Positions 1-64,000 of a DNA stretch of 64,000 nucleotides are shown here, piece by piece. The position numbers and the translations under genes are program-made. The stretch is from an uncultured Myxococcia bacterium (GTDB lineage: Bacteria > Myxococcota_A > JAVEVO01 > CAYZFJ01). Under the pieces are notes generated by a model. It worked only from the letters and a program-made list of their open reading frames with translations, did no database searches and was not told the DNA's origin. The stretch is taken from positions 11,380-75,379 of the forward strand of contig CAYZFJ010000001.1 of assembly GCA_964477705.1 (NCBI GenBank), given 5' to 3'. Positions within the stretch are counted from its first letter, which is position 1; every line of letters begins with the position of its first letter.

Positions 1-1
1 G

Positions 2-262
2 AAGAAGAAGGGGTTCCCGGTACCTGTATTTTCTTGGTTGAAGGATAAGAATGGTTTGGGAGGCCTGGCCATGGAGTCCCTCACTTCGTCCTTATCTATC
101 TGCCGGGATCTGTTCCCTGTAGATTCAGTTCGCTCACTGGTGGAGAGGCAACTCTATGGCGAAGGGGATGCGGGGGCCGAGGTGTATACCCTCATGTTCT
201 TGAACGCATGGTATGAACAGGTGATCAGGGGTCGCAAGGTTTATACTGGTGGAGAACTTTGA
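2..262 (+). CDS. C-terminal fragment of an asparagine synthase (glutamine-hydrolysing)-like protein, 5' truncated by window edge
   Basis: ORF open to window start in frame 2; C-terminal K-x-G-F-x-V-P-x-x-x-W-L motif typical of AsnB-like enzymes of polysaccharide loci; followed by a glycosyltransferase. Confidence 0.4.
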   Translation, partial: KKKGFPVPVFSWLKDKNGLGGLAMESLTSSLSICRDLFPVDSVRSLVERQLYGEGDAGAEVYTLMFLNAWYEQVIRGRKVYTGGEL

Positions 263-1679
263 TGTTCAATGGTTCAGCCTGCGAAAAATGGCTCCATGGA
301 AGGAACAGGAATACGGGACGAATAAGGAGGTTGGAGCAATGTGGGGAATGGATGGTGGTCCGAAAGGCGGGCAGGACAAGACCCATGCCGTGCAAACTGA
401 ACCAGCCGGGGAGCCAGGCCTGAGGCAAACGGGAAGGGGAGCGTTGACTGCCCCCCCCAGGCAGGAAGAAGCAACGGCCGTTCTCACCTCTGGCGAGATC
501 TCCAGGTTGCTTAGCGGATGGGACATAATCACTTTTGCCAACGACTGGGAAGGGGATCCACTCTCTAAAAAGCATTTTATGAAGCTGGTTGCAGAGCATA
601 GCCGGGTTCTCTGGGTCAACTCGTTGGGAAACAGAACCCCTAAGGCCTCAGCCTCTGACCTGAAGCGGATTGTTAATAAACTGGGTTCCTTCTTTCGGGA
701 ACATCTGGGTAATCCTGAGCAGAATATTTATGTGCTCAGACCGTTGGCGTTGCCACTCTTCGGATTACCCTGGGCTGAGAAGCTGAATCGCCATATGTTG
801 GGGATGCAGATACGGGCGGTGATGAGGAAACTAGGCTTCCAGAAGACCCTGATCTGGAGTTTCCACCCCAGCGCTGCCTGGATTATGGGGGCTGTTAATG
901 AGGATGCAGTGATGTATCACTGTGTTGACGAGTTTTCTGCCTTCGCTGGTGCACCCACAGAGTCGATTCTAGAATTGGAGGCCAGGTTGGCTGTGGCGTC
1001 TAATCTGGTAATTTGCTGCTCGGCTCCCCTGTATGAACGTAAAAAGAGCCTTAACCCAAAGACGTTTATGGTAAGGCACGGGGTGGATGTGGCCCACTTC
1101 CGCAAAGCCCTTGACAGTACACTCCCCATTCCCGAAGATCTGGCCCAAATTCCCGAGCCGAGGGTGGGATTCTTCGGGCTGATTGCTGAGTGGATTGACC
1201 AGGAACTTATGGGGCAGGTAGCCCGGCTCATGCCCGACGTGTCCTTTGTCTATATCGGAAAAGCAGCGGCAGATACCTCCATGCTGCAGGACGGTAATCC
1301 CAATGTTTATCTGCTCGGTCACCGTTCCTATGATCTTTTGCCTGGATATGCCAGGGGGTTTGCTGCGGCGGTGCTCCCATTTGCCCGAGGTGAGCTTGCA
1401 GATAGTGCCAATCCACTCAAGTTGCGTGAATATTTGGCTGCCGGACTACCGGTAGTCAGCACTGGCATACCTGAGGCGGTGGCCCTTGAGCCAGCCGTAA
1501 GTACGGCGGATCAGGCAGCGCCATTTGTGGGCCACCTGCGCCGCATTCTGGGAGAAAGTGTCGGGCCCTCCATGGAGCGTTCCCGGTTGATGGACAACGA
1601 GGACTGGGAACACAAGTTCAGCCAGATTATCAGTTATCTGGCCCCTCACCTATCTGCACAGACCGAGTCCATTGAGTAA
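249..1679 (+). CDS. Glycosyltransferase (GT-B, GT4-like C-terminal domain) with low-complexity N-terminal region; true start uncertain (ATG at 339 possible)
   Basis: 476-aa ORF; C-terminal half has the GT1/GT4 donor-binding pattern (FGLIAEWIDQ..., E...K). N-terminal ~100 aa Gly/Pro/Gln-rich. Confidence 0.5.
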   Translation: MENFDVQWFSLRKMAPWKEQEYGTNKEVGAMWGMDGGPKGGQDKTHAVQTEPAGEPGLRQTGRGALTAPPRQEEATAVLTSGEISRLLSGWDIITFANDWEGDPLSKKHFMKLVAEHSRVLWVNSLGNRTPKASASDLKRIVNKLGSFFREHLGNPEQNIYVLRPLALPLFGLPWAEKLNRHMLGMQIRAVMRKLGFQKTLIWSFHPSAAWIMGAVNEDAVMYHCVDEFSAFAGAPTESILELEARLAVASNLVICCSAPLYERKKSLNPKTFMVRHGVDVAHFRKALDSTLPIPEDLAQIPEPRVGFFGLIAEWIDQELMGQVARLMPDVSFVYIGKAAADTSMLQDGNPNVYLLGHRSYDLLPGYARGFAAAVLPFARGELADSANPLKLREYLAAGLPVVSTGIPEAVALEPAVSTADQAAPFVGHLRRILGESVGPSMERSRLMDNEDWEHKFSQIISYLAPHLSAQTESIE

Positions 1680-1702
1680 TACGCAATATTGTTTGAATGG
1701 AT

Positions 1703-2251
1703 TCAGCTACTGACCACACCTACCGTTCGCTCAATAATGAAGGCAACCAATGAGGTTATTAATACGAAAAAGATCATCTTGATGATGGAGCGAGCCATAC
1801 CCATTCTGCTGATTTTTCCTATATAGATACCGAGCAGGACCATGACTACTAGGACAATGGCGATTGCGGTGATTGCTGCGGGGATGGCATCCAGGAACAG
1901 GAAAGGAAGAACTGGCATCACTCCGCCCACCATTGACGATATCGCATCCATTATTGCCCCTTTGTGCACAGTCTGCTTGAGGCGTTCTTCCTGGATGGTG
2001 GCTCGCAGAGGGATGGTCATTGCCTCTTCGACCTCTTTCAGATACCGGTATTGCTCAGCATATTCAGCGGTAAAGGCGGCCCACAGGTTGGACATGCCAT
2101 TGGCCATACTTCCCGCCAGACCTGCTGCAATAACGATGGTCGAATCCGGGTTGAGAGCGCCTATGACTACGCCCAGGACAGAGAGGCTTCCGTCCATGAG
2201 GCCTCTGACCATGTATCTAAGGTTCATGGATTTCTTTCGGGCATGGGGCAA
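1703..2251 (-). CDS. VIT1/CCC1-family (DUF125) iron/manganese transporter
   Basis: 182 aa, 5 predicted TM segments, conserved E/M-rich cytoplasmic loop typical of VIT family. Confidence 0.6.
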   Translation of the reverse strand: MPHARKKSMNLRYMVRGLMDGSLSVLGVVIGALNPDSTIVIAAGLAGSMANGMSNLWAAFTAEYAEQYRYLKEVEEAMTIPLRATIQEERLKQTVHKGAIMDAISSMVGGVMPVLPFLFLDAIPAAITAIAIVLVVMVLLGIYIGKISRMGMARSIIKMIFFVLITSLVAFIIERTVGVVSS

Positions 2252-2312
2252 TCACCAGCATACCAGGCCGGACCAAGCCGGACCCAACTGCGAAAAGCTA
2301 AAGTAGCGGGTC

Positions 2313-2609
2313 TTAGTCGGGACCGCCTATGGGCATTACTTCTCCAATGTTGATTCTGGATGTGAGAACTCTATCAAGGGAATGTATGCTTCCTCCCAGG
2401 CCTCGGATGGTCTGGGCGATCTCATCCAGGTTCAACTCCTGCCCTTTGATGGTTAGCTTCAGGCTTTCTGTACGTGCATCGAATTCCACTACCGAAATGT
2501 TCACTGCATCGATTCCCTTGAGGGCGTTGATGGCCTGGGCATAGGTGACCACATTGGGCTCGTGGGGTTTCAGTACGTCGAGGACTAGCAGTTTAACCTT
2601 GGCATCCAC
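2313..2609 (-). CDS. DUF211-family small protein (commonly paired with VIT/DUF125 genes)
   Basis: 98 aa; N-terminal LVLDVLKPH motif characteristic of DUF211; sits immediately upstream of the VIT gene on the same strand. Confidence 0.5.
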   Translation of the reverse strand: MDAKVKLLVLDVLKPHEPNVVTYAQAINALKGIDAVNISVVEFDARTESLKLTIKGQELNLDEIAQTIRGLGGSIHSLDRVLTSRINIGEVMPIGGPD

Positions 2610-2912
2610 TGTGTTCTCCCGTTGTATTCATGATTGGAATGATGATCCTCACAGACCATCGATCAAGTGGATACTTGTTCCGGAGAGCTTCAAGAGGAAG
2701 TGGAAGAGGGTAAAGAAGACATGCGCCTAGGTGACGCTTGCCTTTGAAAGCATGGGAGTCTACCACTGAGATCTGGCTGTATTAAAAGTAAAATGGCTTT
2801 GGTTTGTTGCTTGAATGATTTGACGGTATGCATGACCTGCGTTAATTTTCCTGATTGTTTAAATCTAATGTGAGATGTCATTCTCCCATCTCTGGTTTGC
2901 AGGAGGAACTGC

Positions 2913-3947
2913 GTGAATTTAGCGGAAGCACTTATTCTCGGCGCCGTACAAGGATTGACTGAGTTTCTTCCTATCTCCTCTTCGGGCCATTTGGCCTTGG
3001 GCCACTGGTTTCTGGGTGGGGCAACTGGGGAGAACGATCTGTTGTTTGATGTTTTTGTACATGTGGGCACTCTGGTGGCTGTTTTTGCCGTATTTGGCCG
3101 GGATGTACTCAAAGTGATAACAGACACTTTTGCAGTGCTGGTCGGGGTGGTCAGGACCAGGTCGTCTATGGCTTCGCTTCTGCAAGAGAAGCCCTTTGCC
3201 ATGCTCGGGTTGATGATTGTGCTGGCAACCATCCCTACTGGTCTGATTGGTCTCTTCTTTGGTGACTCTCTTGTAAATCTTACCACTACACCCATCACCG
3301 TGGGTGTAGCTCTGCTGGTGAATGCCGCCATTCTCATGTCTGTAAAGGTGTTCAGGAGGACGGCTGTTGACTATGCAGGCGGTGCAGGTGATGCGGGTGA
3401 TGCGGTGCCTGGTGCTGGAAGCGACATCAGGGGAGCCCGTCTCCAACAGCCTGTATCCTCGCAGGCTGTCTCCTCCGCCGCTGTCTCACAAAACCAGATA
3501 CCATTTCAGGGTGTGGGGACGCTCGCCTTACTCCGTACCGTCTTAATTATCGGCATCGGTCAGGGGCTAGCCATAACAAGGGGTATTTCCCGGTCTGGAA
3601 CAACCATTTCGCTCGCTCTCTTGTTGGGACTCAAACAGGAAGAGGCTGCAAGATTCTCATTCATGCTCTCTATTCCTGCCATCCTTGGAGCTATGGTTCT
3701 TGAACTGGGCAAAGTGGAGCCTGGAGCTATGCTGGTTGCATCCGGCAGCGCTGCTGCTGCAGGCGCTGGTGCGGGTATGGGATTGGCGCAGCTCTTGCCC
3801 TATGTGGCTGGGTTTGTGGTGGCCGCTCTGGTGGGGTACCTGGCATTAAAATTCCTGTTGGGTGTACTCAGGAAGGGTGGGCTGCATTATTTTGCCATAT
3901 ACTGCTTTGTGCTTGGAGCTACGGCTATCGCTTATTCCATCATCTAG
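2913..3947 (+). CDS. uppP: Undecaprenyl-diphosphate phosphatase UppP/BacA, carrying a ~50-aa Gly/Ala/Ser-rich insertion; GTG start
   Basis: GLTEFLPISSSGHL signature near N-terminus, C-terminal SRSG motif, multi-TM. Confidence 0.8.
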   Translation: MNLAEALILGAVQGLTEFLPISSSGHLALGHWFLGGATGENDLLFDVFVHVGTLVAVFAVFGRDVLKVITDTFAVLVGVVRTRSSMASLLQEKPFAMLGLMIVLATIPTGLIGLFFGDSLVNLTTTPITVGVALLVNAAILMSVKVFRRTAVDYAGGAGDAGDAVPGAGSDIRGARLQQPVSSQAVSSAAVSQNQIPFQGVGTLALLRTVLIIGIGQGLAITRGISRSGTTISLALLLGLKQEEAARFSFMLSIPAILGAMVLELGKVEPGAMLVASGSAAAAGAGAGMGLAQLLPYVAGFVVAALVGYLALKFLLGVLRKGGLHYFAIYCFVLGATAIAYSII

Positions 3948-4223
3948 GGATGCTGGTCAGAATTCTGGTCAGAATTGGGCAGTGGCGTGGTAGTCTGGTA
4001 CTTGACGAAAATGATTGTACACACCAAGGATTTGTAGTTGACCTCCACGACGGTGATAACACCGTAGTCTCCGTTCTGGTACGGTAACTGCAGTTGGTCC
4101 AATTCAAATAGTCGCTGATTGTTCATGAGACGTTGTCCCGGTTGCCACAGCGACCGCTTCCGGGATGCACGTTCAATCAACCCAAGCTGAGTTCAGACGT
4201 CGCAATCTCAAGGAGTATCTTTG

Positions 4224-5597
4224 ATGGCTAATGTTACAGTTAACCGGAACATCTTTAGAGAATACGATATCAGGGGAATTGTCGAGCGGGATATGCCTCC
4301 TGAGGTGGTTTACCTACTTGGCAGGGGTGTCGGAACCTACCAGCGGCGCCGCAATGTGAAGAGGGTAGCCCTTGGGAGAGACTGTCGGCTTACTTCGGAC
4401 ACCATGGCTGTGCACTTCTCTGACGGATTGCTTGCATCGGGCCTGGATGTGATCTGGGTGGGAGTTGTCCCTACCCCATTGTTATATTTCGCTTGCCACG
4501 AGCTGGATGTGGATGGTGGAGTGATGATCACCGGTTCGCATAACCCTGCGGAATATAATGGCTTCAAAGTACTGGTTGGCACTGAGACTATCCATGGATC
4601 CCAAATCCAGGAGATCGCATCCATCATTGAAGCCGGTGATTTTGAAGAAGGTAATGGGGTGCAGACCCACCAAGAGGTGACTACAAAATACCTGGCAATG
4701 GTGAAGGAGAATATTCGCCCGACAAAATCTCCCGTGAAGGTCCTTATCGATGCGGGTAATGGTACGGGTGGGGTTGTAGCTGCCCCCCTGTACCGCAGCC
4801 TGGGGCATCAGGTATCAGAGCTTTATTGCGAGATGGATGGGCGATTCCCTAATCACCATCCTGACCCCACCATTGAGGCAAATCTGGTCGATGCCAAGCA
4901 GGCTGTGGCCAAGGGCGAGGTGTCATTGGTTATCGCCTTCGATGGAGATGCGGATCGTATTGGTGTGGTGGATGATAAAGGCTCAATCATCTGGGGCGAT
5001 AAGCTGATGATTCTCCTGTCCCGTCAGATCCTCAAGGAGAAGCCGGGAGCAACGGTGATTGGTGAGGTGAAATGCTCCCAGACGTTGTTTGATGATGTTA
5101 AGGCTCATGGCGGTAACCCCATTATGTGGAAGGTGGGCCATTCCCTCATCAAGGCTAAGATGAGGGAGACAGGTGCCATGCTTGCCGGTGAGATGTCTGG
5201 CCACATTTTCTTCAAGCACCGCTACTACGGTTATGATGATGCCATCTATACGGGGGCCAGGCTGCTGGAGATTCTCTCTGAAACCGGCCAGTCCGTCTCT
5301 CAGTTGCTGGCTGATGTGCCTGCTACTGTTTCCACTCCGGAGATCAGAATAGATTGTCCTGACGAGATCAAGTTCCAGGTGGTTGATGCAGCAGTGGATT
5401 ATTTCCGCAAGCACCATGAGGTTGTTGATGTAGATGGTGTGAGGGTCATGTTCAGAGATGGAGCATGGGGTCTGGTGAGAGCCTCCAACACTCAGCCAGC
5501 CCTGGTGATGCGTTTCGAGGCCAGGGATGCGAGTACACTTACAGGTGTGCGAGCCGTGGTGGAGGATGAGGTTAATCGGCTAATGGCTTCCATGTGA
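4224..5597 (+). CDS. Phosphomannomutase/phosphoglucomutase (alpha-D-phosphohexomutase family)
   Basis: TGSHNP active-site serine loop, GEMSGH sugar-binding loop; AGGAG RBS 8 nt upstream of ATG at 4224 (ORF track starts at TTG 4221). Confidence 0.75.
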   Translation: MANVTVNRNIFREYDIRGIVERDMPPEVVYLLGRGVGTYQRRRNVKRVALGRDCRLTSDTMAVHFSDGLLASGLDVIWVGVVPTPLLYFACHELDVDGGVMITGSHNPAEYNGFKVLVGTETIHGSQIQEIASIIEAGDFEEGNGVQTHQEVTTKYLAMVKENIRPTKSPVKVLIDAGNGTGGVVAAPLYRSLGHQVSELYCEMDGRFPNHHPDPTIEANLVDAKQAVAKGEVSLVIAFDGDADRIGVVDDKGSIIWGDKLMILLSRQILKEKPGATVIGEVKCSQTLFDDVKAHGGNPIMWKVGHSLIKAKMRETGAMLAGEMSGHIFFKHRYYGYDDAIYTGARLLEILSETGQSVSQLLADVPATVSTPEIRIDCPDEIKFQVVDAAVDYFRKHHEVVDVDGVRVMFRDGAWGLVRASNTQPALVMRFEARDASTLTGVRAVVEDEVNRLMASM

Positions 5598-5653
5598 TTA
5601 TTGGATTTGATATTTGATTTTTGTTGGTGGTGTTTTGCGTATTGGGAGGAGAG

Positions 5654-6628
5654 ATGAAGCCGGCGTATGCAGGAGTTGATCTGGGAGGGACCAACCTGAG
5701 GGGGGTGGTCGCTGATTACAGTGGCCAGATTATTATTGAGCAGGCGGTCCCTGTTGGGTTGGACAGGGAGCCTCACTCTATAGTGGTCCGGATGGGGGAC
5801 CTGGTTGGCCAATTGTCCAATAGGGCAGCAGAGAAGGGGTATTCAGTTCTCGCTGCTGGGTTTGGCATAGCAGGCTGGTACAATAATACCACTGGTATCA
5901 TGACTAATTCTCCCAACCTTGGCTGGCGAAACGTCCCCTTGAAGCAGATGGTTGCTTCTACTGTCTCTATCCCCTTTTTTATATTCAATGACCTGTCGGC
6001 AGTTACATATGCAGAATATAAGCTGGGAGCAGGGAAGGGGAGCACCAATATGCTGTGTGTGTTTGTGGGCACGGGAGTTGGCAGTGGTATGGTGCTCAAT
6101 GGGATGATTTTCGAGGGAACAGAAGGGTATGCGGGTGAGTTGGGGCATATCCCCATTTTTCCAGTGGAGACCGGCGAGAAATGCTCCTGTGGTGGGTGTG
6201 GTCATCTGGAAGCCTATACGGGAGGGTTTGGGATTGAGTGCAGGGTTAAAGGCCGATTTGCGATTCAGCCCGATCAGTTTCCCGGGATGGATGAGCTTAC
6301 CGGAGGAGATCCTCATCAAATAACTGCGGCAACTGTGACGGAAGGGGCACGGAGAGGGTGGAAGTGGGCCCTGGACGTGCTGGATGAGGCAGCTACTTAT
6401 CTGGCTATGGGGCTCTCTACCGCACTGTGTGTTCTCAACCCTGACACGGTTATTCTGGGCGGCGGCGTGATGGAAGGTTCGGAGATATACAGAGAGATGA
6501 CTCTTCAGAGATTACACAAGTATGCTCTCCCCATGACCGTTGAGAATGTGGCCATACGAAAACCGGAGCTGGGGAGCAAGGCGGGCATTGTGGGAGCGGC
6601 CATCTTGGCCCGGGATCATCTCTTGTAG
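5654..6628 (+). CDS. ROK-family sugar kinase (glucokinase-like)
   Basis: N-terminal DLGGTN ATP-binding motif; CSCGGCGHLE zinc motif of ROK family; GGGAGGAG RBS before ATG 5654. Confidence 0.7.
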   Translation: MKPAYAGVDLGGTNLRGVVADYSGQIIIEQAVPVGLDREPHSIVVRMGDLVGQLSNRAAEKGYSVLAAGFGIAGWYNNTTGIMTNSPNLGWRNVPLKQMVASTVSIPFFIFNDLSAVTYAEYKLGAGKGSTNMLCVFVGTGVGSGMVLNGMIFEGTEGYAGELGHIPIFPVETGEKCSCGGCGHLEAYTGGFGIECRVKGRFAIQPDQFPGMDELTGGDPHQITAATVTEGARRGWKWALDVLDEAATYLAMGLSTALCVLNPDTVILGGGVMEGSEIYREMTLQRLHKYALPMTVENVAIRKPELGSKAGIVGAAILARDHLL

Positions 6629-6893
6629 GCGAAAGAAAGAATAGTTGGTTGCATCAGGCAATTATTGCCATCCTTTCTGGTTTCTTCTAATTCCATTCTT
6701 AGTTTCCTGATGAGAATTGTTTGCTGGTTGGCAGGGCTCAATGTGCAGTCATGACCTGCCCAGTATAACTCTTTTGTTCATCAGCTCTTGCTGGCTAGCA
6801 TCACTTATCAAATTTAAATCCAATAAAGTGCTCAAGAGCCCCATTGGCTGAGGATGGTAATGGAGGTTTGAGCAGACTGCGGACGGGTGTTTT

Positions 6894-9800
6894 GTGGAAA
6901 GTCGATTTATTGTTGATCTCACGGGCACAGGTGTTGGTGTAGCTGTGGAAATGGGTGGAGGTGGAGATGGCGCGGGAGAGGGATGGGTGGGGCAATGGGG
7001 AGGAGACCTATCGGATTCCCGTGTGCTGCTGACGCTGGGAGGGAAGGCGCTTGGGCTGGCCAGGCTTTCCCGTGCCGGGTTTCCTGTGCCTCGTGGCATT
7101 TGCGTGACCACTCGGGCATGGCGTCATGTGGTCTTGCATAATGTGCTGAAAAAGGTCAGATGGGCTGGGAATATCTCCCTTGCTGATAATTTGTCGAATA
7201 TCAGGCAGGCAATTGTTGATGGACTGATTCCCCAAGAGTTGATGATTCAACTGGAAGATGCTTATGTGCGGCTCTCAGAGGGGGGTAGAGTTCCGCTTGC
7301 AATCAGGTCATCGGCCATAAGTGAAGATGGTCGTTCTGCCAGTTCTGCCGGGATGTTGGCGTCTTATCTCAATGTCTCTGATTTCTCGCACATGATTCGG
7401 AGTATCAAGCTCTGCTGGGCTTCCCAATGGACCCTGGAGGCGCTTTTGTATCAGCACCGGATGTTAGACCTGGTTGATGGTGAAGGTGGTGAAGGTGGTG
7501 GAGACAGAGGGAGGGAAGATGTGCAGAATTCCCTTACACAGATTGTTCCCCAGATGGCAGTGGTGGTTCAGCAGATGGTTTCGCCCCATGTGGCTGGTGT
7601 GTTGTTCTCCCAGGAGCCGGTTACTGGTATGGGCGACAGAGTGGTCATTTGTGCGGCAAGGGGCTTGGGGGAGCATGTGGTAAACGGTGAAGCTGTGGAT
7701 ACTTATGTGGTGGCAAAGGAAGATAAGCGGATCCTTGAATTTACAGCACATGGTCATTGTCAGCAGGGGCAGCTCAATCAGATTGATGAGCGGCTGGGAG
7801 GAGATGATAAGAGACAGGGCATAGAACAGGCTGAACGGGTAGTGATGGATGAGATCTTGTCCAGTGAGATGATTAATGATCTGGTCCAGATGGCATGTGC
7901 AGTGGAGATTGCGATGGGGGAACCCCAGGATATTGAGTGGGCTATCGCTAATGGCCAGATCTGGCTGCTGCAGGCACGCCCCATCACCACATCTGCTTCA
8001 AATCCCGCATCTTCATCCATTGACCCGCATGGCCCTGGAGGGCAGGGTGCATCTGATTCATCACAGCAGAGCCTTCAGCCACTGTTCAACCCATCGGTTA
8101 AAGCTCACCATTCATCATGCGCAGACAACGAACCGGCAGTCTGGTCCAGCGTTAATGTGGGCGAAGCATTGCCAGGCGTGGCCACCCCTCTTACATGGTC
8201 CATTATCCGAAGCTTTTCACGACGCGGGTTTCAGATAGCATTTGGTTCACTGGGGCTCACGGTTCCCGCCCGATTTGGGCTGGTTGGCAGCATCAGGGGC
8301 AGGGTTTATCTGAATATCACTGAATTCATGGATGTGGCCTCAGCAGTTCCCTTTCTTGACGTTCAGACTCTTCTCGCCCTGGGAGGAGGCTTCTGTCCAC
8401 CTCGGGTGGCTGACGTCTTGCAGGAGATGGCGAGCAGAAAGAAGAAGAGAGCTTTGCCTTATCTGCTCAAAATGCCGCTGATTGCTACCAGGATGCTCTT
8501 GTCTCATCTGTTCACGCCTCTTAGGGCATCTCTCAATTCGAGAAAGCTTGAGCAGTTCCTTAAACAGACCAATGCCCAAGCGTCCCAATTGAATGATTGG
8601 TCAAGTAGGCAGTTGACTGCCAAGTTAGAAGAAACCGACAGTATTTTTACTACAACTGGTGAGGTGATGCTTGCTGCCGCTTCCAACTGCCTGGCTTCGA
8701 TAATTATGGTACGAGTGTTGCTGAGGTTGGTGGTGGGAGAATCTGTCAGTCGTGAGGAGCAACGGCTCTTCGCTGGACTGGGTGTAAAGAGTGCAGCACC
8801 CGGACTGGATCTGCTGAAGCTGGCTGGTCAGGTATCCCTCTGCCCGGAATTAAAGGCTGCTCTCCTATCTGCGATTGGCCAACAGGGCCGTGGTGCTCTG
8901 GAGACGTTAAGAGAGAGTCCAGCGGGTAAGTGCTTTCTGGATGGCCCTTTCTCGGAATTTCTGGATCGGCATGGTCACCGTGCAATCCGTGAAACCGAGC
9001 TCTCTGTGTCGAGATGGAGAGAGGACCCTGTCTTTCTGCTGGGGGTCCTCTCCCGCCATATACGGGATGCTTCGGTGGAGGGGCGGGGCATGGGCGTCCA
9101 AGATGGTGGCAGCAGTACAAGTATCACCAGTGCCACCAGCGCTAACAGTGCTAACAGCACCAACACTACCACGCAGAGCAGCGCCACTTGCAGTAGCAGG
9201 CTGAGAGAGGTTGTGCAGCCTGACCATGGAGATGCTGTGGTTGTTGCTGGATGGGAGCGAGAGAATACTGCCCTCGCTCTTAGAAAGCGGGCGACCATGG
9301 AGGTGGCGTCTCACCTTCCCAGGCTGCTGCGTCCTCTCTTCTATCTGCTTCTGGGCCACGCCCAGAGTGGAACCAGGCGCAGGGAAGCGCTGCGATCAGA
9401 TGTGGTGCAGTTGTTGGGCGTGTACCGGATGCTCTTTCGTGAGGCCGGACGCAGGCTCTCTCATGAGGGATATCTCTCAGAACCTGACGATGTCTTTTTT
9501 ATGAAAGCTGGAGAGATTGCCCATTACCTGCACTTGCTGACCGGACAGGACCAGAAATCGTCTGGCCGTAGCGATAATGCTGGTTCTCGCATAGGTGCTG
9601 ATGAATCTATTGTTCAGGCTGGGTTAGCAAAGGAGCAGAGCATGGACCGATCCGCTTGCTCCACAGATGTATTGCGTCGGAAGATCATATTCTCTCTGGA
9701 CCAATCCTTACCCGAACCCCCCTCCACATTTATTGCGGGAGAGAAGCCATTCCATCATGGAGGCTCGCTGGAAATAGAATGTGTTTCGACATCGAACCAC

Positions 9801-10142
9801 GAAGGGAAGAAGCGGGGGAGTGTGCTCCGTGGTCTGGCAGCTTCGCCGGGAAGGGTGGTCAGTCGGGTGAGACGGCTGGATAGCCCTGAACAGTGGAGTA
9901 AACTGGCGACAGGCGAAATTTTATTGATACGTAGTGTGGATGTGGGATGGACGCCTCTCTTTCTGGTAGCTGGAGGAATGATCACTGAGCAGGGAGGTCC
10001 TCTGAGTCATGGGGCTGTGGTGGCTAGAGAGTATGGGCTTCCGGCAGTAGTAAATGTGCCTGGTGCCCTAGATGTGCTGGAAGCTGGCATGTTGGTGGAG
10101 GTTGATGGGGACAAGGGAATAGTCACTATCATTGAACAATAG
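6894..10142 (+). CDS. PEP-utilising enzyme with rifampin-phosphotransferase-like architecture (N-terminal PPDK_N ATP-grasp + C-terminal swivel phosphohistidine domain, no TIM barrel), with low-complexity S/T/N insertion; start uncertain
   Basis: N-terminal pyruvate-phosphate-dikinase PEP/pyruvate-binding-type region; C-terminal GGPLSHGAVVAREYGLPAVV mobile-domain motif at extreme C-terminus. Confidence 0.6.
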   Translation: MESRFIVDLTGTGVGVAVEMGGGGDGAGEGWVGQWGGDLSDSRVLLTLGGKALGLARLSRAGFPVPRGICVTTRAWRHVVLHNVLKKVRWAGNISLADNLSNIRQAIVDGLIPQELMIQLEDAYVRLSEGGRVPLAIRSSAISEDGRSASSAGMLASYLNVSDFSHMIRSIKLCWASQWTLEALLYQHRMLDLVDGEGGEGGGDRGREDVQNSLTQIVPQMAVVVQQMVSPHVAGVLFSQEPVTGMGDRVVICAARGLGEHVVNGEAVDTYVVAKEDKRILEFTAHGHCQQGQLNQIDERLGGDDKRQGIEQAERVVMDEILSSEMINDLVQMACAVEIAMGEPQDIEWAIANGQIWLLQARPITTSASNPASSSIDPHGPGGQGASDSSQQSLQPLFNPSVKAHHSSCADNEPAVWSSVNVGEALPGVATPLTWSIIRSFSRRGFQIAFGSLGLTVPARFGLVGSIRGRVYLNITEFMDVASAVPFLDVQTLLALGGGFCPPRVADVLQEMASRKKKRALPYLLKMPLIATRMLLSHLFTPLRASLNSRKLEQFLKQTNAQASQLNDWSSRQLTAKLEETDSIFTTTGEVMLAAASNCLASIIMVRVLLRLVVGESVSREEQRLFAGLGVKSAAPGLDLLKLAGQVSLCPELKAALLSAIGQQGRGALETLRESPAGKCFLDGPFSEFLDRHGHRAIRETELSVSRWREDPVFLLGVLSRHIRDASVEGRGMGVQDGGSSTSITSATSANSANSTNTTTQSSATCSSRLREVVQPDHGDAVVVAGWERENTALALRKRATMEVASHLPRLLRPLFYLLLGHAQSGTRRREALRSDVVQLLGVYRMLFREAGRRLSHEGYLSEPDDVFFMKAGEIAHYLHLLTGQDQKSSGRSDNAGSRIGADESIVQAGLAKEQSMDRSACSTDVLRRKIIFSLDQSLPEPPSTFIAGEKPFHHGGSLEIECVSTSNHEGKKRGSVLRGLAASPGRVVSRVRRLDSPEQWSKLATGEILLIRSVDVGWTPLFLVAGGMITEQGGPLSHGAVVAREYGLPAVVNVPGALDVLEAGMLVEVDGDKGIVTIIEQ

Positions 10143-10351
10143 AACAATAAGCGGTTAGATTGGTGACTGGTTTTCAGAAAACGGAAGTATTGCTTTCCTT
10201 TCGTGTTATGCTCTGCACAGGTGCTTTGCAAGAAGATGTCTGTTTGTTCGTTTGTATTATAAGAGTTACACTCATTGTCTTGGCGCGTTTTTAGGCGGTC
10301 ATGGTGGCCGAGCCGCATGTCTACATGCGTTTTTGAGAGTGTGAGGTGATA

Positions 10352-10711
10352 ATGAATGAGAAAAATAACCAGCCCAATGATGTTGATGCGCATGTGGTGG
10401 AGAAGCAGACCGCAGGTGGGTTGGAAATCCAGATTGATGACCTTATCGCACAGGGTGTTTATAGTAATGGCATGATGATCAACTTCAATGAAAATGAATT
10501 CGCCATCGACTTTCTTTATGTGCAGCCTACCCACCCCAAAGCAAAAGTCCGTTCCAGAGTGATTGTCACCCCTGGTCAGACTCGGCGTTTTCTGCAGCTT
10601 CTACAGGAAAACGTTCAGCGGTATGACAACAGGTTCGGCAGGCAGTCCCGCATAGGTGACAACAGCGGACCTGCTGCTGCAGGCCGACAGGGAGGACCTC
10701 CTATCCATTGA
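10352..10711 (+). CDS. DUF3467-family hypothetical protein
   Basis: NFNENEFAIDF motif typical of DUF3467; ATG 10352 preferred over GTG 10346. Confidence 0.45.
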   Translation: MNEKNNQPNDVDAHVVEKQTAGGLEIQIDDLIAQGVYSNGMMINFNENEFAIDFLYVQPTHPKAKVRSRVIVTPGQTRRFLQLLQENVQRYDNRFGRQSRIGDNSGPAAAGRQGGPPIH

Positions 10712-10991
10712 CAGAGTTGTCTGCGAGCATGCTGAGTTGCTGGCTGCATCGAGGATTAAAGCCAGGAGCCAGGGGAGGATTGTGCAAGGCAAGCAGGTAG
10801 TATCTGCCTCTAGATTACTTTTTATTGTCTTTATCCAGTATTTTGGGTATTTAACAAGTCGGTGTGGTAGATATTGACCCTTGAAGTTTGGTTTAATCTT
10901 TCAATGGTGCTGTAGGTGAAGTCGGAATCCTGGGGAACTATGTTTCCGGCAAATTCCTCTCTGTTGTGCGAGATAAGGCAAGGAGCATAAG

Positions 10992-12116
10992 ATGAAGCGA
11001 TTGCTGAAAGGCAAGGCTTTGAGCTTAATATTGGGTGCCACGGTTTTCTGGTCCATTCTGGCTGCAGGATGCACTAATTCGGGAGGAGGGGGAACCGCAG
11101 GTGGGGCTCTGGCTCTTCAGGACTATTCGAAGGAGTATGCAAAGGCCATCTGCAACTTCATGGATAGGTGTGTCGGAGAGAGCCAGATGGCTGCTGCGAA
11201 TATGCCAAGCTTTGAAGTTTGCATAGCGTCTGTTGGCAAGACTTACCAGAACACCCACTACGCAAACCTGCTTAATCTCATCCAGGCCGGGATCACTACC
11301 TTTGACTCGGCTCAGGCCCGGGAATGCGTCAATGCCATTAAAAACGCCACCTGTGATGATAGCTCCTGGTATAAGCAGATTTGTGCTGGTGTATTTCAGG
11401 GCAGCGTGGCTGTGGGCGAGGAGTGCGTAATGGACGAAGTATGCACCAACCCACAGGTCAATCATTGCCAGTTTTCAGGAGAGTGTCCGGGCGTTTGCAC
11501 ACCAAGGATTGCGTTGGGCAAGGATTGTAGTGGTGCATACGATCAGTGCGATTTTGGGACCATTTGTGTGGATGATACCTGCGTGACTGCTCCTGGAGAG
11601 GGCGAGGAGTGTGGAGCAGGGATTGAGTGTGCTGGTTCGCTCTTCTGTGTGGGAGCCACTAATGGTGCCGATGAGCCCGATGGTGAGTGCAAGTCTCTCC
11701 AGGACCTGTACATCAGGGGAGAGCTGGCCACCTGTGACATCTCGAAGAATTTCTATTGTCGGGATGGCCTGCGGTGCGAATTTAACAGGGACCCGGTCAG
11801 TGACTCCGAGGGTATCTGTATGAAAGGTGGAGCAGAGGCAAATTCCGCCTGTTATCCTTCATTCCCGGATCCCTGCCCCGATGGTTTTTATTGTCAGGTA
11901 ACTACACCGGGGCGTGCGGGCAGGTGTAACGAAGTACCTCTCTATACGCAATCTTGTCCTGAAGGCAGGTGTGCCTGGCCAGCAGTGTGTGTTGAGGGTT
12001 CATGCCTCTTGCAGGTGGAAAATGGGCAGAATTGTGGTGGCAAGAGTCCTGTATGCCACAGCAACACATGTATTAATGATATCTGTGCCGCCCCAGATCC
12101 CTGCGAAGGATTCTGA
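10992..12116 (+). CDS. Secreted Cys-rich lipoprotein
   Basis: Signal peptide with lipobox LAAGC; ~40 Cys in 374 aa arranged in repeated C-x-x-x-C / C-x-G-x-C patterns. Confidence 0.55.
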   Translation: MKRLLKGKALSLILGATVFWSILAAGCTNSGGGGTAGGALALQDYSKEYAKAICNFMDRCVGESQMAAANMPSFEVCIASVGKTYQNTHYANLLNLIQAGITTFDSAQARECVNAIKNATCDDSSWYKQICAGVFQGSVAVGEECVMDEVCTNPQVNHCQFSGECPGVCTPRIALGKDCSGAYDQCDFGTICVDDTCVTAPGEGEECGAGIECAGSLFCVGATNGADEPDGECKSLQDLYIRGELATCDISKNFYCRDGLRCEFNRDPVSDSEGICMKGGAEANSACYPSFPDPCPDGFYCQVTTPGRAGRCNEVPLYTQSCPEGRCAWPAVCVEGSCLLQVENGQNCGGKSPVCHSNTCINDICAAPDPCEGF

Positions 12117-12414
12117 TCACCCTTAAACACCACATTATAGGTTCATCCCCCTTCAATCTTCTCCTTTAGCTTTCACTTTCACACCCCCATACATTTCTTT
12201 GTACTGCCAACTTTTTGCCCTTTAACGTCCCCATCTAGCTTGTGTTCCATGACATGAGCTGAGCTTCCACCTGTAAATATTAAACAGTGTCACGTGGAAC
12301 TTTGGGTTTGTGAATATGCTTAACCGAACACACATTCGGCATGCCGTGCCTCATGTACAGGAGTCTAAGTTGGAGCAAGGACTTCTGGGGAGCAATGTTC
12401 AACAGCCAGGTGCA

Positions 12415-15096
12415 TCAGATGAAAAGGTTGATATTGCCCTCGGATGCGCTCTCGATGTATGTGGCCACGCCACCTTCTTCAACCCCGTCTATCAGCTCTT
12501 CACGTTTCAGCCCCATCACATCCATTGACATGGTGCATGCAACCATACGAGCCCCATTTTTCATGGCAGCATCCAGGAGCCCAGGCAGAGAATCCACATT
12601 TTTCTGCTTCATCACATGTTTCATCATGCTGGTGCCCATACCAGCCATATTCATCTTGGATAAGGCGAGCTTTCTCGGCCCCCTTGGCAGCATGAAACCG
12701 AACATTTTTTCCATCAGATTCTTGCGTGTCTTGACCGGCTGATCCTTGCGCAGCAGGCTCAGCCCCCAAAAAGTGAAGAACATGACCACCTTCATGCCCA
12801 TGGCAGCCGCACCATTAGCGATGATAAATGCCGCCATAGCCTTGTCCATGTCGTTGTTAAAGACGATGATGCTCAGTTGCTGAGAGTGACCACTTTGGGC
12901 CGTAGTGTTGCCAAGGGAAAACCCGGTAGGAGCACCATGAATCATGTTGGTAGCCGGGTCTGCAGGAGATGTGCCATGGCTGATAGTGGCTGTATATCGC
13001 CCATTGTTAGCGTCCACTGATATCAGCTTGTGGCCGGCTTTGCGACACCAGGCTGCTGCATCAGCCGGGAATCCGGGGTCTGTGGCGATAACCTTCAGGA
13101 TCTGGCCTGGCTTTAGGGAATCCATCTTCTCTCTCATGCGCATCAGCGGTCCGGGACACTGGAGGCCGCATGCATTAAGCACAAAAGTATCCATTCCATT
13201 TTCCTGATTAGTCTCTCTATTCATCTGGTTACTCTCTCCTGAGGTCATTGATGGAGCAGCAGGTGATGTCTGGACCGCCATGGCTCTGTCGCTGTTCTCT
13301 GGGGAATCGCACATTCCGGTGGTAAGCGGCTGAGAGGGCATCTCAAATTGAGGCAATTGACCCGTATACATGAGCCAGGAGGTGTAACCGCCGACCAGAT
13401 TCCTGGCGTTGAATCCACTCTGAGTCAGAATGCGTTGGGCCGTGTAGCCTCTTAGCCCAACACGGCAATAGGTGATGTACTCCTTATCGGCAGCGAGTTG
13501 ACTTATGCGATCTCTCAGCTCATCTACCGGCATGAGAATAGAGCCGGGAATATGCCCTGCTTCATGCTCTTCCAAGGTGCGCACATCAAGGAGGACAGTG
13601 TTATTTCCCTTATCGGGTGCGTATTCACTTTGTTTCAGGATTTCTTCCAGTTGGGCCGATTGGATGGGGCGATGGTCGCCTCGAATCATATTGGCGGCTA
13701 CGAACCCGATCATATTGACTGGGTCTTTGGCAGAGTTGAACGGTGGTGCATAGGCCAGCTCCAGATGTTCCAGATCAAAAACGGTCAATTTACCTGCTAT
13801 TGCTGTGGAGATCACATCGATTCGTTTATCAACCCCTTCCATACCAATGGCCTGAGCTCCGAAAATTTGTCCGTTTGTCGGGTTGAAATACATCTTGAAT
13901 GTGATTGGAGAAGAGCCGGGGTAGTATCCGGCGTGATTCCCCGGGTGGATTATAGCCGTCTCAAACTGGGTCCCGGCGGTAGTGAGCGCCTTTTGGTTGA
14001 GCCCTACGGTTCCTGCTGCAAGATCGAATACCTTGCAGATGGATGTCCCGGAAGTGCCCCTGTATCTGCTGTCCTTGCGGCCAAAAACCTGGTCTGCTGC
14101 AATGCGACCCTGTCTGTTGGCGGGGCCGGCCAGGGGAATCAGCACTTGCCTATTGCTGATGGGGTTTGTGACCTCAACGGCATCGCCCGCTGCATAGATG
14201 TGTTCATCGGAGGTCTCCATGCGTTCATTTACCTGGATGCCTCCGGTGATACCAAGCTGGAGACCGGCTTCTTTTGCGAGGGCGGTTCGTGGGCGTACAC
14301 CCGCTGCGACGATGACCATGTGAGTGTTGAGAGAGGACCGTGTGCCAGCCTTGTCCTCCAGGTTGACAGTCAAGCATGTCTCTGGAGAGGGCTTGGTGTT
14401 GAGGCCAGTGCTAACCTTTGGGGCGATCGAGGTGAGCTTGGTCTCCAGCTTCAGATCCACCCCGTGCAACCGGATGTTCTGGTGTAGAAGCTCAGCCATG
14501 TCCCTATCTACGTTAGGCAGTACCTGAGGACCGAGCTCGATCATGCTGACTGCAAGTCCACGCTGCCTTAGATTTTCTGCAACCTCAACACCGATGAAAC
14601 CTGCCCCCAGCACTGTGGCATGCTTTACCTGGTGGTTCTTGATCCAACTTATAATCCCGTTCATCTCGGTAATGGTCTGGAGGTTAAACACATTCTCCAA
14701 GTTGAGACCAGGCAGGGGAGGACGGAATGCCTCTGCGCCGGGAGCCAGGATCAGCTTGTCATAGGAGAGCTCATATTCCCTCTGCTCCGGAACGATGAGC
14801 ACCTTGAGCAGCTTCCGCTTCCTGTCGATGGACAAGACCTGATTATTGGTGCGCACGTCTATGTTGAACCGTGCTTTAAGGGATTGTGGGGTCTGGACGA
14901 TGAGGGCTCCCTGCTCTGGGATTACGCCTCCAATGTGGTATGGAAGACCGCAGTTGGCAAAACTGACATGGGGGCCCTTTTCGAGAATGATGATCTCTGC
15001 GCTCTCGGAGAGGCGGCGTGCGCGGGTGGCGGCAGATGCGCCACCTGCCACACCTCCCACAATTACCAGGCGCATGGGAGGACGGGAGGCTGTCAT
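12415..15096 (-). CDS. Multidomain sulfur oxidoreductase: CoA-disulfide-reductase-like FAD/NAD(P) oxidoreductase + rhodanese + TusA-like + DsrE-like (NADH-dependent persulfide reductase-type fusion)
   Basis: N-terminal GGVAGG dinucleotide fold and SFANCGLPY active-site Cys motif; rhodanese CRVGLRG loop; CPGP TusA motif; C-terminal DsrE/F-like domain. Confidence 0.7.
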   Translation of the reverse strand: MTASRPPMRLVIVGGVAGGASAATRARRLSESAEIIILEKGPHVSFANCGLPYHIGGVIPEQGALIVQTPQSLKARFNIDVRTNNQVLSIDRKRKLLKVLIVPEQREYELSYDKLILAPGAEAFRPPLPGLNLENVFNLQTITEMNGIISWIKNHQVKHATVLGAGFIGVEVAENLRQRGLAVSMIELGPQVLPNVDRDMAELLHQNIRLHGVDLKLETKLTSIAPKVSTGLNTKPSPETCLTVNLEDKAGTRSSLNTHMVIVAAGVRPRTALAKEAGLQLGITGGIQVNERMETSDEHIYAAGDAVEVTNPISNRQVLIPLAGPANRQGRIAADQVFGRKDSRYRGTSGTSICKVFDLAAGTVGLNQKALTTAGTQFETAIIHPGNHAGYYPGSSPITFKMYFNPTNGQIFGAQAIGMEGVDKRIDVISTAIAGKLTVFDLEHLELAYAPPFNSAKDPVNMIGFVAANMIRGDHRPIQSAQLEEILKQSEYAPDKGNNTVLLDVRTLEEHEAGHIPGSILMPVDELRDRISQLAADKEYITYCRVGLRGYTAQRILTQSGFNARNLVGGYTSWLMYTGQLPQFEMPSQPLTTGMCDSPENSDRAMAVQTSPAAPSMTSGESNQMNRETNQENGMDTFVLNACGLQCPGPLMRMREKMDSLKPGQILKVIATDPGFPADAAAWCRKAGHKLISVDANNGRYTATISHGTSPADPATNMIHGAPTGFSLGNTTAQSGHSQQLSIIVFNNDMDKAMAAFIIANGAAAMGMKVVMFFTFWGLSLLRKDQPVKTRKNLMEKMFGFMLPRGPRKLALSKMNMAGMGTSMMKHVMKQKNVDSLPGLLDAAMKNGARMVACTMSMDVMGLKREELIDGVEEGGVATYIESASEGNINLFI

Positions 15097-15398
15097 TGTA
15101 TATCACCTTTCTTGCATGTCGTTATGCAGTTGAGAAGGACTTTCATGTTGGGATTTGCATTCTCGTAAATCCGGAGGTTTCCGTTCTTAAGTACTTTGAC
15201 CAGCTTTGCCTGGCGCAGAATTCTCAAGTGCTGTGAGATGATGGCCTGTTCCATGTTCATGACCTCTACAATGTTACCAACCGTCATGTTGCATTGGACC
15301 AGATGTGCCATGATGCGTATTCTGGAAGGATGGCCCAGGGCTTTGAGAACCGATGCTACGTGCTCCAGCTCTGTACCTTCCATGTCTTTTATTGGCAT
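15093..15398 (-). CDS. ArsR-family HTH transcriptional regulator (candidate BigR/SqrR-type persulfide sensor), translationally coupled (ATGA) to the downstream oxidoreductase
   Basis: 101 aa, winged-helix ArsR pattern (HPSRIRIMAHL... QHLRIL); Cys residues in N- and C-terminal regions. Confidence 0.65.
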   Translation of the reverse strand: MPIKDMEGTELEHVASVLKALGHPSRIRIMAHLVQCNMTVGNIVEVMNMEQAIISQHLRILRQAKLVKVLKNGNLRIYENANPNMKVLLNCITTCKKGDIQ

Positions 15399-15542
15399 AG
15401 CAATACCTTGGGAAAATTCATATAGCATTTCATATATATACGATTCGCTATATTTGCAAGTTGAGTTGCATAATAATATTACATTCGTCGGGCATTTGGC
15501 TGGATAACAAGGGGTAAGGGGGAGGGGCGAGGCTGCTCTGCC

Positions 15543-15660
15543 GCTGTAGGGGCACGGCATGCCGTGCCCTTCGTTAGCGGTGCACCCAACCTGCCCAAAC
15601 AATTTTGTGAAATCAAACTGCCTTAAAAGAACACGCATGTGGCATGCCGACCCCTCAAGT
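15543..15660. repeat. REP-like palindromic intergenic element, long composite copy (core GGGCACGGCATGCCGTGCCC at ~15550-15569)
   Basis: Perfect 20-nt palindrome plus conserved flank TTCGTTAGCGGTGCACCCAAC; near-identical ~110-nt copy at 45541-45690. Confidence 0.7.
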
Positions 15661-15707
15661 TGCAAAGAACAAGAGGAATATTATGATTCTTTCTACTTTC
15701 CTCCCGC

Positions 15708-16997
15708 CTACTCCACTTCAAGCAGGAGGGCTGCACCTTGCCCCCCTCCAATGCAAAGCGTAGCCAGCCCCCTGTTCTTTCCAGTGCGGACCAGCTCTTT
15801 CAGGGTGTGGAGTACCAACCGGGTGCCGGTCATTCCAACCGGGTGACCTAGAGCAATAGCACCACCCATAGTGTTCAGTTTGTCCCGGTCTATGGAACCT
15901 ATCCTGGAGGAACGGTGTAGATGCTGCTGGGCAAAGCTGTCCGAATCAAATGCTAGCTCATTGGCGATCACCTGAGCCGCAAATGCTTCATTGATCTCCA
16001 CCAGATCCATGTCTCTTATGGTAAGGTTGGTACGGGCCAGCAGCCGAGCCGTTGCATACGTGGGGCCAAGGCCCATATGAACTGGGTCGGTTGCTGCATA
16101 TGCGTAATCAGTCAAATAGCCAAGAGGTTTCAATCCTCGTTTTTTAACCTGCTCTTCTCCTGCCAACAGCAGGACGGCTGCTCCGTCGGTGAGAGGGCAG
16201 GCGTTACCTACAGTGACTGTTCCCGATTCCAGGTTAAAGTATGGCTTGAGGCGAGCCAGCTTCTCCATGCTCTGGTCTGGCCGGAAGCCTTGATCCTCCA
16301 CGATGTGACGTGGAGCATCTCCGGGGATATCCAGGCCAGTAATCTCCCCTGCCAGCAACCCCTCCCTAGTAGCCCTGGTGGCCAACTGGTGGCTGCGGAG
16401 GGCAAACTGATCCTGGTCGGAGCGACTGATGTTGAATTCTTTAGCCAGCAGGTCAGCCGTATCGCCCATCATCATCCCAATCAAGGGGTCGTAAAGCCCC
16501 TGCTGTATGCCTACAACCGGCTTGAGGTGACTCATGCGAAATTTGGTAAGGGCCTTGAGCTTATCGGCCGTTCTCTTCGACTTCCATAAGGCTGATATGA
16601 AATCCGTATAGCCTCTGTTGAAGATAAGGGGGATGTTGCTCATGCTTTCTGTACCTCCGGCTAGAACGACAGATCCCCTCCCTGCCTGGATCATGTCGGC
16701 TGCCGAGGTGATGGATTGCATCCCTGAGCCACAGTTGCGCTGAACCGTAAAGGCAGGTTTGTCAACTGGTAGCCCTGCCTTGACAGCGATCACCCTGGCG
16801 ATATTAATGGCGTCCATGGGTTGGGCCACATTGCCGAAAATAATTTCGTCCACCTCTTCTGGTTTAATGTGGCCACGTGAAACAATCTCTCGGGTCACAT
16901 GAACACCAAGGTCCACGGCATTAAGGGCGCAAAGAGCAGTCCCTGCCTTGGCCATTGGAGTTCTTGTCCCGTCTATTATGGCTATTCTGTTTTTCAT
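15708..16997 (-). CDS. Acetyl-CoA C-acetyltransferase / 3-ketoacyl-CoA thiolase
   Basis: Thiolase family motifs (NxxCxSG active-site Cys region, C-terminal CIGGGQG); start placed at MKNRIAIIDG (ATG 16997). Confidence 0.8.
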   Translation of the reverse strand: MKNRIAIIDGTRTPMAKAGTALCALNAVDLGVHVTREIVSRGHIKPEEVDEIIFGNVAQPMDAINIARVIAVKAGLPVDKPAFTVQRNCGSGMQSITSAADMIQAGRGSVVLAGGTESMSNIPLIFNRGYTDFISALWKSKRTADKLKALTKFRMSHLKPVVGIQQGLYDPLIGMMMGDTADLLAKEFNISRSDQDQFALRSHQLATRATREGLLAGEITGLDIPGDAPRHIVEDQGFRPDQSMEKLARLKPYFNLESGTVTVGNACPLTDGAAVLLLAGEEQVKKRGLKPLGYLTDYAYAATDPVHMGLGPTYATARLLARTNLTIRDMDLVEINEAFAAQVIANELAFDSDSFAQQHLHRSSRIGSIDRDKLNTMGGAIALGHPVGMTGTRLVLHTLKELVRTGKNRGLATLCIGGGQGAALLLEVE

Positions 16998-17354
16998 GTT
17001 CGTTTCGCAGTAAGCAGGCCTAGACAGGAGAAACACCTGTCGCTGTGTCATCATAGAGCGTCGGGCAGTGACCATGTATGAGCGCCGGCACTCGCAAACC
17101 TGATCATCCATCCTAGCATGATATGTTCAGGCAGGCCGAATTTTCTTGGGTGTCCTTGCTGCTGTCCGGATTCTGCGTCCGGTTTCCGGTCATTTTCCAC
17201 AGCTTTCTATCCACTCTAGCAGGATCTCATCTGAGGCAGGTGCTGTTTACCTGCCATTACAGCGATTTGATAAACTCAGACCAGTTGGCCTGTTTGTTGC
17301 TGACCATGGTGCTTGCTGTTCAGGGACCCAGGCAGACACAGAGAGGGGGGCATT

Positions 17355-18071
17355 ATGCGACTAAACAGGCTGAAAAGGAGGGATGATATGGTCGACATGG
17401 ATAAATGGCCAACTGAAGAGAGGCCACGGGAGAGGATGATTTCTTCAGGAGTTGAAGGCCTCACTGATGCGGATCTTGTGGCTATCTTGATTGGTGTAGG
17501 TGGGCGAGGGCGGGGGAATGCTTCCCAGCTTGCGTTAGAACTGTTGGGGGCTTTTGGTGGACTGGCAGGCCTTGAGAAGGCTGGGGTACAGGAGCTGTCC
17601 AAGGTGGCGGCGGTTGGAGTGGCCAAGGCATGCAGGATTAAGGCTGCGTTAGCCCTAGGCAGACGTTCAGTATCTGCGAATTGGAACAGGGGAGAGGCAT
17701 TTCGTTCAGCCAGGGATGTTTACCAGTGCTACGGTCCCCTGCTTGGAGGCTTGAAAAAGGAGGTCTTTCTGGCCATCCCCCTGGATACTAGAAACCGCAG
17801 ACTTGGTGAGGTAAGAGTGGCAGAGGGTACTCTCACCTCGTGCCCGGTTCATCCAAGAGAGGCATTCGTTCCCTTGATGCGGGAATGTGCTGCTGCTGCC
17901 GTGTTCATCCATAATCATCCAAGCGGAGATCCCACACCCAGTGGGGATGATATTGCCTTGACTATCAGGCTCCGGGATGTGGGTGAGCTGATTGGAATCA
18001 GGGTGCTGGATCATGTGGTGGTGGCCTCTGAAGGGTATGTCTCTCTGGCTGAAAGGGGCGTAATCAAATGA
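17355..18071 (+). CDS. radC: RadC-like JAB/MPN-domain protein (UPF0758)
   Basis: HNHPSGDPTPSGDD JAMM-type motif, N-terminal ERPRER...LSDAELLAILI pattern; GAGAGGGGGG RBS. Confidence 0.7.
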   Translation: MRLNRLKRRDDMVDMDKWPTEERPRERMISSGVEGLTDADLVAILIGVGGRGRGNASQLALELLGAFGGLAGLEKAGVQELSKVAAVGVAKACRIKAALALGRRSVSANWNRGEAFRSARDVYQCYGPLLGGLKKEVFLAIPLDTRNRRLGEVRVAEGTLTSCPVHPREAFVPLMRECAAAAVFIHNHPSGDPTPSGDDIALTIRLRDVGELIGIRVLDHVVVASEGYVSLAERGVIK

Positions 18072-18790
18072 ATGTGAGGCCTCTCAAAATAATTAAATCG
18101 ATTGGATCTGTGAGCAAAACAGGCTGTCTCATTCTGAGGTTGTCCCAAGCAATTGCCGTGATAGCTTGTACAGTCATAGTGACCGCCTGCGTGGGTGATG
18201 GGGAGATGGGGACTCCTCATGGTTTAAAAGATCAGGATGGTGAAGTTGAAGTGCGTACTTCGGATAAGCATCGGGTGCCAGGTGAAGATTACCCAGATAA
18301 GTGCTCTCTCCCACAGGCTCCTATCAATTCTTCCGACCGGTTGAGAGAGCCTGCTGAACATCAAAGAGTCGAAGAAGAGGCAAAAGTTAATCTGTCAAAC
18401 TGGTCATCAGCGCAGAACAATATGGATTTCGCCGGTGAGGATAGCAATATCTGCTCCCTCAAGGGTATCTTCGTTGTGGACAGGATAGTGGAAGGATGGG
18501 TAGTGCTGTTAGCTGTTGAGGGGTCAGGGGCTTGGTGCCAATGGATGGAGATTCCAAAGGACTATATGCCGGAAGGAATCCATGAGGGGAGCGTTCTGGT
18601 AGACGGACAGGTTTCAATTGAGGAGGAGGAACGTATCAGGGCCAGGATCAGTCAATTGCTGGAGAGACTGATGGGCCATACTGAGCAGGATAGACCCAGT
18701 GACGACCAGGCAGGGAGTAATCTAGCCAATGATAATAAGAGGGATTGGTATGGGCATGGGGATGGGGGAGAGCAGGTCATTAATCTTTAG
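18068..18790 (+). CDS. Hypothetical protein with C-terminal DUF3006-like domain; start overlaps radC stop (ATGA)
   Basis: C-terminal IFVVDRIVEGWVVLLAVEG... resembles DUF3006; possible N-terminal signal/lipobox. Confidence 0.4.
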   Translation: MNVRPLKIIKSIGSVSKTGCLILRLSQAIAVIACTVIVTACVGDGEMGTPHGLKDQDGEVEVRTSDKHRVPGEDYPDKCSLPQAPINSSDRLREPAEHQRVEEEAKVNLSNWSSAQNNMDFAGEDSNICSLKGIFVVDRIVEGWVVLLAVEGSGAWCQWMEIPKDYMPEGIHEGSVLVDGQVSIEEEERIRARISQLLERLMGHTEQDRPSDDQAGSNLANDNKRDWYGHGDGGEQVINL

Positions 18791-18804
18791 TGCGGCAAAA
18801 AAAG

Positions 18805-18838
18805 AAAGAGGGGAAAGCTTTTCGGCTTTCCCCTCTTT
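18805..18838 (-). terminator. Rho-independent terminator hairpin between convergent genes (serves the bS22 gene; T-tract on minus strand)
   Basis: AAAGAGGGGAAAGC-ttttcg-GCTTTCCCCTCTTT perfect 14-bp stem; revcomp followed by CTTTCTTTTTTTGCC. Confidence 0.55.
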
Positions 18839-18850
18839 GCAAGATCACTT

Positions 18851-18949
18851 CTACTTCTTGTTCCGGCGCTGGTGCCTGGTCCTGGCCAGCATCTTCCGGT
18901 GCTTATGCTTGCGGATTTTCTTCCGCCGCTTTTTAATAACTCGGCTCAT
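18851..18949 (-). CDS. Small basic ribosomal protein bS22-like (AURKAIP1/COX24-type, 32 aa) - not in ORF track
   Basis: Translates to MSRVIKKRRKKIRKHKHRKMLARTRHQRRNKK; GGAGA RBS upstream; terminator downstream. Confidence 0.55.
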   Translation of the reverse strand: MSRVIKKRRKKIRKHKHRKMLARTRHQRRNKK

Positions 18950-19112
18950 TGTCTCTCCTAGTTCCAGTCGGGGAATGGTTCTTTTTATTCCCTGTGGCGA
19001 AATCAGGAATTGGTACCGCCGGTCAGGCTGGCACTATAACCTTAAGTTTTTCAAAAATTTTGGAATCAACCAACGTGTGATCAATTCACAAAGGATGCTT
19101 TGCAGTCAGAGA

Positions 19113-22100
19113 TTAACCGTTGGCTGCAGCTATATCCCGCGTTGACTCACCGTTTCGGTGATCATTAGATTTCCGCTGGGTCTCTCCGGTTGCGGGAGGT
19201 GTGACCACCATCCTCAGCTTCTTATATTTGGCCAACCCGGTTCCTGCCGGAATCAGACGGACCATGATAACATTTTCTTTTAGCCCACGCAGGAGATCAA
19301 ATTTGCCCGATACAGCCGCATCGGTCAATACCTTGGTGGTCTCCTGGAATGAAGCACCCGAGATGAATGATTCGGTTGACAAGCTTGCCTTGGTGATACC
19401 AAGCAGCAGCGGCTCTCCGATTGCGGGTTGGCCGCCATTTGCCAGCACCTTGGCATTCTCAGTCTCGAATTTCCACTTCTCTACCTGCTCATCAATGAGA
19501 AACTCGGTATCACCCACATCCTTGATCTTTACCCGACGGAGCATCTGACGAACGATAATCTCAATATGCTTGTCGTTGATCTTGACGCCCTGCAAGCGGT
19601 AAACCTCCTGCACCTCGTCAACCAGATACTTGGCCAGTTCTTTCTCGCCAAGGACCTTCAGGATGTCGTGGGGATTAGAGGAACCGTCCATGAGCGGTTC
19701 ACCGGCCTGAACTCGGTCACCATCGTGCACGGTCAAGTGCTTTCCCTTAGCGATGAGGTATTCTTTAGCCTCACCCACTTCAGGAGTAATGACCACCTTC
19801 CTCTTACCCTTGGTGTCCTTGCCATAGGAGACCACACCGTCGATCTCAGAAATGACTGCGTGCTCCTTGGGCTTCCTCGCTTCGAAGAGCTCAGCGACCC
19901 TGGGAAGACCACCGGTGATGTCCTTGGTTTTGGTGGTTTCCCTGGGGATCTTTGCGATGATGTGACCAGGCTGAACCTCGTCGCCGTCACTCACAAACAA
20001 GTGGGCGTGGACCGGGAGCTGGTAGCGGGCATCTGCTCCTGCTCCAGCATCCTTGGAGCCCCTCTTCCCCTTCTCCTTGGTGACAATGATTGCCGGCCGG
20101 AGGTTGGGGTCTTTCGACTCGGAGATGACGTTACGGCTCAGGCCGGTAACTTCGTCAACCTGCTCACTCATGGTGAGCCCTTCGGTAATATCCTCAAACC
20201 TGACAATACCGCCTGTCTCCGTGATAATGGGCATGGCAAAGGGGTCCCACTCAGCCAGGGTCTGGCCGGGAGTCACCTTGGTATCTTCAGGAATCAGCAA
20301 ACGTGAACCGTAGGTCAGGGTGTACCTTTCCCGCTCTCGGCCACTGTCATCCTTCACAACCAACTCGGCATTCCGGTTGAGGACGATCAAGGTGCCATCA
20401 GGTCGTGCAACCGAGCTGAGATTCTGGAACTTGACGGTTCCTTCAGTGCGGGTTTCAAGTGTGGATTGCTCCGCCCGCCGGCTCGCCGTACCACCGATGT
20501 GGAAAGTACGCATGGTGAGCTGGGTTCCGGGTTCTCCGATTGACTGGGCAGCAATAACGCCCACAGCCTCACCCACATTGACCATCCGTCCCCGTGCCAG
20601 GTCACGGCCGTAACACTGTACGCAAACCCCATGGGCAGCCTGGCATGTGAGCACGGACCTGATCTTCAGGCGGTCAATACCTTCTTCCACAATTTTGGCC
20701 ACCTTGCTCTCGGTGATTTCTTCATTGGCCTGCACAATGACTGAACCGTCAGCAGCCTCAATGTCATCAATAGCAACCCTGCCGAGCACACGCTCTGACA
20801 TGGGCTGAATGATCTCACCACCTTCGATCAGGTTGCCAATCTCGATTCCGTCCAACGTTCCACAGTTCTGTTCGGTGACGATACAGTCCTGAGCAACGTC
20901 CACCAATCTTCTGGTAAGGTAACCGGAGTTGGCAGTTTTCAAGGCAGTATCAGCCAAACCCTTACGGGCACCGTGAGTGGAGACGAAGTACTGGAGGACG
21001 CTCAACCCTTCACGGAAATTGGCCACAATTGGTGTTTCAATAATTTCACCGGATGGTTTGGCCATCAGACCACGCATACCGGCAAGCTGCCTCATCTGCT
21101 GGGCTGAACCTCTTGAGCCGGAGTCCGCCATGATGTAAATGGAGTTGAAAGAAGGACCACTGCGGGTAACCGTCTGTCCAGATCCATCCTCGCCGGTGTA
21201 CTCGCTGGTTCCGATAACACGCATCATCTCAGCGGCGATGTCTTCTGTGGCCTGAGCCCAGATGTCAACGACCTTGTTGTATCGCTCACCCTGGGTGATG
21301 ATACCCTCTGAGTACTGATCTTCAATTTCCCGAACCACGTCAATGGCTCGGTTTACAATAACAGGCTTCTGGTCTGGTATAACCATGTCGTCGATACAGA
21401 TAGAGATACCCGCTTTGGTGGCATATTCATAACCGAGGGTTCTCAGTCGGTCTGCCAGGATTACAGTCTCTTTCTCTCCGCATCGCCGGTAGGCATTGTC
21501 GATCAGGTCTGCCAGGGCTTTCTTGTCCTGCACCTTGTTGATCTGGGTAAAATCAAGGGCCTTGTTGCCTGTTTTTTCTTCGTAGGGGATGATTTCCCAC
21601 AGCAGAATACGTCCCACTGTGGTAGTTTCCATCTTCCCGTCCATACGAACTTTGATCCGAGCCTGCAGGTGTACCTGACCGGCATCATAGGCGATCCGCA
21701 CTTCATCAGGATTTGCAAACACACCACCGATGGTCCTGCCCTGTTCATCCTCCTTGAACTCACCAAAGGCGAAAGGACGTTCCCTAGTCAGATAGTAGCA
21801 ACCGAGAACCATATCCTGGCTGGGAATGATGATCGGCTTACCGAAGGCAGGGCTGAGGATGTTGTTGGTGCTCATCATGAGCACCCTGGCTTCCATCTGG
21901 GCCTCAATGGATAGAGGCACGTGTACCGCCATCTGGTCGCCGTCGAAGTCAGCGTTGAATGCGGCGCACACCAGGGGGTGCAACTGGATGGCCTTACCCT
22001 CAATCAGAACAGGCTCGAAGGCCTGAATGCCAAGCCTGTGCAGGGTAGGGGCCCTGTTGAGCATAACAGGGTGTTCCCTGATAACCTCTTCCAGGATATC

Positions 22101-23339
22101 CCATACCTCGGACTTCTCTTTTTCCACCATCTTCTTGGCACTCTTGATGGTGGTTACATAGCCTTTCTCTTCAAGCTTGTTGTAGATGAAAGGCTTGAAC
22201 AGCTCCAAGGCCATCTTCTTGGGAAGCCCGCACTGATGCAGTCTCAGGGTAGGGCCGACCACGATGACCGATCGGCCTGAGTAGTCGACTCGCTTTCCGA
22301 GCAGGTTCTGACGGAAACGACCCTGTTTGCCCTTGAGCATATCGCTGAGGCTCTTAAGAGGTCGCTTGTTGGGGCCGGTGATGGTCTTGCCTCTCCGCCC
22401 ATTGTCCAGTAGGGCATCTACTGCCTCCTGGAGCATCCGCTTTTCGTTGCGGATGATGATCTCAGGTGCGTTCAGCTCTTGAAGTCTTTTCAGCCGGTTG
22501 TTTCGGTTGATAACTCTCCGATAGAGATCATTGAGATCGGATGTGGCAAAACGCCCGCCATCCAGGGGGACCAAAGGACGCAAATCCGGTGGAATAACCG
22601 GAATCCGTTCCATGATCATCCACTCTGGCTTGTTGTTGGAGTCCCTGAAGGCCTCCACCACCTTGAGGCGCTTCGACAGCTTCTTGCGCTTGGCCTCGCT
22701 GGTGGCCTCACGCATCTCCTGACGAAGCTCGTTTGCTAGTGCCTCAATGTCCAGGTCTTTGAGCATGTCGCGAATGGCTTCCGCACCCATGGTGGCTTTG
22801 AAAGCGTCGTATCCGAGATCATCGACCAGCTTCTGGTACCGCTCTTCGGACAAGACCTCACCCTTGCGCAGGCCAGTCAGCTTCTCATCGCCAGGATCCT
22901 GGACCATGTAGGCTACACAATACAGGACCCGCTCGACCTCTTTCAGGGTGATGTCAAGCATGTTACCGATTCGGCTTGGCAGGGATTTCAGGAACCATAT
23001 ATGGGCAACGGGTGTTGCAAGGTCGATGTGACCAAGCCTTTCACGCCGTACTTTCGATTGGATAACCTCGACGCCGCACTTTTCGCAGACAACGCCACGG
23101 TGCTTCATGCGCTTGTATTTGCCGCAGTTGCACTCGTAGTCCTTAACGGGACCGAAGATCTTAGCGCAGAATAGACCATCTCTCTCCGGCTTGAATGTCC
23201 GGTAGTTGATGGTCTCAGGCTTCTTCACTTCGCCGTGGGACCACTCTTCGATCTTCTCTGGTGATGCCAGAGAAATCCTCATTGCGCTAAATGACAATGG
23301 ATCTTTGGGCTTTTCGAAGAAACTAAGGATATCTTTCAT
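19113..23339 (-). CDS. rpoC: DNA-directed RNA polymerase subunit beta'
   Basis: 1408 aa; NADFDGD catalytic motif, Zn-binding Cys clusters, full-length collinear. Confidence 0.95.
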
Positions 23340-23601
23340 GCCGCCTCCCGGGAATTATATATTATTCCCGTGTAGGATTACTTATTGCCGACAAAGTCAG
23401 TCCAGAAGGAGGGCTCTGTGGGACTTTAGATGGAAAACATGACAGATTGGAGTGGGCTGCCGGCAACAAACAACTGAGATAATCGCAATGCCAATAGTAT
23501 TAGCTAAGCAAGAGCAACCACAACAGCATCGACAACGAGATGAATCAGATTAAGGACCAGTGCAATTGTCTGTTGCGGGCAGCCTTTCTCCGTATATTCT
23601 A

Positions 23602-26600
23602 TCAGTTGGCCCCGGCTCCTGCCGCAGCCACAGCTTCCCTTCCAGTATTCTGCCCGACGGTTTCAGCCGAAGACTTATCTGTCTTGAGCAAGCTTTCGGC
23701 TTCTTCTGTCTCCAGCAGTTCCACATCAAGAGCCAGGCTTTGCAGCTCTTTCAGCAGAACATTGAAGGACTCGGGCAGGCCACTCTCAAGGGTATTTTCG
23801 CCCTTGACGATGGCTTCGTACATTCGGGTACGACCGGAAACATCATCAGATTTAACGGTCAGGAACTCCTGGAGAGCATAGGCAGCGCCATAGGCTTCCA
23901 GCGCCCACACTTCCATTTCACCAAGCCTCTGACCACCAAACTGGGCCTTGCCACCAAGGGGCTGCTGGGTGACCAGGCTGTATGGACCGATGCTCCTGGC
24001 GTGAATCTTGTCGTCAACCAGATGGTGCAGTTTGAGCATGTAAGCAATGCCAACCGTCACCTTGTTGTGGAATGCCTCACCTGTGCGGCCATCATACAAG
24101 GTGGTCTGACCGCTTCTGGGAAGCCCGGCAAGTTCCAACATGTCCTTGATCTCGTCTTCGCTGGCTCCATCGAAAACTGGTGTAGCCAGGAAAACTCCCT
24201 TTTGCAGCTTGTGCGCCAGAGTGTGCAAGTCATCGTCAGAGAGACTATCAACCATCTTGGCCAATTCGTTGCCGTTGTAGATGGACTTGATCTTCTCTTT
24301 CACTGCCTGGGTTTGATTTGCCTCGATCAGTCTGCCGATCTGCTCTCCCAGGTTCAATGACGCCCATCCCAGGTGGGTCTCAAGGATCTGACCCACGTTC
24401 ATACGAGAGGGAACGCCAAGAGGATTGAGGACCAGGTCAACAGGTCTGCCGTCGGGCAGGTAAGGCATATCCTCTGAGGGCAGAATCTGGGCAATAACAC
24501 CCTTGTTTCCGTGACGTCCGGCCATCTTGTCGCCAATGGCCAGCTTGCGCTTGATGGCAACATACACCTTGACCATCTTGATCACGCCCGGAGGGAGCTC
24601 ATCACCCTTCTTAAGTTTGCTGATTTTGTCAGCAAATACCATCTTGATCTGCTGGATCTGATCCCGCATGTTCTCCAGGATCCGCTCCACCTTATCTTCG
24701 GTATCTCTCTCATCACCCAGAGTGATCTCTTCAAGGTACTTTTTCGGCAGAGAGGTGAGCGCCTCGACTGTGAGCACTTGCCCTTTGTTCAAAAGTACCT
24801 TGCCTGACTCATCAACAAGCCTGGCGGCAGTTTCTTTGCCGGTGAACAACTCAACCACTCGACGGTAGGCAGAGTCTTTGATGATCTTGATTTCGTCATT
24901 CTGATCTTTGAGGAGTTTAGCCTCCTCCAGATCCTCGATGTCCTTGGTTCTCTCGTCCTTGTCCGCCCCTTTACGGGAGAAAACCTTGGCATTTATGACG
25001 GTTCCAACAACACCAGGTGGCACTCGCAGGGAGCTATCCCTAACATCGCCAGCCTTTTCACCGAAAATGGCTCGGAGCAGCTTCTCTTCTGGGCTGAGCT
25101 GAGTCTCTCCCTTGGGAGTGATCTTGCCTACCAGGATATCGCCGCTCACCACCTCTGCGCCAATACGAATAATACCGCTCTCGTCCAGATCCTTGAGTGC
25201 CTCTTCACCAACGTTTGGGATGTCGCGGGTGATCTCTTCTTTGCCCAGTTTGGTATCCCGGGCGATGCACTCAAACTCTTCAATGTGGATTGACGTGTAA
25301 ACGTCATCCTTCACCAAGCGCTCACTGACGAGAATGGAGTCTTCATAGTTGTAACCGCCCCAGGGCATGAATGCGACTAGCACGTTCTGTCCCAGAGCCA
25401 GTTCTCCGGTATCGGTAGCAGAACCATCGGCCAGAATATCACCCTTCTTCACCCGGTCACCCCACTTCACAATGGGCTTCTGGTTGAGACAGGTGTTCTG
25501 GTTCGACCGCTGGTATTTGAGCAGGTTGTAAATGTCAGGCTTGGCGGACACCTCAATATCTTCCGCACTATCATCAACTTTAATGACGATACGGCCTGCA
25601 TCCACGCCCTCAACAACACCAGCATGCCGGGCTACAACGGTCACCCCTGAATCCCGGGCAACCGTATTCTCCATACCAGTTCCAATAAGCGGAGCAGCAG
25701 TACGGATAAGGGGCACTGCCTGACGCTGCATGTTAGAGCCCATCAGAGCTCTGTTGGCGTCGTCATTCTCCAGGAACGGAATCAGAGATGCGGCCACGCT
25801 CACAAGCTGGTTGGGTGAAACGTCCATAAGGGTGATATCAGAAGGAGGAGAGGTGATGAATTCACCTTCCTGTCTGCTTGATACCATTTCAGCAACAAAC
25901 TTGTTTTCGTCATCGAGCTGAGCATTGGCCTGGGCGATGATGTGATCCTTCTCCTCCAGAGCGGAATAGAAGCGCACTTCATCGGTGACCCGACCATCCA
26001 CAACGGTCCGGTACGGAGTCTCCACAAATCCGAAATCATTAACCCGGGCGAAAGTGGACAGGCTGGCGATAAGGCCGATGTTCGGTCCTTCAGGTGTCTC
26101 GATAGGACAAATTCGGCCATAGTGGGTGCCGTGAACGTCACGGACCTCAAAGCCCGCACGCTCTCTGGTCAAGCCTCCTGGCCCCAGGGCGCTAAGCCTT
26201 CTCTTGTGGGTGACCTCTGAGAGCGGGTTGGTCTGATCCATAAACTGGCTAAGCTGGCTGGAGCCAAAGTACTCCTTGACCACTGCGCTGACCGGTTTGG
26301 CATTAATCAGATCATGAGGCATGAGAGTCTCCAGTTCCTGTGACATGCTCATGCGTTCCTTGATGGCTCTTTCCATGCGCACCAATCCGATGCGATACTG
26401 GTTTTCCATCAATTCGCCCACCGCTCTGACCCGCCTGTTGCCCAGGTGGTCGATGTCGTCAATAACACCGTGCCCGTTTTTCAGGTCAATCAGGTACTTG
26501 ACGGATTCCATAATGTCCGTCTTGGTAAGGGTGGTCATGTCAACTGGAGGACCATGCTTCCAGCCGTTCTCCTGGAACTCTTCAAAATCCTTGGAACGCT

Positions 26601-27858
26601 TTTCATAGTTGAACTTAAAGTTCAACTTGATACGGCCCACCTTAGACAGGTCATACCGCTCTGCATTGAAGAACAGATTATTGAAGAGATTGCCGGCAGC
26701 TTCTTTGGTTGGTGGATCACCAGGGCGAAGTCTGCGATAGATCTCCTCGACAGCTTCATCGCTTGAGGTGATCTTGTCAGCCAGGAGGGTGTTCCTCAGC
26801 CAAGGACCAACATTCAAACCATCAATGAACAGAACTTTGATTTCGCCGATTTGGCGGATTCTGAGCTCAGCCAGATGGTCCTCGGTGATCTCTTCGTTGC
26901 ACTCGAGGAGAACCTCACCTGTTCCCTCGTCAATCACGTCCACAGCGCAGATGCGCCCGATAAGGCTCTCTTTGTCAACAGGAATCCGCTCCACACCGGC
27001 GGCTTTCATTTGCCTGACTACCTGCCGGGTGAACTTGCGGTTCTTTTTGACAATGACTTCGCCATTCTCAGGGCTGATAACGTCCATTGAAGCACGCTGA
27101 TTGCCGAGCAGATCATACTGAATGCTCTTCTCGAAACGTTCCCCATCCATAAGGAAGATGGTCTCGGTGTCATAGAAGTAGTTCAGCAGCTCCTCAGCAG
27201 TATAGCCAAGGGCTCGCAGCAGTACGGTGGCATGGAACTTGCGCCTGCGGTCAATGCGAACGTAGATGATGTCTTTGGGATCAAATTCAAAATCAAGCCA
27301 TGAACCACGGTAGGGAATAACCCTGCACGAGTACAACAGCTTGCCGCTTGAATGGGTCTTCCCTTTGTCGTGATCGTAGAAAACGCCGGGGCTGCGGTGT
27401 AACTGACTTACCACAACCCTCTCGGTGCCATTGATGATGAAGGTACCGTTTTCGGTCATCAGAGGAAGTTCTCCGAAATAGACCTCCTGCTCTTTAACAT
27501 CGCGCAGGTTACGGGTATTGCCTTCTACGTCAAAGACAACCAGACGGATCACCACCTTTACCGGGGCAGAATAGGTCATACCCCTCTGATGGCATTCTTC
27601 TACGTCATATTTCGGCTTATCAAGGTAGTACGATACAAATTCCAGACTGGCTGTGTCGTTGAAATCCTTGATAGGAAAGACGCTTTTGAACACTGCCTGC
27701 AGGCCGAATTCTTCACGCTTATCTGCGGGAAGATCTTTTTGCAGGAATTGCTCGTAAGATTTTTTCTGGATGTCAATGAGATTGGGAAGATCCATGATGT
27801 GGGAAATCTTACCAAAACTCTTGCGGACTCGATAATTGCTCTGAATGACGGACGTCAT
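23602..27858 (-). CDS. rpoB: DNA-directed RNA polymerase subunit beta
   Basis: 1418 aa; conserved rifampicin-cluster and catalytic regions; directly upstream of rpoC. Confidence 0.95.
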
Positions 27859-27968
27859 CGTCCCTCCTCAGCCGGGATCCAAATACGTCAATAGGGGCTG
27901 CAAAGGGCCGGCCAACGCTCCTCTGCAGCCCCATGACCATTAAACACAAAAAAAAGCTAATTTGTGTC

Positions 27969-28352
27969 TTACTTTACTTCTACTTGGGCCCCTGCTGCTT
28001 CCAGCTTGGCTTTAATATCATTGGCTTCGTCTTTGGACACGCCTTCCTTAACGGCACTGGGTGCCCCTTCAACCAGCTCCTTGGCCTCTTTCAGACCAAG
28101 GCTGGTGATGGCCCGGATTTCTTTAATGACATTGATCTTGTTGTCACCGAAGGACTTAAGGATAACGTCAAATTCGGTCTTCTCTTCGACTGCTGCTGCT
28201 TCAGTAGCGGCGCCACCGGCGAATCCACCCATGACGATAGGAGCGGCGGCGGTTACGCCCCACTTCTCTTCAAGATCCTTCTTCAGCTCGGACAACTCAA
28301 GCACGGTCATTCCACTCAGGTGCTCAATCAACTGCTCTTTAGTAATTTCCAT
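27969..28352 (-). CDS. rplL: 50S ribosomal protein bL12 (L7/L12)
   Basis: [33 protein letters not shown]...; start at ATG (ORF track extends to upstream TTG). Confidence 0.9.
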
Positions 28353-28413
28353 TTCAATAAACTCCTGATTCCCCTGCCCGATCAACGTCGGGTATTTAAC
28401 TAATCATCAACGA

Positions 28414-28938
28414 TCATTCCGCCAGTTGTTTTTCTCTGGCATCAAGAACTCCAACAAAATCCCTGGGAACAGCGGAAAGGATTCCGACCAGTCCCTGAGG
28501 AACTGCAACCAATGCTGCTAGCACTGTGGCACGCAATTCATCACGGGTTGGCATTGATGCCAATGCTGTGACTGCCTGCACATTTAGAAGTTTCCCTTCA
28601 AGAGCACCGCCCTTGATTTCGAGCTTTTCGTTTTTCTTAACGAAATCTCTGAGAACCTTGGCAGATGTGACAGGTTCGCCTGCCGTGTATGCTATGGCAG
28701 TAGGTCCTTCGAATAAGCTGGCTAGCTTCTCGAATTTGGTACCTTCCAGAGCACGCTTTGCAAGGGTGTTCTTGACGACCTTGTAGCGGACGCCTTCTTT
28801 GTGGAATTCCTGACGCAGCTGCCTTAGTTCCTCAACGCCGAGGCCACGGAAACCAGTCAGAAAAGCCACCTGCGCATTTTTGAGATCCTCATTTAGCGCA
28901 GTAATTAATTGTTCCTTGTCTGTACGATTCAACTGCAA
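28414..28938 (-). CDS. rplJ: 50S ribosomal protein uL10
   Basis: 174 aa, collinear with L10; position between rplA and rplL. Confidence 0.9.
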   Translation of the reverse strand: MQLNRTDKEQLITALNEDLKNAQVAFLTGFRGLGVEELRQLRQEFHKEGVRYKVVKNTLAKRALEGTKFEKLASLFEGPTAIAYTAGEPVTSAKVLRDFVKKNEKLEIKGGALEGKLLNVQAVTALASMPTRDELRATVLAALVAVPQGLVGILSAVPRDFVGVLDAREKQLAE

Positions 28939-29116
28939 TCACCCCCTTTCGGGTGAGAGACCGTTCATGCAGGGGGGCACCAGGAACGAAATCAGCCCCG
29001 CCTCGGCAGGTAGTACGCCCCGGAGCGAACTATTATACTCTTCAGTACCTGCTGTCTTAAGCGATCTCAGGGTCTATAGGGCACAAAACACCGGGTATCA
29101 ATCACCTTTCAAACCA
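28939..29116 (-). promoter_or_regulatory. Putative rplJ (L10) leader region
   Basis: 178-nt untranslated spacer between rplA and rplJ, GC-rich with stem-forming segments; position homologous to the L10 autoregulatory leader. Confidence 0.3.
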
Positions 29117-29824
29117 TCAGCGCAGTGCGTTAGTCACTGCCTGAGGGTCCAACCGGATGCCAGGACTCATGGTGGTTGCAAGGCAGATACTCTTCAAGTA
29201 TGTACCTTTGCTGGTGGATGGCTTCATTTTAAGAAGTGTCTCCACCAGGGCCATCACGTTCTCCATAATCTGGCTGTGTTCAAAGGAGATTTTTCCGACA
29301 GGAGCGTGGATGATACCGGTCTTGTCAACTTTGAATTCAATCCGGCCGCCTTTCAGTTCGTTGACAGCCTTGGCGACTTCAAAAGTGACAGTACCTACCT
29401 TTGGGTTTGGCATCAAACCACGGGGACCGAGGATACGGCCAATGGGACCGACCAGACCCATCATATCAGGTGTAGCGATGGCTTTGTCGAACTCGAGCCA
29501 TCCCTCATCTTTAATTTTGGCAACCAGATCAGCATCACCGACATAATCAGCTCCTGCTTCCCTGGCTTCCCGTGCCTTGTCGCCCTTGGCAAAAACAACG
29601 ATTTTTACAGTCTTGCCAGTTCCATGCGGTAGAACACAGGCACCACGTACCATCTGATCGGCTTTACGGGGATCAACACCTAGATTCACGTGAAGCTCGA
29701 CGCTCTCGTCGAACTTTGCAAATTTAACTTCTTTAAGCAGCGCCACTGCTGGGTCCAGTTCATACCTGGCATCCCTGTCGATTTTAGCTCTGGCTGCCGC
29801 ATATTTCTTGCCCTGAGTTGCCAT
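29117..29824 (-). CDS. rplA: 50S ribosomal protein uL1
   Basis: 235 aa, full-length L1. Confidence 0.9.
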
Positions 29825-29834
29825 CTTTTAAACC

Positions 29835-30260
29835 TCAATCGCGGATTTCGATACCCATGCTGCGGGCAGTACCGGCGATAATGTTGTATGCTGTTTCCGG
29901 ATCATATGCGTTCAGATCTGGCGCCTTGGTTTTGGCGATTTCCTTGATCTGTGCAGTTGTCACACGTCCCACCTTGTTCCTGTTGGGGACGCCGGACCCT
30001 TTATTCACGCCAGCGGCCTTTTTGATAAGGTCAGATGCGGGTGGGGTCTTGGTGACAAATGTGAAGGAACGGTCAGCAAAGATGGTTATCACTGCTGGAA
30101 TGATCATTCCAGCTTGATCCTTAGTCCTCTCATTAAAGGACTTGCAGAATTCCATGATGTTTACGCCATGCTGGCCCAGTGCGGGACCTACCGGTGGAGA
30201 AGGGTTTGCCTTCCCGGCCGGGAGCTGCAGCTTGACGTAACCGACTACTTTCTTAGCCAT
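29835..30260 (-). CDS. rplK: 50S ribosomal protein uL11
   Basis: [29 protein letters not shown] conserved N-terminus; start at internal ATG 30260. Confidence 0.9.
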
Positions 30261-30393
30261 TGGGGACTCCTGTAACGGAAGGCTGGCTTCCTCCCTCGGT
30301 CGCAAATTTTCCTGATTACCCTCAGTTGTATTGTTCGCCCGTTAACACCGCCAGTAGTTTAGGACTGGGAGAACAGGAGGGTTCCAGGTGCTC

Positions 30394-30930
30394 CTATTCC
30401 TGGAGCTTTTCGACCTGCGTAAAATCCAACTCGACAGGGGTAGCTCGACCGAAAATGCTGACTAACACACGCAGCTTTCCCTTGTCGGGCTTGACCTCTT
30501 CAACAATACCATTGAAGTTTGAGAATGGTCCGTCAACGACTCGAACATTCTCTCCCTCTTCGAATGCATGTTTTGGTTTGGGTCGCAAAGTGCCTTCGGC
30601 AATTTCCTGGGTCAGCCGTAGCACTTCCTCATCGGGAACTGCAGGCGGGTTGGTGGTTCCGCCCACAAATCCTGTAATCTTTGGAGTGGATTTGACCAGA
30701 TGCCAGGTTGTCTCATCCAGCTCCATCTTAACCAGCATATATCCTGGAAAAAATTTCCTGGTTGAGGTGCGCTTGCGACCTTTGACCATCTCTACAACAG
30801 GCTCTGTAGGAATGAGGATCTCCTCAAACTTGTCTTCGAGGCCGGCAGACTTTACCCTCTCTATAAGAGAAGTCTTGGCCCGATTCTCATAACCCGAGTA
30901 GGTGTGTACCACATACCATTTCTTAGCCAT
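30394..30930 (-). CDS. nusG: Transcription termination/antitermination factor NusG
   Basis: MAKKWYVVHTYSGYENR... NGN + KOW domains; start at ATG 30930. Confidence 0.9.
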   Translation of the reverse strand: MAKKWYVVHTYSGYENRAKTSLIERVKSAGLEDKFEEILIPTEPVVEMVKGRKRTSTRKFFPGYMLVKMELDETTWHLVKSTPKITGFVGGTTNPPAVPDEEVLRLTQEIAEGTLRPKPKHAFEEGENVRVVDGPFSNFNGIVEEVKPDKGKLRVLVSIFGRATPVELDFTQVEKLQE

Positions 30931-30943
30931 TGAGATATTTCTT

Positions 30944-31318
30944 TCAGGTGTAAATGACACCTGTCAACTTGGACCATACGGCATCGAACAAGAACAGGAT
31001 CAACGAAATTATCACCGTCAGAATGATCACAACGATGGTGGCTGCCCTGGTATCCTTCCAATTCGGCCAAGTGACCTTCTTTAACTCGTTGGCAACTTCC
31101 GTGGCCAGAGTCCGGAGCTTTTCGTTCCGATAGCACAGGAAGCCGATAACACCGGCGACGAGCCAGGATAAGAGGCCAATCAGGGAGATTCCGCCGAGCA
31201 GTTGTGGATCCGGAATCCTGATCAAACCTGCCAACGCACCAAATAGCTTGGTAGTAACCACTGCCAACAGCAGTGTTAATACCAAGAACCCTATTGATAC
31301 CCAGCGGCCAACGCCCAT
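30944..31318 (-). CDS. secE: Preprotein translocase subunit SecE (multi-TM form)
   Basis: 124 aa, three TM helices, C-terminal conserved SecE segment; canonical position before nusG. Confidence 0.8.
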   Translation of the reverse strand: MGVGRWVSIGFLVLTLLLAVVTTKLFGALAGLIRIPDPQLLGGISLIGLLSWLVAGVIGFLCYRNEKLRTLATEVANELKKVTWPNWKDTRAATIVVIILTVIISLILFLFDAVWSKLTGVIYT

Positions 31319-31352
31319 GCTATAACTCCTTAACCTGAGAGCCAGAATAAGC

Positions 31353-31425
31353 AGGCCAGGGAGGATTCGAACCTCCAGCCCTCGGATTTGGAGTCCGATG
31401 CTCTACCGTTAGAGCTACTGGCCCA
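31353..31425 (-). tRNA. tRNA-Trp (anticodon CCA)
   Basis: GGGCCAGTAGCTCTAACGGTAGAGCATCGGACTCCAAATCCGAG...GGTTCGAATCC cloverleaf; anticodon loop CT-CCA-AA. Confidence 0.85.
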
Positions 31426-31515
31426 AAAACCGGGTCCCCACTCTAATGAAGACCCGGTTAATGTTTTTCACACTTTTAATCAATCACTGGAATCAGATTC
31501 CAGCGTATTCGATTA

Positions 31516-31674
31516 TCAGACCTTAACCTCTTTGTGCTCTTGGTGGCAGCGACAATTAGGACAGAACTTTTTGAGGACCAGTTTGTCTGGGGTGCTCTTC
31601 TTGTTCTTGTCCGTTGTGTAATTGCGATGCTTGCACACGGTGCACTCAAGGCCGATTAGTACTCGGTTTCCCAT
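31516..31674 (-). CDS. rpmG: 50S ribosomal protein bL33 - not in ORF track
   Basis: Translates to [52 protein letters not shown] (C-x2-C...C-x2-C zinc ribbon). Confidence 0.8.
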
Positions 31675-31685
31675 TATTGCCTCGC

Positions 31686-32882
31686 TCAGTCCGGGAGGAT
31701 TGCGGTAACAACCCCGGCACCGACTGTACGGCCGCCTTCACGAATTGCGAACCTGAGCTGCTCTTCCATGGCGATGGGGTTGATCAGGTTAATAGTAACC
31801 TCAACGCTGTCGCCAGGCATAACCATCTGAACATCATCAGGCAGGGTCACAATACCGGTGACGTCTGTAGTTCTGAAGTAGAACTGGGGACGATAACCGT
31901 TCATGAATGCGGTGTGACGTCCGCCTTCTTCCTTCTTCAGGACATAAACGCTCCCCTTGAAGTTCTTGTGGGGAGTGATTGAACCGGGCTTGGCCAGAAC
32001 CTGACCACGCTCGATGTCGGTCTTCTTGATTCCACGAAGCAGACAACCGACGTTATCGCCAGCCTGGCCCTGATCGAGGAGCTTGCGGAACATCTCGACG
32101 CCGGTAACGACAGTCTTGCGGGTTTCGGTAATACCAACAACCTCAACTTCGTCGCCAACCTTGACGATGCCTCTCTCAATCCTGCCGGTAGCAACGGTGC
32201 CACGGCCAGAGATGGAGAACACATCTTCAACTGACATGAGGAAAGGCTTCTCAGTCTCACGTGCTGGATCAGGGATATAGCTGTCAACAGCGTCCATGAG
32301 CTTCAGGATTGGTGCGGCTGCGGGGTCTTTAGCATCGCCTGCTTCAAGAGCCTTTAGAGCAGAACCGGGGATGATGGGGATCTCGTCGCCGGGGTACTCG
32401 TACTTGGTGAGCAGCTCACGGAGTTCCATCTCAACCAGTTCCAGAAGCTCAGGATCGTCCAGCAGGTCTGCCTTGTTCAGGAAGACTACCATTGCAGGGA
32501 CACCAACCTGGTGAGCCAGGAGGATGTGCTCCCGGGTCTGAGGCATGGGGCCGTCTGCAGCGGAAACCACTAGAATAGCGCCGTCCATCTGAGCAGCGCC
32601 AGTGATCATGTTCTTGATGTAGTCAGCGTGGCCCGGGCAGTCGACGTGAGCATAGTGCCGTTTTTCAGTCTGATACTCGACGTGAGAGGTATTGATGGTA
32701 ACGCCTCTCTCCCTCTCTTCAGGGGCTTTGTCGATCTCGTCGAAAGACAGGAACTTTGCCTGACCCTTGCTTGCCAGAACACGGGTAATAGCAGCGGTCA
32801 ATGTTGTCTTGCCGTGGTCCACGTGGCCGATGGTACCAACGTTCACGTGGGGTTTCTCGCGCTTGAACTTTTCCTTAGCCAT
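31686..32882 (-). CDS. tuf: Elongation factor Tu
   Basis: [28 protein letters not shown]...; start at ATG 32882. Confidence 0.95.
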
Positions 32883-32948
32883 CGCAGGACCTCCCATTGG
32901 GGTAATCAATCAACCCCGAGTTGTTTAGGTAGTTGTAAAATATGACGG

Positions 32949-33021
<73 letters not shown>

Positions 33022-33094
33022 GTCCAGGAACACTTAACAAATTATCACATTAACGCACAAACAAAGGCCCCGCCCGAGGACGAGGCTCATAAAG

Positions 33095-33167
33095 AGCGGG
33101 AAACGGGACTCGAACCCGCGACATCCAGCTTGGAAGGCTAGCGCTCTACCAACTGAGCTATTCCCGC
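33095..33167 (-). tRNA. tRNA-Gly (anticodon TCC)
   Basis: GCGGGAATAGCTCAGTTGGTAGAGCGCTAGCCTTCCAAGCTAG...GGTTCGAGTCC. Confidence 0.85.
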
Positions 33168-33177
33168 AACATTATAG

Positions 33178-33259
33178 TGGAGGGAGAAGGATTCGAACCT
33201 TCGAAAGCTGAGCTGGCAGATTTACAGTCTGCTCCCTTTAGCCACTCGGGAATCCCTCC
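33178..33259 (-). tRNA. tRNA-Tyr (anticodon GTA), long variable arm
   Basis: GGAGGGATTCCCGAGTGGCTAAAGGGAGCAGACTGTAAATCTGC...GGTTCGAATCC. Confidence 0.85.
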
Positions 33260-33296
33260 ATATCATAGATTAGTTATTTTTCAAAGGCCGAATTAG

Positions 33297-33368
33297 AGCT
33301 GGCGATGGGATTCGAACCCGCAACCCCCTGATTACAAATCAGGTGCTCTACCGTTGAGCTACGCCAGC
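33297..33368 (-). tRNA. tRNA-Thr (anticodon TGT)
   Basis: GCTGGCGTAGCTCAACGGTAGAGCACCTGATTTGTAATCAGGG...GGTTCGAATCC. Confidence 0.85.
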
Positions 33369-33429
33369 GCTCGGCGGTTTCCTCGTTTCAGAACATACCA
33401 ATCCGGTCGTTCCTCGAACTTGGAAGCAT

Positions 33430-33465
33430 GTATATTTAATGGCCATCAATCTTGGAGTCAAGAAC
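33430..33465 (-). promoter_or_regulatory. Candidate sigma70-type promoter for the tRNA-tuf operon
   Basis: On minus strand TTGACT - 18 nt - TAAATA about 60 nt upstream of first tRNA. Confidence 0.25.
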
Positions 33466-33499
33466 TTTTTAAGGAAGCTGCAAAAAGTCAAAAACTTTG

Positions 33500-34105
33500 T
33501 CACAAACAATCTGAGGAGCCCAGCCCCTGCCGGATCACATCAGGTGCTTCACCCAGGAGGCTGACAACTGTGGTGTACCCGCCCTGGAGAAGGCCCCCAT
33601 CTATGACCACTTCTACGGAATTGCTGAATGCCTCGTTCACCTCATATGGGTCGGCCATAGGTGGATCTTCACCGAATTGTGCAGTTCCGCTAACCAGCGG
33701 CCGTCCAAGCTCTTTTACTATGGCCAGGCAGATGGGGTTGTCTGGAATGCGCACGCCCACCTCTCGGCGCTTGGGGATGAGTGTCTTAGGGACGGTTGGC
33801 GTAGCCGGCAGAATAAAAGTATATGGTCCGGGCAGGCACCCTCTAAGTGTGCGAAACGCCTGGTTGTTGATGACAGCGTACCTGGCAATCATCTCTATGT
33901 CTGCGCAGATCAAGGTGAGGGGCTTGCCGCTTCCCCGTTTTCTGACCCCATATACCCGATCGTGGGATTTTCGCTGTTCGATATCACACCCGATGGCATA
34001 GGATGTATCGGTGGGGTATGCAATTACTCCCCCCTGTTTCAGGGTTTCCACCACTTTGGCTATTGTTCTGGGCTGGGGATGTGCTTGGTTTATTTCCAGT
34101 AACAT
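33500..34105 (-). CDS. tsaC: L-threonylcarbamoyladenylate synthase (YrdC/Sua5 family)
   Basis: 201 aa; YPTDTSYAIGCD N-terminal motif of YrdC fold. Confidence 0.7.
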   Translation of the reverse strand: MLLEINQAHPQPRTIAKVVETLKQGGVIAYPTDTSYAIGCDIEQRKSHDRVYGVRKRGSGKPLTLICADIEMIARYAVINNQAFRTLRGCLPGPYTFILPATPTVPKTLIPKRREVGVRIPDNPICLAIVKELGRPLVSGTAQFGEDPPMADPYEVNEAFSNSVEVVIDGGLLQGGYTTVVSLLGEAPDVIRQGLGSSDCL

Positions 34106-34422
34106 CAGGGCAACTCTATTCTTGAACCTTGGGTTTTCTTGCGGAAGAGGATGATCACTCTGCCGACCTGGCCGATTATGGAGGAATTGGTAGCCTGCTT
34201 GAGAACTTCGGCTACCTGATCCCTGTCTTCGGGAGAAGATTCCAGGACTTTCACCTTGATTAGTTCCCGTGCTTCAAGAGCTTCTTCTGTACTCTTGATC
34301 ACCCCTTCGTCAATCCCCCCTTTGCCAACCTGCACTACGGGCTTGATCTGGTGCGCCAGGCCTTTAAGATATTGGCGCTGCCTTGTATTTATTAAATTAT
34401 CTTCCAACATTTTTATCCTCAC
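34105..34422 (-). CDS. yhbY: Ribosome assembly RNA-binding protein YhbY (CRS1/YhbY domain)
   Basis: 105 aa; LKGLAHQIKPVVQVGKGGI conserved core. Confidence 0.7.
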   Translation of the reverse strand: MRIKMLEDNLINTRQRQYLKGLAHQIKPVVQVGKGGIDEGVIKSTEEALEARELIKVKVLESSPEDRDQVAEVLKQATNSSIIGQVGRVIILFRKKTQGSRIELP

Positions 34423-34876
34423 CCTATCGGGAATCAGGAATGGGCCGGTTAACCGTCCGGGTGGCGGTGATATCCAGGGAATACTGCCTGGAACTTGATC
34501 CCAGTTGTTTTGGCTCGTTATCAGGTATCACTACGTTCGAATCTGCACTCGAATCTCAGTCAGCAACTGTTGCACCAGTCTGAGTCTATACAACGTCTCG
34601 TGTTGATTCAGTATCGGATTAGCTCCGGTCCCTTGTGCCGTGCCATTGGCGTGTGGTTGTGTTATGCGCCCATGATGGGTGGAGCCACACTGATTCCCCA
34701 TTCCCATGAAAATATGGTCTGCCGGATGCCATTGGGTAGTTCTGGCTGGGCTAGTTTGCACAATTCCCTTTGAGCTTCAGGCACCTGCTCTGCTGTTTTC
34801 AGGTTGCCGTCCATCATGGGGTATATGGGGTATCTGGTGCCCTGCCTGTCTAAAGGCGGGAGCAGAACGCATGAAA

Positions 34877-36373
34877 TTAGAGCACAGTACTATACAAGTC
34901 AACAGGCAATTGTCGCTTAATGAAGTCTATAGCCCACTGGATTTCTTCTAAGACCTGGACGTCATGTTCTGCTGCGAGGGCCTTGTGAAGGGCCTCAAGG
35001 CTTCTGTTACCGCCTGACATGCCAATGGCCCATGCCCCATGGAGACGAACAATGGGTTCTCTGTCTTCCAGGAGACAGCGGATAGCAAGGGGGAGGTGGT
35101 GGTCTGGGTCTTTCCCGTTACCCATGCAGATCAGGATGTTTCGTTTCAGTCTGGCCAAGCCGGTGCGCTTTATGGGGGTGTCGGCGAATTCACTGGTGAA
35201 CTGCTCCTGGCTCATAAACAGATGGTTGGCTGTCAGGTTTGTGTGTCCGGTGATTGGCTCTAACCCGGGAGCAATGGGCCATGGATGTGATTGGAAGAGG
35301 GCCGCCGCTCGCTGGTTAGACGGGCAGATTTCCTGGCAGATGTCGCAGCCGAACACGTGTTGCCCTATGGCTGGGCGCAGTTCCCTGGGTATGATTCCTT
35401 TAAACTCAATGGTCAGGTAGGCGATGCACTTGCGGGCATCAACTATTCCAGGACTGATGATGGCTGAGGTTGGGCAGGCTTTGAGGCATCTATTACATTT
35501 AATACATGCGATACGATCGTGTTGGTTGTGTTGGTCGCATTGGTTGCGTGGGGCGGGCAAGGGGGATGAGCGGGATGAGGGGGAGGGAGATGAGGGGGAG
35601 GGGGCGGCGGTGTGTGCGGGGTGCGCAGGGGGTATGGGGGGCTCTGTCTGGTGTTGTGTAGCAGGCTGGGTGTTGTCTTGAGAGGGGGCGGGAAAGAATG
35701 GTCCAGCGGGGTCCATGGCCAGAGTGGTAATGATGGTGGCCAAGAAGACGCTGGTTCCGTAAATGGGGTGGTGGAGTAAAGCAGAATAGCCCCACTCTCC
35801 CAGACCAGCACGGATTGCCCATGCCCTCTCCAGTACTGGCCCAGCATCACACCACCCATGGTGGATGTGGTCGGGAGCCATGTTGCGGAGCAAGCCCAAC
35901 AGGGTATCCAGTTTGTCGCCAATGACCTGGTGGTAGTCTTTGCCCCGAGCGTATGTGGCAACCTGGAACGAGCCCGATACGGTTGTGGGAGTGGTGTTTG
36001 GTGGTGTGGACAAACCCGCTGAGTCATGCTCAATGATTGGGCCATAGGGGAGAGCCAGGCTGATCACAGACCCGGTGTTGCCGATGAGTTGCCGGGGATC
36101 CTGCCTGATAGCCAGGCTCCTCTCCATGAATCTCATCTCGGCACCACAGCCAGCCTCCAGCCACTGTTTCAGCCTATTCTCTCCGTCTATGGCATCCACC
36201 TTGCAGATGCCTACGCTAAAACCCAGATTCAGAGCCTCTTGTGTGATGGTGTGGGAGGTGGGGGGTTGAGTTTGGGGTTGGGGTTGGGTGAGTGGATTGA
36301 GCATTGGCTGCTCTTCTTCGCATGTGGAGTCCGATTGGTTGGTGGTGTTTCTCTCTGGGGTTGTGATCTTCAT
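34877..36373 (-). CDS. queG: Epoxyqueuosine reductase QueG with low-complexity P/T/Q/S-rich insertions and C-terminal HEAT-like repeats
   Basis: Two 4Fe-4S Cys clusters (CIKCNRCLKACP, CDICQEICP), C-terminal PIVRLHGAWAIG HEAT motif; start set to ATG 36373 (MKITTPERN). Confidence 0.75.
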   Translation of the reverse strand: MKITTPERNTTNQSDSTCEEEQPMLNPLTQPQPQTQPPTSHTITQEALNLGFSVGICKVDAIDGENRLKQWLEAGCGAEMRFMERSLAIRQDPRQLIGNTGSVISLALPYGPIIEHDSAGLSTPPNTTPTTVSGSFQVATYARGKDYHQVIGDKLDTLLGLLRNMAPDHIHHGWCDAGPVLERAWAIRAGLGEWGYSALLHHPIYGTSVFLATIITTLAMDPAGPFFPAPSQDNTQPATQHQTEPPIPPAHPAHTAAPSPSSPSPSSRSSPLPAPRNQCDQHNQHDRIACIKCNRCLKACPTSAIISPGIVDARKCIAYLTIEFKGIIPRELRPAIGQHVFGCDICQEICPSNQRAAALFQSHPWPIAPGLEPITGHTNLTANHLFMSQEQFTSEFADTPIKRTGLARLKRNILICMGNGKDPDHHLPLAIRCLLEDREPIVRLHGAWAIGMSGGNRSLEALHKALAAEHDVQVLEEIQWAIDFIKRQLPVDLYSTVL

Positions 36374-36835
36374 GTGGTGGAGCTCTGCCTGTAACTTGAA
36401 AACACTGTGATAACTGGAGCCAGGCTGATTATTGACTGGAAGAAAGGCCAAGGTCAAATAGGCTACTGTATCACTTATCGAAACAGCGCATTCTTTATTG
36501 TTAAATATCTGGATAAAAAGATGAACAAAATTATTTAGTCGGTTAATATATGTGGAATTGTAAACTCGCAATATTCATGCGAGGCCCTCAGCCATGGTAT
36601 CTCACCCCGTGTGAAGTGGCAGGAGGCTCTGTCGGCGCCTGAAATGGCCCAGTGAGTGGTTTCCTGTTGCAGACCGAGTTGTGATTATTGAGGCCAAAGG
36701 TTGCCCCATGATTTTTTGTGGGGTATTGTTCGCTTTGTGGGTAATTTTACATGCTTGAATTTGGCTGTGCGGAATGGGATTCCGGCAGTGTCTGGAGGTT
36801 GCCGCTTGCGTAATCCAATTGGCAGTAGAATTTGC

Positions 36836-38290
36836 ATGTCAGCTCTAGTCCTGGCGTTTATCGCGTCTTGGGCGTGTACCAAGCCTAATCCAGCATGGGT
36901 TGGCTTGATTGACGATCTCGACTCGGGCAAGGATGACTCCGGCATTTCTGACGGTGGATTAGAGGATGTTGGCTGGGTGGAGGATACAGGCTCCGATCAG
37001 GACACGGGAACCGATGTGGGAGAGCGGCCAGACAGTGACGTGATTGTGGGCTTCCGTCTTGATGCACCTGCTGAGATCGCTGAAGACGAAGAATTCCTCA
37101 TGAAGGTTATCCCCATAAACCCATATGGTGAGGATATTGGCGGGTTCCGGGGCGATGTGACCATCACTGGTAATTGGGGTAATGTGGGCTGCTTCGATGA
37201 GCCTTCCAATGGAGTAGTTGGAAGGGTAGCTCCTGCATCTTTGCGGATCGAGAGCAAGACTGCAGAGGGCGCCAGTCTGTATTGCACTCTGAATCGGGCC
37301 GGTGCGGTCTCGGTGGTAGTGACCAATGTGGGGCGTGATCCTGGGGTGGCTGAGATTACTGTGGTTCCCAGAGCATGGGAGGCTGTTTATACGGTTCCTG
37401 TGTTTTCTGTAGGGGCTGCTGGTAGCTGGGATGCGGCAAGCGTACGTCATCCGTCTATCCTGGCTGAACCAGGTGACCAATTCCGTATGTTTTATGCGGG
37501 AAGTGGTGGCAACGGTAAGTATCGTATTGGTGTCTCCGCTCTGACGGACAGTCTTAACCGCTGGGAGCGCAACTCTAATGATAAGCCGGCCCTTGATGTG
37601 TCGGATGAGGACGACTCATTTCTGCGGCCCATGGTAGTGAAGGATGTCTCTGGCTACCACATGTGGCATACCCGGGAGAGGGCCGATGGATACACCTACA
37701 TCTCCACGGCTTATGCTCACCTGTCAGGTAATCTTGCTTTTGTGACCCGAGTAAATGAAGAGGGGAAGTTGGAACCCTTTAATGAAGGGGCTAATCCTGA
37801 AACATCTGTTTACTCACCATTCATGTTGAGGGAATCCGGTCAGTCCAAGTTGTGGTATGTCACCATGGGCAACTCGGGTGTCGCCAATATTAGTTTCGCC
37901 ACTACCTACAGCTTCCCCTGGACATGGCAGGTCAGCAACAGCAATCCCGTGCTGGTACCTGACATCGGGCGGTGGGAGATGTCAGGGCTAGATACTCCTG
38001 CGGTCATCAAGGTGGGGTCGGTTTATCGTATGTGGTATGTATCTAAGGTGGCTGAGCCTGGGAAGCCTGTCCGGGATGCTATCGGTTATGCCACCTCTGT
38101 CGATGGAGTGGAATGGACCAAGGTGGGCAATGGCCCGGTGTTTACAACCGGCCATGGTGGGGGAGGATTCGACGCTATCGGCGTTGCAGACCCATTTGTC
38201 ATCTCCGTTGATGGCAAGCTAATCATGTTCTATGCAGGGTATAATGGTAGCAAGTGGGAGATTGGCATGGCTCAACAGGTGGTTGACTGA
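36836..38290 (+). CDS. Secreted lipoprotein with five-bladed beta-propeller glycoside-hydrolase-like repeats (GH43/GH130-like)
   Basis: Lipobox SWAC; repeated blades W-D...P..I....Y.M.Y.G. Confidence 0.45.
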   Translation: MSALVLAFIASWACTKPNPAWVGLIDDLDSGKDDSGISDGGLEDVGWVEDTGSDQDTGTDVGERPDSDVIVGFRLDAPAEIAEDEEFLMKVIPINPYGEDIGGFRGDVTITGNWGNVGCFDEPSNGVVGRVAPASLRIESKTAEGASLYCTLNRAGAVSVVVTNVGRDPGVAEITVVPRAWEAVYTVPVFSVGAAGSWDAASVRHPSILAEPGDQFRMFYAGSGGNGKYRIGVSALTDSLNRWERNSNDKPALDVSDEDDSFLRPMVVKDVSGYHMWHTRERADGYTYISTAYAHLSGNLAFVTRVNEEGKLEPFNEGANPETSVYSPFMLRESGQSKLWYVTMGNSGVANISFATTYSFPWTWQVSNSNPVLVPDIGRWEMSGLDTPAVIKVGSVYRMWYVSKVAEPGKPVRDAIGYATSVDGVEWTKVGNGPVFTTGHGGGGFDAIGVADPFVISVDGKLIMFYAGYNGSKWEIGMAQQVVD

Positions 38291-38464
38291 CCGCAACTGT
38301 ATGACCGGCTATCTCTCTATCATCTATGATCACAGGTGGCAGCAGCATTGCTTGTCATGTCCTTCTGTGTAAATGAATACCTTTACAGGATCGATTGGCT
38401 GTAGTTGCCCATATTAGATGGTAGATGGGTAACCTAAATTTTTTCTGAATCGGAATCACCATAC

Positions 38465-39211
38465 ATGTCCAGTATATCAAGAGATGTCTCAGGGGCGGCC
38501 AGTACGAAGAAAAACAGAGAGTATTACGACGAATTCAGCAAGACCTATGAGCGGGAACGGCACCAAGGCTACCACGCCCTCCTGGATCAGATGGAGCTGG
38601 TTGAGGCTCTGCCATGGTGCCGTGGTGCTGATGTGCTTGAGGTGGGGTGTGGGACGGGTCTGATCCTGCGTGAGATTACACCTGTTGCGAAAACTGCTGT
38701 GGGCCTGGATATCTCCAGGCAAATGCTGGCAGGTGCACGGGACCGCGGGCTTGATGTGCTCCAGGGCAGCGCATCTCAGTTGCCATTTGCTGATGGATCC
38801 TTCGATATGGTGGTTTCCTTCAAGGTGCTGGCCCATGTGCGTGAGATCCAGAAGGCGATGGATGAGATGGTCCGGGTCACCAGGCCTGGAGGTAGGCTCA
38901 TACTGGAGTTTTATAACCCGCGGAGCTTAAGGTATCTGGGTAAAAAGGTGCGATCAGGGATGATCTCTGAGACCACATCTGAGGCGGCTGTTTATACCAG
39001 GTGGGATACCATAGGTGATCTGCAGAAGCTCCTGCCCCCTTCAGTAACCCTTGAGAGGGTGCGTGGTCTGAGGATTTTCACTCCATTTGCCTTTATCCAT
39101 AAGGTTCCAGTTCTGGGAGCAGTCCTCGCAGGGATGGAGAAGATGGCGGTTGGTGGGCCTCTGCGGCGTTTTGGCGGGTTTATGGTGCTTCATCTGCATA
39201 AGCAAGCATAG
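38465..39211 (+). CDS. Class I SAM-dependent methyltransferase
   Basis: VLEVGCGTGL motif I, downstream acidic motif II/III. Confidence 0.7.
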   Translation: MSSISRDVSGAASTKKNREYYDEFSKTYERERHQGYHALLDQMELVEALPWCRGADVLEVGCGTGLILREITPVAKTAVGLDISRQMLAGARDRGLDVLQGSASQLPFADGSFDMVVSFKVLAHVREIQKAMDEMVRVTRPGGRLILEFYNPRSLRYLGKKVRSGMISETTSEAAVYTRWDTIGDLQKLLPPSVTLERVRGLRIFTPFAFIHKVPVLGAVLAGMEKMAVGGPLRRFGGFMVLHLHKQA

Positions 39212-39376
39212 AGCGGCAGCAAGGGGCAAGGTGAAATCACCTCTGCCTCTGCACGGGCACGGCATGCCTGAGAAGTTGTCAGTGGGCAGTGGGCAGTGGG
39301 CAAAGTTCAAGGGAGTCACCTCAGCCTCTATAGGGGTAGGGAGAACCGGTTATTACCCCGGTCCCCCCTCCCAACG

Positions 39377-39427
39377 CCTGTACGGGCACGGCATGCCGTG
39401 CCCTTCGTCAGCGGTGCACCTAACCAG
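39377..39427. repeat. REP-like palindromic element copy (core 39384-39403); degenerate half-copy at 39251-39272
   Basis: CTCCCAACGCCTGTACGGGCACGGCATGCCGTGCCCTTCGTCAGCGGTGCACCTAACC. Confidence 0.7.
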
Positions 39428-39470
39428 CCGCAAAGCCACTCTCCAAACTCTACTTCTTCCAATTCTTGTC

Positions 39471-39731
39471 TCACTGTCCGACCATACCCAAAACTACAGA
39501 GCTGAATCTGACCACCTGGTCTCCAATCCATGGTGCGGCAAGGATCAGGGCAACTAGCCCGGCAATGGTCCGTGATAGGGGAGAGAGGCCGGAATCGTTA
39601 ACTCTGAACACCCGGCCAAGTAGCGAAATGGCCAACCCAGCCACCATGGAGGCTATGATTACCGGCAGGGATAACACCAGCACAAGCAGCAGTCCTTCCA
39701 TAACGATTTCCGTGAGCTGCTCAGGGAGCAT
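39471..39731 (-). CDS. FliQ/SctS-family-like small 2-TM membrane protein (orphan)
   Basis: 86 aa, two TM helices, central L-S-P-L loop and AAPW motif aligning with FliQ/SctS; strong AAAGGAG RBS. Confidence 0.4.
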   Translation of the reverse strand: MLPEQLTEIVMEGLLLVLVLSLPVIIASMVAGLAISLLGRVFRVNDSGLSPLSRTIAGLVALILAAPWIGDQVVRFSSVVLGMVGQ

Positions 39732-40364
39732 GTGAAGCTCCTTTACTGTTGGGGATGTTGGTTCATTCCCCCCGCCGAGTCAATGCCGCCACCCACCTCA
39801 CCACCACCAGACCATGGGGTATCTGCGCATGAGGGTCTGCAACTCGCTGCGCCTTACTGGGGTTACGCCGTCAGCAATCTGCGATGCACCGATCCCTCTC
39901 CTGACCAAGTCCTCTCGCAGAACCAGTATCTCTTCCGCTTCCCATGCGCGCAATCCAGGAAGGAATCGCTCCAGGGACCATTCGGAGGCTGTACCCGTCA
40001 GCAGGATGGTGAGCCTTCTCTCTTCTCTGGAAACAATGGAGAGCATGGCAGACATGAGCAGGGGAAGCATATTCCGATCCCATGGCAGCAGGTTCTCAAG
40101 GACGAGGAGCATTGCGGTTCGTTTATGGGGCTTCATTGGTCTCAACCATCCTGTGCCTGTCATCCAGCCGACCAGTCAGGCAGCAACCCAGGTCGCCTTG
40201 TAGTAATCAGTTATACTGAGCTCTGCTTCCATCTACTTCCATCTACTTCCCTCTGCTTTATGTCGCTTCGCTCTGCTTTGTCGTGGGCAAGCCAAGGCAA
40301 GTCGAGCTAAGCCAAGCCATGCCTTATCTTGGCTATTTAAGATCGCTTTAAAGAGAGGGGCCTT

Positions 40365-40697
40365 TCATGGGTGCCAAATCATTAAAGATGCAGCCTCACC
40401 CTCTAAGGCTTGTTCTTGAACGTCCAGTATCTGGGCGATGGAGCCGGACTTTACTGATACTCCCGCCTCTCCATCGCACCGGGCTTGGAGCGCCGCCATG
40501 GAAGGGATGCCTGATTGCATCTGCGACCCCCTGTTCTCGTTTGGATTTATGTCAAACAAGTTGTGAAGCAGAACCTCTACCTTGGCTCCCTGTTGGGCGG
40601 CAGCGGCGGCGAGCTCGCCGATGAAGGCGCCCGCTTCGCTGCGGGATGGACCGAGACAGCCAGAGATAATCAGTTTGTCGAATTCAACGTATGCCAT
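40365..40697 (-). CDS. DsrF/TusC-like sulfur-relay family protein (start MAYVEF, 14-nt overlap with upstream gene)
   Basis: 111 aa; KVEVLLHNLFDINP pattern; paired with DsrE-like gene. Confidence 0.4.
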   Translation of the reverse strand: MAYVEFDKLIISGCLGPSRSEAGAFIGELAAAAAQQGAKVEVLLHNLFDINPNENRGSQMQSGIPSMAALQARCDGEAGVSVKSGSIAQILDVQEQALEGEAASLMIWHP

Positions 40698-41019
40698 GCC
40701 ATACCGCCTTACAGCCTTGTAGCAGGTATTGGGCCACAATTTGGGGAGTGCCCTCCTCGATTCCGGGAGGCAGGTCACCTCGGTTCATACCCCGGTTCTC
40801 CATGGATTCATTATCCGCAAGAATAATCACCCCCATATCGGACATGGCTTTGACCCGATCCCGGTAAGGTCCTCCCCTGAGAGGGGTTACACCGTCGCAG
40901 ACCAGGTAAAGAATTACCTTCTCTCCCTCCATCGCCAGCCCGGCGGCCATGTCGAAGAATTGGTCCACGGCCCTGTTCTCGGTGGCGGAGCTTGGTTCAA
41001 ACAATAAGTATCTTCTCAT
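40684..41019 (-). CDS. DsrE/TusD-like sulfur-relay family protein
   Basis: 111 aa; KVILYLVCDGV pattern of DsrE/DsrF/YchN fold. Confidence 0.45.
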   Translation of the reverse strand: MRRYLLFEPSSATENRAVDQFFDMAAGLAMEGEKVILYLVCDGVTPLRGGPYRDRVKAMSDMGVIILADNESMENRGMNRGDLPPGIEEGTPQIVAQYLLQGCKAVWHGIR

Positions 41020-41050
41020 AAATTAGGTGTGATCCCCGCAGGGGTGGATT

Positions 41051-44000
41051 TCAAGGGGCAGGACGCAATCTTGGGTAAAGTGTGTAGCCTTCTGTGTCCA
41101 TGGCGTTGCCCCTCTCGCCATAGTAACTGTTAGAGAAGTTCTGTTCCCATATGGAATTGTTGCCGATGGCAGGAGCAGCAGGGGAGGCATCGTCATTGTT
41201 TACCATGTCAGGTCGATAGTATCTGTCTACTCCGCCACCATCTATAAAGAGGGCTCTGGTGAGGTATTGTTTTCTGGTGTAATCCTGGTGTGACATGGCC
41301 ATTCCAAGGGTGGTGCTGTCTCCCATCTCGTAGGTGTCTGCTCCATCTGTATCTATGAAGAGGGAGATGGAGTTGTAACGGGAAAAGCTGGCGGCTCTGG
41401 CATTGGCCACATAGCGATCCGAGCCGGAGATGTTATATACAACAGCCGCACTGAATTCGCCCGCAGATGCCAGGTGGCTATGGTGCAGCCTGTTGACGGT
41501 TACATTGAACTGGTCGTTGCCGTCATAATCCAGGAGTACTGCCAGACTGTAGTTGTCCGCACTGGCCTGGGCGAGTGCGGAGGAGTCGTATCGGTCGTTT
41601 CCTCCATGGTCGACCAGGTTGCCCCGCCCTGCCCATTCGGCTCGACCCTGTGCTCCCACGCCGGCCCGGTAGTAATCATCACCACCACCGTCTACTAGCA
41701 AGCCCAGTCCACCAGACATGATGCCTTCTGTATAAATGTTGAACGGGGGCACTCCTGCCGCTGCTCCCTGGCACAGGTTGCGGTTGAGGGCCTGGTTCTC
41801 TGACCATGGAAAGATGACTGTGTCCCTGCCTGTGGCGGGGGCGCTGGATGGTGGTGTAGTCGGGCCTGCTGATGGGGCTGCATTCTCGTCTCCAGCTACT
41901 GCGTGGTAGGTGTCAGGACTGTCACCAAGGTTGACGACTGCGCCAAACCCCAGGGTGCCTCCGTATCCCTGACATCCGTGCCAGGCCAGCAGCTCGTCTT
42001 GCCCTGCCAGGTCGAGGAGCAGCCCGGTGCCGAACAGGGCGCTGCCCTGGCTGAAAGATTCGCTTGCGTATCGGTCGTCTCCACCGTCGTCCAGGAGGAT
42101 GCCAACTCCCAGTATTCCGAATCCCTGGGACATGCGCAGTGAGCCGTACCAGTCATCGCCGGCACCGTAGTCAGCGATGATGCCTATGCCAAGGCGCCCA
42201 GAACCCTGGCGGCCGACCTGGGAGCTGGATTGGTTGGGGCCCTGGCCGAGGGGGACGAGCTGGTCGGAGTCTGGTGGTGCTGATGAGGATGAGGATGATG
42301 CAGGGTAGCGTCCCGCTGCGTCGGGTGTGAGCAGAGATACGGGAGCGACTGGGGCGATGCTGCTTGGTCGAGCGGTCTCTGTGGTGGTTGTTGTAGGGGG
42401 AGCGGTAGCCCCAGTACCAGTGTTGACGTGAGCAGGGGCGTTGAGGGTGGGGGATGTGGGGGCGGTGTTGGTGCCGGTGTCGGTGGGTGCCTGGTACGAA
42501 TAGGTGTCGTGACCGCCCAGGTCAATGGCGATGGATATGGGGTTGGAGATTGACATGGTTGCGCCGACCGGGATCTCATACAGGTCGTCACCTCCTGTGT
42601 CGATAAGCAGCAGGATGGCTTCTTCTTCGCCTTCAGGTTTCAGTATGCCTGCTCCATTACCAGAGTTGTGGTCAGCTCCTGTTGGCTGGTGGTGATCGTC
42701 CGCACTGTCCGCTATAATGAGCCGACCCATGGGGGTGACCAAATCCAGGTAAAAACCGGTGGTGTCAGCCAGTGGTGTCCAGTCGATCTGGTCTATGGCG
42801 CTGGTTATGGTGAGGGCCGCCTGTAGCATCAGGTCATGCTTGTAGTGTCTGGAGAGGAATCCCATGACCGCCGGCGACCTGAACCAGTGGTCAGCAGGCA
42901 TACTCTTTGTGGCAAATAGTACCTCTGGTATCCGGTAGTACAGGTCATTAATGAACTGGCCGTATGTTGGCGTGATGTTGGCCGCCCCCTCCAGGGCCTG
43001 GTTTCGCAGTGTGGATGCCTGGGCAGAGGCTTTGAGCAGGTGACCAGCCGCTGCCGCAACCGGGGCTGGCAGGGATGCGACTTGGTCGAGCAGATCGTCC
43101 TGTGGTGGTGCCTGTGTGCCTGCGGCGGTATAGATTGCTTCCAGCCCGTCAATCAGGAGCAGCTTGCCTTCGCCTTCTTTGAATATGGTCGGGTCAAAGG
43201 TGAAGTCATAGGTTTGATTGGCGCCGCCGGGTTGCCAGGCGTTGGTTGCATCAGCGTAGCCTTGCTGTTCGGCAGCATGGAGCACGGCCAAGGTGAGGGG
43301 CTTGCCCGCTGGATCTCCTATGCGAGAGAGCGCCTGGCTTCTGGTTGCCCCAAGCTGGGCTCCTTGCAGGGGTAGGCGGTATTCGTCGCTGAAACCATGC
43401 ATTGTGAGAGGGTCGGCTTTTACCGCCTCTGGAACCGCCAGCAGATCTCTGGCGGCGTTGTTGCCAAACGCACATGGGGATGAGAGGAGCATCTCCCGCA
43501 GCAGGTCCCGTTGGCCTGCCGGCGGCTTTTCCATACAGGAGCAGCTGTCTGGGAGGCATACTTTGGCTGGCCAGGCGCCGTACATTGGTGTGCAGATGGA
43601 CCCTGCCCCGCATTCGGTGTCACTGTTGCAGGCATGGGAGCAGATGCCTCTGGTTTCTCCGTTCAAGGTGAACGAGAAGCAGATCCCCTCGGCACATGGG
43701 CGCTGGGCTGAGCAGGAAGCTCCTACTCCAGCTCCAACTCCAACGCCGTTTTCATCTTCAGTTTGAGTCAGGGGAGTGATAAAGCCGCACTGGTTCCATC
43801 CATACGGCTCCTCTTGTATGCAGATGCCTGTGTCTGTACTAGTCCCATTCCCATTCCCATTCCCATTACCATTCCCTGTCCCTGTCCCTGCTTCAGGATT
43901 GTCACTGCTGCTGCTTATCTGACAGTGCCTCCAGCCTTCCGGGCAGTCCCGGTCCGCAGAGCAGGGGCTGGTACACCGGCCTCCTGAAGTCGGATTGGAG

Positions 44001-45283
44001 CACACATGATTCTGGCCGCCGCATGTGTCGCCATAGGGGCCACCACACAGGGTTCCCAGGAGCCAGGTTTCGCAGCGTGCAGTGTCAGGCACACATCCAT
44101 AAAGGGTTCGAGAGTTGGGCACATCTGGCACTGTAGAGCATGAGAACCCGAGAGGGCAGGTCTGACAGCGGTTCTGGTAGCAGATGGACCCAGCCGGACA
44201 CTCTCCAGTAGTCTGGCACCCATAGCAACTGCCGCCAATGCAGCGCAGGCGACATGTTCCGTCAATGCACCGCTGCATGTATGGGCAGGAGTTGTCTGGC
44301 TGGCATGGGCCTGTAGTGGTGCAGTCATAATCGCTTGAGCAGGTGTCACACTCCCTGGAACAAAATCCGGGTTCTCCTGCTTGTCGGACTACGCACAAAT
44401 CTCGCTCTGTACCGCACTCATCGTTTGTGAGGCATGGGCCACCACAGAGAGCTTGATCAGGGAGAAGACACCGGTCACCAGTTGATGGCTGGCAAACCAT
44501 GCCATCTGGGCAGGAGGTCTCTTCGCATTGGTTGTCACAGGTGCCGGCCAGAGGGACACACCATCCTTCGGTTGCGTCGGTTGTGATGGTGGCGCAGGTG
44601 TAGTTATCGGGGCATTTTAGAAATTGGTTGCAGCCTATGGAGCAGAAGCGTTGTTCGATGGCTGGGTGGTAGAGGCAGGAGGTGTTCCCCGTGCCACACT
44701 GATGATCGGTTTTGCATGGCTGGCACAGATATTCTGCATCGGGTTTGCATTTACCACTGGTCGGGTCACAGCCGTTACCCCAGGAGCAGGCGGGCTGGCC
44801 GATGCATGGGTCATCGCATCCGGTGACAGGCGTGCAGTAGTAATCTCCCCCAGAAGAGGCCATGCATGTGGTTCCGGTCGGGCAAATGGAACCGGCGGTG
44901 CTGTCTTGGGCATGGGGAGAGCAGGGCAAGGTGCAGATGCCACTTCCTGGCTCGGTGTGGGTGGGGATGATAGCGCAGGAGAGCCCGTCTGCAGTGCAGT
45001 GGGCTTGGTCTGTCAAGGAGCATGGGGTGCAGAATGAGTCGGGAACGGTGCGGTTATCGCCACCGTCAGGCCCCGTGTCGCTGTCTGCGGCAGCATCCGG
45101 ATTGTGGGTGTTGTCTCCCGCATCATCTGCGAAGTCTGCGTCATCCTCCAGGTCTGAATCGTAAGGTTCTTGGGAATCCTGATCATCAAATAAACTGGAC
45201 GGAGAGGAGCATGCAGGCAGAGCGCCCGCAATAATCAAGGTAAACAAGATGATCGGGATGAGCAGAAACTTCACGTTTATCAA
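41051..45283 (-). CDS. Giant secreted lipoprotein (1410 aa): Cys-rich EGF-like N-terminal half, (GN)n linker, C-terminal array of hhhD-x-G-G-x-D-x-Y repeats (FG-GAP/beta-propeller-like)
   Basis: Signal peptide with lipobox LPAC; >90 Cys in first 600 aa; about 10 repeats of LLxDxGGxDxY in last 500 aa. Confidence 0.6.
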   Translation of the reverse strand: MINVKFLLIPIILFTLIIAGALPACSSPSSLFDDQDSQEPYDSDLEDDADFADDAGDNTHNPDAAADSDTGPDGGDNRTVPDSFCTPCSLTDQAHCTADGLSCAIIPTHTEPGSGICTLPCSPHAQDSTAGSICPTGTTCMASSGGDYYCTPVTGCDDPCIGQPACSWGNGCDPTSGKCKPDAEYLCQPCKTDHQCGTGNTSCLYHPAIEQRFCSIGCNQFLKCPDNYTCATITTDATEGWCVPLAGTCDNQCEETSCPDGMVCQPSTGDRCLLPDQALCGGPCLTNDECGTERDLCVVRQAGEPGFCSRECDTCSSDYDCTTTGPCQPDNSCPYMQRCIDGTCRLRCIGGSCYGCQTTGECPAGSICYQNRCQTCPLGFSCSTVPDVPNSRTLYGCVPDTARCETWLLGTLCGGPYGDTCGGQNHVCSNPTSGGRCTSPCSADRDCPEGWRHCQISSSSDNPEAGTGTGNGNGNGNGNGTSTDTGICIQEEPYGWNQCGFITPLTQTEDENGVGVGAGVGASCSAQRPCAEGICFSFTLNGETRGICSHACNSDTECGAGSICTPMYGAWPAKVCLPDSCSCMEKPPAGQRDLLREMLLSSPCAFGNNAARDLLAVPEAVKADPLTMHGFSDEYRLPLQGAQLGATRSQALSRIGDPAGKPLTLAVLHAAEQQGYADATNAWQPGGANQTYDFTFDPTIFKEGEGKLLLIDGLEAIYTAAGTQAPPQDDLLDQVASLPAPVAAAAGHLLKASAQASTLRNQALEGAANITPTYGQFINDLYYRIPEVLFATKSMPADHWFRSPAVMGFLSRHYKHDLMLQAALTITSAIDQIDWTPLADTTGFYLDLVTPMGRLIIADSADDHHQPTGADHNSGNGAGILKPEGEEEAILLLIDTGGDDLYEIPVGATMSISNPISIAIDLGGHDTYSYQAPTDTGTNTAPTSPTLNAPAHVNTGTGATAPPTTTTTETARPSSIAPVAPVSLLTPDAAGRYPASSSSSSAPPDSDQLVPLGQGPNQSSSQVGRQGSGRLGIGIIADYGAGDDWYGSLRMSQGFGILGVGILLDDGGDDRYASESFSQGSALFGTGLLLDLAGQDELLAWHGCQGYGGTLGFGAVVNLGDSPDTYHAVAGDENAAPSAGPTTPPSSAPATGRDTVIFPWSENQALNRNLCQGAAAGVPPFNIYTEGIMSGGLGLLVDGGGDDYYRAGVGAQGRAEWAGRGNLVDHGGNDRYDSSALAQASADNYSLAVLLDYDGNDQFNVTVNRLHHSHLASAGEFSAAVVYNISGSDRYVANARAASFSRYNSISLFIDTDGADTYEMGDSTTLGMAMSHQDYTRKQYLTRALFIDGGGVDRYYRPDMVNNDDASPAAPAIGNNSIWEQNFSNSYYGERGNAMDTEGYTLYPRLRPAP
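43844..43890. repeat. Hexanucleotide SSR (CCCATT)n then (CCCTGT)2 inside the giant lipoprotein gene, encoding GNGNGNGNGNG
   Basis: cccattcccattcccattcccattaccattccctgtccctgtccctg. Confidence 0.8.
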
Positions 45284-45540
45284 ACCATCCGATTTCGGGA
45301 TTTCTCACTATCAATAATTGAAGAGGCATTTTTTCCAATTGTCCATAATACCAGCAGAGCTTGTGATTTGGAATAATATCCTTTGAACTACCCACCCCAT
45401 TGTCCCTTATGAGCCTCAGCACTAAATGTCTGTACGGGCACGGCACGCCGTATGTATGTTCAGTTAAGCTTCAACTCCATGCCATGAAGCCATCAGGCAC
45501 CCTATCATTTCTGTATCGATATGGATCTGGTACCACACTC

Positions 45541-45690
45541 CCTCCCAACGCCTGTAGGGGCACGGCATGCCGTGCCCTTCGTCAGCGGTGCACCCAACTC
45601 GCCTAAACAATTTTTGGCAATCCACTTGCCTTAAAAGAACACGTATGCGGCACACTGTGCCCTTCGCCAGCGGTGCGAACACTCCTTCAT
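45541..45690. repeat. REP-like element, long composite copy (core 45558-45577); additional degenerate copy at ~45430-45455
   Basis: About 110 nt near-identical to 15543-15660 including TTAAAAGAACACG segment. Confidence 0.7.
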
Positions 45691-45893
45691 CGGCCACCAT
45701 GGAAACTCTGAACAGCCCTCTTCCTGCTTGCTACATGTAACTTTCCATTTCCATTTTCATTTTTCGCTTTCCTCTTCCCATGGTGAACTAATCAGCCTCT
45801 CTCCACTGTTGTCACAACTGTGATATTAAGGTTGCAATAAAACGATAAAACCATGAGAGAACCGCTTTATATAAGATAGATGGTCATCTTAAC

Positions 45894-45921
45894 TTGACTA
45901 AGTATTTTAGTTTTATAGAAT
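45894..45921 (+). promoter_or_regulatory. Candidate sigma70-type promoter of the deo operon
   Basis: TTGACT - 16 nt - TAGAAT in AT-rich spacer ~85 nt upstream of deoC ATG. Confidence 0.35.
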
Positions 45922-46006
45922 ACTGCGCTTGTCTGAACCCGTGTTTTTCGTGCGAGTCCGCGACAGGCATAAGAGCCATGAAAAATATGGGTTGAAGGAG
46001 AATGTC

Positions 46007-46906
46007 ATGCATGATGATAAAAATATGGCCTTGCTCGTAGAAGAGATCGCAGCAAGGGTCCGTGAAAAATTACAAGCAGGCGGCGGCTGGAACCCAGCCG
46101 CAGTCAGCACACCAGCGATGCCCTGTTCTGCAACCAATCACCCCTGTTCCAGTTGTGGAAACTGCCTCGTTCGGGCTGAGGACCTGGCAGGAGCAGGAGC
46201 AGATCGTATTGGCGGCCGACCGGGCGCTCCACAGGTACCGGCCGCTCTGGCTAAATATATCGATCACACCCTCCTGAAAGCTGATGCCACCAAGGACGAA
46301 GTGATTAAGCTCTGCGAAGAAGCAGTAAAGTACAACTTTGCCTCCGTTTGTGTGAACCCCTCTTGGGTTCGTCTTGCCAAAGGGTGCGTGGAGCGGTCCG
46401 CTGTCAAGGTGGTTGCAGTTGTGGGCTTCCCTCTGGGAGCCACTGCTGCCGCAGCTAAAGCCTTCGAAGCCCGTGAAGCCGTCCGTCAGGGCGCCGAAGA
46501 GATTGACATGGTGCTGAACATTGGCGCCCTTCGTTCCGGCGAATATTCGGTGGTCTTCGATGACATCCGTAAGGTGGTTGATGCTGTCAGGCCCGTTCCG
46601 GTGAAGGTCATTCTGGAAACCTCCATGCTCAATGAGGAGCAGAAGGTGGTTGGATGCACCCTCTCTAAACTGGCAGGGGCAGCCTTTGTCAAGACCAGCA
46701 CCGGCTTCTCGGGCGGTGGTGCTACCGCCGAGGATGTGGCTCTGATGAGGCGAGTTGTGGGCCCTGAGATGGGTGTGAAAGCCTCTGGTGGCGTCCGCAA
46801 CACTGATGATGCCAAGAAGATGATTGAAGCTGGAGCAACCCGTATTGGTGCAAGCGCCAGCGTGGGAATTGTCACCGGACAGAGTGGTTCGGGCAAGGGG
46901 TACTGA
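46007..46906 (+). CDS. deoC: Deoxyribose-phosphate aldolase with ~75-aa N-terminal extension bearing C-x5-C-x2-C-x2-C
   Basis: [16 protein letters not shown]...CVNPS...KVILETSML...KTSTGF class I aldolase Lys region; GAAGGAG RBS before ATG 46007. Confidence 0.8.
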
Positions 46907-46907
46907 T

Positions 46908-48116
46908 TTGAGCTCGTCAGTTACTGTAGACGAACGTTCTCCTTTCAAGCGGGTAGTGTTAATTGTGGCAGACTCGGTCGGTGTGGGCCAAATGCCCGAT
47001 GCCGCCAAGTTCGGCGATGATGGAGCCGCCACCCTTCAGAATGTGGCCGCACACCTTGGTGGTCTCAACTTGCCCAACCTGGCCTCTTTAGGGCTGGGCA
47101 ACATCGTCCCGGTAAAAGGGGTACCTGCATCCCCTGCTCCCCGTGCCTTTTACGGAAAATCTGCTGAACTCTCCGATGCCAAGGACACCACTACCGGGCA
47201 CTGGGAAATCGCCGGGCTACCGTTGCAGAAACCGTGGTCCTATTTTCCAAAAGGGTTTACGGGTGAGATCATCGATGAGTTTGTGCGGAATGCTGGATTG
47301 ACAGGTGTTCTTGGCAATAAAGCATCGTCCGGTACGGTGATTATCGATGAATTGGGGCCCGAGCACATCAGAAGCGGCATGCCCATCGTCTATACCTCTG
47401 CTGACAGTGTGTTTCAGATAGCTGCCCATGAAGAGGCGTTCGGACTAGAGCGACTGTATGAGATCAGCGCTATTGCAAGGGAGATCCTGGATCGTCATCA
47501 GGTGGCCCGGGTGATTGCCCGCCCCTTCGTCGGTTCAGTGGATGAGGGGTTCAAGCGCACATACAACAGGCACGACTACTCCATGGAGCCGCCCGGTGAT
47601 ACGGTTCTGGATATCCTCAAGGCTGCTGGAAAGTCGGTGGTCGGTGTTGGCAAGATTGGCGACATATTTGCCGGTAAAGGATTGACCAAGTCTGTTCACA
47701 CTGAAGGTAATGTGAATGGAATGGAGATCACGGCCAATCTGTTGGATGAGCATGATGAAGGGCTGATTTTTGTAAACCTGGTCGATTTTGACATGCTCTA
47801 CGGACACCGTAACAATCCAGAAGGGTATGGGGCTTCGCTGGAAGAGTTCGACAGTAAACTGGCGCTGCTCCTTGGTAAGCTGGGCGCCGGTGACTTGCTG
47901 ATCATCACAGCCGATCACGGTTGCGATCCCACCTTTACGGTGCATACGGATCACACCCGTGAGTATGTGCCTATCATCGCCTACAATCCGGCCAATACGA
48001 CGGGCAAAAGCCTTGGGGTGCGAAGCACTTTTGCTGACATCGGGGCAACAGTAGCTGATGCCCTTGGGGTGGCCCCTACGGCGGTCGGCACATCATTTCT
48101 TGAGGAGGTTCGCTGA
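46908..48116 (+). CDS. deoB: Phosphopentomutase; TTG start assumed
   Basis: VVLIVADSVGVG N-terminal metal site, ITADHGCDPT C-terminal motif of DeoB. Confidence 0.75.
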   Translation: MSSSVTVDERSPFKRVVLIVADSVGVGQMPDAAKFGDDGAATLQNVAAHLGGLNLPNLASLGLGNIVPVKGVPASPAPRAFYGKSAELSDAKDTTTGHWEIAGLPLQKPWSYFPKGFTGEIIDEFVRNAGLTGVLGNKASSGTVIIDELGPEHIRSGMPIVYTSADSVFQIAAHEEAFGLERLYEISAIAREILDRHQVARVIARPFVGSVDEGFKRTYNRHDYSMEPPGDTVLDILKAAGKSVVGVGKIGDIFAGKGLTKSVHTEGNVNGMEITANLLDEHDEGLIFVNLVDFDMLYGHRNNPEGYGASLEEFDSKLALLLGKLGAGDLLIITADHGCDPTFTVHTDHTREYVPIIAYNPANTTGKSLGVRSTFADIGATVADALGVAPTAVGTSFLEEVR

Positions 48117-48119
48117 CTC

Positions 48120-49439
48120 ATGCTGCGTATGTACGACATCATCAAAAAGAAGCGGGATGGTCTGGAACTAACACCCGATGAGATTCGGGCCCTGATTCAT
48201 GAATATACCCATGATCAGATTCCCGATTATCAGATGGCCGCCCTGACGATGGCTGTTTTCATACGCGGGCTGACAGATGCTGAGCTGGGGGTCTGGACCC
48301 GGGCTATGATGGATTCGGGTCGGGTGATGGACCTCTCTCACATTTCCAGTGTGAAGGTGGATAAGCACTCCACTGGTGGGGTAGGCGACAAGATCTCCTT
48401 GTGCCTGGCTCCGCTGGTGGCTGCATGCGGCGTGCCAGTCCCTATGATCTCCGGGCGTGGCCTGGGGCATACGGGCGGCACCCTGGATAAGCTTGAGTCT
48501 ATCCCTGGTTTCAGGGTTGACCTTGACCCCGACCAGTACGCGAAAATTGTTGGGGACATCGGTCTGTGTCTAATCGGACAGACCAAAGACCTGGCTCCTG
48601 CAGACCGTAAATTGTATGCCCTCCGGGACGTGACCGGTACCGTTGACAGCATCCCTCTCATCTCTGCCAGCATTATGTGCAAGAAGCTTGCCGAGGGGAT
48701 TGATGCTCTGGTGCTGGATGTGAAGACAGGCTCGGGCGCCTTTATGAAAACCGAGGCTGAGGCCCGTGTTCTGGCATCTAAGATGGTGGCTATCGGTCGG
48801 GAGATGGGGCGTGAGGTGGAGGCTTTTATCACTGACATGGACCAGCCGTTGGGCAATACGGCTGGAAATGCGCTGGAAGTGATGGAAGCCGTAGATGTGC
48901 TGAAGGGTGTGGGACCTGCTGATACTACTGAGATTACTTACACTCTGGGGGCTGCCATGTTGAGGCTTGGCAAGGTCGCCGCTGATGATGCTGAAGGGCG
49001 CCGGATGATTGCCCGGGCTGTGGCAGATGGGAGCGGGCTTGCCAAGTTCAAGCAGATGGTGGCTGCACAGGGTGGTAATCCTGCGGCTGCAGACGACTAT
49101 TCCCTGCTCCCCGGTGCGTCGGGAGTGGAGGTGTTGACTGCGCCCAGGGCCGGGTATGTGACCGGTATAGATACTGAGAAGATGGGTATTGCCATTCTGG
49201 TGTTGGGCGCTGGGCGGGAACGGTTCGATTCACCTATTGACCATGGTGTCGGTGCCATGTTCCTGAAAAAGAAGGGTGCCTGGGTTGAGAAGGGAGAACC
49301 CCTGGTCAATCTGCTCGTTAACGACCGGTCCAGGCTGGCCCAATCCCTGCAGTTGGCTGGGGAGGCTTTTAGCATAGGCGATGAACCTCCCGTAGAGAGA
49401 CCACTCGTTTTTGGAAAGATCACCGCAGCTGATCTTTGA
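48120..49439 (+). CDS. deoA: Pyrimidine-nucleoside (thymidine) phosphorylase
   Basis: MYDIIKKKRDG...HSTGGVGDK...ISGRGLGHTGGTLDKLE family signature; GAGGAGG RBS. Confidence 0.85.
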   Translation: MLRMYDIIKKKRDGLELTPDEIRALIHEYTHDQIPDYQMAALTMAVFIRGLTDAELGVWTRAMMDSGRVMDLSHISSVKVDKHSTGGVGDKISLCLAPLVAACGVPVPMISGRGLGHTGGTLDKLESIPGFRVDLDPDQYAKIVGDIGLCLIGQTKDLAPADRKLYALRDVTGTVDSIPLISASIMCKKLAEGIDALVLDVKTGSGAFMKTEAEARVLASKMVAIGREMGREVEAFITDMDQPLGNTAGNALEVMEAVDVLKGVGPADTTEITYTLGAAMLRLGKVAADDAEGRRMIARAVADGSGLAKFKQMVAAQGGNPAAADDYSLLPGASGVEVLTAPRAGYVTGIDTEKMGIAILVLGAGRERFDSPIDHGVGAMFLKKKGAWVEKGEPLVNLLVNDRSRLAQSLQLAGEAFSIGDEPPVERPLVFGKITAADL

Positions 49440-49469
49440 ACGAATGACTAAACAACAGTAAACTTTTGG

Positions 49470-49512
49470 ACGAACTGCAAAATTAACTGCAACTGCAACT
49501 GCGACTGCACTG
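49470..49512. repeat. Imperfect hexanucleotide tandem repeat (AACTGC)n in the deoA-punA spacer
   Basis: aactgcaaaattaactgcaactgcaactgcgactgcactgcaacgc. Confidence 0.7.
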
Positions 49513-49602
49513 CAACGCTCGATTCCTTCAATCTGCTAACTGCTTTTTTTTGAACTGCAGATTTCCCTTTTTGATTTAATTTATTTTGTTGAGGATTGAT
49601 AG

Positions 49603-50460
49603 ATGACTACTCCCGCTAAACGGGCAAAAGAATCTGCTGATTACATTATCGGCGTCGTAACCAGTGAGAAGGGCAAGTGGATAGCCCCGCAGGTAGGTAT
49701 GGTGCTTGGATCTGGGCTCGGTGCCTTGGCCGATTCGGTCCAGGATGCAATTAGAATCCCCTATGCGGAGATTCCCGGCTTCCCGGTGTCATCCGTTGTT
49801 GGCCATGCGGGCTGCCTGGTGCTGGGCACCCTCAATGGGGTTAATGTGGTGATTATGCAGGGGCGGGTGCACTATTACGAGGGATACTCCATTGAGGAGG
49901 TGGTCCGTCCAGTGCGTACTCTGGGCATGCTTGGGGTTCGTAACCTGCTGCTCACCAACGCTGCTGGCGGGGTTGATCTTGACCTTGCTCCCGGTACTTT
50001 GATGATTATCACTGATCACGTTAACCTCAGCGGTGTGAGTCCGCTGCTTGGCCCCAACGACAGCAAGCTCGGCCCCCGCTTTCCCGATATGAGCTCGGTA
50101 TATGATAGTGCTATCGTCGAGAGTCTTAATGAGACAGGCAAGGATTTGGGGCTCGAGTTGGGGCAGGGTGTTTATGCGTGGCTGTCTGGGCCAAGCTATG
50201 AGACGCCGGCTGAGATCCGAATGCTTCGGGGGCTCGGTGTGACCGCTGTGGGAATGAGCACTGTTCCCGAGGCTATTGTTGCCCGTCACATGGGGATCCG
50301 GGTTGGTGGCGTCTCCTGCATCACCAATTATGGTGCGGGGATTGTGGTTGATGCTGTTCTTAATCACAAGGAAGTGGAAGAGACTGCTGGCAGGGTGCGG
50401 GACCAATTCTGCAGGCTGCTGACAGATGCTCTGCCCCGGATTGCGTCCCTGACCGCTTGA
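49603..50460 (+). CDS. punA: Purine nucleoside phosphorylase (PNP/MTAP family, trimeric PunA type)
   Basis: 285 aa; VGHAGCLVLGTLNG, SGPSYETPAE, MSTVPE motifs. Confidence 0.8.
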   Translation: MTTPAKRAKESADYIIGVVTSEKGKWIAPQVGMVLGSGLGALADSVQDAIRIPYAEIPGFPVSSVVGHAGCLVLGTLNGVNVVIMQGRVHYYEGYSIEEVVRPVRTLGMLGVRNLLLTNAAGGVDLDLAPGTLMIITDHVNLSGVSPLLGPNDSKLGPRFPDMSSVYDSAIVESLNETGKDLGLELGQGVYAWLSGPSYETPAEIRMLRGLGVTAVGMSTVPEAIVARHMGIRVGGVSCITNYGAGIVVDAVLNHKEVEETAGRVRDQFCRLLTDALPRIASLTA

Positions 50461-50498
50461 GCCAGTAATTGATACACAGATGATGAGTGAGACTCAGA

Positions 50499-50963
50499 AT
50501 GCTTAATGCTACAGAAAGAATGATTATACCTCCCCATGCGGGAGCTGATAACGCCCAGGCTGAACTGACAGCCGAAGAGATTGAGATCCTCCTGGAGCAT
50601 GCCCGTCGCACCAGAGAGCGGTCCTACGCCCCTTACAGCAGGTTTAAGGTAGGGGCAGCAATTTTGGGGCAGAGTGGTCGAATCTACACAGGATGCAATG
50701 TGGAGAACGCCTCCTTCAGCGCTACCATTTGCGCAGAGCGGGGAGCCCTCTGCGGCGCCCTTGCCGCAGGTGAGAACCAACTGAGGGCGGTGGCTGTGAT
50801 GGCTGATACCAAGAAGCCATGTCCCCCGTGCGGAGTGTGCAGGCAGATGCTCGCCGAGTTCGGGTTGGGGATGTGGGTGGTTATGGGCTCCACCGATGGC
50901 GCCTACCGGGTAGTCACCCTGGGCTCCCTGATACCTGAAGCCTTCGACTCCTCCGTGCTGTAA
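50499..50963 (+). CDS. cdd: Cytidine deaminase
   Basis: CAERGAL (H/C-A-E) and PCGVCRQ zinc-binding motifs. Confidence 0.8.
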   Translation: MLNATERMIIPPHAGADNAQAELTAEEIEILLEHARRTRERSYAPYSRFKVGAAILGQSGRIYTGCNVENASFSATICAERGALCGALAAGENQLRAVAVMADTKKPCPPCGVCRQMLAEFGLGMWVVMGSTDGAYRVVTLGSLIPEAFDSSVL

Positions 50964-50964
50964 A

Positions 50965-51012
50965 CCCACCCCTGTACGGGCACGGCATGCCGTGCCCTTC
51001 GCCAGCGGTTTA
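50965..51012. repeat. REP-like element copy immediately 3' of cdd (core 50978-50997)
   Basis: CCTGTACGGGCACGGCATGCCGTGCCCTTCGCCAGCGG. Confidence 0.7.
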
Positions 51013-51117
51013 ATTCACTCTTCTCTTCCCGCTTTCAACCTGTAACTCTCTGTCGTAGGGGCGAGCGGCGCTCGCCCGCCAGAGCTTCGTGTCGGCAATT
51101 CAATCCAGAGCTCAAAC

Positions 51118-51175
51118 ACCTGTACGGGCACGGCATGCCGTGCCCTTTGTTAGCGGTGCACCTAACCCGCCACCA
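51118..51175. repeat. REP-like element copy (core 51126-51145); second unrelated palindrome GGGCGAGCGGCGCTCGCCC at 51056-51078
   Basis: CTGTACGGGCACGGCATGCCGTGCCCTTTGTTAGCGGTGCACCTAACC. Confidence 0.7.
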
Positions 51176-51676
51176 AACATCAGATCCTCGAGTGGAGAAA
51201 GCAGCAGATTCGTAATGTGTACTTTGAGGAACAGCCCCGGTTTCTGCTCCACGACCATGATGTCAAGTACGGTCAGTCTGGCCGCTCGAAAGAAGTGGCA
51301 GGCGTCTATTGCAACGCCGAGAAGAAGGTGAACTGCCAATAGGTGCTGGATGCCTGGCTGTAGTGATTGATTGGCATCAAAGGACTGCCCACACCTGAGC
51401 AAGTTAGAAAGGTCAACAGTTGAGGAAATAACGCTCAGATACTCTTCTAAATCTTTATTTTGTTATTTAAATGATCCGGATCATGTGAGATAAATTATTG
51501 CCTAGAAGCAAAATAATTTATTTATCATCAAATCTGATTTTAGATACAGTTGATTTCATTTTCTAAACTACGGTGAGGTCAAAAGCATTAAGTCTTTGTT
51601 TACTGTAGTTGACAAATATTATTGTGTAAATTATTAGTTTTCAATAGTCTTTTGAAAAACTTCTTAAGGTAATATT

Positions 51677-54600
51677 GTGAAGAATCCTGATCAATTTCGC
51701 CATACCCTATTGATTTTATTAATATTTCAATTTTCTCTACTAATCTTCTTCGGTGCTTTGGGGGGCTGTGGTGGAGATCAGAATCAGGTTGAGCTGAAAC
51801 CGGATGGAGCCATCCTAAATGGTGACGCATCGTGGGCGGCTGGGGATGCGCAATTCCAGGGTGGTTGCAGTGACGGGGAGTCTTTTTGTTTGGAGAGCGG
51901 TTGTGTCGATTTGCTCCATGACTCAGCCCATTGCGGGGAATGTGGCAATGAGTGTGATTCGGACTATGAATGTACAAATGGCTTTTGTATCTTGGCTTGC
52001 CCAGAAAACCAAGCATCTTGTGGTGATCAGTGTGTCAATCTTGCCAAGGATCTGGAACACTGCGGTGAGTGTAACAATAAATGCCCTGCAGGATACTGGT
52101 GCGAAGAAGGGGACTGTTTCTTGTTTTGTCCAGAAAACCAGACATCTTGTGGGGGGCAGTGTGTCAATCTTGCCAAGGATCCGGGACATTGTGGAGCATG
52201 CGGCATCTTTTGTAGACAGGGTCAGGTCTGCGTCAATGGTGAATGCACCTACAGTTGCCCCATTGATCAGACCGTCTGTGGCTCCCAGTGTGTGAACCTA
52301 GCCTCTGATCCCTTTAATTGTGGCCAGTGTGGGGAGGACTGCTCCGATGGAATGGTCTGCTCTGAGGGAGAATGCAATATCCATTGTGCCGTTGGCTTTC
52401 ATCAATGCGGGAGCAGTTGTGTAAACCTGCAGATTGATCGCAAACACTGTGGTGAGTGTAATGGAAAGTGTCCACCCGGTGGGCTTTGTTCTGGTGGTGA
52501 ATGCATAGTGAGTTGTCAACTCGGACTCACCGACTGTAATGGCAGTTGCGTTGATTTGCTGGATGATCGAGCTAATTGCGGGGTTTGTGACCATGCTTGT
52601 GAGGGGGGTATGGTCTGTGACAATGGGGAATGTGCATTGGATTGCCCTACACCCACAGAAGAGTGTGCCGACACGTGCGTTAATACCAATTCGGACCGTT
52701 TTCACTGTGGCCAGTGTAGTCTTGAGTGTCCGCCGGGAATGGTCTGTGACAGCGGCCAATGTACCCTCATCTGCTCATTGGACCTTACCGATTGTGAAGG
52801 TAGCTGTGTGGATCTGATGACTGATTTCAGTCACTGTGGCCAGTGTGATCTCCAGTGTTCCCAGAATCAAGAATGCAGTGATGGCTCTTGTAATTGTCGG
52901 GAAGGCTTTGTGGAATGTGACAAGGTTTGTGTCGACCTGAAAACGGATTTGGACCACTGTGGCCAGTGTGACGTCCTGTGCGAGGTTGGGTCAGAATGTA
53001 TGGCTGGGCTCTGCATAGTTCCGGTGGTTGGTGTCTCTCTGGATGCCATCCTGCTGGATTTGGCTACAGGAGCCACCCAACAACTGCTAGCTACAGTTAT
53101 CCCCGCTCAGGCAACCAACAAGGCCCTCATCTGGTCCTCCAGCCATCCCCAGATCGCCACCATTGACGAGAATGGAGTGGTGGAGGGGATCAGTCCTGGT
53201 CAGGCTCAGATCAGCGTGCAGACCGTGGATGGAGGGTACTTCGCTACCTGCATGGTCAACGTGAAGATATTGGTGAGTGGAGTAGATATTTCCCTGGCAG
53301 AATTACTGCTCAGCCCGGGCCAGACCACCCACCTCCATGCTGCCGTGAAGCCTGCCACCGCCTGCAACCAATCTCTTACCTGGCAGAGCAGCAACAGCCA
53401 GGTGGCAACTGTGGACGGGAACGGCGTGGTCACTGCCAAGGCTGATGGTCAGGCATCAGTCACGGTCACCACCGTTGATGGAGGTTTCCAGGCATCGTGT
53501 CTGGTCACAGTGGTAACAATCCAAGTTACAGGGGTGGTGCTGATGCCCGGTGAGATTCATGTCGGCCGGGGGGCGGAATATGCACTGACAGCGGTAGTGA
53601 GCCCCGCCGATGCCTCTAACAAGACTGTGGTCTGGTACAGCAGCAACCCTGCCGTGGCCAGTATCAGCCAGGATGGAGTGGTGACTGGAGTGGAGAAAGG
53701 GTCGGCCACTATTATGGTGATCACTGGTGATGGCGGATTCCATGATACTGGCACGGTCCATGTGCAGATATCTGTAGAGAGGGTAGATCTCTACTTGGAC
53801 GCTTTGTACATGGAGCAGGGTGATTATGGGACCATTTTTTTTAGAATTTTCCCGGATGATGCTACCAATAAGACGGTCATCTGGGAATCCAGTGATCCAT
53901 CCATCGCTACTATTACAGACTCTGGCATAGTCACTGCCTGCAATGTGGGAGTCACCACAATCACTGTGACCAGCGTGGATGGCAGTCACACGGATTCACT
54001 CCAAATGTTTGTATGGCTTTAATCTGCGGGAAATTACCATAGACCCGTCATCAGCCACATTGGAGGTGGGTCAGACCATTACCCTGGTGCCTGTCTTCGA
54101 TCCGTCTGACATCCTGAACCAAAGCGTGAGTTGGAGCACCAGTGACCCTGCGGTGGCAAAGGTCGATTCAGAGGGGGTGGTGACGGGTCATGCTGTAGGT
54201 CAGGCCACTATCACTGCGCTCAAGCCGGGCACGGGAGTGAGTGGCTCCTGCAAGGTACATGTGTTCACCCGGGTTACTGGTGTTACCATCACCCCGAAGA
54301 CGCTGGAGTTGACCTTGGGGCAATCGGCATCCATGACTGCCACTGTGATACCGCCTGATGCACGTGTCAGGGATGTAGTGTGGACCAGCCACAATGATCA
54401 GATCGCCATGGTGAGCAGTGATGGTTTGGTTACCGGAGTGGGCATGGGGAGAACCCGAATCACTGTTGCCACCGTAGACGGGGCGTTGTCTGACAGTGCG
54501 GACGTGGAGGTGATAATCATTCCGGTGGAGGGGGTGACCATCACTCCCACTTCGCTGAACCTGCATGTAGGTAGTGCCGGGCAGTTAAGCGCCACCATCA

Positions 54601-55800
54601 TTCCGGCTGACGCCACCGATCAGTCGGTCACCTGGGCGACTGGAATCCTGCAGTTGCCACTGTTGATGCCAACGGACTGGTCACTGGACTGGGTGTTGGT
54701 ACGACTACCATCTCTGCCACCTCCCATGATGGAAATTCAGTGGCTGTCGCCATGTTCCAAGTAAGCGCCCTGGTTGAGAGTGTGTCTGTCAGCCCAACTG
54801 AGGCTTATGTTCTGATTAATCAATCAACCCAGTTGACCGCCACGGTGTTGCCTGCCAATGCCAATAACAAGGCGGTAACCTGGTCATCGTCTGCCAATTC
54901 CGTAGCCATGGTCAATGCTTCCGGCCTGGTGACCGGGGTGGGTCTTGGCAATGCCACTGTTACAGTGAAAACGGTGGATGGTCATTTTGTCGCTACAGCT
55001 TCAGTACGAGTAATCAGCATTCCGGCAGGGTATACGTTGATTCCTTCCGGTGCTTTCACCATGGGCAGCCCGCCCGATGAACCGTTTTGGTATTATGATG
55101 AAACCCAGCATCAGGTGACCCTTACAGTCCCTTTCCTGATGAAGATTACAGAGGTAACCCAGGGAGAATGGCAGACCATAATGGGTTATAATCCATCAGC
55201 ATTACAGTCGTGTGGCTCCAATTGCCCTGTGGAGCAGGTTTATTGGCATGAAGCGTTGGCCTATGCCAATGCACTGTCCGCTGCTGAGGAGTTGCCCCAA
55301 TGTTTCACCTGTACGTGGAGTGATGACAGAGCGAACTGTAGCCTCAAGTTGCAATATGGCAAACCTTATGACTGCCCAGGCTATCGGCTGCCCACGGAGG
55401 TAGAGTGGGAGTATGCTGCCCGGGTTGGTACACCACCACAGCCATCCATACTGGACCGATAACCAGTCAGGCGTCATGTCCCAACATGAATGCTGCAGGG
55501 TGGTATTATTACAATTCAGGTGGTACCACTCATACTGTAGGGAGTAAAGCAGCCAATGCCTGGGGCCTGTATGACATGCATGGCAACGTGTGGGAGTGGA
55601 CCTGGGATTGGTATCAGTTCGACTTGGGCAGCATGGCAGTGACAGACCCTTATGGCCCATCAATGGGCGAACTCCGGGTTGCGCGGGGCGGTTCGTATCG
55701 CGAGAGCGGAGGTTACTGCCGGGCAGCGTTTTGCGGCCCCAGCAATCCTGATGAACGCGACATTTCCGTAGGTTTCCGCCTCGCCCGGTCTGTATTGTAG
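51677..55800 (+). pseudogene. Disrupted gene for a large secreted protein: ~12 tandem 38-aa Cys-rich repeats + multiple Big_2 Ig-like domains + C-terminal FGE-sulfatase (SUMF1-like) domain; reading frame broken at ~54010-54030, ~54640 and ~55420-55470
   Basis: Four consecutive ORFs (51677-54022, 53979-54764, 54740-55462, 55405-55800) whose translations continue the same domain series across frame changes. Confidence 0.5.
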
Positions 55801-56388
55801 TTATCCTTTGTAGGTTGGGCATTGGAGCGTAATGAATGGCGGTGCTGTCTGTCAGCGCAACCTGCACTTTTCTCGATGATGGTCCGACACTACCGAACCT
55901 CCCGTGGAAATACGACCTCCCCTCGAAGTTGAGTTGTTGCTTCTTCATGTGCTGATGCCCTCCATCCTCAGTGAAGCTGTCTGGTCGGCTGGCTGCTCGC
56001 CTTGGCGTTGGCCTTCATGTTTCTGAACGCTTGGTCAGGGTAGCGGTATTTCTCCGTTTTGGCATACAGAGAGTGTTGACTCTACCGTCAGCCACATCCA
56101 CATAACGCCATGGAATCATGTTGGCGGGCGCTAGGCCAGAAGCAGTGCACCCCACGATGGTGCGGATTCCCATATGTTGTCTGCCTAGTTGCCTGCAACA
56201 GAGGAACAGGAGGTCGCAAAGCAACACAGCAGCACAAGGACACGCCAAGGCGATAGCACGGCAAGGTGACATAGCGGCGAGGCTGCAAGACAACAAGATG
56301 ACTGAGCAGCGGGGCGCAGGTGACGGAGGGATAGGGCGACAGAGCAAGATAACAGTGTGACACAACCGAAAGATGGCGGGAAGAGACA

Positions 56389-58965
56389 ATGGCCAATTTC
56401 AAGTATGTCAAATGGTTCGAGAATGTGGGTAATGAAGATGTACCGACAGTGGGCGGGAAAAATGCTTCCCTGGGCGAAATGATTCAGCACCTGCGCACCG
56501 AGAATATCCGGGTGCCCGGGGGATTCGCCACTACCTCCGACGCCTACTGGACCTACCTGGCCTACAACAACCTCACGGGAAAGATGGGCGACATCCTCGC
56601 CTCAATGCGGGAAAACCGCACCTCTCTGAACAGGGCCGGCGAAGAGGTGAGGCAGGCTATTCGCCATGGAATCTTCCCGGAAGAGGTTGAGACCGAAATT
56701 CACGACGCATACAGGGAACTTTCCCGCAGGTATGAGCAGGAGGACCTTGCCGTTGCCGTCAGGAGCAGCGCCACTGCAGAAGACCTTCCAAGCGCCAGCT
56801 TCGCCGGTCAGCAGGAGACCTTCCTCAATGTGCGGGGTGCAGCGGATCTGCTGGCAGCTTGCAGGGACTGCTACGCCTTCCTCTTTACCGACCGGGCAAT
56901 CGTCTACAGGGAGCGGCTTGGCTATGATCACATGAAGGTGGCCTTGTCTGTGGGTGTGCAGAAAATGGTCCGCTCCGATAAAGCGGGAGCGGGCGTCATG
57001 TTCTCACTGGACACGGATACCGGATTCCCTGATGTGGTGGTGATCAATGCTTCGGTTGGGCTTGGTGAAACGGTTGTTCAGGGCGCTGTCACGCCTGACG
57101 AGTACCGTGTGTTCAAACCTAGGCTCGGAATAGGTGTCCCTCCGAGGGAAAAGGCAGCCGCAAGAGAAGGCGGGAGAGTTGGGGCAACACCGGGAGGCGT
57201 ATCAGGAAGCACATCAAGAACAGCCGCCAGAGCAGAAGCTGCCGGAGCAGAGATGGCAGCCCGGGGCACGCCTGCTACTCCTGTGGCCACCCGTGGCGCA
57301 GCAGCAGAAGCAGAAGCGAGCTCCACCCGATACAGGCCGATCATTGAAAAACGGCTGGGCGTCAAGGAGAAGATGATTGTCTATGCCGAAGGAGGCAAGA
57401 ATCGCACCAAGACCATCGACACCCCTGCTGTACAGCGGAAGCAGTTCGTCCTGTCGGATGACGAGATTATCACCCTCGCACGCTGGGCAACCGCCATCGA
57501 GCGACACTATGGTCGGCCGATGGATATGGAGTGGGCCAAGGATGGTGACTCGGGAGAGCTCTATTGTGTGCAGGCTCGACCCGAGACGGTTTTTTCGCAG
57601 AAGAAGACTCATGCCTTGAAGACATACCATCTGGACCCAACCGGTCATACCCCAATCCTGACAGGCGTGGCGGTCGGCGAGTCGATTGCGGCGGGGCGGG
57701 TGAAAGTCCTGCACCGCCCTGAACAGATGCATCTCTTCCAGGATGGCGAAATCCTTGTCACGGAGCGGACTGATCCCGACTGGGGGGAGATCATGAAGAA
57801 GGCGGTAGCCATCATCACCGACCATGGGGGAAGGACCAGCCATGCCGCAATCGTCAGCAGGGAGCTGGGCATACCGGCGGTGGTGGGGACCGGGAATGCC
57901 ACCATCACCCTGCGTGATGGGCAGGAGATAACCCTGAGTTGCGCCGAGGGGGAGGAAGGACGCATCTATGAGGGTCATCTCCAGTACGAGGAACATGAAC
58001 TGGATACCTCCACACTGCCCAGACCTCCAGTCCAGTTCATGATCAACCTGGCCACCCCACAGGCTTTGTTCCGGTGGTGGCAGCTCCCGGTGAATGGCGT
58101 GGGCCTGGCGAGGATGGAATTCATCATCAATAACTGGATCAAGATCCACCCGCTCGCCCTGGCCAGGTTCAATCAGTTGCGGGATGACAATACCAATGCC
58201 AGAGCGCAGATTGAACAACTCACAGAAGGCTATGGAGACAAGACGGAATTTTTTGTCGACAAGCTCTCCATGGGTATTTCCATGATCGCCGCATCGCAGT
58301 ACCCCGACCCCGTGATTGTGCGGACGAGCGATTTCAAGACCAACGAGTACGCCAAGCTGATTGGTGGCGCCCAATTCGAGCCCCATGAGGAGAACCCGAT
58401 GCTGGGGTTCAGGGGCGCATCCAGGTACTACAGCGACCGCTACAGAGACGGATTCGCCCTGGAATGCAGGGCGGTGAGGAAAGCACGTGATGTAATCGGG
58501 CTCGACAACATCGTGGTCATGATTCCCTTTGTCCGCACCGTCGGCGAAGCGGACCAGGTGTTGCAGGAGATGGCCGTTCACGGCCTTCAGCGCGGCCAGG
58601 ATGGTCTCCAGGTCTACATGATGTGCGAGGTGCCCTCCAACGTTTTCCTTGCCCGGGAATTCGCCGACCGCTTTGACGGATTTTCCATCGGGAGCAACGA
58701 TCTCACCCAACTCATCCTGGGGGTGGATCGGGACTCCGAGACATTGCGGTCACTATTCGATGAACAGAATGAGGCGGTGAAGATTGCCATCAGCCAGGTG
58801 ATACAGAGTGCCCACGAGAAGGGCGTAAAGGTGGGGCTGTGCGGGCAGGCTCCCAGCGATTACCCCGACTTCGCCCACTTCCTGGTAGATGAGCATATAG
58901 ATTCAATCTCCCTCAACCCGGACAGCGTCCTCCCACTACTTCAGGGTTGGGGGAAGAGAGGTTGA
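56389..58965 (+). CDS. ppsA: Phosphoenolpyruvate synthase with ~70-aa Ala/Gly/Arg-rich insertion
   Basis: MANFKYVKWFENVG...GGKNASLGEM N-terminus; TDHGGRTSHAAIVSRELGIPAVVG phosphohistidine domain; C-terminal TIM-barrel motifs. Confidence 0.85.
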   Translation: MANFKYVKWFENVGNEDVPTVGGKNASLGEMIQHLRTENIRVPGGFATTSDAYWTYLAYNNLTGKMGDILASMRENRTSLNRAGEEVRQAIRHGIFPEEVETEIHDAYRELSRRYEQEDLAVAVRSSATAEDLPSASFAGQQETFLNVRGAADLLAACRDCYAFLFTDRAIVYRERLGYDHMKVALSVGVQKMVRSDKAGAGVMFSLDTDTGFPDVVVINASVGLGETVVQGAVTPDEYRVFKPRLGIGVPPREKAAAREGGRVGATPGGVSGSTSRTAARAEAAGAEMAARGTPATPVATRGAAAEAEASSTRYRPIIEKRLGVKEKMIVYAEGGKNRTKTIDTPAVQRKQFVLSDDEIITLARWATAIERHYGRPMDMEWAKDGDSGELYCVQARPETVFSQKKTHALKTYHLDPTGHTPILTGVAVGESIAAGRVKVLHRPEQMHLFQDGEILVTERTDPDWGEIMKKAVAIITDHGGRTSHAAIVSRELGIPAVVGTGNATITLRDGQEITLSCAEGEEGRIYEGHLQYEEHELDTSTLPRPPVQFMINLATPQALFRWWQLPVNGVGLARMEFIINNWIKIHPLALARFNQLRDDNTNARAQIEQLTEGYGDKTEFFVDKLSMGISMIAASQYPDPVIVRTSDFKTNEYAKLIGGAQFEPHEENPMLGFRGASRYYSDRYRDGFALECRAVRKARDVIGLDNIVVMIPFVRTVGEADQVLQEMAVHGLQRGQDGLQVYMMCEVPSNVFLAREFADRFDGFSIGSNDLTQLILGVDRDSETLRSLFDEQNEAVKIAISQVIQSAHEKGVKVGLCGQAPSDYPDFAHFLVDEHIDSISLNPDSVLPLLQGWGKRG

Positions 58966-59298
58966 AAAGGCGGCTTTCAACAGCCCCTGCTGGCGGCCGC
59001 AGTACCGTTTGAAGGATATCTCTCAAGATTCCTCCAGTAAATGCTGACAAACAGAGCGTCTAGATCTTACACATACCTCTTGAATGACCATGAGCCATCA
59101 GTTCAGGTTCCTTCCCCGAATGTTCAAACCGTTGTAATCCCTTGAATTGTCATAAAATTATTTCAAATCAACTTACAATAACCAGTTGGAAGGTTCTGCC
59201 CTTTGTTCACGCCACCAAAGTAATACCTTGACAACCAAATCTCATCAAAGTTACATCTAAGACTCATTTTTCAACAACATCCTCAGGGGGAAACACTG

Positions 59299-59499
59299 AT
59301 GATGGACAAGTCACTTCTTGATGCCGGCTGCCGTGTTGCGTTTGCTGCACTGCTGCATGATCAAGGTAAATTTGCTGAACGGGCAGGTATGCCCAACTCC
59401 TGCAAAGTCAGGGCTCTAGGGCTAATAAACGGGAGCAAAGGGCAGCGATTTAGCGCTTGTTGGCTCAAGGGTAATACGACCGAAGAGCAGACCACATGA
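59299..59499 (+). pseudogene. 66-aa ORF carrying a Cas10/Cas3-type HD-domain N-terminal motif (AALLHDQGKFAERAG); probable truncated HD nuclease remnant or mini-protein; stop overlaps cas6 start (ATGA)
   Basis: LLHDxGKF is the start of the HD motif of Cas10/Cas3 HD domains; ORF ends after 66 aa; GGGGGA RBS. Confidence 0.3.
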
Positions 59500-60611
59500 A
59501 CCATTCTCTGAGTCTAATCAGCAATGATGCCAACATTCAGGCACAGGCTGCATCCCTCCTGGACCTGTCATCCAGCTTAACTTTGGGCAGGATCACTTTT
59601 ACCTTCTGTTCCGAGGATAATACTCGGCTTCCCCCTTTTCTTGGCTCTACCCTGAGGGGAGCTCTCGGTGGTGCCCTGCGCTCCATTGCCTGTGTGCGTG
59701 AGAGAGGTACCAACTGCCTCACTTGTGCCTTGTGTGAGGGGTGTGCCTATGCCTATCTGTTTGAAACTCCTGTCCCCTCAGCGGCCAACCGTCTGCGCCG
59801 TTTGCAGCATCTGCCTCATCCATTCATTATTGAGCCGCCTCCTCTCCAGCCAGGCGGGCTGAATCTTGAGCCTGGCTCCCTGCTCACCTTTTCTATGGTC
59901 CTGATAGGTAAAGCTACCACCTACCTCCCATATGTCCTGTTGGCAGCGTCCCGTATGGGGGCAGCCGGGTTGGGTGCCGAGCGTGCCGTCTTCCAGTTGA
60001 TAAAGGCTGAATCGGATTTGCCAGGATGGCTGATGGATGCAGTGGAAAGCGGTGAGAGCCAGAGAGACGACAGCGAACTGGCGGTTCAAGCCGCCCCGTC
60101 GTCTCTGCTCCTCTGGACGCCGGATTCAGCCGCTATCAATGGGCTCCCCAAGGTGACCCCATCCGGGCTGCAAAAGGTTCTGTCCATGCAACCAACTGAG
60201 GCAGGTGCCGCTGGCGAGCGAGTTCAGGTTGAGTTTACCACCCCTGTCAGGCTCGTTGAGCAGGGCCGAGTTGTCAGCAATCTGGAATTTAGAGTATTTA
60301 TCCGGTCTTTGCTAAGTCGTGTCTCTTCTTTGGCCATCTTCCATTGTGGGCAAGATGAACAGGATTTGGACTACCGGAGCTTGGTTGATGCTGCTGATAT
60401 GGTCAATGAGACAGAGCAAGATCTCTCCATTCGACCTCTCCAGCGGTGGAGTCAGCGTCAACAGCGGACTATTGGCCTTGATGGCCTCCTGGGAGGGGTT
60501 GCCTGGAGAGGAGAGATCATGCCGCTCCTGCTGCCCTTGATTAGAATTGGCCAGATTGTTCATGTGGGTAAAGGGACCGTCTTTGGCCTCGGCCGTTATC
60601 GCCTCTTGTAG
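59496..60611 (+). CDS. cas6: Cas6-like RAMP endoribonuclease with Zn-finger-like cysteines
   Basis: C-terminal glycine-rich loop VHVGKGTVFGLGRYRLL (G-x-G-x5-G-x-G); CLTCALCEGC cysteine cluster; adjacent to cas1. Confidence 0.5.
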   Translation: MNHSLSLISNDANIQAQAASLLDLSSSLTLGRITFTFCSEDNTRLPPFLGSTLRGALGGALRSIACVRERGTNCLTCALCEGCAYAYLFETPVPSAANRLRRLQHLPHPFIIEPPPLQPGGLNLEPGSLLTFSMVLIGKATTYLPYVLLAASRMGAAGLGAERAVFQLIKAESDLPGWLMDAVESGESQRDDSELAVQAAPSSLLLWTPDSAAINGLPKVTPSGLQKVLSMQPTEAGAAGERVQVEFTTPVRLVEQGRVVSNLEFRVFIRSLLSRVSSLAIFHCGQDEQDLDYRSLVDAADMVNETEQDLSIRPLQRWSQRQQRTIGLDGLLGGVAWRGEIMPLLLPLIRIGQIVHVGKGTVFGLGRYRLL

Positions 60612-60725
60612 AAAAGCAACCAGGTACAGAGGCGATCACAACCGCTCGATAGGTGCACGCACATTACGTTGTATTCTCTGACGAGCAATTCGCACACACC
60701 ATGGCAACATTTCGGGAGGTAGTTC

Positions 60726-63323
60726 ATGGATAAACTGGAGAAGCCCCCACTCGATACATCCTCTTTCGCCGAGTCCGCCCCTTTACCATCACCACCAGGG
60801 CTGCCCGAACAGCTTAAAATCCTGATGAGGGATGGGCTCTTTGACCAGGCCGCAGACCTGCTTCAGGCAACCGACACTAAAGCAGAGATAGACGCGCCCC
60901 TCCACCACCAATTGGCCGTCCTGGCCGAAGAGTTGGGCGTCCTGGACAAGGCGGTGCTTGAGTATAATCTCTCACTGCGTGATGTGCCTGAACAACCCGC
61001 TGTTCTTCTGCGTCTTGCTCGATTACGTCGTGACCAGGGCGATGGGGATAGAGCACTGAGGGCCTATGGAAGATTGCTTCAGCTTGAGCCAGAAAATGTA
61101 CAAGCACGCATAGAGGCTGCCGACGTCTTGGTCGAGCTTGGCAGGTATGGTGAGTCGGCCAACCTCTTGCGTGTTGGCCTTGCTTATTCGGAGAATGTGC
61201 AGTTAAAGACTGCCCTGCGGCGCCTGAACATTGTTGATGGAAGTAGGGTAAGGTCTGCGACTGCTTGTGGGTTCTCAGATGCTGGTACAGGAGATGATTA
61301 TGACGGCACCAGTACCAGCGCTGACCCAAACAGTGATTATAGCGACAATAGTGGTAATGACGAGAAGCGAATGGGCGATGGTGCGGTTCTGGGGTTGGGC
61401 ACAGGAGTGGAGGCTGGGCCTAAGGCTGGGCCTAACGCTGTACCAGTAATTGGGTCTGACTGGGGGGCAAATCAGGAAACAGGGAGGGTGGATCCAGGCG
61501 CAAACCGTGGCAGTCTTGCTTTGCGGTCTGATTGCCTGGTACCTGATGATGTGGATTTAGTTGTGTTTTCTTCTCTGTTTGCGGGTCGAGAAGGCTTTTA
61601 TGCCAGACAGTGGGCAAGCGCATCTGGTAAACACGGTTATACGCCAATAGCAGAGCCATTCACTCCTCACGTTGCCCGTGGCCACCTGCTTGGCAATCAT
61701 ACGATTGGCATTTATCCGGTTCGGATGGATCATTCTGCTCTGTTTCTCGCTTTTGATATTGATATTGCCAAGTTTGCTTTGGGAAGGTGGAACGGTGCTG
61801 GCAGCGTTGTTGGCAGCGGTGTTGGTGAGGGTAAGAGTGGGGCGTCTGGAGGTCGTGCTGCCTTGCCCGGCCATCCTATGTTGCGTCTCGCACATCAGGT
61901 CGCTGTTGGTCTGGTGAGGGCAGCGGCATCCCTTGGTGTCCCAGCCTATCTTGAAGACTCTGGCAGCAAAGGCCGCCATGTCTGGATCTTCTTTGAGACT
62001 CCCATACCGGCAGTTGCAGCCAGAAGAATTGGCAATGCAATTATCGCAGGCTCCCCCGTGGCATGTCCCCCGGAAATTACTATTGAGGTGTTCCCCAAAC
62101 AGAATCGGGTGGATAAGGATGGTGGTCTTGGCAACCTGATTAAGCTGCCCCTCGGTATTCACCTTGTTTCAGGAAGTCGCAGCCTGTTTCTGGATGAAGG
62201 TGGCAGGCCGGTTCGAGAGCAATTAGCCTACATCCGCTCGATAAAGCGCCTCTCACGGGTGGCTGTGGCAGACTTGCTCCGTGGGCTATCTGTGGTTGAT
62301 GATCCTCTCGTCACAAGAGGGAGCGGGGGACACATGCCCAGGCAAGGGCAGCTGGCAAGTCGCCAATCAGTAAATATAAAGAGCAGTCGTGGTTATGAAG
62401 TAGCAGGGCTGGCTGATGAGATGGGGGTTTGCCCTGGTGTGGTTGATGAGGTTGATGATTTACCTGAGCTTGATGAGCTTGATGAGCTTTGTGGAAGCTA
62501 CTCGGAGGCAGGCAATCGGGCCCATGGTGGTGCAGCGGCGGGGAGTGGACTTAGGCCCGGTTCTAGGCCCGGGTCTGCACAATATGTGGGCCCATTAGGT
62601 GCTGCCGGACCTGAGGTGCCACAGTACAACCTTGATGCCGATGAAGAGTTTCTATGGCTTACCCAAAAATGCCCGGTTATTGCCCAGATTGTGCGCCGGG
62701 TGCGAGAGGACAGGATTCTGCCCAACTCCCATCGCCTGATTGTTACCTATACTGTGGGGCATCTCCCAACCGGGCCCCAGGCAGTGAACACCATATTATC
62801 GTTTGCCCTCAATACGGATCGATCCTTGTTCCTTAAGTCTACGCTTAAGGGTAATCCCATGAGTTGTCCCAAGATCCGTTCTCATCTATCAGATTTGGCA
62901 AGCGCAGTGGAATGTAATTGTCGTTTTAATATGAGAGATGGCATGTATCCCACTCCTCTTTTGCATCTACAGTCGTTGAGATTGAGCGGAACCATAGGAG
63001 CTAGCCCGGGAGAGCTTGGCATGTTGCAGGTGGAACGAATGGTGTCTGATCTTTTCCGGCTTCGTGGCGAAATTGAGCGCAGCGAGAGATTGGCAAGGCA
63101 GATTGAGTCCCGGCTACTTGAGGTGATGAATGAGCACCAAGTGCGGGAATTGAGCGTGCCATCGGGGATTCTGCGGCTGCAGCCTGCTTCGGGCGGCCAG
63201 GAACATGACGAGCTTGTATTGGGACTGCCGGGTGAGAGTGTGTGTATGGCTGGTGGGGGGAGCATGGTTGTAGGGACGGGCGTAGGAGAAGATGTGGCAG
63301 CGACCACAAAAGAAACCAGATAA
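60726..63323 (+). CDS. TPR-repeat + primase-polymerase (archaeo-eukaryotic primase superfamily, CAPP-like) protein with C-terminal Cys/His-containing domain
   Basis: AEP motifs: FLAFDIDI (DxD), SGSKGRHVWIFF (sGxGxH), NLIKLPLGIHLVSGSR (motif III); N-terminal ~200 aa TPR-like helical repeats; GGGAGG RBS. Confidence 0.6.
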   Translation: MDKLEKPPLDTSSFAESAPLPSPPGLPEQLKILMRDGLFDQAADLLQATDTKAEIDAPLHHQLAVLAEELGVLDKAVLEYNLSLRDVPEQPAVLLRLARLRRDQGDGDRALRAYGRLLQLEPENVQARIEAADVLVELGRYGESANLLRVGLAYSENVQLKTALRRLNIVDGSRVRSATACGFSDAGTGDDYDGTSTSADPNSDYSDNSGNDEKRMGDGAVLGLGTGVEAGPKAGPNAVPVIGSDWGANQETGRVDPGANRGSLALRSDCLVPDDVDLVVFSSLFAGREGFYARQWASASGKHGYTPIAEPFTPHVARGHLLGNHTIGIYPVRMDHSALFLAFDIDIAKFALGRWNGAGSVVGSGVGEGKSGASGGRAALPGHPMLRLAHQVAVGLVRAAASLGVPAYLEDSGSKGRHVWIFFETPIPAVAARRIGNAIIAGSPVACPPEITIEVFPKQNRVDKDGGLGNLIKLPLGIHLVSGSRSLFLDEGGRPVREQLAYIRSIKRLSRVAVADLLRGLSVVDDPLVTRGSGGHMPRQGQLASRQSVNIKSSRGYEVAGLADEMGVCPGVVDEVDDLPELDELDELCGSYSEAGNRAHGGAAAGSGLRPGSRPGSAQYVGPLGAAGPEVPQYNLDADEEFLWLTQKCPVIAQIVRRVREDRILPNSHRLIVTYTVGHLPTGPQAVNTILSFALNTDRSLFLKSTLKGNPMSCPKIRSHLSDLASAVECNCRFNMRDGMYPTPLLHLQSLRLSGTIGASPGELGMLQVERMVSDLFRLRGEIERSERLARQIESRLLEVMNEHQVRELSVPSGILRLQPASGGQEHDELVLGLPGESVCMAGGGSMVVGTGVGEDVAATTKETR

Positions 63324-63343
63324 GCACTGATAAGCACCAAACA

Positions 63344-64000
63344 ATGTCTTCAATTCTTTATGTAACTGAACAGGGGAGTGAACTCGGCATACAGCGTACC
63401 CGTCTGGAGGTCAGGAAGGGTGGACGTGTGCTGAACTCCGTGCGTTTTGAAGATCTTGGTCAAGTAGTCTTGTGCGGCAATGTACAGCTCTCCATTCAGG
63501 CAATACGCTCTCTGCTGCGTAATGGAATCGACACGGTGTTTCTTACAATGGGGGGCTCGTTTCTAGGCAGGCTCTCAGGACCGATGGGCAAGAATGTGGA
63601 GCTGCGTCACCTTCAGCACCAGCTCCTTGATGATCCTGAACAGACCCTTGAGATCGCCAGGCGAATGGTAGCAGGCAAGCTGGCTAATTCGGTTGCTTTG
63701 CTCCGTCGTTATCAAAGGAGCAGACAAGATGACCGGATTGCCCGACCCATGGTAGCTATCAGATTGCTCGGAGAGAGATTAGCCGAGGTAGATAACCTTG
63801 ATGCCCTGAGAGGGATGGAAGGCAAAGCCGCTGCCGACTATTTCAGTGCCTTTCCTGCATTGCTCATGGCCCCGGGAATGGATTTCGTCAAGCGGGTAAG
63901 AAGGCCGCCGCCTGATCCGGTCAATATTCTTTTGTCTCTCGGGTACACAATGCTTGGAAACCTGGTGCAGGGGATGGTTGAGCTGGCAGGCTTGGACCCA
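63344..64000 (+). CDS. cas1: CRISPR-associated endonuclease Cas1, 3' truncated by window edge
   Basis: MSSILYVTEQGSELG N-terminus; RVRRPPPDPVNILLSLGYTML conserved Cas1 segment; 20 nt after Prim-Pol gene. Confidence 0.8.
   Translation, partial: MSSILYVTEQGSELGIQRTRLEVRKGGRVLNSVRFEDLGQVVLCGNVQLSIQAIRSLLRNGIDTVFLTMGGSFLGRLSGPMGKNVELRHLQHQLLDDPEQTLEIARRMVAGKLANSVALLRRYQRSRQDDRIARPMVAIRLLGERLAEVDNLDALRGMEGKAAADYFSAFPALLMAPGMDFVKRVRRPPPDPVNILLSLGYTMLGNLVQGMVELAGLDP

What the first reader, a model, noticed from the sequence alone, without database searches (positions are those of the whole stretch)
60726..63323. Three-part architecture of the Prim-Pol protein: TPR - linker - AEP core - Cys/His C-terminal domain
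Residues ~1-180 form TPR-like repeats (protein-protein interaction). A D/N/S/G-rich linker follows, then the AEP core (~300-500). An acidic DELDELDEL tract comes next, then a ~250-aa C-terminal region with C-x..H..C..CNC residues reminiscent of PriCT/zinc-binding primase C-terminal domains, ending in a coiled-coil-like segment. The TPR could dock onto Cas1-Cas2 or Cas6.
Basis: inference. Interest (0 to 1): 0.6.

Follow-up and report, generated by a model that had tools for sequence, protein, structure and literature searches.

The report
CRISPR-associated primase-polymerase, TPR type
This gene encodes an ordinary, though unusually long, member of an already published family of CRISPR-associated DNA primase-polymerases that sit next to the spacer integrase Cas1, and its TPR / primase core / cysteine-rich tail layout matches the published architecture.

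Summary
- TPR array, res 23-170.
- Disordered D/N/S/G-rich linker, 171-267.
- AEP Prim-Pol core, 268-526, with invariant D344xD346, H418 and E454.
- Disordered linker carrying the acidic repeat, 527-635.
- Helical domain with four conserved Cys, 636-762.
- A long helix plus a small beta-sheet, 766-835.

The protein is not a new kind. It scores above the curated cutoff of NCBIfam NF040561, "CRISPR-associated primase-polymerase type A1" (266 vs 200 bits). Its core matches the Marinitoga CAPP crystal structures. It lies between Cas6 and Cas1. TPR-AEP-CTD is the published "CAPP-TPR" architecture (Zabrady 2021).

Differences from typical members:
- About 200 aa of lineage-specific, predicted-disordered insertions; each of the four in-frame micro-tandem repeats in the ORF lies inside one of them.
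- The C-terminal region is two modules; the second aligns with the Pfam "Mu Gam/Sipho_Gp157-like" domain of homologs.
- The Cys domain matches no PriCT or PriL profile and gives only weak fold hints to primase accessory domains.
- Cas6 immediately upstream is a minority arrangement.

Whether the Cys bind zinc or Fe-S, and whether the TPR docks onto Cas proteins, remains untested. Interest is low.

The parts
60726..63323 (+). CAPP type A1 gene (865 aa plus stop)
   Evidence: ORF. NCBIfam NF040561 scores 266 bits against a cutoff of 200. An identical protein, P0001, is present in NCBI-derived data.
60714..60719 (+). Shine-Dalgarno GGGAGG, 6 nt before the ATG
   Evidence: Read directly from the sequence.
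60792..61235 (+). TPR domain, res 23-170: 9 helices, about 4 TPR motifs plus a capping helix
   Evidence: Pfam TPR_19 E 2.2e-8. AF2 pLDDT >90 with helices H23-35 through H158-170. Foldseek hits to CTPR and OGT TPR proteins.
61236..61526 (+). Disordered D/N/S/G-rich linker 1, res 171-267, mostly lineage-specific
   Evidence: pLDDT <50 for 175-267. Res 170-227 and 241-262 are present in <30% of homologs. In-frame 12-nt repeat at 61411-61440.
61527..62303 (+). AEP / Prim-Pol catalytic core, res 268-526
   Evidence: Pfam AEP-TOTE E 2.9e-45. PDB 7nqd/7nqf by sequence, E 4e-27. Foldseek 7nqe, target TM-score 0.94, rmsd 2.0 A. Invariant D344, D346, H418 and E454.
61791..61856 (+). Gly/Ser-rich loop insertion inside the AEP core, res 356-377
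   Evidence: It falls in the gap (res 355-392) between the two stretches aligned to 7nqd. Res 356-375 are present in <30% of homologs. pLDDT <50 at 363-367 and 369-377. 12-nt repeat at 61793-61825.
62304..62630 (+). Disordered linker 2, res 527-635
   Evidence: pLDDT <50 for 527-625. Res 544-571 and 587-618 are present in <30% of homologs. 12-nt repeat at 62552-62576 encoding RPGSRPGS.
62442..62489 (+). Acidic tract VDEVDDLPELDELDEL, res 573-588, within linker 2
   Evidence: TRF period 9, 5.2 copies; translation.
62631..63011 (+). Helical four-Cys C-terminal domain, res 636-762 (C649, C714, C730, C732; H679, H747)
   Evidence: AF2 pLDDT >90. Cys conserved in 69-72 of 73 sequences. A profile of the domain finds 855 representative clusters; the 150 listed are CAPP-sized proteins or fragments. 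No Pfam or PDB profile hit.
63021..63230 (+). Long helix (766-803) plus three strands (808-833): Mu Gam/Sipho_Gp157-like module
   Evidence: Secondary structure. It aligns with the PF22709 region of P0028, which scores 53 bits. The window protein's own PF22709 hit is sub-threshold, E 0.046 and 14 bits.
63237..63320 (+). Disordered lineage-specific C-terminal tail, res 838-865
   Evidence: pLDDT <50. Res 839-865 are present in <30% of homologs.
59496..60611 (+). Cas6 gene (371 aa), ending 114 nt upstream
   Evidence: Pfam CRISPR_Cas6 E 1.4e-14.
63344..64000 (+). Cas1 gene, N-terminal 219 codons; runs off the window. Starts 20 nt after the CAPP stop.
   Evidence: TIGR00287 cas1 E 1e-52.

Best explanation
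The gene encodes a CRISPR-associated primase-polymerase of class A, TPR type (CAPP type A1). It is the DNA-synthesis partner of the Cas1(-Cas2) spacer integrase of a type III CRISPR-Cas system.

Proposed mechanism, by homology with the characterised Marinitoga enzyme:
- The AEP core binds ssDNA and two nucleotides. It starts a primer with a ribonucleotide (preferably GTP), extends it with dNTPs, and can carry out strand-displacement synthesis.
- The published proposal is that this converts ssDNA fragments into double-stranded prespacers for Cas1-Cas2 and fills or relaxes the integration intermediate.
- The TPR and the C-terminal region mediate self-association and partner binding.
- The four-Cys helical domain hangs on a flexible tether. 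It is inferred to act like the PriL/PriX accessory domain, stabilising the initiating nucleotide and the primer 5' end.

What is shown here: family membership, intact catalytic residues, folded domains, disordered tethers, and Cas1 adjacency.
What is inferred: all enzymatic activities, protein contacts and the in vivo role in adaptation for this particular protein.

The ~200 extra residues are low-complexity linker expansions, most likely produced by replication slippage. They are probably tolerated rather than functional.
For: - NCBIfam equivalog NF040561 'CRISPR-associated primase-polymerase type A1': E 5e-79, 266 bits, cutoff 200.
- The AEP core matches the Marinitoga sp. 1137 CAPP structures by sequence (E 4e-27) and by fold (target TM-score 0.91-0.94, rmsd 2.0-2.7 A).
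- D344/D346 align with MpCAPP D177/D179, whose AxA mutant is inactive (PMC8211822). E454 aligns with E260, which coordinates metal A and the 2'-OH of the initiating nucleotide (PMC10345425; alignment).
- All motif residues are invariant in 73 sequences.
- Cas1 starts 20 nt downstream. In 66 of 67 related loci with enough downstream sequence, a same-strand Cas1 follows directly.
- Related locus L003 reads Cas6-Cas10/Csm1-Csm2-Csm3-Csm4-Csm5-TM1812 family-IS200-CAPP-Cas1-Cas2.
- The upstream neighbours in 59 related loci are mostly type III CARF proteins.
- Published biochemistry covers primase, polymerase and strand-displacement activities, Cas1 binding to fragment 1-360, and CTD and TPR self-association (PMC8211822).
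- The insertions are confined to segments with pLDDT <50, and every in-frame tandem repeat in the ORF lies in one of them.
Against: - No Cas2, CRISPR array or effector genes are visible in the window, and the genes upstream of Cas6 are housekeeping. A complete CRISPR system is therefore not shown here.
- The in vivo role of any CAPP in adaptation is still a proposal in the literature (PMC8211822 Discussion).
- The 22-residue loop insertion in the AEP core and the ~100-residue tethers are untested for their effect on activity.
- The PriL-like role of the CTD rests on weak fold hits and a published model, not on data.
Confidence: 0.82

Rival explanations
1. It is the primase component of a TOTE (TPR, OB, TBP, Effector) conflict system rather than a CRISPR component. 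It would make DNA or primers as part of a CRISPR-independent anti-phage response.
For: The best Pfam hit is AEP-TOTE, PF22548. Homologs carry the PF22709 'Mu Gam/Sipho_Gp157-like domain of the TOTE conflict systems'. A TPR is present.
Against: The immediate neighbours are Cas6 and Cas1, not OB/CSD, TBP or effector genes. The proteins that sources annotate as TOTE are AEP-helicase fusions at only E 1e-13 to 1e-24 and 28-33% identity. The NCBIfam CRISPR-specific equivalog passes its cutoff. Cas1 follows in 66 of 67 related loci.
Confidence: 0.03
2. It is a replicative primase of an integrated mobile element (plasmid, phage or casposon-like) that merely sits beside cas genes.
For: AEP Prim-Pols are common MGE replicases. 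CAPP relatives outside CRISPR loci occur on MGEs (PMC8211822). An IS200 transposase is adjacent in some related loci.
Against: tblastn found no match in 50,697 phage records. In plasmids only the AEP core matches, at 26-29% identity, and always inside AEP-helicase fusions; nothing matches the CTD. The protein has no helicase domain. The window is chromosomal, with rpoB/rpoC and nucleoside-salvage genes. Synteny with Cas1 is conserved across phyla.
Confidence: 0.03
3. It is a decaying or catalytically compromised copy. The low-complexity expansions, including one inside the AEP core, would have disabled it, leaving at most a scaffold.
For: At 865 aa it is the second longest of the 73 aligned sequences (range 502-875 aa; most are about 580-700). 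It has seven lineage-specific insertions. No effector genes or array are visible in the window.
Against: The reading frame is intact and has a strong SD. All 28 invariant family positions are retained. Every insertion maps to a loop or linker with pLDDT <50, while the domains model at pLDDT >90. The neighbouring PEP synthase also appears to carry a low-complexity insert (sequence; one search shows PPDK_N split into two stretches), which suggests a genome-wide habit rather than gene decay.
Confidence: 0.07
4. It is a genuine CAPP, but its main role is not prespacer synthesis or gap filling. It might instead work in DNA damage tolerance or repair at targeted DNA, or in priming on transcripts or R-loops generated during type III interference.
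For: The adaptation role is a proposal only. MpCAPP binds Argonaute through its CTD, so partners beyond Cas1 exist. Related Prim-Pol-RT proteins act in defence and in the oxidative damage response (abstracts).
Against: The near-universal same-strand adjacency is to Cas1 specifically, not to effector genes. CAPPs prefer DNA templates and work poorly on RNA.
Confidence: 0.08

Closest known systems
Marinitoga piezophila / Marinitoga sp. 1137 CAPP (MpCAPP, MsCAPP; CAPP_A 'CAPP-TPR' type; PDB 7NQD, 7NQE, 7NQF, 7P9J, 7QAZ)
   Same: Same order of TPR, AEP and Cys-containing CTD. Same catalytic residues (D177/D179 = D344/D346; E260 = E454). Cas1 immediately downstream. The NCBIfam model named for this type covers res 387-785 in its best stretch.
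   Different: - 865 aa versus 546 aa.
- About 4.5 TPR motifs here versus three reported for MpCAPP.
- About 200 aa of disordered insertions.
- Only ~29% identity in the core.
- Cas6 rather than a CRISPR array upstream.
- No Argonaute visible in the window.
TOTE-type AEP-helicase fusions (Pfam PF22548 with ResIII/DEAD; e.g. P0084, annotated as a TOTE conflict system AEP protein)
   Same: The AEP core belongs to the same Pfam family.
   Different: They have no TPR and no four-Cys CTD, and they carry a C-terminal SF2 helicase. They are plasmid-borne or chromosomal and not next to Cas1. Identity is 26-33% over the core only.
CART-CAPP (RT-Prim-Pol fusions) and Cas6-RT-Cas1 fusions of type III systems
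   Same: They are nucleic-acid polymerases coupled to Cas1. The gene order here, Cas6-CAPP-Cas1, mirrors the domain order of Cas6-RT-Cas1 fusion proteins (PMC10415136).
   Different: Here there are three separate genes. The protein has a TPR instead of an RT at its N-terminus. The parallel is an inference.
Eukaryotic/archaeal primase PriS + PriL-CTD (4Fe-4S) / PriX
   Same: An AEP catalytic module is paired with a flexibly tethered helical accessory domain bearing four Cys. A published model places the CAPP CTD at the initiating nucleotide (PMC10345425). There are weak Foldseek hits to p58C entries 3q36, 5f0q, 8g9l and 4rr2 and to viral primase proteins.
   Different: Here it is a single chain. 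There is no sequence or profile similarity. The fold hits are not significant in the PDB search (E >1, TM 0.21-0.27). Cys spacing is 65/16/2 here versus 80/17/40 in human PriL as I recall it from memory. The metal is unknown.
PP domain and PP-CTD of the defence reverse transcriptase DRT7
   Same: It has a CAPP-like Prim-Pol domain followed by a CTD described as distantly similar to the eukaryotic primase CTD (bioRxiv 10.64898/2026.04.18.719102).
   Different: The DRT7 PP-CTD is reported to lack an Fe-S cluster, whereas the CAPP A1 CTD keeps four near-invariant Cys. DRT7 is an RT fusion acting in abortive infection, not a partner of Cas1.

Membership tests
CAPP type A1 (CAPP_A, TPR type; NCBIfam NF040561) | Whole-protein score above the curated equivalog cutoff | tested here: met
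   266.2 bits against a cutoff of 200, E 5e-79, in three stretches split by the insertions.
CAPP type A1 (CAPP_A, TPR type; NCBIfam NF040561) | AEP motifs I (DxD), II (sxH) and III (acidic) intact and aligned with MsCAPP | tested here: met
   D344, D346, S412, H418 and E454 are invariant in 73 sequences. They align with 7nqd, and the fold TM-score is 0.94.
CAPP type A1 (CAPP_A, TPR type; NCBIfam NF040561) | N-terminal TPR domain | tested here: met
   Pfam TPR_19 E 2e-8. Nine confident helices at res 23-170. TPR fold hits.
CAPP type A1 (CAPP_A, TPR type; NCBIfam NF040561) | C-terminal domain with conserved cysteines | tested here: met
   C649, C714, C730 and C732 are conserved in 69-72 of 73 sequences. 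The best stretch of the NCBIfam hit (profile 213-510 of 515) extends to res 785, past the Cys domain.
CAPP type A1 (CAPP_A, TPR type; NCBIfam NF040561) | Operonic association with Cas1 and Cas2 | tested here: inconclusive
   Cas1 starts 20 nt downstream. Cas2 would lie beyond the window end. In 66 of 67 related loci Cas1 follows, and Cas2 follows Cas1 in L003.
CAPP type A1 (CAPP_A, TPR type; NCBIfam NF040561) | Type III CRISPR-Cas context | not testable with these tools
   Only Cas6 is visible, and there is no array or effector in the window. The source contig could not be fetched. Relatives sit in type III-A loci.
CAPP type A1 (CAPP_A, TPR type; NCBIfam NF040561) | DNA primase, polymerase and strand-displacement activity | not testable with these tools
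   Needs biochemistry. Shown only for MpCAPP and DbCAPP (PMC8211822).
TOTE conflict system (TPR, OB, TBP, Effector) | AEP-TOTE Pfam domain | tested here: met
   PF22548, 155 bits against a cutoff of 27.
TOTE conflict system (TPR, OB, TBP, Effector) | Neighbouring OB/cold-shock, TBP and effector genes | tested here: not met
   The flanking genes are PEP synthase, Cas6 and Cas1.
PriCT-1 / PriCT-2 primase C-terminal domains | Match to Pfam PriCT_1 (PF08708) or PriCT_2 (PF08707) | tested here: not met
   No hit for the full protein at E<=1. No hit for 28 CTD sequences at E<=10 or for the CTD fragments. hhalign against the PriCT_1-bearing P0086 gives probability 0.1%.
PriL-CTD / PriX-type primase accessory domain (4Fe-4S in PriL) | Sequence or profile similarity (Pfam DNA_primase_lrg; PDB chains) | tested here: not met
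   No Pfam hit. No PDB chain at E<=10 with the CTD profile.
PriL-CTD / PriX-type primase accessory domain (4Fe-4S in PriL) | Shared helical fold | tested here: inconclusive
PriL-CTD / PriX-type primase accessory domain (4Fe-4S in PriL) | Four Cys positioned to ligate one cluster | not testable with these tools
   Four near-invariant Cys exist.
Mu Gam/Sipho_Gp157-like domain of TOTE systems (PF22709) | Pfam match above the gathering score | tested here: inconclusive
   The window protein scores 14.1 bits against a cutoff of 27 (E 0.046) at res 770-817. Homolog P0028 scores 53 bits, and its domain aligns column for column with res 769-835. The predicted helix+beta structure is the same.

The most novel reading that the evidence does not exclude
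The four near-invariant cysteines of the CAPP A1 C-terminal domain might ligate a [4Fe-4S] cluster, as in the primase large subunit, rather than zinc. The enzyme would then be a single-chain bacterial counterpart of PriS-PriL. Its cluster domain, swinging on a disordered tether, would hold the initiating nucleotide and primer 5' end. The terminal Mu Gam/Gp157-like helix+beta module would dimerise or bind DNA ends to hand a measured duplex to Cas1-Cas2. In this locus Cas6-CAPP-Cas1 would then be a split analogue of Cas6-RT-Cas1 adaptation fusions.
Probability: 0.2. Interest if true: 0.45.

Novelty: new member of a known kind. Interest (0 to 1): 0.18.

Why it matters
For annotation, the gene can be named CRISPR-associated primase-polymerase type A1, and the Cas6-CAPP-Cas1 block marks the start of a CRISPR-Cas locus whose remainder lies beyond the window.

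Scientifically it adds little. The architecture, the core structure and the biochemistry of the family are published.

The modest open points concern the family rather than this gene:
- The four-Cys CTD has no Pfam model and no solved structure, and its metal is unidentified.
- The terminal helix+beta module corresponds to a Mu Gam/Gp157-like domain, which fits the reported CTD-CTD self-association.
- This member shows that the inter-domain tethers and one AEP loop tolerate about 200 residues of low-complexity expansion. That is useful when designing constructs or domain boundaries.

Tried and rejected
- Fetching the source contig. The look-up of encoding contigs found no record for the CAPP or for Cas6. 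The genome-contig scan returned relatives only, not the source genome. The listing of cluster members gave no name or accession. Cas2, the array and the effectors downstream therefore stay unseen.
- CRISPR array in the window. TRF and two direct-repeat scans found none.
- PriCT membership. Rejected at the profile level.
- PriL-CTD homology by sequence. Rejected.
- TOTE system membership. Rejected on gene context.
- Phage or plasmid replicase. There is no phage match, and plasmid matches are confined to the AEP core of helicase fusions.
- Cys-cluster geometry. Model coordinates are not exposed to the sandbox.
- Promoter and terminator scan of 58800-64000. Nothing above shuffled expectation.
- The Curr Opin Struct Biol 2023 paper that models full-length CAPP is not held in the library.
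Full report
**Observation.** The coordinates 60726-63323 bound a single + strand ORF of 865 codons ending in TAA. A GGGAGG Shine-Dalgarno lies 6 nt before the ATG.
- The segment 181-275 is 48% D/N/S/G.
- The acidic tract reads VDEVDDLPELDELDEL (res 573-588).
- The C-terminal part contains C649, H679, C714 and C730-N-C732.

**Domain map.** Pfam gives AEP-TOTE (PF22548) at res 279-515 with E 2.9e-45, and several TPR families at res 77-164 with E down to 2e-8. I built an AlphaFold2 model from a 73-sequence alignment of homologs (alignment A1; model; mean pLDDT 75.8). It resolves the protein as ordered modules joined by disordered stretches:

| Residues | Feature | Confidence |
|---|---|---|
| 1-22 | N-terminal extension | low pLDDT, absent from most homologs |
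| 23-170 | nine helices, about four TPR motifs plus a cap | pLDDT >90 |
| 175-267 | linker 1 | pLDDT <50 |
| 268-526 | alpha/beta AEP core | pLDDT >90, except a loop at 363-377 |
| 527-625 | linker 2 | pLDDT <50 |
| 636-762 | helical domain | pLDDT >90 |
| 766-803, 808-833 | a 38-residue helix, then three strands | mostly pLDDT 80-94 |
| 838-865 | C-terminal tail | pLDDT <50 |

A separate model of res 626-838 has mean pLDDT 92 and the same secondary structure. Neither is met.

**Identity of the protein.** NCBIfam's equivalog model NF040561, "CRISPR-associated primase-polymerase type A1", scores 266 bits against a curated cutoff of 200.
[quoted passage not shown] 1137 CAPP by sequence (7nqd/7nqf, E 4e-27).
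- It also matches by fold (7nqe, target TM-score 0.94, rmsd 2.0 A).
- From the alignment, D344/D346 correspond to MpCAPP D177/D179. The double-alanine mutant of that pair abolishes polymerase and primase activity (PMC8211822).
- E454 corresponds to E260, which coordinates metal A and the 2'-OH of the initiating ribonucleotide (PMC10345425).
- These residues, together with S412, G413, K415, G416, H418, W420, P457, Q459 and the GNLxKxPxGxH stretch (G469-H479), are invariant across the 73 aligned sequences.

**Context.**
- A Cas6 gene (PF10040, E 1.4e-14) ends 114 nt upstream.
- A Cas1 gene (TIGR00287, E 1e-52) starts 20 nt downstream and runs off the window.
- Upstream of Cas6 are PEP synthase and nucleoside-salvage genes, and rpoB/rpoC lie at 19-28 kb. 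The region is therefore chromosomal, and the cas block begins at Cas6.
- No CRISPR array is present in the window.

**Relatives.** A scan of one genome per species found 378 loci encoding a relative, and I kept the best 80.
- Of the 67 loci with at least 900 nt of downstream sequence, 66 have a same-strand Cas1 directly after the CAPP gene, with a median gap of about 86 nt.
- Locus L003 reads Cas6-Cas10/Csm1-Csm2-Csm3-Csm4-Csm5-TM1812 family-IS200-CAPP-Cas1-Cas2, which is type III-A.
- The gene immediately upstream in 59 related loci is most often a CARF protein: TIGR02710 in 14, TM1812/DxTHG in 9, Csm6 in 4. It is Cas6 in only 2.
- A tblastn search with the window's Cas6 places a homolog within 700 nt upstream in only 3 loci.
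- The Cas6-CAPP-Cas1 order seen here is thus a minority arrangement. It parallels the domain order of the known Cas6-RT-Cas1 fusions (PMC10415136). That parallel is my inference.

**Comparison with the literature.** Zabrady et al. 2021 (PMC8211822) define CAPP_A type 1, exemplified by MpCAPP (546 aa). [quoted passage not shown] That is the three-part architecture of the finding. The same paper reports the following:
- DNA-dependent primase, DNA polymerase and strand-displacement activities.
- Self-association through the CTD and through TPR-to-deltaCTD contacts.
- Binding of Cas1 to fragment 1-360 and of Argonaute to the CTD.
- A proposal that CAPPs synthesise double-stranded prespacers and complete the integration intermediate.

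The architecture is therefore already known, and this protein is a further member.

**What is particular to this member.** At 865 aa it is the second longest of the 73 aligned sequences, which range from 502 to 875 aa.
- Segments 4-22, 170-227, 241-262, 356-375, 544-571, 587-618 and 839-865 are present in fewer than 30% of homologs.
- Apart from part of the N-terminal extension, they fall in low-confidence parts of the model.
- All four tandem repeats that TRF finds inside the ORF have periods that are multiples of three: 12, 12, 9 and 12 nt. Each lies in one of these insertions, at res 229-239, 356-367, 573-588 and 609-617.
- The simplest reading is expansion of linkers and one surface loop by replication slippage. 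The neighbouring PEP synthase also appears to carry an Ala/Gly/Thr-rich insert (sequence; PPDK_N split into two stretches), which suggests a genomic habit. That is inference.
- Per-domain conservation is highest in the AEP core (mean 47% identity to the query) and the Cys domain (43%). It is lower in the TPR (31%) and the terminal helix+beta module (29%).

**The C-terminal region is two modules.**

The first is res 636-762.
- It carries C649, C714, C730 and C732, conserved in 69-72 of 73 sequences. The few exceptions that I inspected show a nearby shifted Cys.
- It also carries H679 and H747.
- A profile of this domain (alignment A3) finds 855 representative clusters at E<=1e-3 among 1.84 billion. 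All 150 hits listed are CAPP-sized proteins with the domain at about res 430-550, or fragments.
- The profile has no Pfam match, including PriCT_1, PriCT_2 and DNA_primase_lrg, and no PDB sequence match at E<=10.
- It does not align with the PriCT_1 region of a relative that has one (hhalign probability 0.1%).
- Foldseek against the PDB finds nothing significant. Even so, 5 of the 39 weak hits are the 4Fe-4S domain of human or Xenopus primase large subunit (E 1.6-7, TM 0.19-0.27).
- Against viral models, the best hit is a phage AE_Prim_S_like protein (E 6e-3, prob 1.0, TMq 0.37). A DUF927 primase, an archaeal-virus PriL and a D5 helicase-primase follow more weakly.
- A primase accessory-domain fold is therefore plausible but not demonstrated, and the metal is unknown.
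- A recent preprint describes the CTD of the CAPP-like Prim-Pol domain of DRT7 as distantly PriL-CTD-like without a cluster. A review reports a model in which the CAPP CTD contacts the initiating nucleotide.

The second module is res 766-835.
- It aligns with the Pfam PF22709 "Mu Gam/Sipho_Gp157-like" domain that homologs such as P0028 match at 53 bits.
- The window protein itself reaches only 14 bits (E 0.046).
It is a reasonable candidate for the CTD-CTD self-association reported for MpCAPP, but that is inference.

**Rivals.**
- A TOTE conflict-system role is contradicted by the gene neighbours and by the distance to the AEP-helicase proteins that sources annotate as TOTE.
- A mobile-element replicase is contradicted by the absence of any phage match, by plasmid matches limited to the AEP core of helicase fusions, and by the conserved Cas1 synteny.
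- A decayed copy is unlikely given the intact frame, motifs and domain models.
- A CAPP role other than adaptation cannot be excluded, because the adaptation role itself is still only a proposal.

**Verdict.** The TPR-to-Cas docking idea and the zinc/PriCT label remain untested or unsupported. This is a new member of a known kind and of low interest. The only open thread is the nature of the four-Cys domain and the terminal Mu Gam-like module in this family.

Noticed in passing
window 39245-39415, 45426-45674, 50968-51157: A dispersed 42-nt REP-like repeat with the palindromic core GGGCACGGCATGCCGTGCCC. Seven copies occur in three groups at these positions, which appear to lie between the large ORFs.
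   Followed up: no
window 41051-45283 (-): A 1410-aa ORF with no Pfam match at E<=1e-5. It contains short hexamer repeats at 43841-43882.
   Followed up: no
window 51677-54022 (+): A 781-aa MXAN_6577-like cysteine-rich protein built from 129-nt (43-aa) repeats. A Big_2 domain protein follows at 53979-54764. This hints at a Myxococcota-like host.
   Followed up: partly
window 56389-58965 (+): The PEP synthase-like protein appears to carry an Ala/Gly/Thr-rich low-complexity insert at about res 250-315, which splits its PPDK_N domain into two stretches. This is the same kind of expansion as in the CAPP linkers.
   Followed up: partly
window 59496-60611 (+): The Cas6 here is 371 aa. The Pfam Cas6 model matches only its C-terminal part (res 245-368), and no NCBIfam Cas6 model hits it at E<=0.01. 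It is a divergent, extended Cas6. Homologs in related loci usually sit 7-9 kb upstream of CAPP, ahead of the csm genes.
   Followed up: partly
L001 1117-1593; L003 9477-9926: In some related loci the gene directly upstream of CAPP is Cas2 (L001) or an IS200/IS605 transposase (L003 and two others). The junction between the effector and adaptation modules is therefore variable.
   Followed up: no
window 6894-10142 (+): A second PEP-utilising enzyme of 1082 aa has a PPDK_N domain and a mobile domain. Between them lie about 630 residues with no Pfam match at E<=1e-5.
   Followed up: no
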